A stretch of DNA of 64,000 nucleotides from Takakia lepidozioides (lineage: Eukaryota; Plantae; Bryophyta). The position numbers and the translations under genes are program-made. This document shows, in pieces, positions 1-64,000 of the stretch; positions within the stretch are counted from its first letter, which is position 1, and each line of letters starts with the position of its first letter. The stretch spans positions 79,732,001 through 79,796,000 of the forward strand of contig CM060731.1 of assembly GCA_030704615.1 (NCBI GenBank), given 5' to 3'. A model generated the notes under the pieces. It did no database searches. It was not told the origin of the DNA and saw only the letters and a list, made by a program, of their open reading frames with translations.

Positions 1-262
1 GCCTCTATCTTCATTCCATAAGTTTCGGGGCCAAATTATTGCAGGAAAGCCCACTTGCTTTTTCTCAAATTTTCGGTGACGAAAAGTACTTGAAATTCCA
101 TATCTCCCACACCGCAGGTCCAAAAATCATGAGACCAAGCTGGTGCACCCCTCCTCATCCAGGACTTTCCAACAGTGCCAAGCACCACGACTGGGCCGCA
201 GCTTGGGAGATCTCAACGCTACAAAAGAAACAAACAAACAAACTACCTTACTTATATATTGA
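1..262 (-). mobile_element. Non-autonomous Helitron-like element, 5' part (runs off window edge)
   Basis: The minus strand starts TCAATATATAAG at 262, directly abutting the CTAG end of the next copy. The body is homologous to 950-1172 and 43000-43230. Confidence 0.6.
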
Positions 263-1172
263 CTAGGATAGCCTATGCCGTTGGCCCGAGTGTCATGTGT
301 CATCTAAGTCCAAGTGCAATCCCCTATGTATCCAAGTGCGTCTCCAATGTCGAGGCCCATGTGTGACGAATTGAAATCTAAGACAAATGCAATTTCCTAC
401 GTACCCAAGCGCGTCTCCTATATGAAGGCCCCTCTAAGCCCAAATGCAGTGCTTCTCCCATGTAGAGGCCCAAGTGCGACCTCCAGTGTCATTCCAACAC
501 TTAATTTTTTAATTTAGTTGAATTTTCAGTGACCAAATTTGTTCATATTTTTATAATTCTCGGCCCGTAGGTCTAAATTTTGTGAACCACATGTCCAATG
601 TCATCTAAGTCCAAGTGTAATCTCCTATGTATCGAAGTGCGTCTCCTATCGAGGCTTCATATATTGATATATCTCTTGTCGAGGCTTCATATTTTGATCT
701 ATCCTATCATTGTCCCAAGAAAGCCAACTTTTGTTTTTTTTTCACGAATTGCCACTAACCAATTGTACTTGAAATTCGACATCTCCCACTCTCCAAAAAT
801 CATGAGACCGCCCCTACTCATCGAGGCTTTCTAACGGTACTAAAATCGTGGCTAGAGGCCCCGCGGTTTGGGAGATCTCAACGACACTACAAACAATATT
901 GAACGCCGATATTTAAAACAATCCCAATTTACATCTAGGAAAGCCCATTTTGCTATTTTTCGTGAATTTCCAGCGACAAAAGTACTTGAAATTTCAGATC
1001 TCTCACACCGCAAGTCCAAAAATCATGAGACCAAGCCGGTGCACCCCTCCTGATCGGGGGCTTTCCAACAGCACCAAGCACCAGGGTTGGGGCTTGCGGT
1101 TTGGGAGATCTCAACGACGCTACAAAAAACAAAACAAAACAAAACAGACAAACAATCTGCTTCATGTATTGA
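263..1172 (-). mobile_element. Non-autonomous Helitron-like element
   Basis: Minus strand: A|TCAATACATGAAG 5' end at 1172; 3' end GGGCCAACGGCATAGGCTATCCTAG at 263 (degenerate hairpin plus CTAG). Internal CCAAGTGC...TCTCCTATG subrepeats. Same family as 42996-44565. Confidence 0.65.
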
Positions 1173-2159
1173 TATCCAAAAACAGAAATGGTGGTAGGGG
1201 TAGGAGGTTGCATTCGCAACACCTCAACATTATATCCTAAGCACTCACCTAACATCTAGCCCAATGATACCCCAACATCCGGATTGCGTCTAGTCTAATG
1301 AACTCACCTAAAACAGATGCTTGTGGTTGGCCGTCAACAAAAGTGGGGGGAGGGAGGGGTATGCAACAGCCCAATATTGACCCTTAGGCACTAACCTAAC
1401 ATCTAGCTCAATGACATCCCAATATTATAACAGCCCAACATCTAGCCTAATAAACTCATCTGTAATGGATGTTTGTGGCTGACCACCATAGCATGTATAG
1501 AAAGAAACAAAAAATGAGAGGTGGGGAGTGGAGAATCAACATCCCAACACCAACCACATGGATTAACCAAAGACAGGGCAACTATGCCGTGAGGGTATGC
1601 TCACAACAACTGCCTTATTGGTGAATGTACGCGAGTACGCTAAAATGGACTTGATTATGTGGGTGTAGGACTCCCCAGGTAAAAGGAAATGACGCCTATT
1701 TGCAAGGCTTCTCAATGTAGAGTAATAGCGTCTAGAATGCATATAGCTGGTACGCTGATAGTTCGCGCCTTGGTGGGTTGTCAGGTGGAGTAGGCAACAG
1801 CAGTGGCTGTTATAGTTCCTATGACCGATCACGTCATAACTGCTTGGGTCCGGCCGCATAAGCTACTATTGCTGGGCCCAAGACTGCTCATTTTTGCCAC
1901 TTGGCAAACAGTTGTTTGATATTACCCCCAAAAAATGTGATTGGTCATAGGGCTCAAGGTTCATACAAGCATTTGAATTGGTTCAACTTTGAAACCCCAT
2001 AACTTTTGTGTGGACTTCATGAAATCGCGCATTTCCAAGTGTGTTGGGATGCCCGGGATGTGGGGCATCTTATCAATTTTATCTGTGGTAAAAACGGAAA
2101 AAATTTACCGTTAGATCTTCCGCCATTGTTAGATGAACGGTCATAGGCCTGTCTACCCT

Positions 2160-2600
2160 ACTCCACAAACATTATGTAGCTGTGTGAGCTCCTGGAAATG
2201 GTTTATAATCTTTTTCAAATGGTCACCTGAAAGGATACTAATGTACTTGCTGAACAATTTATTTCTATCAGTTAGAATGTCACAAACAATATCAACATAC
2301 TTTCATATTGTTGATGCACCCACATTAGAACAATCAGCCATTATATGTGTATCACTATACCCATGAGCAAACCTGTATAGAACAATGGCCACAATTTTTC
2401 TGATCTCTAATTGTGTCCTCACAAGATTAAGACATCGAGATTGCAAGAAAGGTGTCAATTTTAAAATTAAGTTGTTGAAAGCTTCAAAACTCATTTTGTA
2501 AAACATTAAACATTTCTTGTTTCTCATTTCAGGTGTAATATGCCACACATTTCTTTCTACATGATCCCAATGCATGTATTGTCTAGGTTCTTTTCACGAC
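2160..2600 (-). pseudogene. PIF/Harbinger (HARBI1/ALP1-like) transposase remnant, N-terminal part
   Basis: FYKMSFEAFNNLILKLTPFL...KIVAIVLYRFAHG...NVGASTI*KYVDIVCDIL...FQELTQLHNVCG matches the Harbinger nuclease N-terminus. In-frame stop and truncated. Confidence 0.75.
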
Positions 2601-2782
2601 AAGGGAGGTGAATGTCTCTTCCTCTTTGAATTGATACAAAAAATTGGAAGGAAACTAAACCCTATTGAAGGTTCCTTGTCCGCTAGTGTGTGCCTCACTA
2701 TGGACTTAAACATTGCACAGTTCCCTAAGGTAACATAGAGAAGCATCCAAATGAGCAAAACCCTTTCCATGAGAGCTCGGTC

Positions 2783-2943
2783 CATTCTATGGTTGGTTTT
2801 GACAAACAAGCACCTGAGCATGTAATGGCAAGCGCCATTTCTATGGTTGGTTTTGACAAACAAGCACCTGAGCATGTAATGGCAAGCACCATTTCTATGG
2901 TTGGTTTTGATAAACAAGCACATGAGCATGCATTGGCAAGCAC
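2783..2943. repeat. Tandem repeat, 3 x 54 bp
   Basis: TTCTATGGTTGGTTTTGACAAACAAGCACCTGAGCATGTAATGGCAAG units start at about 2785, 2839 and 2893. Confidence 0.95.
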
Positions 2944-3186
2944 GGAGCCTCGGTAAAAACCAACACCAAAAATAAAACAGCGCGGCGGGGCTAACAACGG
3001 TTCGCTGCATGTGCCGGGTACGGCCCTTCGCTTGGCTCCCTTGAACGGGAATGAGCAAAGTGCCATGTGCGCGGGCCTACTCTTTCCTTGCGCCCACGCA
3101 GCCATACAAGTCTCTGTGGGATTTTCCTAAAAAATTTGAATTTCGTGGCCCGCTCTGTTGTCAAGTGGAGCCGTTCCCTACAGAGC

Positions 3187-6100
3187 ATGCTTCTGGCGAT
3201 GGAGATCGGCGCTAAGTTTGGCTTGCATCGGTTGAGGCATTTTTCAGCTGCCTTAGCCGCCAATATGTCTATGGATTCTCTGAAGAATGCCCCGTCTTGC
3301 TCGAGGTTCACTCCAGGAGCCGCTCTTAGGGGGGAATATGACCATTTAGGTCATAGCCGTTTAGCCATGGCATTCTCAACTGATGTCGATATTGATCAGT
3401 CGTATCAACGAGGTCAACTTATCAGCTGTGGATTGAACGTACAATGCCTGAAGTGTGCATTCGGTTACCTGCAGCATTGTGCGCGTCTGCGCACATTAAT
3501 CCATTCAGCATCTTCACGATCTGAGACAGCGTTGAGCTCAGAAGTGTTGGTCTCACCATCGCAGGGAAATGAACACCTCCAGATTTCCTCGGAACCGTTT
3601 GTGGACGTTGCATCATCTCCAGACCAATCTTGCTCCAGTGAGTCTCGAGCCCAGCCACAATCATCAGTCGAGGAAAGGGAAGGCGTTGCAAAGAGCACCA
3701 AGCTAGGGAAGCCAATGTGCTACTACTACACGCAAGGGCTCTGTAACCTGGTACTCATTTCTCCCTTAGGAAAAGAATGAGTATCTCGTTTTGTGTCTAC
3801 GCATCGGTAGAATGGTCTCAGTATAAAACTGAAGTTTGACCGAGGAATGACTATGTGGAGCTTACAACACATGGAGCAACAGCATGGATGAGCAAAATAA
3901 AGCATGTAGCAACTTAGATGACTAAGGAGCAGTGCGAAATCGGCCTCATGCTCCAGTATGATACCAATGCCAGTCAATAGTTTAGCACTCAAACCTGATT
4001 ACCAGAGTGGCATCAGCTGCTGAGGATCACAATGGCAACTTTTTGGGTTAGACCCTGATGAGCTCAAACCCTGCAACTAGCTGCTGGAAAGCATCCCACG
4101 GGGACTTTGGCCTTAAGGGGGATGACAATGGAATAGTTAATGCCTTGTCTGTTTGCCTCGTGTCTGTGAGTTTTGACAATTCCGAAATTGGAAAACTTTC
4201 TGGGTCTGAATTTGGAGGAAAACTTTGGCATCATATTGATGCTGCGAGACAGAAGGGTGTGCCGCATTGTCTTCAAGACGGGGAAACAATGTGTGCACAT
4301 GCAAAATACTAGTTTTTATTTATTTTTCAAACTGTCAGTGTGATAACAATATCAACTTGTTGCCTTAGTAGAAGCTCTCCTAACCTTGGGATAAGGTTTG
4401 GTTGACATTGAATTTTCCCTGGAGAGGTCATCAGTTTGCTCAGTGTACATACACAACTTACCTGTCAAACCAAGTCTCTGCACTAGCTTCAGACCCAAGA
4501 GCGCAGAATAAAATATTCAAATTGAAGAACTTTACAAGATTGTAAGTTGGCGTCCATAGGCTTGGGTTCATGCCTGATATCAGAGCTTCCACCTACATTA
4601 AGAGACATGAACACTAACAGAGAGAACTAAGGTGTGAAGGGTGGGGCAGATGGAGGAGGCAGACCACCTTGCCAAGTTCAGCCATATATATCCTGATATG
4701 CGATTGAGACCAGCCGATGTCAAACGGGTGTGTAAACAGCCTTTCGATTATTACTTGGTCCTGGACCTGGAGGGTATGGTTGAGATCTTGGAGTTCCCTG
4801 TCGTCTTGGTTGATGCTCGGACTCTGCAAGTTGTTGACCGCTTCCATCGGTATACTTCTCTCCAGTCTTTTGTGTTCTAGGTTCATGTTCATCTCGTTAT
4901 GTTTACAGGTTGTAGTGGAGCATTTCAGAATGTTTCTTCTCCTGCTTGATAATTATTTTAGTCATTATTTGAAGCATATGCAACATACATCAAGAAACAG
5001 AAATTTCTAGATACTGTCCAACTTCTGACAAAGTCTACGGGAGTCTGTTGCTAACTAAAGGTCCTTGATATAGGTTTGTGAGGCCTGTGAAAATGTCTCA
5101 GGAAAGGCAGGCTGATTATATCCGCGGGAAGTACGGAAAATGGGGCTTGGACAGGTGGGTTCTTACTTTTTCTTCAACATTTGATTCATAAAATGTGTAA
5201 TTGAGCTCCTTTTAATCAAGCCATGACTGCATGCCTAATGCATAGCATCCAGCTCTAAGACCCTAGTATCCAATCTCATGGGGATACTCATGACAACCCA
5301 GCCAATGGCTGATGAAGTGAGCATCTGCCTCAAAATCCTAGCCCTGTGCTTGCATCCAGAGTTAGGGAACTCTGACTGGACAGGTCGACTCATCTCATGT
5401 ATGGAAGTTCCTTTAATGTGTACGAAGCTACAGATACAACCTTTTGTGGTCGAAGGCTTGAATGAGAGGAGGCTAGTGGGTAACTGGTATCAGACCAAGG
5501 GATTTTTGGATCCCCGGTGAAATATCTGAAGCATCTTTGTCTCTGTCTCTATCTGTGTCTCTCTCTGGTTTCTTGTTTTTCTACTGTGTCCCATGGCCCT
5601 CAGCCCTGTAGACATTATAAAGGCTCTTGCTTTCCTTCTCTCCCTGTCCTTGAGGAGAATCTACCAAACAGATCTCTTTCTGTCTTTGGTCTCTATCCCT
5701 TCCTGGAGCAGGGTGTGGCATGATACAGCCGTTCCTTTCTCGGAAGTTCTTCAGTCATTTGAAGGGTGGCTGGAAGGCTATGAACTCTTGGAGCCCAGCA
5801 GTCCTTGTAAATTGAAAGGAGCAGCCTTTGTGACCTGGTAAGTGCTCCCTTGCCCTCCGCAGTTCCTTGATCTTAACAGTTTTGAGGGATTGCAGAGTAG
5901 ATGCAACCAGCACTAGCCACTTTCTGTTGTTCCACTTTAGCCAAAGGATTGGGTTTAGGTAATATAGGGATAGTGTACACGAAATATTAGCATCAATTTA
6001 TTGTACAAGCAAATAGCCAACCAACATAGCTCTGATGTGCTATCTGTATAACTTGCGCAGTGGAAATTGGGATGTGAAGACTAAGATTCCAGAGCAATGT

Positions 6101-6736
6101 GTCACCTCTCAAATTGCACTGCCACCTTATTGCAACGAGTGGGTCAACTTGAAGGATATTTACCTAAATTTCTACAAGCAACGGGTATGTGTTTCAGGCC
6201 TTGACAGTTTCATTTGCGATTTAACTGGTCGATGAGGTGGACAATGTTCTTGGATTTTGCATCCACGTTTGCATCACAAAACGGAATCCTTGCAAATCAC
6301 TACTATATTTGTATTCAGTATAGTTTACTCGACCATCTTTGGTTCCTTCCAATAACATTCTGACTCCCCATGTATTTGGCCCTGGGCTAGTAGGAGCATA
6401 ACAACAACGTCCAGTTTGATGCTGCAGGGCTCGAAAGCAGTGCGGTGTGTGATTATATTATAGTATTTTGTCTTGCTGATGTACACGCACTGTGTGGGAA
6501 AGCTGCAATGAAGGGGATATGGGTGGGGGTTGCAGGCAGGTGGAATGCTGGCAATGCTAAGGGGCCTGAAGATACCGATGACAGGGGTGCATCATGTAGG
6601 GCTGGACGATTCCCACAATATAGCGCGTGTGCTCCAGCGCATGCTAAGCCATGGGGCCATTGTAAAAATCACTGCAAAGCGGAATGCAACTGACCCCAAG
6701 GCTGTTAAATGGACGTTTCAGAATCGGGTTAAGTAG
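3187..6736 (+). CDS. ERI-1-like DEDDh 3'-5' exonuclease (At3g15140/ERL1-type), 6 exons
   Basis: Exons about 3187-3750, 4650-4849, 5074-5154, 5712-5837, 6061-6184, 6536-6736, all GT-AG. Motifs KPMCYYYTQGLC..H...FSH, YLVLDLEG..EILEFP, VWHDTA, AAFVTCGNWD, WVNLKD, HHVGLDDSHNIARV. The long N-terminus may be an organelle transit peptide; the start codon is uncertain. Confidence 0.9.
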
Positions 6737-7581
6737 GTGTCGTTTTTCCATATATGGGTCTATTTACTTGGGCTCTGACATGTCTCACAGTTAGTACATA
6801 GGGTGTTTGGGGCTGCTGTATTTAATTTCCTAGCCGCTGAATTTGCCTTTGGCTTTGAGATAGGGCTTATACTTGTCTCTTCTGAGGGCAACAATCCTCA
6901 TGCAACACTGCTAGAGTTACTAGATTGTGAGCTATTGAAGATAATTGAAGAACAAGCAAATGAGGTAGCTTCCATGGATCCCCAGGCCCTACCTGGGTGC
7001 CCCAGCAGTACCAACAAAATTCACAGCCCAATTACCTTGTTGATGCCAGGGAGCTCGCTTCACTCTGCAAATGCCGGGATGCTGGAGGCTTTGGAAACCT
7101 ACAGTGCCTCGAACAATATGTGATGACTAATGCCCCAATCTGCATGCAGGAGAGCCGAAAAAGGTAATCCATTGATTCAGTAGAATATTTCGAACCTCCT
7201 GATGATGAGTTCCCACCGGAGCCCAGGCTCAAATGTAAGCTCAGAATGAAACTTGGTGCCATTATCACATGTACTGTACACTGTGATGCATACTCTGATA
7301 CATAGCTTTAACCTAAATCACCCTCCTTAGTCATGGACTCATGTTTTGATCTGGGTCTGCTGCTGCAAAACCCCCCCCCCTCCTTCAAAACTTGTGTACA
7401 GTGACAGGTTGACAGCTGTACAGGTTGACAGGTTTGATCTTACAATATATTCTAAATATTAGTATTTCTCATCCTTTGAAACCTCTAGATACAATTCTAG
7501 GTGTTGGGAGTGTTTCAATCTGGGCATATGTCCATCTCTATTTGTAGAGAAAATTGTGATGAATTTGTGGTGTTAGTCTTG

Positions 7582-8490
7582 TTATTGGCGGGGAGAGCTA
7601 GTTTCTGCAAAGTTTTGAGCATGTTTTTGTTGTTCGTGTTGGATTAAAGCCTCAGCGTCTTTCAAGGATTTTTGTCGTTTTGTATCTGCATCCAGGCCCG
7701 CCATTTTCAATGTCATTGCAAATGTGAAAACAGCTTTGGCTGCCCTTCGTCGGGCCTCATTGTTGGGGTCTTTTGCTTCCACGGTTGTTTCAGCTAACCG
7801 TGCAATAACCTCTCTGCAAACTTGACCCAACAGTGGCAAATCTCCTTCGTACTCTTCAGCACAAACCAGCAGAGCATAATAGATGTCATGCACCAAACCA
7901 TCGCGGTCGTAGTTTTCTTTTCCCATCCTTGTTTTGTTGAGTAAGTCTTGCATTCCTTGAATCAGTTTCCCTTTTTGGAAGTCCCCATATTTGAGTGCTT
8001 CATCGCTGAGGCTCTCTCCTACAACTAAGATTGCATCAAGTGGAACAGAACTTTTCTCCGTATCGATTAATCGCTTGGCAGCCTGTTGGGATGCTGCAAT
8101 CACCTCATGTTTGTAACCTGCCAGATACAAATGTTTGAGTCTTCGTATCGCATCAAACAGATGCTCACCAGGGTGCAAACCTTTCGCCTTCAACTCGTTA
8201 AGCACGCTTATTTCATGTTTGTTAGCATAGCCTTTCCGCACTTTGCTTATGCCGATGGATATGGCGGCCATCCCGCTCTTTGTAGCACTCAACATCATGC
8301 CCAACCCCTTCCTCGCCAAGTTTTCGGCCGTCTCTGTATTCATGGTTTCTCGTCTCTCGAAAGCTAAGCAAAGCTCACGAATCCGGGAGGCAACAGAGAC
8401 AAGCTCACTTGCTTCGGGAATGTAGTGTGTTGGTGACAACCCTTCACACCACGCCTTTTGACCGTGATCATCCAAACCATCAGAACACAT
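7582..8490 (-). CDS. Intronless hypothetical protein, 302 aa, apparently alpha-helical
   Basis: Uninterrupted 909-bp ATG-TAA ORF with protein-like composition; no family recognised. Confidence 0.6.
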   Translation of the reverse strand: MCSDGLDDHGQKAWCEGLSPTHYIPEASELVSVASRIRELCLAFERRETMNTETAENLARKGLGMMLSATKSGMAAISIGISKVRKGYANKHEISVLNELKAKGLHPGEHLFDAIRRLKHLYLAGYKHEVIAASQQAAKRLIDTEKSSVPLDAILVVGESLSDEALKYGDFQKGKLIQGMQDLLNKTRMGKENYDRDGLVHDIYYALLVCAEEYEGDLPLLGQVCREVIARLAETTVEAKDPNNEARRRAAKAVFTFAMTLKMAGLDADTKRQKSLKDAEALIQHEQQKHAQNFAETSSPRQ

Positions 8491-9106
8491 GTGTATGATA
8501 CTCTACTTACTGATTGTAGAAATACTTGTCATGTAGAGTCTATTTCGTGGGATCATTGATGGCATTTCATCCATCAGGAAGCTTGCGGGGAGGGGATCCT
8601 TGTTGACCTAATATTACGAATTTCAACGGCTCAGATACACGTCTTTCGATGCAAGTGACCGTTGCTCGTCAGGTGTCACAGGAGGCCTATTCCACAGAGG
8701 CTTTAGGCTTCAGACTTTGCCTTTCTACTGCACAGAATTGAGCTCAGACGGAGTTTTGGGCTGCGTTACAGCTCTGGCGGTGATTCAGCTGCTTGCTTTC
8801 AACTAGGAGTCAGGTTCAGATTACGGGTGGCTTGTGTTTGCTGCGGTGGCTGTTTGATTGCTTGTCTGAAAGCAGGAATGGAGGTGTTGTCATGCATACT
8901 TAAGTAGCTTTGTAAGGTTGTTGGGCTCAATTTGAAAAAGCTTTTCCTCGCACACTGTAGGGAACGATCCCATTTGTGGCTTCTCAAGAAGTTTGAGAAG
9001 GGAGGATTCAATACCATCTGGGATGCCTTTTCTACTTGCTCGGAATGTTCCAGATGTAGGGAGAGATTGAGATTGCAAGGATAGAGGGAATCGGGCCAGC
9101 ACGAGG

Positions 9107-12100
9107 ATGGCGAAGGGCACGTCCAATCTCCGTCTCTTCTTTCAAGCCTCTAAGAAAGGAGTTGAGGCCAATAGTTCGAATGAACTTCAGTGCGAGTCGA
9201 ACTCTGATAAGTCCAGTGACGTACGGTTCCCCCTGTCTCCCATATCCCAAGTGGCTCGCAACAACCTTACGACAGCTAACCTAGTTCACTCTTCCGGATT
9301 TCCAGCAAAACTGGAGGTAACGACCCCTAAAGGGAAGAAGGGAGTTTCCCAATCAAAGTACCCATACTTGGAGAACGTAGACAACAATGTGGCTTTTTCT
9401 GTGGGAATCCTGGATAAACATTCGACGCCTGCAACCCCCAAGAGTACTGCAAAGAGAAGATTCGGCTGGAACCCCCGGGATCAGGTCCTGAATGAGCAAG
9501 CGAATCCTCATTCATCTACTTCCACAGGTACCTACCTTTGCTTGTCCAAAATTACTAGTAGGCGGGGGAGATGAGGTCCAAATTACGCGATTCATCTATC
9601 AAGGCCTCCTTGTGTTCGTTTGGGGCATGCAGGAACATAATATTCAGGAAAACGTTGTCTGTGGACTGGAACTGCATTTGTTTGAGGTGTGGAGTAGTGT
9701 GCTACGTGTGTAGGAGGCTCATCTACTATATCCTTCAAAGCCAAGTGTGTGTTTAGCTTTCCTTCTATAGTGTCACAGAGACGATGCCAATTGAAAGAGC
9801 TTAACCCTGAACTCACTTCAGCTAACATTGCAGACAAATCTGAGCCAAGGTGTGCTCCACCCAGCACTTCCCGACAATTAAGAGATGGGCCTGTGGAAAT
9901 GAACAGTCTTCTGCTGGACTCGATTCCCTTCACTACCCCAGACCATAGTGCACCAGCAGCTTCCAATGCCAACAGTGGGCTATTCAGCAAGATGGGGATT
10001 GATGCCGAAAATGTACCAGGTACTCCTCGAAACCAACCACAAATTGGAACACCCAACAAAATCAGTAGCCGCCCGGGGACATCTGGGGCGCCAAATGTGA
10101 GTCTCCTGCCTAGTAGCATGCGAGCCATGGGAAGTGTACAGAGAGTCATGGGATCAATGCCACAGGCTGGCAAGGGTGCAAGTCTGCGTTCCACGGAACC
10201 CCACTTTGAGCTTCAAGAGGATCCCTCCTTTTGGAATGACCATAATGTACAGGTGGGTTTCTTCCTTTGTTTGTTTGTATCTTCCACCCGACAACCCCCT
10301 CCCCGAATCAAAGGCACAGAGGCCTTCCTAGTTGATTCTTTCCACCAATATATACATTCAAGCCACAATCATTGCTGGACTGCCCTGCCAGCATTGCAAC
10401 CACCATTGCCATTGCAATAGTACCCTGTGTTTTCCGTATGAGATGTATTAGAAGCTTTGGGCGTGACTATGACCATCCTTCATACTGCAATTCTTATCCT
10501 TGCGATTTCTTACAGATGATGGGTTGGGATGCCAATTCAGTCACACGTTGTCTCTCCATGTACTTTTAGGTTTTGATTCGAACTCGTCCACTAAGCAGTT
10601 CCGAGCCAGCTGGGCAGAGCTTCAGCAGATGTCTGAGACAAGAGAGTGCCAACACCCTCACCTGGCTTGGCCAACCAGAGTCAAGGTTCACATTTGACCA
10701 TGTGGCTGGAGAAACAATAAGTCAGGTGGGTGGCATCAGCTAAGGAAAGACATCTTACGGTTGTTAATCTCAAACCTTTCATTACAGTAACCTGCAGTCG
10801 AGCAACGATTTGAATCATGACAATGCCAATAGTATGTTTGAAGATGGTCTATAAAGCTCTGCACGGTAGACACCCACGTTATTTTCTAGTTTTCTGACTA
10901 TGAGAAAGATTGTCTGCACATTAGTCTGAATCCCTGACCCACTTAGTACCCCTACCGTCGGTTCAACTTTTAGCCCATGGTGTCAATTATTGTATGCATC
11001 GAACATGGGAAGTGATCTGTACTGCAAACTGCTGGCCCCTCATACAGTCCTGGCTTATGAGCCAACACGTAGGGTCTTCAGAGGAAAAACTTATATTGTG
11101 CATGGAAGCCTATTTCAGCTTCTCTGTTGTCATTGAAGGGCTTTGTCACGCAGTTTCTTTGGCAATTGCAGGAAAAGCTATTCAGTGTGGCGGGATTGCC
11201 AATGGTGGAGAACTGCATGGCAGGTTACAATAGCTGTATGTTTGCCTATGGCCAGGTTAGCAGCTAAACTTCTCTATTCAACCATGATCCATGCCACAGA
11301 CGTGCAGAATAATAAATAAACAAGCCCACTTGGTAGCCATTCTCATTCTTGTCTTGCAGGAGTAAGCTCCTAATACCTCATGCAGGCAAGTAAGACTAAT
11401 TAAATTGAGGGCTTACGTGGAGGGGATGTTAGACAGGCAGTGGTAAAACACACACAATGCTTGGAGACATTGATGATCTTAGTCACCACCCAAGTGATGA
11501 CCGTGGTATGACTCCCCGCATCTTCGAATACTTGTTTGCAAAAATATGTAAGGTATGTGAGAGTCTTGCAGCCTGGAACTCGTTGTGTCATCTGGTGTTT
11601 CAAGTCCAGATTGAGCTCTTGCCTTTGTAGAACTTCCCTCTCTACCCCTGGAGAACAGGATAAGCAGTGGAGTGAGCAGAATTTTTTGACACCCATATAT
11701 GAAAAGCTGTTCGTATATTGTAGATGCAAGTGAAACTGCTGTGGTTGATTGTTAGAGCAAACATTGCTTAGCAATGCCAGAATTGCAAGCAAGGGAACTG
11801 TAGACAGCACCAAGCATGCATTCTTAGGATTCTTGACAGTGTTGTGTATAAAACTGCGCCCTTCTTCTACCTCATTGAGAGATGAAGTTTAACTTTATAT
11901 AAATTGGGACAGAAACCTGGTGGGGTTGATAAAGCAAAGGGCTTGAGTATGCGCATATGGCAGGAAGAGCAAGAACGAAAGCAAGAGCAGCTGGAATATG
12001 TGTGCAAGTGTTCCTTTCTGGAGATATACAATGAGCAGATTACAGATTTGTTGGAGCCCTCCTCCTCAAATTTGCAGGCAATGCCACTATCATATCCCAG

Positions 12101-15100
12101 GCTTAGAACCTCACTGTTGATATGTTTTCCCCCGCCATTTGTGAAGAGTTTAGTAAGATCAGTGAGTGGTGCTTCAGAATTGGAAGACAGGTGTCTGCAA
12201 AGATAACTTATCTGTTTCCTATTATGTGGAGCGGACGCAACTGCACTAGTGTGTTAGTTCAAGAGTCATGCCGTTGCAGGTCTAATGGGGACATTGCTGA
12301 CATAATGTTTTGCTACAGTCTAATGCTGGGTCATTGATATTATTGGTTGCCCAGATTCGAGAAGACTCAAAAAAAGGGGTGTATGTTGAGAACCTGTCAG
12401 AGGTTGAGGTGAAAAATGTGCAGGACGTTATGCGTCTTCTTGTTCAGGTGCTTATTTCCATTCTGAGCTCAGTGCTGAGTTTGTTAGCCTGGATGCCATG
12501 GAATTCAGAGGTGAAGAATGAAGATTACATGCAAGAAATTTCATTCTCAGGACACAGAGTCGACTAATGACCCCTGTGAACTGGGTACAACCTACTCCCA
12601 GAGCCAGTTAGGGTGTAAGCCAGCAAGCACAGGGCTCGCCAGAATCCAGTTACAGGGTGCTGAGTATGGTACAAGCTGATGTATACATCATGCTAGAACA
12701 TACCATATTGATTAGAACTGTTGTATTCCCTAATTTGGCCACAGATGCTACACTGCTAGCTAGTTTAGGGAAGGCTAGATATATCAAAAACAAAACTTAC
12801 TACGTCCATGGGAGGCCCTGAGACAACAGTACGTCAACCATTCTGATTTAGAAGGAGCAGAATACTGTGATGTGAGAAAGAACGAAATTGACAAATATCA
12901 CTTGCCATGTATCTGTGAGCTCAGGGAGCTGCCAACAGGAAAGTCGCGGCCACCAATATGAACAGAGAAAGTAGTCGTTCACACAGTGTATTTGCCTGTA
13001 GTGTGGAAAGCAAGGTATGAACTCCTCGACATTGTCTTATGCTTTTGAAAGATCTATTAGTTTGTGGTAGACATTTCGTTCAGATATGAAACGGTCTGCT
13101 GTGCCTCACTTTCTGGAGGAGTGCTCTGTGAAACTGCTGTTACCCTCTCTTATTGTTGATCACAAAACTGCGGAAAACTGTTATGTGGAGGGAAGCAGGC
13201 AGTGTTGTCACTTAAGCATTTGTTCTTAAGCAGCCACATCCACCAGTTGGAGTGTGAAAGTCAGACACAAGCCTTATATACTAATAATTTTAGTGCTCCC
13301 TTTTTGTGCAGTGGGAAAGCAATTCGCTCACCAACATCCGATTTGGACGAATGAATCTTGTTGACCTTGCTGGATCTGAAAGGTAGAGTCCTTGTCCTTG
13401 CTGTCTGACGGCACATTTTCTTCAAGTGCTAGGTGGTAGATTGAAGATTGGATTAGATCAGAGAGGTTGCTTTATATTGTAGATCTTAATTGCAGGCCCT
13501 CGTTGGTTGCAACTGAAGCTTGGGATGGATTGGATCAATGTTCAGGCAAAAAAGCTCAGGTGCTGAGGGCGAGCGCCTGAAGGAAGCAGCCAACATCAAT
13601 AAATCTCTTTCAACCCTTGGGTAAATTTGAAGTCCCCAATTTTGTGTATGGTATGAGTCAATGGATACTATTTGCGGAGTGTTCTTGTGAGTTGATTGAA
13701 TACAAAGAGCCCTGCCCTTCAGTTAAGTAGGGAATGTTCAAGGGTTCACGGATTACACCTAGATATATACAGGTTACCAGATGCTATTTTTGTGCACTTG
13801 TAAGGGAGCTCTACAGTAACTCATCTCGGATTCTGGCAGACTCGTTATCATGATTTTGGTGGATGTGGCGAATGGAAAGCAGCGCCATGTCCCCTACCGT
13901 GACTCCAAGCTCACTTTTCTCTTGCAGGTAAACCTGTACCTGACATTCTCAGTTGCCCCTGAGGCAGTTTCTGGCCTTCGGCACTCTCGAGCTACTTTAT
14001 CCTCATGTACACCTTGCTGCTCCTTTTTACTGTGTGACTATAGATTGTTGTTATTTAATCGCATGTGGAGTGACATGGAATGGGTTGGTGTTTGGGGATT
14101 GCAGGATTCCCTTGGTGGTAACTCCAAGACAACTGTGATAGCTACTGTCAGCCCTGCGAACTGGTGTGTGTTGATCTTGTCTGTTTGGATCTTTCCTTCT
14201 CCAATAGGCATTTGTAGGCAGGCAACTTCATATTCATGTGAATACACAAATTCTGCTGAGATCCTGTTTACTCTGGAAATGCCCTTTAATCTTTTGATTC
14301 CTTCATATCCTTTATTTTCTAGTTTCTGACTCGCAGGTTCATATACATTTCAGACGGCCCTAATTAAAAGTATCGTTATAGCAGCCTACTGACTGACCGT
14401 TACACCGGGGTTCAGGTGCTGGGATCCGGGGATCTGTTGTAAGTTGGAGATATGTTTTGTATTTGCTTGTGTCAGGAGTGTTATATATATTTGTGACTGC
14501 ATATTTGTTTGGCAGCAATTCACTGGAGACTCTGAGCACACTCAAGTTTGCTCAGCGCGCCAAGTTCATCCGGAATAACGTATGATCTTGGCCTCCTTTT
14601 ACATTGGAAGTTGATGCAAGCTTTAGGTCAGGAACAGGGACCTCATGTTGATTTGCCGTAATTGGGACAGGCTTTCATCAATGAAGATGCTTCAGGAGAT
14701 GTAGTTGCCCTACGCCGTGAAATTCAACAACTGAAGGTTAGCTGCAATCCCTTCTGCTCTTGTATGAGCCTCCCGTCCATCCCCCACCCTATTCTCTGTT
14801 GCTCCGTCATAGAATGCGGATCCTTTCAATTTTGGGACATGGAAGTACCAAAATACTAATTACACTAGGTCTGTGAAATAATACAGGAGGAGGTGAGCCG
14901 CCTGCGTCGAGAAAGCCTATCTAGCATGCAGTGGCAAGGCAGATATGAAAGTGATCATGAACCTGGGCTGTCCGAAAATTCGACTAATTTGAGCACTAGT
15001 ACTCGGCTCAAGAAGGTATTACAAAAATGACTACGACTGCTAACTAACACCAGATTGCAGAGGATTCTGTGATAAAGTGGGGATGACTGTTGTTTAGGAC

Positions 15101-18100
15101 TATTCCACATCCTTCCTGATGACCCCCACAATGGTGATGTGGCAGTGTGAACTTAATATTCTGATGTCCCATACAAACGTGGGTGGTGTGTTTCTAGATA
15201 AAGGACATGGAGGTGCTGGTGGCAGGAGCCATGAGACGAGAGCAGGCAGCTGATGCTGCCACAAACCGTTTGGCTGCTAAATTTGAGCAGTTGAAGTCCT
15301 TGGTACACAATTTCGATCGCCTTTCTCAGCTCTCTCTGTGGCTGTTGCCACCCTTCTGGTTTGACTGCATGCACGCACTACTGCCTTGATCTGGTTGGAG
15401 GGGGAGTTTTTTGGTCCTTCAACAAGGAGGTTGCTGGACTAAAGCTTTTAGTGGCGTATTTTTTTCCTGTTTCATAGGTCCAGCAGCGTGAGCAAGACGC
15501 ACAGTGTAGTAAAATGATTCTGCGGTTCAGAGAAGACAGAATTCAGAGATTGGAGTCCATTTTGGAGGGGAAATTATCAGAGGACTCATATCTTACAGAG
15601 GAGATCAAAATGTTACTGGAGGAGGTGCAGCTTTTGCGGGGGCGGATAGACCGCAATCCTGAGCTCACTAGGTTTGCAATGGACAACATACGACTTATGG
15701 AGCAGCTGCGCGGGTTCTAAACTATTCTCCTTTAAACTTACAGTTTTCTAGAAATATTTTTTATATTTGGAGGACTGTAGCTGGATTTCCAACTACACAG
15801 AATTAACTCTACATCATTGATTGATTGATCTCATTGATTTAGGGTTCTAAACTATTCTCCTTTAAACTTACAGTTTTCTAGAAATATTTTTTATATTTGG
15901 AGGACTGTAGCTAGATTTCCAACTACACAGAATTAACTCTACATCATTGATTGATTGATCTCATTGATTGTTTGTGTCCTTCCAAACAGCCAGCATTCAA
16001 CTTGGAGAAGTTTGGCATGAAACTTAGTGCCAGTACCCCTATGTCCAATACACCTTCCTAGTTGAGCAAAAGAAGTCCTAACGGTTGTGTTAGTCTTTGA
16101 AGCACTTGCTCCAGCAAAAGTAGAACTGTCCCAGCTGCAATTTGAATAAGCAAGCTAGGTGTATATGTGTTCAGCACTGTTTGTGTGATGAGAAGAGCAT
16201 TCTGGTTGGGGATGAAGTCTGGCTTAAGGTTTGAATCCATCACTTCGTATGTGCAGCTATCAAGAATTCTATGACTCCGGAGAGCGGGAGACAATGGTGG
16301 AAGAGACCTCATATCTACGAGATCAGGTGAATTTCTGTTACCGGAGAGAGGAGGAAAAAAGTGAGATTTAGGGTTAGAAGTTCAAGTGCAGAGGGAATGG
16401 GAAATAGCATAATAGCTCACAATGGTTTTTGGGAGAATGATGGGCACAGTTGCTGGAAGTGCTGGATAGCAAGCTTGCACTCGAAGAAGGTGCTGTGGCT
16501 CATACAAATGCACAGGTCTAGCCCCTTTCCTCTGTTTCTGTGTTCTTTCGTTCTTTCTTTGTGGATGGAATCTCTCTAATATGTATTGTTTTGCATCTTT
16601 GTTCGTTTGCACAGGCTGATAATTATCGGAGAGAATTAGAGATCTGTTGCAATGATCTGAGCACTTGTTTAGAGGCTAATGCACAGATGACAAGGTAATT
16701 ATGGTGTTGCACTTTGTTTACATTCGCCTGTTGGTTTTATAGAACTGTCTTCCATCAATCAAGTGAAATTGAGTCTAACAATGATAACAGCCTACGAACT
16801 TGTGAATTGATTAGTATTTAGTGTCTGTTTCTTTCGTAAGCTTTCCAGACAGCGGGAATTCGATTAGTATTGATGTTAGAACAATTAAGGTTCTAGTATC
16901 TGTTCGTTGTCTGTAATCTGATTCCAAGTGAATTTTGCAGACAGCTGCAGGAGCACCAGAGTCAAGTTGGACAGTTGCAAATACAGTGCTCTGAACAGCA
17001 GCAGGAAATCAGTTTGTTACAGGTGCTCTCTCTCTCTCTCTCTCTTTGATACTGTTGTCACCCCAGCTGCCACTTATGGCTGCGAGTTCTGGGCACCTGG
17101 TATCCCAGTTTCCTGGTGGGAGAAAATTTTGGAACCACTGCAGTCATCTTTCCTCCAAACAATGCTCGAGGCACAACTCCATCACACATTCTATGGCAGA
17201 GTTTGCATGCGTGCCACCTCAACCGAAGCTACCTTTAGGCTTCCAGTATTTCTTAAAAGGTTACAAGTCCTGAACCCCCCAGGGCTCACTGCAAGGCCCC
17301 TCAGAACATCTATCAGGCTCCATACAGCCGCTTCAAGCCCTCTTGGAATGCTGGGGTGTGCAGATTTTTTTAGCGCAATGGACTCTCTGTTCCTTCCCTG
17401 TTTCTTCTGCCACAAAATGCATAAGGGGTGGAAATATGTCCAAACACGATGGTCTGTACTCATCAGAAGAGTTCTTATGGAACTTCTTGTCAGGCGAACA
17501 TGGAAGCCGGCCACCCTAACAATGAAACTCCAATTCTAGCGAGAGACATTCATAGTTCTCCGTGATGATAGAATCTTGAGGCCTAATTACTTATCTGCCC
17601 TTTATCTCCCACTCTTCTGAGGGCGTTGGGGAAGGTATTTCTAGAGGATATCTGGAAAACTCGGACCAATTGCTTGTTTCAAGGTAAGTCATACTACCAA
17701 CGTCAGCCACTGACAAAGGTAGTTTCTGTCCCTACAGCAAACAACGTCTTATGAGTACATTCTCTCTCTCTCTCTCTCTCTCGTTCAAGTTTGCATGTGG
17801 CCTAGTGCCTCTCTGTGCCTTAATGGCAGTTGAGCTGAGCTGTGGTTAAAAAACTAACACTGGTGGCTGGGAACCCCACAGAAAGGTTCGGTAGGGGTGG
17901 GGTCGGTGCCATAAGGCTATGGAAAGCTAACGTACGCAGGGAATGGCATGAGCACATTCTGCCACCAGATGACCTGCATGAGGCACTTCATCTTCATCTT
18001 CATCTTCTTGATGTTTTTAAGTTTTCCTCTTTCTTTCGGTCCATGTTGTAGAATTCTTTTCTTTCTTGCTGTGTGTTTCTTGTCTATTTCTTGTTTCTTT

Positions 18101-18418
18101 CTTTCTCGTCCCCTAAGCTCTTTGAGCTTTCTACGGACGTTATAAGAAGTATTTCCTTTTGTTTCTATACCATGCCACTCCCGTACGACAGTCTGTAGCA
18201 TGTGGTACAATGCTATCACTGGCTTCAGAATCTAATTAATGAACATTTTGAAATTTTAGGGAAGCACGGGACGAGTTGATGAGCTGGAGCTGGAAAGGGC
18301 AGTGCACCTGCAAATTATAACAGATCTCAAGGCACAGCTGCAGCAGGTTTCTTGGCAAAGCTCCTCTTTGCATGGCAGTCATATTGATGAAGCTCCAGAT
18401 TGTTTACAAGCTTCATAA
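9107..18418 (+). CDS. Kinesin-12 family motor protein (POK/KIN12-type), about 21 exons
   Basis: HFELQEDPSFWNDHNVQVLIR, FTFDHV, FAYGQTGSGKTHTM, SFLEIYNE, NRESSRSH, LVDLAGSER, NINKSLSTLG, HVPYRDSKLT, DSLGGNSKT, ETLSTLKFAQRAK, then coiled-coil exons (15198-15713, 16257-16326, 16615-16693, 16941-17022, 18260-). The 3' end is uncertain. Confidence 0.88.
15712..15969. repeat. Near-perfect tandem duplication, 2 x ~130 bp, in a kinesin intron
   Basis: GGGTTCTAAACTATTCTCC...TCATTGATT at 15712 and 15842; one mismatch seen. Confidence 0.95.
17046..17760 (+). mobile_element. 5'-truncated non-LTR retrotransposon (LINE) remnant in a kinesin intron, bracketed by (CT)n
   Basis: LFDTVVTPAATYGCEFW...WEKILEPLQSSFL resembles the post-RT region of RTE/L2-type LINEs. 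(CT)n tracts at 17026-17045 and 17761-17782. Confidence 0.55.
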
Positions 18419-21400
18419 CCCTTTTCTGCTAGTTTCTCTGACGACGGTAAAGGTTAGTATTAGTGGTAAACAAGTTAGTAAACAACTACATTCTTGGCGA
18501 CTACAGTCTCATTCTACTTCCCTTTGCAACGATGTAGAGGAAGTTTAGGATTGGCTTCCTTTAATTTGTTTGAAACATCTCTGTAAACACTGCATTGGCA
18601 GAATTGCAAGGAGGAACATGTGATTGGGTTGACCACCAGTTCAGACCAGGTGATTCTTTCCTCTGAGAAGCTTTGCAATATTTTTCATTGTGTGTCTTTA
18701 GTATAGCAGACATCATAGCACCTCTATGGCTGTCACTCTTGTCAGTTTCCTTAGTACCCGTTTCCAGCACCAACGCTGTGTGTTTCCATTGGTAGTGTGT
18801 TTCCAGCACTGGCCCTCTCTATGCCAAGAGGTTCTGCCAATGCTTTTGAATAATCAGGGCGGTTCCAGACTAGTGACCGGTCAAATGACTACGCTTTACG
18901 ATTGGTTGAAAATTCTCCACTACACACTTTCAGACATGGCGTTGTCCGGCGCCCCAACGTGCCCTGTCATCGCTTTGCATTTGCCACCTCAGTGGACAAA
19001 GAACAAAAGATTTGGGGCCATCGCCATTAGCCATCGTCAGTGGGCTAAACCTAACTTGGCTTCTCCGGCGGCTTTCTTTGCCTCCTTGTGTCTCTTGGTC
19101 TCCTCCTACCTTGCTCTACAGCTCCTCTACAGTGTGAAGCCATGAGTGACAAAGACTCCTCTCCAAGTGCAACCAATGACGAGTTTCCAAGTCAACTTTT
19201 CCAAGGCTGCATGACCTTCAGTACAGTCAAATCCTTCTTGGCAGTGCATTACCTTCATTGGCACAAGTGTGCACCTCACTCACTCGAGCACCTGCACAAA
19301 CCCTAAACAAAAAATAGAGATACACATAGTTTGATTTTGTCCACTTCTTGGTCTGAAAAGGGGGTTAGGCTTGTCCATTGGCTCCCGGTGGTTCTTGACG
19401 ACGTAGCATCCCATGAAAGGGATGATGAGCTGGGTAAAAGCCACACTTTCGTGTTTTGTGTGGTCGCTAGTCTAGAACCGCCCTCAGATGGCGTATATGA
19501 AATCTAGCCGGGGAAGCACTTGCCCATTCCCTACTTTACATTGGCCACTTGTCACTTTAGATTACGGACCAAGACCAAGAAATATCCATCTGGGTCTCTA
19601 TATGCCTATTAAAATGTTATTATCATAGAGACGAAAATTGGTGTGTGTAAGGGCCTCCGACCAAGACCGAAAAAACCTAAAATGAGGTGAATCAGATTCC
19701 ATCCCATTATCTTCCCCCGATTCAAGATTGATTCTAACTAACAGTCACAATCATTTGTTTGGGTACTGTCCAAGAATTGGTCCTCCAAACCACCACATGG
19801 GATCCTTTATTTTAAACCAAGTCAACAATCTCCCGGCATAATCAACCCCACTTAGACATGTCATTCATCAATTTCTTGGTCTTGGTGTACAAGCCCATAT
19901 GACCAAGAAAATGCCCCAACCAATGGGATTATTGCATTTTGGTAGGTAGTCTTACGCAACCCTCAAAATAGGAACAGGTAGAATCACTAATGAAAGGTAA
20001 CTAACTAAGTAACTATCTGTCTTGTAAATACTATGTAGGAATAAGCAGTAATAAGAAGAGTCATAATGGAAAAATAAGGTGACTCTCTGATATCTATCGC
20101 CAAAAACGACTTCGTCAACTATGAAATATTCGTAGCATCTAAGACCTGATCAATTTTTGATAACAAACATAGTGATTCAAACACAAAAACTTGTGGAACA
20201 GAGTACATGAATAGGTATGAAACTGAAATTTCACTTCATGTCCATGTCCATGCAATTTTTTCTTTTTCTTTTTTGGAAGGGGTTGAAGCCTAAGCTTTTT
20301 ATTGATAAAAGGGGGAAAAAAAAATCCCTAAAGGACCATGAAGCAAACACGCCAACAGGCGAGGGATGAACCCAGAAGCAGCAACAAAGAGAGAACCATG
20401 CATGTGGATGAAAAACAATTGCTATGACCGAGGAGAAGTCTAAGGACCGGCAAATAGAACGAGGGGCTCACGAGATGTTGGAGCCAGCTGTGGCAAAATA
20501 CCATGCAAAGTATTGTAGGCGAGTCAGATTTAGCTCTGCTTCTTTGAATGTAGGGTGGTTGGAGGGGTGAGGAAAGGGGGATCACAATATTTGTAAAATT
20601 GATGTCATCCTGAAAGGTTTGAGCATATGCAGTATAGAGGCAGCGGGGGCTGTTCTATATTCAGGGAGATCTTGTTCACCATGCGACTCTCTCCCATCTA
20701 CTTTTTGCGAGAATGTGGAAGGGAGAGGTGATGTAGAAGGTTGTATCTTCACCTGGAAGCAAGGAGTGCTGTGCTTGGGTGGTAGATATAAATTTGCCCA
20801 GATCAAACATGGAGCTAGTGGGGACAGAATCAGAACTTGTGTGGCAGTGCTCAAGTGGGCCACAGCCGTGATGATCATACATTTGCAGTCCAGCATGCAG
20901 AGATGAAATAACACAACAAAGAAAAAACAAAGAAATCTATCTACAAAGTACCAGGCAACAACTCCACAAAGACACTGAAAGGTAACACAAAAAGATGTTG
21001 CCAGTACAAATTAAAACCTAAACTAGTGAGCTACATCCAGAGTGAGTGCACTCTTAACATTGATTTGTCAATCAGTCTCAGACCATCAACTTCCTTATTC
21101 ATGGCAGTGAGAATCTGCCACCACTTCCCACCGATTCCATCAGCTCCTGACTGTGGGAGTCAGTACGTAAGATACTCCTGCTGTGAAGTAGTTACTGGTG
21201 TAGTTAAGGAGTTGCCGAAGGGTAGCTCTCAAGGGATCTTCTGCACCCTGAAGATATACTGGTGGTCACTACTTGGATGCTGAATACCCACCAACCAAAG
21301 AAAGAAAAAGCTGAAGGATAAGGAATTATGGAATAAAAAGAAAGGAACTACAGTATCCACGGGAATGAGATTCAAACTTCAAAGAACAGAAAAGAACAAA

Positions 21401-22024
21401 ACTTGTGCAAGTGCAACCAATGATAGAGAATGCAAACTTCAAAACTGTCTCGTCAGCAAACTGTGTAGTGGTCTCAAATACAAACAAACCAGGTGCTAGT
21501 GGTGGTTATAACTCGCTGATGCTGTTGTCCCAGGACCTATTCAAGGGCAGATCTCTAAAATTACAACCAGAGTCAAGTAGAGGAGATACATTTTACACAA
21601 GATACGGAGACTAAACGATTGAGATGATGAAAACCAAAACCAAACTCAGCTCAGTTAGGATATATATAGCTTGGAGACACCAATGCCATCAAACTGAGTT
21701 GACCAAAGATAAAAGAGCAAATGAGATTAAACAATTGGCTGCAAATGTGGTTTAGTGCAGAACAAAACATTTGAAGAACTTCTAACCAAGCATCATAGTT
21801 CTTTAAAAGATCAAATAATTACAAAAGACCTGCTCTCGTGGAACTGCCTTGGCTAATCTTTTGCCATTCCCTTCAAATGAAAAAGGAGAGCTCATTACCC
21901 GTTGTGAGGCCACCACTCCAGCTACAGTTTTGCTTTAATCCCACCTTTTGCCTCAACATCTGTTCACCACAATGCAAGCTGAGGTTACCCCACATACCAA
22001 AAATCGAGCCCCTCAATGTGAAAT

Positions 22025-25000
22025 TTATGTGAGGGCAATGGTGCTTCCACCACCTGGTGGCTTCCTTATGCCCCCAATGGAGTCTCGGCCTGCAGGCTTG
22101 AAATCAGAAAAGATGTCACTGCCGCTCATCTCTCTCAGCTTAGCCTTACTAGGTTGGTGATGAAGACTCTTTTCTGAGGGCACTCCAACCTCTTCATTGA
22201 AAATATCATGACCCGAGAGTTCCGCCTTTTTCTGATCATGGACCCTGCGAGAAAATGCTTCAGTCTCATCTCTAGGACCAAACGAGATCTGGGATCGTCC
22301 CCCTGCAGGCTGAATCCACACCCAGACAAAGCATCGAAGGACAGTGAGCTGGAAGGGACTACAACAAGAGGCAACACCAAGTTTTAACCTAGTATAGCAA
22401 TAGCAACCCCTCACAATGTCACAATGAAACACAAAGTCTTCAGAAAACAGACTCCAACGAATGAGGTTTCCCATCCACTCCTACTTCCACCCAAGTAAGA
22501 CCGAGAACCTTCTCACAGACCAGCGAGCCAATGCAGGACGGTTAGGACAGATCCATTGCAAAGAACTTTAGTCCAGAATACACCCTATATAATCAATACG
22601 AAAAGAAAACCAACCATGCAATTCTGGCAAATTAGAGTCTTTCTTTTGATTACTGACATGCAGACATTAATAACTTACATTTGAAACTTTTACCGACGTG
22701 CGGACGTTCCGAGGCAGTACTTCATCATGTCCTTTGACTTCTGCCCTAACCTCCTGAGTCCGAGATGGTTTTGGAGCTTCTGGGGGCGCATCTCCAAAAA
22801 TATTGTTTCCTTCCAGTTCCTTGTATTTGGCATGGGAGAACCCTCTCCGTGCCGTAAGGTCATCAGTAGTTTCCACAGTCCCACTTAGCTCCTTCTGTTT
22901 AGCTACCTCGGGAATGGTAACAGGCTTTTTTGGTGACTCACACTCCTCACCGCCAAATGATATTTGGCTGACTCCACCAGCTGGCTGAAATCCCAAGAAA
23001 AGTTGTGCAACATGAAGTTTAGTTCTCATTTCTGGCATTAGCAGAACCACCAGAAGAATTGCATTGAGCCAGTATTACACAAAATTCTGCTCATGACACA
23101 TCTAAGCTATGGCTCCTGCTTGGGCATTACTCCAGAAGTGGAGAACACATCAGAGACTAGTCAATAACAGCTATGCTTCAGTGACTTGACCTGCCCCAAA
23201 TGAGAGTGATAGATGAATGTGGAAGGTTCTTAGTAAGAAAAAGTAAGTTATCTTTTCACAAGTGGCTTGGTTTGTATGAGGTGGACAATGGACAGTCATG
23301 CCAAGGATTCAGTCGAAATGGTCATTATTTTGAGAGCCCACAGCCAAAACTCCCAGGATACCTATGGCCTTGGCTTTATTAGACTGGAAGGGGTACAAAC
23401 ATTTCGATGCAGGTCATGTGGAGGACATTTCATTTCTTCAGGCTCCCAATTTACTTTCGGTGCAGGCGGAGGTGATCGGCAAGGAGAGATAGGGGCACCA
23501 AATATGTTGCTTCCTACAAGTTCCCTGGCTTTCGCATTTGAGTTGGGCCGCCTTGCCTGCTGTACATCCATGACATCTCCTGACCCTCACTTTCATCAAT
23601 TCTGACAACTCTGTACCGACACATCTTCTTTAGTGAATAGCAGTTATCCTTAGCAGTTCCACAAGGCTTTAGATCACAAATTAGTGAGAACCCACTTGGG
23701 AATGGTATCTTTGGTTACCTATCAGTATGAAGTTCTCCAGATGATTTTTTTTTAGAAGTGTCCAAGATTGTGGCATTTGTGAAAAAGCTGAGCACAAAAT
23801 GGGGTTTAAATGAAGTGGTATATGGCTGGAAAAAAGGGAGTGAGATTCCTTCTGGCCTTCAAAATTTGAGGGCAACATGTCACAATGTGGTGGACTTGTA
23901 TGTCAGGATGACCTGACCGTGCACTGGTCACTAACATTAGTCTAGAGTCCTTTGCAAGCAAAAGAGGGCAAGCATTACCTTCTGGCATCGAACACTAGTC
24001 CTGTCCAGTGGAGTACCCTTGCCATCCCCTCGATCTGAAGAATCCCCATCAAATATTCCATTGCCATTCATCTCCTTTTTCTTTGACTCTGAACCAGGCC
24101 TCCTGCCATTTTAATATGAAAGCTATCAACAGAGGTAGCAAACATGCACTTCAGTGACTGGACCACATCCTAAACACTGTCAACAGGGATAATCAGCAAA
24201 TACTATTTGACATGAGGTTTATAGTTACCAGATTGATAAAGTAAATTAGAAGGTGCCCGTGCTGAAAAATGACAGCTCGATGTATAAATTCGCCTACCAA
24301 TTATTTGAATTTCCTTGCCCTAGGTTCCGGTCACGACTGAAAAGTTTTACAGCCATCTCATTGAGCAGGGCCAAAACAACAGAGATAGAGAACTCTTTGA
24401 ACTTTGGAACAAAGCCTTTGGCATACCAAGGATGTATACATGATAGAGAGAATTTTTCTCACTCAGAAGCCTGCTAGTTGTTGCTCCGTGCTTACAAGAA
24501 GATCAGGTGACTCTTTTAAATACCACACTCTTGCCAGAGACCACCGACCTTGAGACTCCAGGTGAACTCACATTGGCAAAATGTCATTGGGAACATGCAA
24601 AGGACAAGAGCAGGTTACCTCCTGAGCAAGGCCTCAGCTTCTTCAGCTGAAAGGTGCTCACCAAACGTTATTGTGCTCACTCCCCCTGCAGGCTACACAA
24701 CAGACAAACCCTCAGGAAAGTAAGTGTTTGGCCTACAAAGCTGGCAAGATTGTATGAACATTGCACCCCTGCAAGCTCACACCGCACTAGCTACCATCAG
24801 ACTGAAACAGGGTGTGGGAAACTTTAAAAAAGAGCAAAAGTGTATCCATCAAATTGGGACCCTGTGTCTGACACTTGGGCCAAAGCAGGAAAACGGACTG
24901 TCTAACTACTTGATGCTTCCTTTTTTCAGCACAAAAGGAGAGGCTTCCAAAAGCCTTGATAGTGACCTTACAACAAAAGAACACTTGTTCTGTGATGCTA

Positions 25001-25894
25001 AGGGATATCCCAACCATGCAAGGCAATAGATATCCTCTAGAAGCAACGATACAACCGATCCCTCCACATCAGTAAAACATTCTCGGGCTGGAGGGAAAGA
25101 CTGTATTTCAACCAAGAACTCCCACATGGCTTCCACTTCAGTTCATAACGGAGGAATGCTACCACCAGCCATAGCATCCATTAACATGACCAAATAGAGA
25201 GATTTTTTTCTCTTTCATCGCACTGTACTCAATGCACAATGCCATGTATAGCAATGTAAGAAAAGATCTTCTAATCTCAATGCTCGGTAAATAAGGCGTT
25301 AATCCATTCATATTATCAACGGTAGACTCAATCTGGTAACACAAGCCACAATATCCAGTAATATGAGAAAGGGGATTTTGTTCTTTCATGCACTGTCATC
25401 AAATGCACAATGCTAACTTATGACACTTCGATGCAAGCAGAGGTCTTCAAGTCTTACTCCGGGATTGGCAAGGCCTTACTCCGTTCTTGTTAGCATCCCT
25501 TAGAAAAATCTGAATCACACTACTTTCCAGTGAAGCAATTCCAGCAGATCTCTGGTAGCTCGTAAGGCTTCCTTTCCTACATTTTCCCTTCAGTGCTGTA
25601 ATTTTATCTCATCCTGTCCTTCTTGCCAGCCAAATAGCAACGATAAACTTCGGCACCATCCCTGCGGCATACCTGGTGCATGCGAATAGTGGGCCGGCCG
25701 ACAGGGCTCTCACAAGTACTCTGATCAGCAGCAGAAAGAAAGGCATTGCTGTCATTTGTAGCAGTGTGACGCACTGGTACAGGAGAGCGAGTGGTATCGG
25801 GGCCCTCCGACCAACTAAAGAGGTCAAATGTTGTAGCTCCTCCAGGTGGCGTGGCGCCCCTCTTGCTAGCCGGGCTGCCGTTATCGACCGGCAT
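22025..25894 (-). CDS. DUF4057 family protein (repeated PAGG.S.I.FG / ELSG..IF motifs)
   Basis: Exons about 25894-25673, 24692-24619, 24100-23979, 22985-22679, 22309-22025. Motifs FDLFSWSE, PAGGVSQISFG, AKQKELSGT, KLREMSGSDIF, RKPPGGGSTIAL. Confidence 0.85.
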
Positions 25895-28800
25895 TGCTTT
25901 CTCGGGCTCGGATCTAGTAATCTTGGAGATAAATTTGATGACGTGCGTCGACTCTAACTCCTGCGGAAACTTCTGACCGTTACATATCACATAAAGACTG
26001 AAGGAAAACCACTGAAGAAGGTCTACTTAGTTTCAGAAACGCCTCAATACCTCTCCCCCTGTCTCCTGCGACAGATCTGGATCTGGATGTTCAAACAGCC
26101 ACAAACCTGAACACAATATCACTCCGTAGACGCGATACTCTGGCGCTTCATTTCAACGTCGCTTCTGCTCCGAATCCCTCCAGATTTCCAGGCACTGATA
26201 TGGTTACCCCCAAATTTAATTGGAACTTGGTTGCAAAGACGAAATGCTGAGCAGTTACGCGCTTACTGGAGCGAAAAGCTCACTGGAACGAATAAACAAC
26301 TCAAACCGCTCCCGCTACGACCAAGACGACTCCTAACGCAGCAACGTGGCAGGCAGCTGTGTTGGCGAAGGCCCAGCAATGTCGGTGACGCGAGCCTGAG
26401 CGTTCACAGAGACGAGAGAGGAAGAAGACGAGTCCGGGGCAGAGGCTCGAGACTCGCTTCTAGGCGCGAAACTGCTTTCTACAGCGGGCTTAACAAACCG
26501 TACACTTCCCTTACTCCCAAACCTCCTCTTCCCGTCCCGACGGCGACGATCGCATCAGATTCACATCCAACGGGCAGCATGCTCAGAACGTGGATGATAG
26601 ATTGGATGCTTTGTAAGGAATCCCCCCGCCCCCGGCGGACGGATGAAAAAGGAAGCCTGGTAAGATTGGGTGGGTGCGGGTGCAGTTGGCCAGACTGGAC
26701 GGCGCTCAAGGAGCCGTTTTGGTGTTGCGGTTGCTGTGCGTGTAGAGTGCGAGAGTGTGCGAGCTCGCCTCACACGTGGCAGCGGGCTTGGCAGGCCTGG
26801 CGTCACATGGAACCGCCCTGGCGGCCTCTGCCATCTGCGTAGCTGTGCTCGCCAATCGCTAGACCCCAATTATCATTCCTCGGATGACCAGGCCCATCTC
26901 TCTATCCGATCCATAAGTTAGGGCACCAGCCTAAAAATAACCGAATATAATTTTCTTAAATTCAAAAATGTTTGGTCTCGATGATCCGTTCGGGCAGCGA
27001 CTGGCCTAAGAGAAGCTTTTATTGTTCTGACCACACATCACTTGATGCCCAGTTCAAATATGTGTTTATTTATGAGTCTTTGACATATTATGGCATGTTG
27101 ACTGAGCGCATAAAGGCAGTAATTACCCAGTAAGAGGCAGGGGAAGACGCTTCTCCTTTATTGGCCCTGCCCGACAGGGTAGGGACTATGCATCAAGTTG
27201 GCCAAAGGCTCATGGGTTGTTCCCATGAGACTTAATGGGAACATGAAAGTTTTTAGTTCCCCGTTGGGCACATGTTACACTCATTTGTTCATTTTTTTGT
27301 TGGCCTTGACTCCTTGAGCAATGACTACAATAGAGTGCATGCATATGCAGCATGAAGTACCTTATACCCCGAGTGGGTCCCAGCTGGGCACATGCTCCTT
27401 ATGTTTTTAATGTGTTCTATTCATGGCCGATTGTCTATGTATATTGATCTACTCATAGATCAAATGATAATATGTGATTATATCCCAAGTGATCAGAGGT
27501 TCCTTATTTTCTTTATGTGTTCTACTGGAGCCCACAATGCCAAATTTTTTTTCCCCTCATTGCCAAAAAGGCAGGTGATAAGTTATGAATGAGGACATAA
27601 TATAACATGAAAATATATATGTAATATGCTATAATAAACAGTACATATATTTTAGTATTTCTATTTTAATGATTTTTTCTTTTTTCTCTTAAAAATAGAG
27701 ACCAATGTTGTATTGGTATATAACTTAGGAGACTGATATGTGCACTGTATATACACTGCTATTAAGTACCAAATTAGTCAACAACAGGGCTTAAGTGTAT
27801 GTCACGCTGGCCTTGTTAGGCATAACATCATTCCATAAAACTTCATATCAGTAAAACAAAGGCAGGGCCTCCCTGTATCTCACGCCTTGTTACCCTCTCA
27901 AGGCGGCGGGGCTAGAAGGCTGCCCCCGCACATGTCACCCCTAGAAACCACCACTTGACACCTGTACTCTACTTTCACCCCAATTTGGCGCTTGAACCAT
28001 CCCCATTTTATAGCTGTCGCCTTCCTACGTATCTTTTTTCTTACCCCATTATACAAGGATTATTTCTTCAAATCTTTGTGTAGCTTACTATATATCCTCC
28101 TTTTTTAATTCATGGACCTTTCCCCTAAAGGAGGAGCACCCTTTTAGTGGGCCCGCTACAAAAGGGTGCATACACTTTGGAAGACCGTGTAACTTTCTAT
28201 CCCCAACCATCCACGAGGATGAATCCTACAGTTATGTGCATATCTACTACATCCCCGTCATGTGAAAATCGTAGGCAATTTGATCATTGCATTCAGGAGA
28301 TTATAATAAAATAATGTGCCCCAAATTTTAAATGTATGCTAGTTCAATGTATGCTGGCAATCTAGTGCCTTGTTAGATGTAGTCTTCTCGAACTACGGCT
28401 GTCTCCAGTTTTCTGGCTAGCCCAGATGGAGATATGCCCTCTCTTTTGTTCTGGCTGCTTGTTCCTGCAGTGACTGTTTGTCATACTGGATCTCAACTTA
28501 GGTTTATGCTCTGGCTTAGGATCACAACTCGCTTGAGGGTGGCCCTAGGGGGCTTCCATTTTCTTATTGATCATATATCTTGCATTTGGACCGGAGCAGA
28601 GTTCAGTTTTCTGGATCCTCCAGATGAAGCTGCTCTCATGTCCCTTAGTTTTAGATCGTAACAGTCTGGCTTGTAGTTCGTTGGTTCAGGGGTGCTACCC
28701 AATAGCTTGCGATGTATTGTCTTATGGCCTTCTGTCTTGGTTATTTTTTCCGAGACACCTTTTAAATATGATTTAAAGGGCCTTTGTCCCAAAATGGTGT

Positions 28801-29057
28801 TCATCAGTTAAGGGTTAAATGTCACTATAATGAATATCTAATTATGTTCTTTTTACCATATTGAGGCTACATTGATTTTCCACTGTTTCAAGTAGTATGC
28901 ACTTTTCAGATGTAGCTGAACAGTTGACCTACTGATAACCCATTTTATAATTGGATAGGCCAAAATGGGTTATATCCGATATACTGGTTTTGAGCAAGCA
29001 TCCGTTTATAAAGAGATTTTGTGCATCCAATAACGCTATAGTATACTCAATATACAT

Positions 29058-29059
<2 letters not shown>

Positions 29060-29091
<32 letters not shown>
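29060..29091. repeat. (AT)16 microsatellite
   Basis: Read directly from the sequence. Confidence 0.95.
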
Positions 29092-29093
<2 letters not shown>

Positions 29094-29211
29094 TAACCAA
29101 CAAATACTTAACATATACACTACAACTTTGAGAACTTGAAGGAATTGTTTAGATTACCGTTCCACGTAGAACCAATGCATGTAATCCAAGCCCTGCCATA
29201 TAGATTGTGAC

Positions 29212-29970
29212 CAGTGTTGTGCGGTTATTTGATTATTTTGAAAATATCATCCAGATGTCTAACTTTAACTTTGTATTCACATCCTCCGATATCATGCCGG
29301 TTGGCAACAAATACAAAATTTAACCATATGCGGTTATGGACAAATGGAGTTTATGTAAGGATGGCCTCCAGCGATTCAGTATCCGATTATCAAACAAATC
29401 CAAGTTTATTTAAATAAAATAAAATAACCCAAACTTAAAAATCTAATGTATTAGAAATACTAATGAAAAAATGGTTACAATTATTGGGGTAGAACATAGA
29501 AGATCCACAATCACCGCCTTTTCATAAATCCAACGTTGCCCTTCATAACGTGACGAGTAGAAATGAAATGAAGAGAGGGCCAGCTCATGACTACGACCCG
29601 CCTCGTTTACGTCGAGTGAACGCAATAACCCAACTATTATCCGGAGTATAACCTCCAGGTTTAAATGCCAGATATATGGGTTCATAGCCTGCTTCCTTTG
29701 GACCACGGGTAGTAAAACCAAGCCCACCAACCATATCACATCCAAAGCCTGACTGAACCTTACACTACCGTCCCAACATGTTCAAATCAAATAAAGAAAT
29801 TCAAAACCGCCGGTTCTCACCCGGATCCGGCTATCCTATCTCTTCATATCCGGCGGTTCTTAACGGAGGCGGATATTTGATTTTTGACCTCCGGCAGAGA
29901 TCCACATATATATATCCGGGTTGGGATCTGCCGGGGGTTTGACGCTCAATCAAATATCCGCGCAACATTG
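29212..29970. mobile_element. Non-autonomous hAT-type DNA transposon
   Basis: TIRs CAGTGTTGTGCGGTTATTTGATT / AATCAAATATCCGCGCAACATTG; 8-bp flanks ATTGTGAC / GTTGTGAC (TSD with 1 mismatch). Confidence 0.8.
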
Positions 29971-30794
29971 GTTGTGACACATGTCCTGATGGTTGAGTTG
30001 AGGTTATGGAGCCATTTTGTTCTTTCCAATCACTTAGTGCAGAAACTGTCCCAAAAACAATACCTTCATTCGCTCTTTATTTGTTCTTTTCAGTTCTTCT
30101 CTTCTTGACCTCTTTACTATGAGATCTATGGGAGACTCAACTATTTTACATTATGAGGATAAAAATGATGAGAGCAAATAGGAGGAAAATACCAGTGTTG
30201 TGCCGGTATGTGCTAGTCGGCGGGGGTCTGTACAAGGGTATAGGTAACGATATGCCAGAACCAACCCGGCTGGTATTTCATGCAACCTATATCCCGGTTG
30301 TAGGTTCCAAACATACCCAAATTGATACATACCAGTCAAAGTAGTTGGCGGAGCAATATTACTGCGATTGGGAACATACTCAGGGAGTGTTTGGAGATGG
30401 GAGGGGTAGAAGGTATGGCGTACAATGGTCAGCGTACAAGGTATGGCATACAAGGTATAATATGCAAGATTTCTTCAGTTTTTGTCATGGCATCCAGCTT
30501 TTCTCCCATTTGTTATAATCCAGCCTTACAATACAATACAAATTAGTTTGCATGGGCATGCGTGATTGCAATTTTTTTTTTACCTTTTGTATGTTGCCCT
30601 CAATTTTATTTTCAGCTTTGAATACAGTATGATGAATGTTGGGGTATACCATACCATTGTACATACTACCCCAGTATGTCCGTTGAGTTTTTGCCATACC
30701 CATGCCTAGGACATCTCAAAATTGAAAATAGCCATATCCATCCTATAACCTACCCTAGCTTGTCCTAATCTACACTGGGCGGACCCAATAGCCA

Positions 30795-30982
30795 TGTCGT
30801 GCGCATACATATCGCTACACAACTACATCGCTGTCCAAAATCACACAACACATGTGCACGCCACACACTAGTATATCACTAGTCCACCACTAGTCCAGCC
30901 ACTAGTCCAACCACTAGGCTACAACTAGTCAGTCATCAGGCTGCCACTATGCTGCCCACTATGGCAGTCGCTAGTCCACACA
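30795..30982 (-). repeat. Terminal repeat Y, copy 2 (3' end of element)
   Basis: TGTCGTGCGCATACAT...CTAGTCCACACA; matches 31309-31485; contains short CACTAGTC tandem units. Confidence 0.9.
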
Positions 30983-30983
30983 A

Positions 30984-31306
30984 TGATAAAGAAGAAGAAT
31001 ACAAGCACAAGCTCATGCGAGCTCACAAAGCTGAAGCATAAACTCATGCATATATAACCTTATCACTCAAATACAAGTCAAGCCAAGTGCACTCCACGCC
31101 ATGGGGAATCCACACTACGGTGCCATAGCTAGGCGCGGTGAGGCTCAACTCGAGAAAGATGAGCCTCTCGCGCTTGCCGTGAAGATAACCACTTCAGGGC
31201 CTAAATCTGCCTTGACCCCTGGATTGACACTTGGGCCAATCCCAAATGTATGTAAAAGCTAGTTATTTCTTAGCTAGTTTCACACTAGTAGTAAAATAAC
31301 TTGACA
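30984..31306 (-). repeat. Terminal repeat X, copy 2
   Basis: TGATAAAGAAGAAG...AATAACTTGACA; matches 41536-41862. Confidence 0.9.
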
Positions 31307-31308
31307 GC

Positions 31309-31485
31309 TGTCGTGCGCATACATATCGCTACACAACTACATCGTTGTCCAAAACCACACAACACATGTGCATGCCACACACTAGTATATCACTAGTCCA
31401 GCCACTAGTCCAACCACTAGGCTACAACTAGTCAGTCACTAGGCTGCCACTATGCCGCCCACTATGGCAGTCATTAGTCCACACA
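31309..31485 (-). repeat. Terminal repeat Y, copy 1 (directly after the PPT)
   Basis: Direct repeat of 30795-30982; joined to X2 via GACA-GC-TGTC. Confidence 0.9.
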
Positions 31486-31498
31486 ATCGCCCCCCTAG
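31486..31498 (-). other. Polypurine tract
   Basis: Sense CTAGGGGGGCGAT immediately before TGTGTGG (start of Y1). Confidence 0.65.
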
Positions 31499-31745
31499 CT
31501 GGTGCTTAGGTCCCTCTAAGTCCAGGTAGCCACAAGATGTGATAGTGACCATAGCCTCACTAAGTCCTCCACCACTATCCCTACTACACTCAAACTCAAT
31601 AGATCAAGAGGCCGGGTGCAAGAGTTGCCCCATCGTTAGTCGCCGTCTTGAAATATGTGAACTTGAGCTTGGGATCTCATGTATTGACTCATATGAGCTT
31701 GGCCTCCCATGTCTTGTTAGCTGCCTCCAGTCATGTCCACTGCCA

Positions 31746-31889
31746 CTATCCCAAGCAGTGTGGACACAACCAATCTCCGTCAGGAACCTTCTCAAGAGGT
31801 GGTGTCAAGCATCCCATATGCCAACCCCTTGAGCATCGATCACACACCAGCATGGTGGCTGCCCCTTTGGCAGACCCACAAAGCATGCA
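31746..31889 (-). pseudogene. PHD finger (C4HC3) at the polyprotein C-terminus
   Basis: CMLC-x11-CDRC-x4-H-x2-C-x14-CPHC, with LTPPLEKVPDGDWLC. Confidence 0.9.
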
Positions 31890-32056
31890 CCTCAAACCTG
31901 CAGGTACCACTGCCAAGTTTGGGTCAAGTCTGCCATCGACATTGGGAGGTGATATGGCGCACAATTACGCACATGGTCCTTCCAAGTCATGCTATCCCGA
32001 CCCTCCAAGATCCGGACCCCTGAGGGCAACACCTCTCGAACCCTCAGAATAACACG

Positions 32057-33030
32057 TCATGCAGTAACATTCAGAGTCGTAGGAGCAGTCTGCTGCAAAT
32101 AAACATAGTCACCAGGGCTAAACCTCCGAACCCTAGGACGATATCCTCCACCACATATACTGGCATATCTCAACGTATCACGGTGTTGTGCAATGGCAAG
32201 GTTCTCAAAAGCCATGGGCATGACTTTCTTGAACAACTGTGCACGCTGATCACATGCACGTACCCACACGTCTGGATCGTCAAGGTTAAGGACTTGAGCA
32301 GTGTCCCTACGAATGGTTGCAGGCAAATCCGGCTCTCGGCCAAAGAGAAGGAGATATGGTGAGAAAGATGCAAGTGATGCTTGTTTGCTGAACCTGTAGC
32401 CCATGGCTAACCAAGGAACCTGAAGATCCCAATCTCCTAGGTGTCCCTTCTGCAAGCCATACTTGCGCAAACCCCTCTTCACCGTCTGAACAACTCTCTC
32501 TGCCAAGCCATCGGCCTTAGGATGATCCCGAGAAGTGGTGCGGTGGTCTATCAAGGCTTTATCACACAAAGTCTGAAACTCCCCCAAGAACTTTCTCCCT
32601 TGGTCCGAGAGTACCTCAACTGGAGCACCAAATCGGCTAAGCACACGATCCAAGAATGCATACGCAGCCCCCTCACTAGCTTTGTCAGGCAATGAAACCA
32701 ACTCAATCCACTTGGAGAAGTGCTCCACCATCACCAATACATATCTGTGGTGGCGCATAGTTAGTGGCAACGGTCCTGCAAAGTCAAGACTCCACATGTA
32801 GCCCAATCCCATGATTGGTAAAAGAAGCAACTGTGGTGTAGGGACGTTGAATGAAGCACGCACCCTGTCACACACCATGCACCTAGCCACGAACTGTTGC
32901 ACCTCTGTATGCATACCACGCCACCAATACTGCCCATGCAGTAAACTTGACTGCGTCGTACTCCAAAATGCCCCAACTTCTCATGGGCATGCCGCACTAA
33001 CCGTGCACGTTGTGTGGGGTGAGGCATAAT
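32057..33030 (-). pseudogene. DDE integrase (HHCC + core)
   Basis: HEKLGHFG...CMVC, WSLDFAGP, VEHFSKW, SDQG, DGLAERVVQ; frameshifted. Confidence 0.92.
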
Positions 33031-33489
33031 CCTCACCCGACCATCCTCCCACACTCGAAGTAGGTGTATCCCCTCCCACTTGAACCTCTTGGCTCGTTGC
33101 AGGATCCGATCTCTCTCCCTAGTAGTCACTGTGGCTGCCGTGTCTCCCGTACGGAGGTAGTCCAACAGAGCGGAATCCTCATGTATATCTCTGGCACCAC
33201 CTGGCTCATCACTAGCCTCAGGGTCCTCAGACACTCCGTCTACAGTCATCCCTGTTGTAGGTCCAACCTGACCTCCCGATGCCAAGATACACAAAAATGC
33301 AGATGCGTGTCATCCCGGCACCATCTCCTCGTCAGTCACACCATGCCACCGAGCTCCAGTGTCATCCTGCTAGCTCGTGCATGGATTGCGACTCAATCCA
33401 TCCGTATCCCGATTGACCAAACCTGGTCGATGCACAACCTACAAATCATACTCCTGGAGTATGAGTGCCCACCGTGCAAGCTTCCCCGT

Positions 33490-33800
33490 AAGCTTGTCTG
33501 AGTCCATCAACCACTTGAGCGGCTGGTGATCCGTGACAAGGGTGAAAAGATTGTCGTATAGATAGCACCTGAAGTGTGCCACGGCCTACACTGCAGCTAA
33601 GCACTCTCCCTCATATGAGCTGTACTTAGCCCCTGCAGCGTTGTTCGAGCGGCTAGCATAAGCCACTACGAACTCTCTTCCCTCATCATCCACATGTGTG
33701 AGCACCGCTCCAAGCCCCAGCATGCTCCAATCCGTATGCAGCTGAAAGGGACGCCCCCTGATAGGTCGTCTCAGGATAGGCGCCGAGGTCAACCTTGCCT
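33490..33800 (-). pseudogene. RNase H
   Basis: FQLHTDWSMLGLGAVL, VAYASRSN, YSSYEGECLA, LVTDHQPLKWL; contains a stop. Confidence 0.88.
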
Positions 33801-33973
33801 TCAGCTCTTGAAAAGCTCATTCCTGCTCATCTTCCCACTGCCACTCCTGGTCCACCTTGGTCAGCTTGGTTAGAGCCTTTGCAAATGGTACTAAATCCCT
33901 TGACAACCCGTCTATAGTAGTTTGCCAACCCCATGAAAGCTCGAACTCGGCTCACATCCGTGGGGCGTGGAAT

Positions 33974-34720
33974 TTATGCAATGGCCTCTACCTTAGTCTG
34001 CCGTACCCCCAATTCTCCAGGATATATCATGTGACCCAGATACTTAATCTGGTTATGGAAAAACTTGCACTTCCCCGGATGCAACGTCAATTCGTGCGCT
34101 CTCAAGCGCTCCAATACCACCTGAAGGTGTCTCTCATGCTCCTCCACCGTAACACTAAAGATGATGATGTCATCTATGTAGCACCGAGCAAAGTCCACCC
34201 ATGCTAGAATCCTATCCATGACTCTCTGAAACTCTGCAGGAGCATTCTTAAGCCCAAATGGTAAGAACCGCCACTGATATAGGCAATCCTTGCCGTGCTC
34301 ATTGATCCCCCAGAATGTCGTCTTCTGCTTGTCCGCCTCCTTGATTGGCAACTGGTGATATCCAGATCGTAAATCCAAAGTGCTAAAGACCTTAGCATGC
34401 CCGATGGCATCAAAGATCTCCTCTGGTGTTGGCATGGCATACTTATCGGACTTGGTCTGACGATTTACAGGCCGGTAATCACCGCACATACGTCTCTCCG
34501 TCCAATTGCCATAGACATCCTTCTTGGCTGGCATCACTGTGGCTGAAGCATACTCTCTACCAGAGAGCTCCACCAAACCTGCCTCCCAAAGATCTTGAGT
34601 CCTCATCTGAATCAAAGACCTCTCTATGTCACTGTATCTATAGGGTCTTCGAAAGATTGGCGTGTCAGTGGCCAACTCAATACGGATCTCTTGACCCTTC
34701 AGTGCTCCCAAGTCCTTCAA
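33974..34720 (-). pseudogene. Reverse transcriptase (Ty3/gypsy)
   Basis: RMCGDYR, FSTLDLRSGYHQ, LPFGLKNAP, YIDDII, GKCKF. Confidence 0.95.
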
Positions 34721-34879
34721 ACTGAAGGCAAAGCAATTCCTGTAAGCCCTCAGGAACCGTCGTATACGTCGTCTCTCTCCTCCGGTGACAATGGGTCCAA
34801 TGTCAGGCTCCCAATTGTCCTCCGTAATTGCAACCTTAAGTCCAGTGGGCTTAGAGGTAGAGGACGCGTCCAGTGGTTG

Positions 34880-36241
34880 CTATGTTGCAACCTCTTGAGC
34901 AGTACTCCATACCTGCTCAGTCAGTGACAAGGCCTCATCCTGCCCCATCATCTCATCCTCAAGGACTTCCTCCACCCGAGAAAAATCCCCAACCTCATCT
35001 ATCACCGTCACCTTGGCTGCCAACTCCCTCTGAACCTCGAGCACCTCCCACGTGTGGCATGGATGCTTGGACCCCGTGGTCCTCACATGCTCGCCCCCAC
35101 TCACTGCATGTACCGTCTCGGTAGGCAGAGAGACCATCGAGGGAAGTGTACTCCGCACTCTGCGTTGCTCAGCCATAGCCAAACTGATAATCCAGGTCAA
35201 GCAATTGAGATCCATTGCTTGCCCCAACACCTGACGACGTGCTGCCTCAGAAAGAGACGACACCGTCGTGGTACCAGTGGTAAAACCCACTGCCCGCTCA
35301 CGCTCGTCAGCATTAGGCTCCACTAACTGCTGCAACTGAGCATCCCACAGGACGCCAGGTCCACTATCCCGGAAAGCATGCGATCCTGGGAAGCTGAGCA
35401 GTGTAGGTAATGTTGCTCGTGGTTGACCCACCTTGTTGACCACTGCCAAAGGCGAACGGTCATCATGTCTCACACGCTGAGACTGCCTCCCTGTGTCCAG
35501 AATGCTATCCACTGTGAGATGTGTTGGCCGCTGCACCCAATCAAATGCACGCTTGAGCAGTGCGGGTGGCATCAAGTTAGTCCACCATAGCCGTGGACGA
35601 TGAACCCGTGACCCCACTGTAGCTGCATCTAGCAACACTGCTGATCCAAGCCACGACCGGACTTGATGCACACTGGCCATCACCCTGGCCCGAGCATCGC
35701 CCATCAGTGGCACATTCTCCAAGATGTATGCTGGAGATACAGCTTGATGAAGCTGTAAGTGGCGCAAAACCCGCACCATCTCCCAAAACAGACCCGACCT
35801 CGAGTCTCGCAATCCATTGCCATGCTCGGCTGATGAATGCCCTTGGCAGGGCCAACCTGCCACTACCAGATCAATGGAGCCAACCCGCTCCAAATCCAGC
35901 GCCCCCAACAACGAAATGTCTGATGGCAAGGCCTGCTGATATCCACGAACTGTAGACACCGACAACAACTCAGGGTACCGCTGCACCAACTGAGCAACAT
36001 GGCGAAGTAAAATGCGTCGTGCAGTCTCATCCCTCTCCACATACAGGTAACGCCAAACTCGTACACCTGCCTGTAATACAGCAGCCAATCCGGTGTTAAT
36101 CCCGCCAAACAAGTCCAGAAGACAAATGTCTTCATCTGGATACTGCCACACAATAGGTGTGGTGTCCAATGGAGACAACTGAGGTGGTCCTGGTGCAATC
36201 CCCACACTCTCCTCCTCTCCTGACGGTACAAAAGCCTCCAC
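34880..36241 (-). CDS. DNMT3-like C5 cytosine DNA methyltransferase domain embedded in pol
   Basis: Motif I LLDLFGGINTG (~36090-36127), II YLYVERD, III SDI, IV IDLVVAGWPCQGHS (~35830-35875), GLRDSRSGLFWE, VI YILENV (~35710), VIII VHRPRLWWTNL, IX ERERAVGF, X ARRQVLGQAMD (~35210). Same frame as RT, separated from it by a single TAG. Confidence 0.93.
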   Translation of the reverse strand: MEAFVPSGEEESVGIAPGPPQLSPLDTTPIVWQYPDEDICLLDLFGGINTGLAAVLQAGVRVWRYLYVERDETARRILLRHVAQLVQRYPELLSVSTVRGYQQALPSDISLLGALDLERVGSIDLVVAGWPCQGHSSAEHGNGLRDSRSGLFWEMVRVLRHLQLHQAVSPAYILENVPLMGDARARVMASVHQVRSWLGSAVLLDAATVGSRVHRPRLWWTNLMPPALLKRAFDWVQRPTHLTVDSILDTGRQSQRVRHDDRSPLAVVNKVGQPRATLPTLLSFPGSHAFRDSGPGVLWDAQLQQLVEPNADERERAVGFTTGTTTVSSLSEAARRQVLGQAMDLNCLTWIISLAMAEQRRVRSTLPSMVSLPTETVHAVSGGEHVRTTGSKHPCHTWEVLEVQRELAAKVTVIDEVGDFSRVEEVLEDEMMGQDEALSLTEQVWSTAQEVAT

Positions 36242-36549
36242 CCAGGCTTGTTACACCCGTCGATCAGCATCCCGCTGCAAATCCTTGCTTGTGCCCCACA
36301 ATGGAGTCTAAGCAACCATGGTAGACAACCATACCATACATGTCATCCTGCTCTCCCGGAGGTGGCACATCCTCTGAATGAGCGTTGCCCTCAAGCAACT
36401 ATCCAGGCCAACTCACTGCCGTTGTGAATGATGCTAGTGTTGGCATCTTGCCTCGCTGGGCAACCGCAACCCCTCCTATGAACGTCACAGGGAGCTGCAC
36501 ACGCCGGCCCTCCCCTGACTGCCATCCATGCCTATAGGAAGCTGACTCC

Positions 36550-39096
36550 TCCTAAAAATCCAGGGTGAAGCCCATGGGGTACAACATTGCCCCACCAACC
36601 AGGACATCGTACGAGACCGCGTCTATCACAATGGCCTTGGCTCGCATCACTGAGCCATCTGTAGGGTGATCCGGCTGTAGTCAAATAACCAACTCACGTC
36701 GTGTCATGTCCCGAGCCTGCTCCAATCCTCCCAGAGACGTCTGTATCTGGAAATGACAATGCCCCATATCCGCCTTCGTGAGGCCCAAGCCTGCAATAGC
36801 AGCTCTGCCCAGCATCAATGGCTGAGCTCCTGAGTCCAACAAGACCCGCAGTGGCCGGTACCTCTTGCCTGCCGGTCCACTCAAACAGAAAATGTCATCC
36901 TGGTTGTCTAACATGACAACTCCAGGTGTCACCATGGCACGCTCAATGGCTGGCCTAGTTGGCAGCTCCATCAACCTAGCAGCTGCAGCTTGCCATGGCG
37001 CCGCCGTGGCAGTCTTGACCCTCACATCCAAGGATCCCTCCGGCACTACACCTCCCACTATCTCTACAAAAGATGAAGTAACCTCCCCACTCTCACAGAG
37101 TGTAGCTGCCAGCCTGAACACCTCAACTGGTCTTACCCCCGGCGTCGCAATCATGGTAGTCGAGAACAATGGAGCCTGGCACATAGCTGTGGCCGCCCCC
37201 AGCGGCACACTAGCTGCCGTAGCCTTGGCAACATTAGGTAGTGGTGCTGCCCGTGTAGCTCTCCCCAATGGCATAGTAACCTCCGCCTCGGTAACAGTCG
37301 GGCGAGAACTAGGTGCCATGGACGGCGTCGACACTGTCTCCGCCAATGTGAAGGACTGAGAAAGCCTGGCCTGACGGCTTGCCTCCCCACGCTGTGGATC
37401 CAACTCCACCTCCGCACCTCGTGGCTCAGGAACTCGTGCTGTTCCTCGAGTCACTGCCGCAGCTGACTCCACTTGCACTAGTGGTAGTCTTGCCCCGCAC
37501 ATAGTGGTAGTGGTAGTGGCACCCCTCACTAGTGGTAGTGTTGCCCCGCTCATGAATCCCATGTCTCCCAAGTCTCCTCCTTTAGGAGTAGGAGGTGGAC
37601 CCTCCGGCCTTGGAGCCGGTACCAGCTGAGCTGTGGCCATGGCAGTGAGCCTCTGCTCTACCTGCTGAAGCCGGTTGGCCATGCCTTGGTCACCACCCTG
37701 ACCTCCGCGTCCTTGGCCATGTTGAGCTTGCCCTTGGCTTGCACTTTGTGCGTGGCCACCTCGTCCTCTCTGGGCTGCTCCTCCTTGCCTCCGGCCACCA
37801 TTGTTCCCTTGGAACTGGCCTGGGCGCAACTCAAGATGCAAACCATAGCACTGGGCTTCTCCATGCCCGTACTTGCCACAATACCCACACTGCAACTGTG
37901 CAGGCTGTGCATGTATCGGCCCTTTGCATCCCTCTGGGCAATCCTTCTTGACATGGGGTCCTCCACATGTCCAGCACGCCACATCCGCCCGTTGTTGGCC
38001 AGCAAATGAAGGGAGAGACCCCTGCATCTGAGGTCCTCTCTCCCCTTCCCTGAGCTTCACCTGAGCCCCCTTGTTGCCTTGAGCACGTTGAGGTAGTGGT
38101 TGGCTAGGAGCACCACTACCCCGTGGTGTCTCCTTAGCAAATCCCACCATGACTACTCGTTCCTCCACCATGTTGAGCTCTATCCGCTCTGCCAGCAAAA
38201 ACACATTTGCTAAGGTGGGTTGGGCCGCTTGTAGGAGAGTTGCATCCCGCACCCTTCTCCTCAGTTCCTTGTCCAATATCCCATACCAGAAATTGGACTG
38301 CCTGAGCTTCCGTAACCCCTTGGGTTACATTTATCAAGTGCCTCATGCGAGTGAAAGCCTCCCTCAAGCTCTCGGTCGGCTTCCGTTGGAACTCTTGCAA
38401 GCTCCGCAACTTCTCTGTCCTCACCCCTTGGTAGTTCCCTCTCAACTCTTCGAAGAACTCCACAACAGGGTTGAAGGCGGGCACGGGTACTGGTGCTGGT
38501 GCGGTAGTGGCTTGGGTGGACGTCGTAGCTACGGTACCACCAGTCCTACTAGTCCCATTGCTGCTTGCTGAAGCTGCCGGTGCAGCCACTGCCCTCGTGG
38601 CTCTAGTGCCCATAGTGATGGAGACATAGTCGGGTGACCAGTACATCCTCCACTCCTCGATCTCAACCTCATGCCCCCGCCTGAACTCATGGTAATCATC
38701 CATAGGCGGCCCCTCAAGGTGCTGAAACAGCCCCTTCCATGCCATGAAAAGCGTAAATAGTTGTGGATTGCGCATTTGCTGCAAATCACACCAACTATCA
38801 AACTTTTGGATAAAATCATCCAACTCGATGGTGCCCACTGCCCCAGAGTACCTTCGTGGCCCCTTGGTAGCTCCATACATCTCCTCCATTGTGTCCCACA
38901 ACAATGGCAAGGAAACAACTTGCACTGCCGGTATGAGTCCTCCTGATTTACAATCCGAATCAGAACCTTCTGTAGAAGACACAGGAGGTGAAGGTGGCCT
39001 AAACCGCACACCTCGTCTCGTGTACCCACTAGTATCGCTAGTGCTCGAACCGGCACTGTCCCCAGCAACTAGTGGCACCTCCGTGTTGACACTCAA
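36550..39096 (-). pseudogene. Gag (capsid-like + 2 CCHC knuckles) and aspartic protease
   Basis: RYSG..ELDDFIQKFDSWC, FQRKPTESLREAFTR, CWTCGGPHVKKDC, CGYCGKYGHGEAQC, VLLDSGA, DVLVG. Frameshift near 38280 and stop at 36681. Confidence 0.9.
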
Positions 39097-39789
39097 CCGG
39101 TCATGAACATGTCCCTAAACCCCTCTCCACAAGGTAACCGGGTAGAGAACCTGTTGCGGCTTATGGTTTGGAATACTAAGTTCCTAACATAGCCTACACC
39201 TGTACCTGCATCCACTGCAAGCACTCCTATGGTTGGCTGGTCATCACCTCCAACCTCACCACATGAGAAACAATGATGGTCTGGCTGGTCATCACCCCAG
39301 CCTCACCATCGACAACATGCTCTAGGATTGGCCGGTGATCAAATCCGGACCAATCACCTATAAAAGCAAGCGCCCACACAAAACTAGCATGGCGCACAGT
39401 CAAGCATGCAGGTATGGAGGGGATCCAAACACAAGAAATCAGAACAACAACTCCCCCACACCAAAACAACTCCACGGTGTTGCTCCTGCAAGGACACCCC
39501 AGCCCAAACCCGGACTGACTCTTGCCTCCACCTACGGAAAGGTCTTGGCCTAATGAGAGGGTGGAAACTACGAGGAAGAGAAGCTAAAGCAATGCCTAAC
39601 CCCAGCATGCCCTCATCCCAACACTCTTCATCTCCTCTCTTCCCTCACTTGCATGACCATGGGAATATCATGAAGATACTCCTCAAACCGCCCTCCACGA
39701 GCTTCAAAATTAGGCCTTCAAGACCACATGCCAGTCCTTAGGCAGTCCACCAGTGCCTCCACGAGTCAGCACAAGCCGTCTACAGGTCA

Positions 39790-40180
39790 ACACGGGCCAC
39801 CACAGACCAGCACAGGCCCACACAGATCACTGGTCATAGCCGTCACAGCCCCACACAGGCCACAGCCCATCACAACCCCAGAGGCCACATGTCACAGCCC
39901 ATCACAACCCCAAAGGCCACAGGCACAGCCTGTCACAGCCCTACAAAGATCACAGGGTCACAATCCCAAAGGCCACAGCCTGTCATAGCCCCTCACAGCC
40001 CCTCACAGTCCCACAGGCCACAGGGCACAGCCTGTCCCAGCCCGCCACAGCCTGTCACAGCCCTACACAGGTCACAGGGGTCACAGCCCCAAAGGCCATA
40101 GCCCGTCACAGCCCCACAGGCCATTGGGCACAACCTGTTACAGCCCGTCACAGCCCGTCACAGCCCCACAGGCCACTCAT
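39790..40180. repeat. Degenerate minisatellite (CACAGCCC / GGCCACAG units) in the retroelement 5' leader
   Basis: Many TCACAGCCC and GGCCACAG repeats. Confidence 0.85.
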
Positions 40181-41518
40181 GACAGTTAAGCCATTTCTAC
40201 AAGGGGTTTAGCCACGCCAAGCTAGGGTTTGTGTCTCTTGGACTCTAGGCTTCTTTGCACCGAGCTATGGCGGCTGTGAAGAAATCAGCAAGGTATTCTT
40301 GCTCTTTCGGCTCCCACACACCACCAATAGTAGCCCTAAGCCATGAGGAAGATGGTTGCCACAAACCAAGCCTTCTTTCTCACTTAGACTCCCCAAACAC
40401 GCCACTAAACTCAATGGCAAACAACCAAGCCTTGCTGGTTTCCAGCCCTTGTGAGCACTCATTCAAGCGTTTCCCTTGGCCATAACATCTGTCATAGAGC
40501 CTATTCCAGCCCCCTTCACCTGCCACTATCTATCTAGGCTTGAGGTTGAAACCCCAACTCAGAACACGCTCTACAAGTGTCGAACTGTCACATAAGAGCA
40601 GATCAGCCCCTTACCTTCTCTTCTAGTTCTCTAAAGCTTGAAAACAAAAGCCCAATGGACTAAAGGCATGCTCCACACATGCCCCACTTTCACCACCAGA
40701 GAATCAGCCCCTTTGCTTTATTTCTTGCACCCACCAACCTGAAAATACACGCTTCAGCGGGCTGGAAGCATGCTCCACACATGCCCTACAGGGAAACCAG
40801 CCCCTTCCTTCATTTCTTGCACTCCCAAACCTAAAAGTACAAGCCTTCAACAGGCTGAAAGCATGCTCCACACATGCATTGCTCTCACATAAGGGAAGTC
40901 AGCCCTTCCCTCTTCCTTGCTTGCCCTCCAAGCTTAAAGATGGAAGCTTCAATGAGCTGAATACATGCAACCTCTTCACACAAGATGTATCAGCCCCCTA
41001 TCTTGGCTCCTTAGCTCCTTGATGCTCTCTAAGACAAGACTAAGCACTCCACAACCCTTGCCAAGCTCCTGAAACCCTAAGGCTTACATTTCCAGCCACA
41101 AGACACTCCTCTTGTGGTGCAAGAACTCTTCTTCCAAGCTCTGAAACCCTAGGTGCACATTCCATGGCCTTGCCGCACCTCTTAGCTCCTGTTCTAGCCC
41201 TGCTCTTGCCATGACAAGAGCCCTTTCAATGCTGAAGCTCGAGATTGAAACCCAATCTCAACATACTCCACAAAGTGCACTGATTTGCCCCAAGCCAAAT
41301 CAGCCCTTTCGCTTGGTCTTGCAATCCTGCAGCATGGTGTTTTCATCTCTGAAGCTGAAGATCGAATGCCAAGGTCTACCACATCGTAACCCACATCGCC
41401 TCCGCTTCTAACAACCAAGAGCTCCACGGTGCTCTTTGCATAACAACTTGGTTTCTCTCATTCTCAAGCAAAAACCACAAGTGCTACAACTAACTTGTAT
41501 CTGACACTCACAGATACG

Positions 41519-41535
41519 AGCTCATTTTTCTCGAG
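41519..41535 (-). other. Putative self-priming primer-binding site
   Basis: Sense CTCGAGAAAAATGAGC directly follows X1 and is complementary (1 mismatch) to the sense sequence at 41716-41701 within X1. No TGG tRNA-type PBS. Confidence 0.65.
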
Positions 41536-41862
41536 TGATAAAGAAGAAGAATACAAGCACAAGCTCATGCGAGCTCACAAAGCTGAAGCATAAACTCATG
41601 CATATATAACCTCATCACTCAAATACAAGTCAAGCCAAGTGTACCCCACGCCATGGGGAATCCACACTACGGCGCCATAGCTAGGTGCGGTGAGGCTCAA
41701 CTCGAGAAAGATGAGCCTCCCGCGCTTGCCGTGAAGATAACCACTCCAGGGCCTAAATCTGCCTTGACCCCTAGATTGACACTTGGGCCAATCCCAAATG
41801 TCAATACGTAAAAGCTAGCTATTTCCTAGCTAGTTCCACAGTAGTGGTAAAATAACTTGACA
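41536..41862 (-). repeat. Terminal repeat X, copy 1 (5' end of element)
   Basis: 327 bp, TG...CA; about 95% identical to 30984-31306 by eye. Confidence 0.9.
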
Positions 41863-42995
41863 GCCACATTGGACCTACTAGGACCAGTCTGGTATGCCAA
41901 AATGGACATACCAGTACAACAATGGAAAATACAATGTTATAGGAGGAAATATAAGTCATGTCTTCCTTGGGGAGATAATATCGGCATGTGATGGCTAGTA
42001 GACATACCCACACATGCATAAAACTACTCATCCAGGGATTTCATTCATTTACAGATATGGATGAACTACTCCCATTACAGCTATCTTGATCTAATTCGAA
42101 ACTTAATCGCAAGTATTGGTGCTAAGCATCAAAACCCTTTGCATAGTCGGGCCAACAAACATTCTTGTGTAAATATATATTGGTGGAAAAGTTATATATA
42201 TAAGCCAATAAACCAATTATAGTAAAAAAAAATTATATTCAAACAAAACCAAATGTTTAGTATGATTTATCAAAGAGACATGAGGCCAATCGAAATTAGC
42301 GTAAATAAGAGTTTGCAAGGGAATGAGGTTTATAATTGCACTAGAAGTATTTCAAATATTATCTCTAAAAGGTGGGTATGATGGCCACATATTTGGCTGG
42401 AATGATATTATATTGTACTTTGATCACATACTCATTGCGAAGGATGTTTTGTCCATCCGCTGGACGGTAAAATAGATATTGTGAGCTTGCATGTCTCTCT
42501 TCGAGGTTGGGTAGTGCGTGAGCATGGCACAAAGGCATATTCCCCGAATTTCCGCAAAATTTCCGTGGAATTTCCACAGCGAAACGAAATTGGCGAAACT
42601 AACAATTATGCGAAACTAACACATAAAGAACGAGTAACCCCTATACAGGAGCAAGAGTGGGCGGTGAGGCTTCACCTCAAATTTAAGGTCTTTGCCCATG
42701 GATAATTTCGCATGGAGAAACCAGCCTGAGAAGAAATCACAGTGTAGCTAAAAGGATGAATAGGTCACTTTAAAGCCCCTACCCATGGATGTGGGATTGT
42801 TGGGTGATGGGATTTCGTATAGAAAGTTTCGACTCAAGCTATACCATTAAGGGTTTCTCAATGCAAAACCCACCGCTGCTTAGGTTTGTGCCCATATCAC
42901 ATATCATTTCTCAATGCGAAATTCGCCGCCACCGTTATAGGTTTAGGGTTTCTGGCTACACTACTGAAGGTTTCGCCTCGCTGAATTGGCACAGA

Positions 42996-44565
42996 TCAAT
43001 AAATGAATCGAGACGTTTGTTTTGTTTTGTTTGCTTTGTCACATTGAGATGTCCGAGATGTCCCAAATCGCGGTGCCCCAGCGCTGGTGTTTGGTACCGT
43101 TGGAAAGCCCTCGATGAGGAGGGGTGCACGGGCTTGGTCGCATGATTTTTGGACCTACGGTGTGGGAGATGTGGAATTCAAGTACTTTGGGTCGTCGGAA
43201 ATTCGGGAAAAATAGCAAAGTGGGCATTCCTGGGACAATGGTTGGAGCCTCGACATGAAAGATATCAAGGGAAAGGGCTCCAATTCAAATCTGGTCGTAG
43301 GCTTTGTGGAAAAAAAAATGCATTTGGACTTAGATGACATTCGACACTTGGGCCAACGGCACAGGCTACCCTAGAGACGGATAAATAATGATAAGATATA
43401 TTACTACTCAAAAAATTCATGGAAAAAAATTAATCGGGCCTTGACACGGGAGAGGTACTTGGATACATATGTGATTGCACACCAGGCTTAGATAGGCCTC
43501 AACATGGGTGACGCACATGGGAGATGCCTTTGGATACATAGGAGATTGCACTTGGGCTTAGATGACACTGGACACTTGGGCCAACAGCACAGACTACCCT
43601 AGAATCGAGACGTTTGTTTTGTTTTGTTTTGTTTTGTAGCATCGCTGAGATCTCCCAAACCTGGGGCCCGGGTGCTTGGTGCCGTTGGAAAGCCTTCGAT
43701 GAGGAGGGGTGCACCGGCTTGGCGCAGTGTGGGAGATATGGAAATTGAAATGCTTTGGGTTGCGGGAAATTTGAAAAAAATAGCAAAGTGGATATATCAA
43801 TATATGAAGCTTCGACAAGGGAGATTGCAAAAATAGCAAAGTGGGCTTTGGGATTGCATTTGGTCTTAGTTGACATTGGACACTAGAGGTTGCACTTGGG
43901 CCTCTACATAGGAGAAGCACTTGGATACATAGGAGATTGCACATGGGCTTAGATTTCAATTCTTCATACACGGGCCTCGACATAGGAGACGCACTTGGAT
44001 ACATATTGGAGCTATGATTGGCCCATCATGTGGCAGATTTGGAATTTCAAGTGCTTTTGGTTGCTGGAAATTTATGAAAATTAGCAAAGTGGATATATCA
44101 ATATATGAAGCCTCGACAAGGGAGATTGCAAAATAGCAAAGTGGGCTCATAGGCTACCCTAGATTTCCCGAACTGCAGGGTCTATGGAGACATAGGGGAT
44201 TGCACTTGGACTTAGATGACATTGGATACTTGGGCCAACGGCACAGGCTACCCTAGAGGTTGCACTTGGGCCTCGACATAGGAGACGCTCTTGGATACAT
44301 AGGAGATTGCACTTGGGCTTAGATGACATTGGACACTTGGGCCTCTACATGGGAGATGCACTTCGATACATAGAAGATTACACTTGGGCTTAGATGGGCC
44401 TCAACATAGGAGGCGCACTTGGATACATAGGAAATTGCACTTGGACTTAGGTGACATCGGACCTTGGGCCAGCGGAGGCTACCCTAGAGATCACACTGGG
44501 CCTCAATAGAGGAGATTGCACTTGGACTTGCATTGGACATTGGACAACGGCACAGGCTACCCTAG
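42996..44565 (+). mobile_element. Composite non-autonomous Helitron-like element
   Basis: A|TCAATAAATG 5' end; 3' end CAACGGCACAGGCTACCCTAG|T; no TSD. Internal duplicated blocks and five internal CTACCCTAG ends. Confidence 0.7.
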
Positions 44566-45869
44566 TGTACCCTACAAATGCACTAGTCCTCTATACCTGC
44601 TTATGGTTTTATTCCGTTTTGACTCCTATGACCAAGGTTAGAAAACAAAAAACTCACATGACCGTGGGTTGTGCAGCATGCTCACGCCGTGCTCACAGAA
44701 TACCAACATACTAACCCCCCTCTCTTCTCCCTTTCCTCCTGTCAAAATTGATTCACTGCACTATCAACTGTCAAGCGTCATTGCACACAGACTCCCCAGA
44801 AAATCCTTGTTAACACCAGCCCAGAACATATTAATTCAGACTACAAGCATCTGCGAGATCTATTCCCTGCCACAACCCAGCCAAACGGTGGCATCCAAGA
44901 TGCTGTCCAACCCAATGAAAGAGACCTCCCAGTTGCCTCTCTCCACCATCCCCATTTCCTAACTTTTTCAGTTAGTAATCCTCCGATACATTGCTCTCCC
45001 ATGCTCTCCCTCGTATACATTTTTCGTTCCTGCTCCATTGCCCGCCCTATCCAGCTCCACTCCCAAATACCCTACACCCTAAAATTCCCATCTCTTCTCT
45101 CTCATGAAGACTTCGAAAAGCAAACCAAGGGAGAGGAAACATACTCCATAACATCCGGCACAGGTTGAGGCCATTCCACCCAGGTTAAGGAGGGTCCATG
45201 GAAGTAGATGAAGTGGGGAGGAACTCTCGCCTCCACCTGCACAGGTAGACTGCTATATTTACAACCCCTCGCCATCTAGACTCACACCGAATGCCAATAT
45301 TCCTGCGATAGGAAGTAATCTTTGCAACGACACCACAAGGAACACCAAATGCTACTCAGAAAGACTGTAGATTTCTCTGAAGCCAACTCTTTGTCTCTAC
45401 ACAACAAGAAAACCACAATTTATACAACTTACTTTCCAAATCGAATCCTTCCGAGACAGTCCATCTGTGTTTCATCAAATTGTGTGCGTGCTTGAATCGA
45501 ACATCGACAGCATCTTGACGTTGTCGATAAGATCCCGGAAATGTACAAAGAAGCAATATTTCTGATTGTTCGTCCGAAAGTGAACGATCATTCTGCATCT
45601 GGACGATTTAAGGTATTCGTCAACGAAACCCTTCCTTAGCCCCTTAAGAGACGTTGTATGAGACCGTCGTGGAGATCCTACGGTCAAGGAAGCCCATGGC
45701 CGGGGCTTAGGGCTTACAAGTCCCTACACAAAGGAAAGCCTCCTCTCCTCTTTCGATATAAAGGGAATGCGCGGCGGCCTTTTCAACGCATGGCTTTTCT
45801 TGCCGGAGGTTTGTTGGCATCCAAGGTGGTGGGAGCGGATATGGGGATGGTGGTGTGGCCGTGATCGGT

Positions 45870-48800
45870 ATGGATCCGGCTTTTCTCTTCACGGGTGTGC
45901 GATTTGACAGAAAGCGGTTTGCAGCAGATGTTAATCGGTTTCAGGTGTCTTCATCTTGCCTTTGACTTCCCTTTCTTCTTCACTGGATAGATTCGTGTAG
46001 GAGAAGTCGGAGGTTTCAACATCGTGTTGAGTTTCACATAACATTTTGAACTTTTCTTTTGTGCGAAGAGAAGGGGTGTGGCCCAGACGTAACATGGTTC
46101 ACATTTTCCTACTCGCTGCAGAGAAAAGAGGGAGATATTATACAAGTCGGCGGCAATGAAGGAGTCCACTCTTCATCTGAAACCCGCGAAAGTTCACCGC
46201 AATCAAATTCCACTCTGACCGTCTCGGAGGTTAATGGTGGGAGCTACAGGAAGGCGAAGAAAAGGCACTTCAAGGACGAAAATGGTGAGTTATGGTTCAT
46301 CTGCGGGTATTGGCTTGTCTCTTTCCAAGTTGTGTTGGATTCGCTTAGCAATAATTATCAGTCGCTTCCGATCATCTAATCTTCTAGGTTCAGCTGGAAT
46401 CTTCTACAGTTGTAGGCGCCAGTTGTATATGTTGTATACGTGAAGGGTCTGCTTCTGCTGGAGGCCATTATTAGGGTTGACACGACGTAGTTTGTCTGTA
46501 TTTGCTCCAGCAATAAACGTCTCTGCTTACAACCCTTTCCTCAATCTGCAGAATATCTTGCACTCATTATTTGGGCACCTACATCAGTTCAATCGTCAAC
46601 ATTTGCGTCAATTTATACTGGATTGTAGATGAAGGATTGAGTACTGCGGTGTGAATTGGTCCATTAATTTCCGCTCAGCATTTTCTAGGAGTTATTAATC
46701 GTGCGTTCAAGTAACAGGTGCTGAAAATGCATTCAACGTTTTCAAGGCTCCTAAAGTGGATGAGCGTACCGAGGATGTGGAGTCACATGTAGTAGACGCC
46801 TCCTTTGACCCAGAGGCAAGATTGCCATCTGAACTATGGTTCCCGGACTCTAGTTGAACCTGATAAAAGGAATTATTACGCAAGATTATGAAGTGTATAG
46901 CTGTGTACCGTATTGTGCAACGCGGTTGTACTTTATGTAGAAAACATTTTATTTACAGTTACTGGGAAATGCTCTCAGAAGAGTGTTGTTTGACCTTGGC
47001 AATAGGATGTGGGTCATTCCTATTCCCAGATTAGTTGTTATGTTCTGTAGTCTTCAAAACTCCCATCTTCATACAGGGGTTCTGTTTGATGGGTGATTTT
47101 GATCAAATGTTTGTGGGCCGTCCGTGCCATTAATCTTTCTTCTCATATGCGTTACTGTGCAGTTTGTTGGAGTTCAAAGAAAAAAGTTCCGCATTCATGT
47201 GGCTGGCCATGATATTCCTCGTCCTCTTCTCGACTTTGGGCAGCTGCAAACACAGTACCCTCCCTCTCCCACGACCTGAAGTGTAGTGCTTGTTGTTATT
47301 ATGTGTTGTCAGAGCCATCAACAACTGGGTTAATCACTCTTGAGTAAGCTAGTGTGCAAAGTTTTGGATGTTTCCAGGGTTCCTAACCTGTCTTGATAGT
47401 TTCTTCTGTATTCAACCGTGCTTGAATCCACCCCAAATGTCGAGCTTATCTTTCTATGATATCCAAGCAGATATCGGTGCAAGTCATATCTTATGCACAA
47501 TATTTTGGAAGCTGGTTACCAACAGCCAACCCCAATTCAACGTCAGGCTATTCCAGTTCTCCTTGCGGTATGGTGGATTTCTAGAATTTTTCTATGGTCT
47601 GGGGTATGTGCTGGTTACATCACGAAGGATTGTACCATAAGTCAGTTGTGTATGTAGTATTGTGTTAGTGATAGGTGGAACGTGATGTGGAACATTTGTT
47701 ACTCTTGACTAGTGTGGAGTGCTTTTCTTTGTCCCTAAAGTTTCTAATGCTATTTGGTGGTCATGTAATTCAGGGCCGAGATTGTTTTGCATGCGCCCCT
47801 ACAGGTTCTGGGAAAACTTTGGCGTTTATACTTCCAATTTTAATGAAATTGAAGGTGGGCTTCAAATTGTGTCCTGCTGGATCAATGATCATTGGGTTTC
47901 CTAGTTTGATAGTTTCCTAGTGCAAGCATGTCGGTGTGCTGTCATTGGTGATGATGCCTTTGTTATCTGCATGGTGAGGTATCGGCCACCTCCTGCTCGT
48001 AGTGCCCAGCATATCCCATAGCATACAGCTGGAAATGGGAAGGAGAGTGGATATGTTAGATATTGTTAATGAATGTCTACAGGTTGTCTTATTTTCAGTT
48101 ATTGCTTCATAAACTGATCGTTGGCTTCTTTGGTGCCAATGGGTCCGTTCCCTGAAGCTAAAGTACAAGGCCTGAGCGCCTAGGAAACGTTCTTGTCTAT
48201 CCAGCCCTCGCTATGCCAGAGTCAAAACAATTACCTTGTGATTTTGGTACGAAGGACTGTTAACATTTTTAATGTAATTTCTGCTTGCTACGCAGTACTG
48301 CATCATGTCGCCTAACTGACCTAGGCCAAGAACTGACATTTTGGTATCGATGATCGGTATTGGTATTTGGTACGAGTCTTTGTATTATTAGTAGAGTAAT
48401 ACAGCTTGTCACATGGAGGCTATCAATCTAAGGCTCTGTTTCTGGAAGGTTAACCAGGTAGGACAACTCATGAAGTGTCAAGTAAATAATTATCAGTGTA
48501 AACTGTGAGGAAGTGATCGTTCTTTTTGGTGCAGACTTCTGCTATTTTTGTGTTCTAAGCTTGTGGGTGAGGTTTTTTTTCAAATTAAATGTTTGAATGT
48601 GGTTTGAATTTTGGTTTTCATCAGTTGAGATTGAAGGTACTGTGGCTAAGTGTGTGATCTGATGTTTGGTAAGTTTGCAAAGTGAATGTCAGTTTGCTTG
48701 CTTACATACATGGTGGATGTGTGGCAGGTCCCAAGTAAAGATGGTGTGCGAGTTGTAATTCTTTGCCCCACTCGGGAGCTTGCTTTGCAGACAACTCGTG

Positions 48801-51541
48801 AGTTCAAGAAACTCATACGTGGGAAGAAGTTCCGGGTGAGGATGATGACAAAAGCTGTGGCGCAATGTGCCGACTTCTCTAGACTTCCTTGTGATATCCT
48901 TGTCTCAACTCCACTGCGGTTGGATGCTCTCTTGAAAGACCACAAGATTAACCTTAGCAGGTCTGACACTACGAACCTGATCAGCCTGTGTGACTTTTTC
49001 ATCACTTGATGTTTCATTGTAAGGATGAGACAGAACTATGTTTGGACATCTAAGGGGAGTAACCCTTTGCAAGATCCTCATGAGTTTGAGCAATGTATTG
49101 TTAACTTCTGTTCGCATTGGTGGCACTGGAAAGCTGCCTGAAAATAATGGCTTGTACTGCCACCAAGGTTGTATGTTGACCTGCTCCATGTCTTGACGAG
49201 ATTACCTACTGGGCTTTGCTGATTTGATTTGTCATGGAAGAGTTGCATTATTTTGGTCGCAGAGTGGAGCATTTGGTCATGGATGAATCAGATAAGCTAT
49301 TTGAGATGGGATTTGTGGAGCAGATTGATGCAGTTGTAGCAGCTTGCATCCACCCAACCATCACACGGGCCCTCTTTAGTGCCACATTGCCAGATTCTGT
49401 TGAAGAACTGGCACGTTCCATAATGCATGATGCTGTCCGTATTGTCATTGGGGAAAGGTAAGAGGTACTATCTAAGTGAATGTGAGCTTGCTAGAAAGTA
49501 GATGAGTCCAGCGATATGCACTTCTTACTATGTTCTATTTAAGAATTTCAATGTGTTTTTCCCGCTTCAGCTCTGCAGTTATGTCTGACTAGGATGACAC
49601 TCTCTGGTGCTGGTTTTGGATTGTGATTTACTTTCCTTGGCAAGTTCTGCATCTTTTACCAGCACTAAAGCAAATGATCAACCTACTCCTTGAGAGTTGT
49701 AGGCCATCTACACATTGCTCTCGTGTTAAATAAGGATGCTACATAGACCGGGTGGATCTTACCAACCCGTGGCTAGAGATGGTGGCCTTGGTGTTAAATG
49801 GTCCTCTCCACATATGACTCTGTATAGTTGTCAGTCAATATTGGGGTATTTAAGTTGTAATTTTTGGGTGCAGGAATTCAGCATCAGAAACTATCAGGCA
49901 GAGGTTGATTTTTGTTGGCAACGAGGAAGGGAAGCTTCTTGCACTGCGCCAGATTTTCAACCAGGTTTGTCCTTGTTATTTGAGAAGTATGGGGTCATCT
50001 ATCTGTGCTTATGTGGCCTTGGCTTGGTGGTTGGTGAGGAGCATGGCTTGATGATGATCAAATGCAGACGGGCGGACTGAATTGATGCCGTGTTGATTGT
50101 CTGTCGTTAATCTCAACATCTTGGTGTTGTATGATTCTGAAAGTCTTGCCCTCATAGCCTGACTATGGTTTCCTCCCTGTTGAAATTTGTCAGATCAGGG
50201 TTCATTAGCTCTTGTATCCAGATGCTAGTTCCGATGTGCAAGAGGGGTTCTGGCAAATGATGATCAACATCTTATTCTGCACCCTGAAATTACTCTGTGG
50301 ATATAGTAATTTACCTCTGACAAGCTGATGCTCAATCCCTCTCATTGCATGGGTTAACATAGTATGTTCATGACAAGAACATAGCAGTTCTAGCTTACAT
50401 TCACAAGCTATCTTATAGTTCATGTTGTCTAGCAGGTAATGATTGACATCTTATTCTACACTCTGAATTGCTTGTGGATGCAAATTTTTACCTCTTAACA
50501 ATCTGATGCACAAAGCTTGTTTGGCATTCACCATTGCAAGCGGTCCAGCCATATAGATTTCTTTGTTACTTGATCTTTGAATATCACGAACAAATTGTTA
50601 CTGACACCATATTTCCTATGCTTACTGACACCATATTTCAAAGTTCTGCTGCCCTTCAGAAATGTTGTGCTCTTATCAGTCGGAATATGTTTTCATGGTT
50701 TGGTCTCAACTTGGCCTGTACTAATTGCTCTGCAGAGTCTGCAGCCTCCAGTGTTGTTATTTGTACAAAGCAAGGACCGTGCTAAGCAGCTTCATAGAGA
50801 GTTAGCATATGATGACATCAATGTGGACATCATTCATGCTGATCGAACTAAGGCCCAGGTAGAGAGATTTGATTGACGATGTAAATGTGCAACATCAATT
50901 TGCTATCTGCAGTCTCTTAAAGTTGGTTGTCTTGAAATCTTGAGAATTGGTGGTTTATGTACTATGAACAACTAAGACTGTAGTTGGCTTCTAATTGCAT
51001 GGTGTTCTCTCCTCAGAGAGATGCTGCAGTGGAGAAGTTCAGAGAAGGAAAGACTTGGGTACTTGTTACAACAGATTTGTTGGGGCGCGGCATGGATTTC
51101 AAGGGTGTCAACTGTGTGATCAACTATGATTTCCCGCAGACAATTTCTTCGTACATTCATCGAATAGGTGCGTGCACTGGTTTGCCACAAGCTGTTTCTC
51201 AGACTGATAAAGTATATTATTGGGCACATTTTGATAGTTACTCTGTGTTTTTGGTAAGTGTGACTTCTCCTACCTGGTGCGCAGGTAGAAGTGGAAGAGC
51301 AGGGAGGCCTGGTCAAGCAATCACCCTCTACACAGAAGATGATGTGCCCTTGCTGCGATCCATAGCCCATGTGATGTCCGCCTCTGGCTGTGAAGTTCCT
51401 TTATGGATGATCACTCTGCCCAAAACCTCAAAACGAAAACATACTCCAGTACGAAGTTCTATAAGCATGAGGCCTGGAGCAGCTCCTCAGGTCTGGAAAG
51501 GGAAGAAGCTCAATAAACCCAAACCATCTTCGACACTTTGA
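45870..51541 (+). CDS. RH57: DEAD-box RNA helicase, RH57/ROK1/DDX52 type
   Basis: [13 protein letters not shown]-terminus, Q motif [14 protein letters not shown] (~47500), [42 protein letters not shown]; GT-AG exons. Confidence 0.9.
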
Positions 51542-52008
51542 GGTATTCTAATCGCTGGATGGGGAAGAAGCCTTGGATCTTTGCTGATTCAAAACATTTT
51601 ATGGAAGTTACCTTTCTTCCACACTGCTGCCTGAGAGTAATCAGCAGAAATTTCTACAGTGGGGGTGTAGAGACTCTTTAGAGATTTGTATAAGTTAACT
51701 TGGTTTATTACATGCTTTGAATACCTTGGGAAGTAAAGTAAAAGTGCACTCCCATAGGGCGACCTACAGTGTAAATACCCCTTGCCATGCTCCTCAAACT
51801 GGTTTGTAGTCAATAGGGAGTTACTGGATCTGTCCCTTAAAGATAAAGCACATGGAGGGTTGAAACTCTGCAAAAGTAAAGTCCATGTTTGTCTTTAAAT
51901 TATATTTTATGTATACTGCGTTTCATATCTGATAGAAATGTTTGCTCAAATGTGAAAAATATGTATTGACATGGGAAGCCTTATGCTCTACATCACATTC
52001 CTCCACCG

Positions 52009-52080
52009 ACAACTTTACTATTAACAAACTTTACTATTAACAACTTTACTATTAACAACTTTACTACTAACTACTATTAC
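52009..52080. repeat. Short tandem repeat (CAACTTTACTATTAA)n, ~15-bp unit
   Basis: About four copies, read directly. Confidence 0.85.
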
Positions 52081-53299
52081 CTAATTCCAAGTATATAGAC
52101 GTTTCCGCCCGAAGGTTGTGACAGAATGCTTTAGACCTGTAACCAAACAACCACATGCGACTTCCTCGGAATACTTCTTTGTTGTACCAGTGTATTTCAT
52201 TATGCCACTACATTCATTAGTTGTGCTCACCCTTCTTGGTCTCATAGGTTTGAGCAATGTTGTGGCACTAAGCACCAATTGCTGCGGGAGCTCTGATTAC
52301 AATAATGCGGGGAACCATGGAGCATTGCAATAGTTGGTGATCGTCATCAACGATATCAACCCCAATTGCTTTACAACAATAAAAGACAAATTACACGCGG
52401 CGCTTTCAAGGAACAATTCGTTTGTCTTCTGCCTCTATCTAGTGTGGAGTTTCCCGGGCACAAGGTACTCTCTGGGGCTCCGTTGAATTCGGCCAGACAC
52501 CACTCCTGCTCATGTTGGCCATTTTGACGTTTGGGAAGGTGGGCTTCACATAGACCCGGAATGCGACCCAGTGGAATCCGATGTTATCCACAATTATGTG
52601 GACTCGTCACAGACATTGAAAAAAACAGGCGGCATTCCATGGACAGGTGCTCGGGAGAAGTCGCCCGCTCTCATGCAGACCTTGATTGAGACATGCAGCC
52701 GGCATGCTTCAAACTCTCTGCTTCAGACTCTCGGGGGGGGGGGGGGTGTTGTTTGCTGTGTAACTTTAAAATGGACAATTGGCATGGATAATCATTGCGG
52801 GTCCTTGGCCCTGTTAGAGGAACCTCTGCATGGATCCCACGTATCCATGGGTGTCAGTTGGTGTTCGACCAACATCGGGGTCGTTAGGGAATGGGCTGCG
52901 GATTTGTCCGTAGGAATTATGTGAGTGTCAGAAAATTGAACGCACAGTCAATATTTGGAATTCTTTACAGCTGTTTCTGTGGTGGCGAAATGCTACATGA
53001 TTATCATGAGAATCATAGAACACAGGAAGTACATTGTGCGAAGATAAGTAGTATCCACACACTAGAGGTGTCATCGTGGCCTGCTGCATCACATTGTCCA
53101 GTGCCCCTAATCCCAGTTCATGCAGGCAATGTCTCCCACCTCAGACGTGGCAATATTGTACTGCCCTCTGCAAGCCGAGTACCGTAGCCGACGACAATGG
53201 GCTGGCCGTTGTTGAGGAAGATTTGATTTGCATAACATTCTGCTTTGAGTCAGGGACCATCCACGTGGTCAGAGAGGTGTACGATAGTAGTGGGAAGGT

Positions 53300-55792
53300 C
53301 GAGGGAGCATAGGTCCAGAAGGTGCATAATCGCAATGGTCGCAGAGAGTGGAGAGTTTATGGCAGCAAGCAAAGGCTTCCTGCAAAAACATCTGCTGGGG
53401 GAATAACAGGAGACGACGACTAAGTTTGATAGTACATCGCTTGACTCTGTAATGGACCATTTCTCAACATTGGCCTCTCCAAATGCTCGTTATCAAATCA
53501 ACGTCCTTAGGACTGGGGCAGGCAGGCAACAGAGGATACGTGGATAGCATCCTAGAATTGAAGCACAAAAGCCGATACGACTTCATGCGGGACGGTGTTT
53601 TCCCAGGGCAGGGGTCCCAAAAAGTATACTTATTCAAGATGTCCACAGTTGGGGAGGGTTTTGGAGGTAGCCTGGTGCGTAGAATGCAGGCCGGAGGCGA
53701 TCTGCACAAATCCTAGATAATGTTTGATCACGTGAAGCGAGTGAAGGATTGGACGACCATGGCCTGTCATGTGTATGATCCTACATACCAGTGAGTTATG
53801 ACTATTGCTGTTTGTGACATGTAGTTGGAGGACACAAAGTCCCAAATTCTTATGTGGAAGGCTCTGGTTAACGTCATGCGAGTTCATGGTGTGCCAGATG
53901 CAAATTTCACAAGGTTTATGGCTGACAGTGCACAAGCTAATTGGAATGTTGTGCGGACTGTGTTTGGCTCTGGTGACCCCAAAATACCAATGCAAGGCCG
54001 GGAATGCACTTGCCTCTTTCATTGGACCCAGTCCCTTCGACGGCTCACAAAGAATTCCATAAAATTGGAGTTGCAAGAGGAGCATCTGCGACTTTGCCGT
54101 CTTTATAAAGATGCCACGACAGAGTGGGAAGCAAATGTCATGTTTCAGACTATCAGAGCATGGTGGTACTCCTTTGAGGCGGCGAGTCTGGATGGAATCA
54201 AAGAGCTGGAAGACTGGTTGGGCTTTTGGCACTTCAGATTCAGACAGTGGGGTGCCTTCATGACCGCAGTAAGTTGAAATCATACTACCATGACTCTCCT
54301 TTCTTCTTAGACATAAGGGGGGTATATGCACCAGCGTCCATGCCGTCCAGTCCAGTTCGAATGCTACTCCACATAACAGTGGCATGTGTGTAATTACCTG
54401 CAGAATATATCACTGGAAGACATTGCGGATATGCCATCCTGCAATCTGGCGGAGACTATTCATAGTATGTGGATGGCGCAATCAGGTAAGAATGGTCGGA
54501 ACCTTTATGTTGCAACTGCAGATGACCTGGTCCACGCGCTTTCGCAACAAACAAAGTACCGAGACTTCCTGAGGGGACGGGTTGCTGGTAAGGGGCTGGA
54601 CAGGGCAGAGTTGCTGCTCAAGACTGCAAACAGATCCAAGCATCCAGCAACAATGGCGCGTGCTGTTAGCGAGTACACAAATGGAACACCTTTGCAATCC
54701 AGGCTTCACATCTGGAAGGTGAGGAAAGATTCGGATCATGCAAGCGCAAACTAGACACCCCTCCAGGATCGGCAGGTGACTCCTATCGGCATGATAGAGA
54801 CAATTTCTCCATACCTCGTGTGCCTGTGCCACCCAATTTTGGATCTAGCACTCCATTTGTGGGTGCATGTTCTTCTGCATTTTTCAATGCAACATATGCC
54901 ACAGTTCCAGCACGGGGAGAAGGACGGACGGTGCTACCGGTCGAAGAGACCGATTGTGGTGATGCAATGTGGCACATTGAACGGACTCCAAAAGGATTGA
55001 AAATTGGTTATTCTGCTATCAGGGCCTTGTCTTTTGTGAAGTGCACAAGTAAGATTTGTAGAGGCGCCGGCGATACTCCGGCCCCGACTTTCACAAGTTT
55101 GTTCAAATTTACTCAGCGCGGGATCAGTCTAGACCTCACAAGTTTTGGTTCTGCCCCAACGACATGAGCGTTGTGTGATGGGGACTTGTCGGGATTCAGT
55201 CATCAGCAAGCCTATCATCCCTGTCGTGTGGCCAGTCAAGGTCAGGACATCTCTCTCCGAACAAGAGATTGACATGTTGGAGGATGTTGGGTTTCGACTT
55301 CCAAGAGGGCCAACAGTCCTAACACCAACATCATCGCGGGGTATGGCATCCGCATTCCCTGCACGTCCACCGCATGGGAACGACTGGCCAACGAAAAGGA
55401 ATGGAAAACCGGTTCGTTGTGTTGAGGCAGGTGCAGATAACCAGTGCAAAATTGAGTCTGCTAGAACCCTGCAGTGTCGGGTTACCCAAATTGTGAATGT
55501 CCCCCCTCCAGGCTATGGGCGGGTGTACAGTATGATGACAACGGGATCTGTTCTTCATGACAAGACTTATAAGATTACTATTGGCAATTTTCCAAATTGC
55601 ACATGCCCGGACTTCGACAACACGATATCAAGCTCCATTGGAAAGAGAGGGAAATTTGTCCCATGCAAACATCTTTACTACATCTACATTCACATGATGT
55701 TTTGTGATCCTCAACGAGACACGTGCATTCACCAATGCACAATGGGTCCCAGTGACGTTCAGACACTTCTGCAGCGAGATAGGTATAGTTGA
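53300..55792 (+). pseudogene. Mutator-like (MULE) DDE transposase with C-terminal SWIM zinc finger, decayed
   Basis: MFDHVKRV (D, 53726), FMADSAQA (D, 53924), CLFHW (CxxH), intron 54269-54403, NLAETIH (E), SWIM CTCPDF...CKHLYY. Several stops; the 5' limit is unclear. Confidence 0.75.
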
Positions 55793-55946
55793 CATCTGAG
55801 GTGTTCTCTCGGAGTTTTATATTTGTTAATGATTTCACTTTGCTGAATTACTTTGAAATTTTGTAATGGCTTCACTTTCGCGAGTTCACCAATGTTTTTA
55901 AATTGATCCACTTTGTTCAATGACATCAAAATCTTCTCCATTTTTG

Positions 55947-55948
<2 letters not shown>

Positions 55949-55979
<31 letters not shown>
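55949..55979. repeat. Poly(T)31 tract
   Basis: Read directly from the sequence. Confidence 0.9.
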
Positions 55980-56560
55980 CTCGTGTTGGGTGAAATTCTC
56001 ATGTCCCAACAGGGCAAGGGATTAAGATGTTGTTGACGACACCTTAATGCCTGCTTCCTTGAACAGGATTAAGCTCCCCCCTATGTTTTTTTCCAGGGGC
56101 GATTGTGTTTATGGGGAGATGTTCATGGGTTCATTTGTCATGCTGAGCATGCGATTTAAGGTGTCGTTGACGACACCTTAATGCCTAGTTCCCTACACTT
56201 GTTGATCCCTGAGGAGACATGTTCATACAGTCGTCCATAGTCCCCTCATCTGGACAACTTTTCATCCGTCACTCATCCAATGTTCATCCATTCCATTTTA
56301 CGTCCATCCAAATACATTCATCCGTGAATGTTTCATCGTGCATTCGTGCTACATTGTCGCCATGGAGCCTGTCTGTCTTCTTGCCGATGGAGCGGAGATT
56401 GCATCGTTGCAGTGCGTCCACGGCAATAGGCCCACTTGTTCCCTCGGTTTTGGGGTCCGCATCAGAAAATCTGCTCACATTTTCAAAATGTTCACGCTTC
56501 GGAGAATCTGTTCACGCATAAAGAAATCTGCTCACAGGTTCTGCTCACGGCTTTGCTACC

Positions 56561-59500
56561 CTCACCGCCCTTCCATCTCACGAAATACTCCGTTTCTCGA
56601 GTCTTGAACCTCCTCGACTTAAGCACTGCCTCCACCTCGTACTCAGGTTCATTTTCATGATCCAACAGCACAGGTGGCGGACGCAACACTTGATGCCGAT
56701 TCGGATGCGCTTCATCTTTGAAGTAAGGCTTCAAAAGGGAAATGTGGAATATTGGATGCACCTTGCTGTCTACCGGCAGCTCCAATTCATACACATCCTC
56801 ATTCATAACCTTCTGAATACGAAAGGGTCCCACATACGGAGGTACGAACTTCGAACTCACTTCCGAAGGTAGTCGAAAATTCTTGATGTTCAACCAGACC
56901 TCCGTGCCTGCCTCAAATTTAACTTCCCTCCGCTTCCGATTAGCCTGCCATTCATAATGTTTCCTAGCTTTGGCAATGTTATACTTTGCGAGCTCCAACA
57001 AACGCTCACGTTCTTCCAACACCGCTACTGCTGCCGGCTCTTCACCGTCCCGGGCGGCCCAACTTGTCGGCACCAGGGGTGCTTTTCCATTGACCAATAC
57101 GAAAAGGGAAGCTCCTATTGTGGAGTATTCTGTGTTATTATAGCATAACTCTGCCGCATCCAAGTGCTCCACCCAGTCCGACTGGTCTGCCGACACATAA
57201 TTCCGCAAGATATGCTTAACCACGGAGTTCACTCTTTCCGTCTGGCCGTCTGTTGTAGGTCGGAAGGCCGTGCTCATCTTGAGCCTCGTCCCCATTTTCT
57301 TCCAAAGTGCCCTCCAAAACTTACTTGTAAACTTTGGATCACGGTCTGAAACAATGTTCTTCGGGAGTCCATGATGCTTGAAAACGTGGGCGAAGAAAAG
57401 TCGCCCTGTCTCCTGCGCCGTTGCCGTCTCCTTGGTAGGGATGAAATGGCCCATTTTACTGAACCCATCCACCACCACCATGATTGCATCGAATCCTTTT
57501 GACAGCGGCAAAGCAGTCATGAAATCCATCGAGACACTTTCCCAAGACCCCTCTGGAATCGACACAGGTTGTAACAGCCCCGCTTGCTTTTTGTATTCGC
57601 TCCGGTTTTGCTGGCATGTGGTGCATGTCTTGACATATTCCTCGGCCTCCTCCCTTAGTTTGGGCCAGAAATACTCTTTCTTCAAGAGCGTCGCAGTGCG
57701 TTTGGCTCCGCCATGGCCCGCAAGTGGGCTATCATGACATTATTTCAAGAGACCATCTCTGAGCCCTCCCTTCGATACGTAGAGGCGCTTTTGTTTATAC
57801 CGGAGCAGTCCTTTATGGAAGTGGAACTGCGACTTAACCCCCAGCCTCAAGTCCCGCAATATCGACTTTACGAACTCATCATTCCGATAGGCCTTCCAAA
57901 TTTTCCTCTGCAACTCCGTCTCGCCCTCGTACACCAACATGAGTTGTTGCTTTCTACTCAGAGCGTCGGCCACCACATTGTCCCATCCCGGTTTGTACAA
58001 GATATCCACATCGAACACTGCCAAAGTGTCTTGCCACCTAATTTGTTTTGGGGACAACTTAGGCTGTGTGGCAAAATACTTCACCGTGACATTGTCCGTG
58101 AACACCTTCACCGGGTTGAAACCAACATAGTGGCGCCAAAGCTCAAGGCAATGCACCACCGGTTATGATTTCTTTCTCATGCGTAGGCCACCGTCGCTCC
58201 ACTTCATTCAGCTTCTTACTTTCGTAAGCCAGTGGATGTCCATCCTGCATTAGCACACCCCCAATGGCGAAGTTTGACGCATCCGTGTGAATATCAAATA
58301 GACGGTCAAACTCCGGGATCTGCAAGACTGGAGCTTCCGCCATCCGCTGCTTCAACTCGGCAAAAGCTTGGCCACAAAAAGTGTTCCATACCCATACCTT
58401 GGACTTACACAGAAGGTCTGACAGCGGCCCCGTGATCTTAGCAAATTTCTCACATACTTTCGGTAGTAGGAGGCGAGTCCCAGAAAGGATCGCACTCCCG
58501 GGATCGAAGTCGGAGGTTCCCAGTCCAAGATCGCCTTCACCTTTCTGTCATCCATTTTGATCCCTCATGTGTAATCACATCCCCTAGGAACTCCACTTTC
58601 GTGACCCTGAATTTACACTTTGAATCCTCGGTCTTCTCCTCATCTCTTTCCGCCACTCAGATTTGATGGTAACCTGAGCGCAAATTGATCCGGTTGAAAT
58701 ACGTTGCTCCTAACCGATCAAAGAGGTCGTCGATCCTGGGCAAAGGGTACCGGTTTTTTATAGTCACCTTATTCAGAGCCCTGTAATCGACACACATCCG
58801 CAGCGTCCCATCCTTCTTGTCTGCGAATAGCACCAGGGCTCCGTAAGGTGACTTACTCGGCCGGATGTACCCCTTTGACATTAGATCCTTGAGCTGGGCC
58901 TTCAGCTCGACCAACTCTCTGTGGCTCAACCGGTAGGGCGCCTTAGCAGGCGGCTCCGATCTTGGTATCACCTCTATCTTGTGGTCAACTCCTCTTCGCG
59001 GTGGCAAGCCGCTTGGTAAATCCTCCGGCATCACATCCTGGTATTTCTCCAGGATCCCCTTGATCTAATCTGGGCTAGGCTCCCTATCGACTTCTCCTTC
59101 CACTTGGAGACTGGCCCCTTGCGTAAAGGGAGTCAGTTAATGTTCGTGAGTGGGATAATTTTCGGAACTAACGTGTCGTTGTTGGTGGACACAGGAGCGT
59201 CGCACTCCTTCATGACATCGGCAACAGCACGGAAGCTGGGGCTCCCGACAAGTGATGTGGGGGCCTTTATTGAAGTGCGTTCTGCCAAAAGAGAACCACA
59301 ACTGGCGACGAGGTTGGCGTTCGATGTTCCTCTTCAGCTCGGGAGTTTGGAAGGACATGAGAACTTCACCATTTGGTAGAGCGATGGAGTGGATCTCATT
59401 TTGGGGATGACCTTTTTGAGCAAATCCGGAGCGGTCATAGATGGCCGCAAGAGAATAGTCACGCTACTGTGTGGGAATGGTGACGAAGTTTTACGGGTGT

Positions 59501-61399
59501 CAGAAACGCCCAACCGAGTGGGAGGGCGAATAAACCTGCTGACAGCAAATGAGTGGGCAGTGGAGGAGCCACACGAGCCCCACTTTTGCTTTACGTGATA
59601 CAACTCACAAGAATAGTTGCCTACCTTGCAAGTCTTGGCGACTACCGCCTCCACCAAGCGGCTGATGGAATCTTCGGATAGCTCCGTGGTCGCCCGAGTC
59701 ATGTTCAATTGTCGGGGTTTCGCGCACTTCTTGGCCATGTGCCCGGGCTCCCCGAAATTAAAGCACACTCCAGCGAAGGTCGCCTTCTGTCCGCCATAAG
59801 CCGCCGCACCTGATTTTTCTTTCGGAGCACCGAGTGCCGCTTTGACGTGTGAAGGCCCTCCCTTCGATTTCCATGTGCCATTGTAGCCGCGTGGCCTATC
59901 CCACTTCTTTTCCGGTCGGAAGGAGTCACCCTCCTGCTGGGCCTTCTTGTGGTTCAGCTCCGTACGGCCTTGTCTTTCGCCCCTAGAGACATCCGAGAAA
60001 CATTCAGCCCTTTCAATTGCCTCGTTGAAAGTCTTAGGTGGCTTCTCCTCCAACTTCCGCTTGGCCCATGGGGCCAGTCCCGCCACAAAAATTTCTGGTT
60101 CCGCCATATCCGCGACTTTGAGCAACAGCATATTGAAAGCTTGAACATATCCCCGAACGTCATCCGTTTGCTTCAAATTCCTCATCTTGTCCCGGGCGAG
60201 CCAGGACGCGTTGAGGGGCACAAATTGTCTTTTCATAAATTCCTTGAACCCACTCCAGCTCAAGGTTTCTGGGTTTGGACCTTGGTCATGAAGGCGTTTC
60301 TGCCACCATTGTTGAGCATAGCCCCTCAAATAGGTGGGAGCCACTTCCACCCGATCCTCGTCACTCAACTTGGCCGCCCGGAAGTACTGCTCCAGCTCCA
60401 AGAGCCAGGTGTTGAGTGCCTTCCGATTTTGGATGCCCTCGAAGGTGTCGGGTTCCTTAGGCTTCACCTTAAAACTTTGTCTTAGTGGAAGTGGCATTAG
60501 GCGCCCTCATCACGTCTTTCAACGTCCCGCCACACTGCGCCAACCCTTCCCAAAAGGCTGCTGGCATGGGAGGCATCTGTTCGTCTGGCGGAGCCTCTGG
60601 GAAGTCCTCGGGCTCCGACTCTCCAAATTCCTCCCGTTCTTGAGCGGCCTCGCTTTCAGAAGCATAAATCGCCTCTTCCATTTGCCGCTTCGGTGACACG
60701 TTGCCCCCACCGGGCTCACTTGGATCATCATCTTTCGGGCCGTTCCGCTTTCGCTTTGTCTTGCCTGACCCCATGATGAGGCCTATCTCAAGGACGATCG
60801 TGTACTGAACTCTAAACTCTGATACCAAGTGTCGCGCACCTCACTTCGGTAAGCTCCCCTTCAAGTCATAGTTACTCGTTTTGATGCGCGCATCTAACTC
60901 CCAAACGGGCAGGCCAACTCGGAGCTTCGGCTGCTCACCGGGACATAATGGTCCCCCTTTGCTCCTCCACAAGACTCTCGCTCACTTTGGGCCTAGTGGA
61001 AATTCCCTTTGGTTGTTGGCAGAGCGGAACAGCTCCCCACACCACCACGAAGACCCTTGACTCCCGGTGATGAGTCGCGGTGAGTCTTGGCCCACCCACC
61101 ACGGCCCCAATGGACCGCGATGAGTCCCAAGACTCCCCACGACTCCCACCACAAGGTCTCCGCCCAATGGTGAGTCCTATGCCACCCCACTAAGATCCAC
61201 TAAGCTACCACCACCTCGCGTGGACCCCCACCGCAACCCGGTGTGCGGGGCTCCACCTAGTGAGTGCCTTTGCCTCCTTGAGTGGCTTGGGCACTCCAGG
61301 GTGCTTCAGCCCCCATACCTATTGTTGCCATTGCCCCCACCACAGGGGTAGCCCCTCTTGTGTCCCGACCCCCTGCCCTCAAGGCAAAGGGCCATGACA
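56561..61399 (-). mobile_element. Chromovirus-type Ty3/gypsy retrotransposon copy 1; 3'-truncated, RT core deleted, protease inverted
   Basis: LTR 60830-61399 (TG..CA); PBS TGGTATCAGAG (tRNA-Met) 60817-60827; gag KPKEPDTFEG; [13 protein letters not shown]; RH TDASNFAIG; IN VSMDF/SDRD/DGQTER; GPF; chromodomain EYEVEAVL...YFVRWKG cut at ~56561. Confidence 0.92.
60830..61399 (-). repeat. LTR of chromovirus copy 1
   Basis: TGTCGCG...CATGACA; homologous to 63114-63830. Confidence 0.85.
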
Positions 61400-61401
61400 T
61401 G

Positions 61402-63830
61402 CGGCATCACATCCTGGTATTTCTCCAGGATCCCCTTGATCCAATCTGGGCTCGGCTCCCTATCGACTTCTCCTTCCACTTGTCTCACGTAAAGCAAAAA
61501 CTGGGGCTCGTGTGGCTCCTCCACGGTCCACTCCTTTGCTGTCAGCAGATTTATTTGCCCTCCCACTCGGTTGGGCATTTCCGACACCTGTAAAACTTTG
61601 CCACCATTCCCACACGGTAGCGTGACTACTCTCTTGCGGCCATCTATGACCGCTCCGGATTTGCTAAAAAACCCTCGTCACTAGTTGTGGTTCTCTTTTG
61701 GCAGAACGCACTTCAATAGAAACCCCCACATCACTTGTCGGGAGGCCCAGCTTCTGTGATGTTGCCGGTGTTATAAAGGAGTGCGACGCTCCTGTGTCCA
61801 CCAACAACAACACGTTAGTTCCGGAAATTACCCCGCACACGAACTTTAGCTGACTTCCTTTACGCAAAGCTCCCGTCTCCTGGTATAACTCACAAGAATA
61901 GTTGCCTACCTTGCCAGTCTTGGCGACCACCGCCTCCATCAAGCGGTTGATGGATACTTTGGATAGCTCCGTGGTCGCCCGAGTCATGTTCAATTATCGG
62001 GGTTTCACGCACTTCTTGGCCATGTGCCCTGGCTCCCCGCAATTAAAGTACACCCCATCGAAGGTTGTCTTCTATCCGCCATAAGCCGCCGCACTTGATT
62101 TTTCTTTCGGAACACCTAGTGCCGCCTCGACGTGCAAAGGCCCTTCCTTCGATTTCCATGTGCCATTGTCGCCGCGTGGCCTATCCCACTTCTTTTCCGG
62201 TCGGAATGAGTCAGCCTCCCGCAGGATCTTCTTGTGGTTCAGCTTCGTATTGCCCTGTCGTTCGCCCCTAGGGACATCCGAGAAACATTCAGCCCTTTCA
62301 ATTGCCTCGTTCAAAGTCTTTGGTGGCCTCTCCTCCAACTTCCGTCTGGCCCATGGGGCCTGTCCCGCCACAAAGTTGAAGACCATTGTTGGCCCCGCCA
62401 TATCCGCGACTTCGAGCAACAACACATTGAAAGCCTGAACATATCCCCGAATGTCATCCGTTTGCTTCAAGTTCCTCATCTTGTCCCGGGCGAGCCAGGA
62501 CGCGTTGAGAGGCATAAACTGTCTTTTCATAAGTTCCTTGAACCCACTCCAGCTCAAGGTTTCTGGGTTTGGCCCTTGGTCTCTGCCACCATTGTTGAGC
62601 ATAGCCCCTCAAATAGGTGGGAGCCACTTCCACCCGATCCTCGTCTCTCAACTTGGCCACTCGGAAGTACTGCTCCAGCTCCAAGAACCAAGTGTTGAGT
62701 GCCTTTCCATTTTGGACGCCCTCAAAGGTGTCGGGTTCCTTAGGCTTCACCTTAAACTTCGCCTTTGTGGAAGTGGCATTAGGCGCCCTCATCACGTCTT
62801 TCAACGTCCCGCCAAAATGCGCCAACAACCCTTCTCAAAAGGCTACTGGCATGGGAGACATCTGTTGGTCTGGCGGAGCCTTTGGGAAGTCCTCGGGCTC
62901 CGACTCCCCGGATTCCTCCCGCTCTTGAGCGGCCTCGCTTTCAGAAGCATAAATCGCCTCTTCCATTTGCCGCTTTGGTGACACGTCGCCCCACCGGGCT
63001 CACTGAGATCATCGTCTTTCGGGCCGTTCCGCTTTCGCTTTGTCTTGCCCGATCCCATAGTGAGGCCGATCTCAAGGACGATCGCGTATTGAACTCTAAG
63101 CTCTGATACCAAGTGTCGTGCACCTCGCTTTGGTAAACTCCCCTTCAAGTCATAGTTACTCACTTTGATGCGCGTGCCTAACTCCCAAACTGGCCGCCGG
63201 GCCAATTCGGAGCTTCGGCTGCTCACCAGGGCATAACGGTCCCCCTCACACTCCCACTCGACCCTCGACCTCTTGGGCTCAGTGGAAATTCCCTTTGGTA
63301 GATGGTAGTCCGGAACAGCTCCCCACTCCTTGGTCGCTTTCCGGCTCGCACGCTTACTCACTAGTTTTTGGTCACCAACGGGCTTGCACCGTTCTCGGGG
63401 TTACTACTCCCTATATATACTTCTGTAGGTGTATCCACAAGTAGCCAAGTCCAAATCTGGTGCACCACCACTTAGACCCTCGACTATCCCTGTGATGAGC
63501 CACGGTGAGTCTTGGCCCATCTACCACGGCCCCAATGGACCGTGGTGAGTCCCAAGACTCCCCACGACTCCCACCACAAGGCCTCAGCCTCATGGTGAGT
63601 CCTATGCCACCCCCACTATGACTCCCTACGCTACCACCACCCCTCGTGGAGCCCCCACCACCGCAACCCGGTTTGCGGGGCTCCACCTAGTGAGTGCCTC
63701 CGCCTCCTTGAGTGGCCTTCGGCACTCAAGGGCGCTTTAGCCCCCTTTCCTATTTGCTGCCACTACCCCCACCACAGGGGCAGCCCCTCTTGTGTCCCGA
63801 CCCCCGCCCTCAAGGCAAAGGGCCGCGACA
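61402..63830 (-). mobile_element. Chromovirus Ty3/gypsy copy 2 (LTR, gag, PR), truncated at the RT start by the copy 1 LTR
   Basis: PBS TGGTATCAGAG 63101-63111; gag and LLVDTGASHSF nearly identical to copy 1; ends at KYQDVMP. Confidence 0.9.
63114..63830 (-). repeat. LTR of chromovirus copy 2
   Basis: TGTCGTG...CGCGACA; about 150 bp longer than the copy 1 LTR. Confidence 0.85.
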
Positions 63831-64000
63831 TCATACCTTGAGGAGGAGGTCGACTACCTCGACTGTACCCCTGTCCAATCTGCCAGTCAGCTCCCTAGCT
63901 CTAATGGGAAACGTTCTTTAAAATACTTCTACTGCAAGATGACCAATCATGTTGTTAAGGACTGTCGCAAGCGCATTGCTGCAGAAAAGCAAGCTGCTCA
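63831..64000 (+). mobile_element. Ty1/copia-like gag zinc-knuckle fragment
   Basis: LKYFYCKMTNHVVKDCRKRIAAEK (degenerate CCHC). Confidence 0.55.

Follow-up and report, generated by a model that had tools for sequence, protein, structure and literature searches.

A DNMT3-like methyltransferase ahead of a conserved, probably leaky stop codon in split-repeat Ty3/gypsy retrotransposons of bryophytes

Introduction

A retrotransposon that encodes its own DNA methyltransferase raises two questions: how the enzyme is produced, and what it does for the element. The role of retrotransposon-borne methyltransferases has been open since 2018, when they had been found only in two poorly tractable algae. 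Here we consider a land-plant case, in a 64,000-nucleotide stretch of the Takakia lepidozioides genome (contig CM060731.1; hereafter the window). An earlier note, made from the letters of this DNA, placed a complete DNMT3-like cytosine methyltransferase (DNMT) within the pol region of a Ty3/gypsy element and read it as part of a single polyprotein interrupted by one plausibly mutational TAG.

Anatomy of the element

The element is a decayed Ty3/gypsy copy of 11 kb on the minus strand, running from 41862 to 30795. Its features, from the 5' end, are as follows.

41863..41866, minus strand: 5' copy of the 4-bp target-site duplication, TGGC, identical to 30791-30794
41535..41862, minus strand: repeat A1, the 5' end of the element, beginning TGTC; 13 differences from A2 over 323 nt, 12 of them transitions
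39200..41534, minus strand: long 5' non-coding region, with degenerate tandem repeats at 39854-40176 and 40705-40877
38290..38889, minus strand: N-terminal part of gag, 64% identical to Marchantia protein P0003; PF03732 at E=0.0019, below the cut-off of that profile
36330..38321, minus strand: C-terminal part of gag and aspartic protease; CCHC zinc knuckle from 37889, LLDSGA from 36842
35180..36145, minus strand: DNMT3-like C5 cytosine methyltransferase domain, without stops, motifs I-X in canonical order
34883..35179, minus strand: linker of about 100 codons, poorly conserved in sequence comparison, ending ORF1
34874..34882, minus strand: conserved stop with readthrough-type context, TAG CAA CCA, which fits CAR-YYA as defined in PMC2754532
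33977..34879, minus strand: reverse transcriptase (RT), in the DNMT frame; PF00078, E=6e-33; YIDD at 34180
33601..33816, minus strand: RNase H, partial, with more breaks around it; PF17919, E=2.2e-19
32060..32980, minus strand: DDE integrase, H2C2 and core; PF00665, E=3.4e-13; PF17921, E=3.4e-6
31749..31904, minus strand: PHD finger at the end of ORF2; PF00628, E=1.5e-12; also in relatives
31488..31500, minus strand: polypurine-tract-like G run, AGCTAGGGGGG, directly before B1 (repeat comparison)
31309..31487, minus strand: repeat B1 (repeat comparison), ending GACA
31307..31308, minus strand: two-nucleotide GC spacer at the B1/A2 junction GACA-GC-TGTC, the same junction as in loci L035 and L002
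30984..31306, minus strand: repeat A2 (repeat comparison)
30795..30983, minus strand: repeat B2, the 3' end of the element, ending GACA; 8 differences from B1 over 179 nt, all transitions
30791..30794, minus strand: 3' copy of the target-site duplication, TGGC, identical to 41863-41866

The order gag, protease, RT, RNase H and integrase, with an integrase of the DDE type, is that of Ty3/gypsy elements. The gag frame is broken near 38300, and the segment carrying the rest of gag and the protease (36330..38321) holds three stops and a further break near 36340, which leaves protease and DNMT of this copy in different frames. The Asp_protease_2 profile is matched by the relatives P0016, P0020 and P0028, in the last of these above cut-off. 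About five frame breaks and 14 stops fall within the tblastn matches, among which overlaps may count some twice, and the copy in the window is dead.

The methyltransferase domain

The DNMT domain lies in an open reading frame at 36250-34883 on the minus strand, between the protease (LLDSGA, 36842) and RT. All of the motifs named in the earlier note were found on that strand in canonical, non-permuted order: I, FGGINTG, 36109-36089; IV, GWPCQG, 35857-35840; VI, ENV, 35719-35711; VIII, HRPRLWW, 35602-35582; IX, ERERAVGF, 35305-35282; and X, LGQAM, 35227-35213. The profile check that the note had proposed gave a match to PF00145 at E=8.6e-11 and 42.3 bits, above the cut-off of 22 bits.

The closeness to DNMT3 suggested from motif wording was borne out by three kinds of search. 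DNMT3A ranked first in a PDB sequence search (2e-10) and in a PDB profile search (8e-26, against 2e-13 to 2e-9 for DRM-type entries and 2e-7 for M.HhaI), and was also the best structural match in Foldseek (E=4.3e-20, TM 0.74) for an AlphaFold model of the domain with a pLDDT of 92.4. The domain is thus DNMT3-like and non-permuted, and is not a DRM. Host plant DNMT3 and DRM proteins share the DNMT3 superfamily fold (PMC6453930); the domain of the element differs from them in being intronless and embedded in a retroelement, and from DRM in being non-permuted (PMC6453930).

The W[PE]CQ motif is retained in 38 of 43 full-length DNMT domains, many of them from decayed copies, and the catalytic Cys, ENV and the motif VIII Arg are conserved together with the fold. 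The DNMT of sound copies is probably catalytically active.

Distribution and selection

A one-off capture of the domain by the copy in the window, and an algal origin of the contig, were considered as rivals. Related elements do occur in algae, more distant homologues being found in Haematococcus lacustris (P0158) and Monoraphidium neglectum (P0039). However, the exact 4-bp target duplication lies inside a contig with intron-containing plant genes, and the last exon of the DUF4057 gene is closest to clusters from Sphagnum (77% and 71%), followed by Marchantia (63%) and Ceratodon/Physcomitrium (49-54%). This single exon points to a bryophyte host, probably a moss outside Sphagnum, and to nothing narrower. 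The DNMT itself groups with Marchantia, Calypogeia and Sphagnum-type copies in a 100/100 clade, and many copies carry the domain. Contamination or a one-off capture is thus a negligible prospect, which removes the concern over an algal contaminant that the earlier note had raised.

The note had also asked whether most copies of the family lack the domain. When contigs from four sequencing runs were compared at 80% likeness, DNMT and the RT part had similar summed depths in the DNA runs X1, X2 and X5, depth being no copy number. Among named proteins, homologues come from Marchantia polymorpha (many), M. paleacea, Riccia sorocarpa, Calypogeia fissa and several Sphagnum species. Among the 120 of 135 matches listed (7989 candidates scored) there is none from a vascular plant, Physcomitrium or Ceratodon, which is a weak negative, and no protein named Klebsormidium appears among the homologue matches listed.

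Purifying selection, for which the note had proposed a test of dN/dS below 1, is evident. The between-family pairs that are least saturated (three pairs; L022, L023, L031) give a dN/dS of 0.10-0.12 for DNMT and 0.05-0.16 for RT, most deeper pairs being saturated; between two decayed copies of one family (L002-L017) dN/dS is 0.75. Since the domain occurs throughout the family and purifying selection acts on it, the DNMT is an integral, selected part of the element family and not a one-off capture.

In the DNMT tree the 100/100 clade is nested in a 98/96 clade of 18 rows, 17 of which end or stop after DNMT; the eighteenth is a gene model in which the linker is left out. In each of five Marchantia proteins, 1278-1281 aa long, the sequence ends 98 aa past motif X, and M. 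polymorpha carries several unbroken Gag-protease-DNMT ORFs, annotated as hypothetical proteins. The RT tree is a quick version with the outgroup on a long branch, and we claim no order of events from it.

A second architecture, RT-RNase H-DNMT-integrase-PHD, is present in L048, L049, L053, L057, L059, L060 and L064 and in P0030-P0032, P0035, P0144, P0146, P0148, P0158 and P0039. It forms its own 99/95 clade in the DNMT tree; its named members are the chlorophytes Haematococcus lacustris and Monoraphidium neglectum, and no report of this chlorophyte arrangement was found in the open-access literature. PHD fingers of this type mostly have acidic residues just before the first Cys, and those of the clade of the window mostly do not; such residues are typical of readers of unmethylated H3K4. 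The A-B-A-B repeats described below were not found in contigs of this type, which are possibly too short or collapsed.

As a separate matter, a viral origin was considered and rejected: a scan of viral contigs gave two partial matches of 30-35% identity with no RT nearby.

A conserved stop with a readthrough-type context

The earlier note was right that the DNMT lies between the protease (DSG) and RT, in the RT frame, with the single TAG at 34880-34882 between them. It took this TAG for a chance lesion, which would be a CAG to TAG change at a methylated CHG site in one gag-protease-DNMT-RT polyprotein. The copy is indeed full of transitions (12 of the 13 differences between the A repeats and all 8 between the B repeats), and in the basal relatives P0028, P0143, P0149 and P0169 DNMT and RT do share one continuous ORF.

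We surveyed 80 metagenome loci together with the window. DNMT precedes RT in 47 of these; in another 15 it sits between RNase H and integrase or immediately ahead of integrase, and 19 uninformative loci were left out of the count. A stop upstream of RT and in its frame is present in 46 of the 47, and CAG occupies the position in none of them (46 relatives and the window). CAR-YY follows the stop (TAR-CAR-YY) in 38 of the 46 stop-bearing loci, which are not independent, as 36 form one family that matches Sphagnum fallax P0026 in the linker. By comparison, the 261 distinct decay stops of these loci include 5 with CAR-YY after them, and the in-frame background is 1.1%. When loci were grouped into clusters set at under 75-80% nucleotide identity, TAR-CAR-YY was found in 6 of 10 divergent clusters, although the linker protein is not conserved. 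Six of the 46 loci have the full CAR-YYA, and it occurs in five of the ten clusters.

The contexts are TAG CAA CCA in the window and L001, TAG CAG TTA in L022 and L023, and TAG CAA TCA in L031 and L058; the commonest family (36 loci) has TAR CAA CCC or CCT, one base off CAR-YYA. Four of the ten clusters are without the motif: L027 has TAG-TAG-CCA, L067/L068 and L075 are decayed, and L072 has TGA-CGG. In L030 and L039 TAC (Tyr) replaces the stop about 250 nt past DNMT, which could be decay or a sub-family without a stop. Among the 40 of 201 rows listed, the host's own copies show no variant at 34874-34882.

L023 shows the natural layout: an ORF1 of 1369 codons, TAG CAG TTA and an ORF2 of 1047 codons follow one another in the same frame, and the stop is the only break. 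Because the stop is conserved, the chance-lesion account is refuted for the clade of the window, and overall we hold it to be very improbable. What stands of the earlier claim is that the DNMT belongs to the element and is no captured neighbour; the single polyprotein across the TAG does not, and the one-ORF test that the note had proposed for the family would fail in this clade.

ORF1 thus encodes Gag, protease and DNMT, with DNMT at its end, upstream of a predicted recoding site. CAR-YYA is the readthrough signal of TMV, and in plants it works with UAG, UAA and UGA (PMC2754532). Readthrough of 6-10% was reported in stable Arabidopsis lines, with Tyr inserted at UAG and UAA in readthrough of the TMV type (PMC2754532). 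From the stop contexts we consider it very probable that programmed readthrough yields RT, RNase H, integrase and PHD finger. Such a site resembles those of TMV-type readthrough, SIRE1, Tca2 and MuLV, in which an in-frame stop is followed by CAR-YY(A) with the polymerase downstream (PMC2754532, PMC2194720). In SIRE1, Tca2 and MuLV, however, the stop lies at gag/pol or pol/env (PMC2194720), whereas here it lies between Gag-protease-DNMT and RT, which would be an unusual position for readthrough in a retroelement.

The stop could be programmed and ORF2 nonetheless be expressed by another route, for instance from an internal promoter, after re-initiation or from RNA spliced across the linker, with CAR-YY incidental. 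Four NCBI gene models from Marchantia and Sphagnum (P0006, P0010, P0011, P0026) join DNMT to RT and skip the linker, but they use four different junctions, as expected of prediction artefacts. A precedent for non-standard bypass is Tca2 of Candida, which has a conserved stop and yet gave no readthrough in yeast reporters (PMC2194720), so conservation of a stop does not imply that a local signal is used. Against such routes, RT remains in frame with ORF1, and across lineages the stop context agrees with an established signal. A conserved AUG is absent from ORF2, the first Met being codon 3, 14, 48, 92, 117 and 117 in six lineage representatives. A contig from run X12, whose status as RNA is a guess, covers 34400-35254 without gaps. 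We regard another route as distinctly unlikely and readthrough as the preferred reading. RNA folding after the stop gave z-scores of +0.2 to -4.0 in nine representatives with no shared fold, so a structural stimulator is not supported.

In a distant subgroup TGA stands 13 codons after DNMT. L066:1291-1299 reads TGA-CAA-TTA, a perfect CAR-YYA; L072:875-880 reads TGA-CGG, which is the type II signal of TRV (PMC2754532), with RT in frame. Readthrough may possibly have been gained separately in this subgroup.

Split repeats and integration

The element is organised as A-coding-B-GC-A-B with TGTC...GACA ends, so that it has split repeats and no normal LTR pair. The two A repeats differ by 4.0% and the two B repeats by 4.5%, nearly all transitions. 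All three complete copies have TGTC...GACA ends and 4-bp duplications (TGGC in the window, AAGG in L035, CATA in L050), which agrees with the TG...CA ends and 4-6 bp target duplications of Ty3/gypsy elements. The element lacks the pair of equal terminal LTRs and the tRNA primer site that are also usual in that group; a TGG-type primer site after A1 is absent in all three, and no tRNA gene lies within the 64-kb window.

The G run AGCTAGGGGGG precedes B1 in L035 and L050 as well, and is present in L018 and L023. This G-rich tract stands before B rather than before the integrated end, and the B/A junction has the form CA-NN-TG in the window, L035, L050, L002 and L023. One tentative explanation, to which we give somewhat less than even odds, is that A-coding-B-GC-A-B represents a two-LTR circle (LTR = B-GC-A) that was opened by integrase at CA-GC-TG inside one LTR.

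Relation to known elements

The closest described element is KnitGypsy-Dnmt3 of Klebsormidium nitens, in which the Gypsy domains are joined by a Dnmt3-like domain that is intronless, non-permuted and under purifying selection, and the repeats follow a DIRS-like order (PMC5890265). A-coding-B-A-B is given there for DIRS, and the same repeat structure for KnitGypsy (PMC5890265). Because DIRS-type repeats and Gypsy domains are common to both, the element described here belongs to the same kind. Judged by the published description of KnitGypsy-Dnmt3, it is a variant of that kind and not a new system. The differences are that KnitGypsy-Dnmt3 has an algal host and the bryophyte element a land plant, and that its DNMT lies in the Pol ORF (PMC5890265), as it does in the basal P0028, P0143, P0149 and P0169, whereas in the clade of the window the DNMT ends ORF1 before a readthrough-type stop. 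A PHD finger has no mention in the main text on KnitGypsy-Dnmt3 (PMC5890265).

SymbioDIRS-Dnmt3 likewise has a Dnmt3-type domain in a retroelement with A-B-A-B repeats, and it methylates CG de novo in yeast (PMC5890265). It has a tyrosine recombinase, in contrast to the DDE integrase and 4-bp target duplications of the bryophyte element.

Phygy of REXdb is also a bryophyte non-chromovirus Ty3/gypsy lineage, with a 4-bp target duplication and a similar size of 7.7-10 kb (PMC6317226). It was rejected as an identity of the element: Phygy has NCGN target sites (we found TGGC, AAGG and CATA), a tRNA-Trp primer site and no extra domain listed (PMC6317226), none of which is shared. Troyka, with CG...CG termini and a 3-bp duplication and described from animals only (PMC12440569), was also rejected against TGTC...GACA and 4 bp.

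A 2025 survey (PMC12344493) cites the same cases of DNMT-bearing retroelements. No land-plant retrotransposon with a DNMT was found in the accessible text of PMC12344493, PMC6453930, 10.1101/363937 and PMC9477723, and the three text supplements of PMC5890265 do not mention Marchantia or Sphagnum. The earlier note knew of no description from embryophytes, and our search agrees: no report of land-plant members or of the readthrough site was found in the open-access literature. The land-plant range and the position of the DNMT on the Gag side of a likely leaky stop are likely the new points.

Proposed mechanism and role of the methyltransferase

Taking together what was observed of the domain order and the fold, the catalytic motifs, the purifying selection on the domain, the stop conserved with its context and the repeat anatomy, we favour, at a probability of roughly 60%, the reading that this is an old split-repeat Ty3/gypsy family with an ORF1 for Gag, protease and DNMT, a leaky stop, and a packaged DNMT that likely methylates the element's own cDNA. 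In this scenario one transcript would give mostly Gag-protease-DNMT and a few percent of full-length protein, in which occasional readthrough of the stop would add RT, RNase H, integrase and PHD finger. Particles would take up the methyltransferase in amounts like those of Gag, and the PHD finger may guide integration. The chances seem even that the protease frees DNMT in the particle and that cDNA is methylated before or at insertion, so that new copies would be pre-marked. Methylated insertions would then arrive marked as host-like or pre-silenced. Expression at Gag level is not required for keeping the DNMT, because some relatives have it in one uninterrupted ORF with RT and others have it between RNase H and integrase.

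The DNMT may instead be kept for a role other than methylation of cDNA: DNA or RNA binding in the particle, methylation, jointly with the PHD finger, of the insertion site or of host loci, or protection of cytosines against deamination. Amounts at Gag level would far exceed the catalytic need for one cDNA, and members of the clade carry the DNMT at one or the other of two places in the polyprotein. The observed/expected CpG ratio of the element (0.48) equals that of its flanks (0.47 and 0.55), with no extra or special signature of CpG loss. The Klebsormidium domain gave no methylation in yeast, which its authors did not take as decisive (PMC5890265). On the other hand, conservation extends to the fold, the catalytic Cys, ENV and the Arg of motif VIII, and the analogous Dnmt3 domains of Symbiodinium DIRS elements are active de novo on CG (PMC5890265). 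A role of this kind is in our judgement rather unlikely, and methylation of the element's own cDNA is preferred.

A wider version of the preferred reading is possible, though we hold it as doubtful. It supposes an ancient, unrecognised green-lineage clade of Ty3/gypsy elements, spanning chlorophytes, charophytes, liverworts and mosses, with a DNMT3-like enzyme and a PHD finger, whose members would integrate from a circular intermediate after its opening within the LTR. On the branch that includes the bryophytes, a leaky stop of TMV type would have come to lie between DNMT and RT, loading every particle with active enzyme that methylates the cDNA before insertion. If true, a land-plant retrotransposon would be writing its own epigenetic state.

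Since Marchantia polymorpha is a genetic model and carries unbroken Gag-protease-DNMT ORFs, the function becomes testable there. The conserved leaky-stop context predicts the enzyme in Gag-like amounts, which narrows the models. Copies of the element inflate the counts of DNA methyltransferases in bryophyte annotations, and LTR finders that look for a pair of equal terminal repeats would likely fail on its split ones.

Other features of the window

Host genes with introns lie at about 9000-14400 (plus strand), 22025-23100 (minus strand) and 50984-51541 (plus strand), and are a kinesin, the DUF4057 gene and a DEAD-box-type helicase. A separate, decayed Ty3/gypsy element of chromovirus type occupies 56400-59100 (minus strand), with integrase, SH3 and a weak chromodomain match. 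Two gag-bearing segments of about 91% identity lie 2285 nt apart within 59100-64000; in them 59106-59587 is inverted relative to 61497-61880, as in a rearranged or nested element. At 53600-55800 (plus strand) broken ORFs resemble, by eye, a SWIM-finger (MULE-like) transposase, with no Pfam match at E 0.01. Degenerate repeats of 50-75 nt are shared in opposite orientations by 59-1100 and 43070-44500, and possibly belong to a non-autonomous element.
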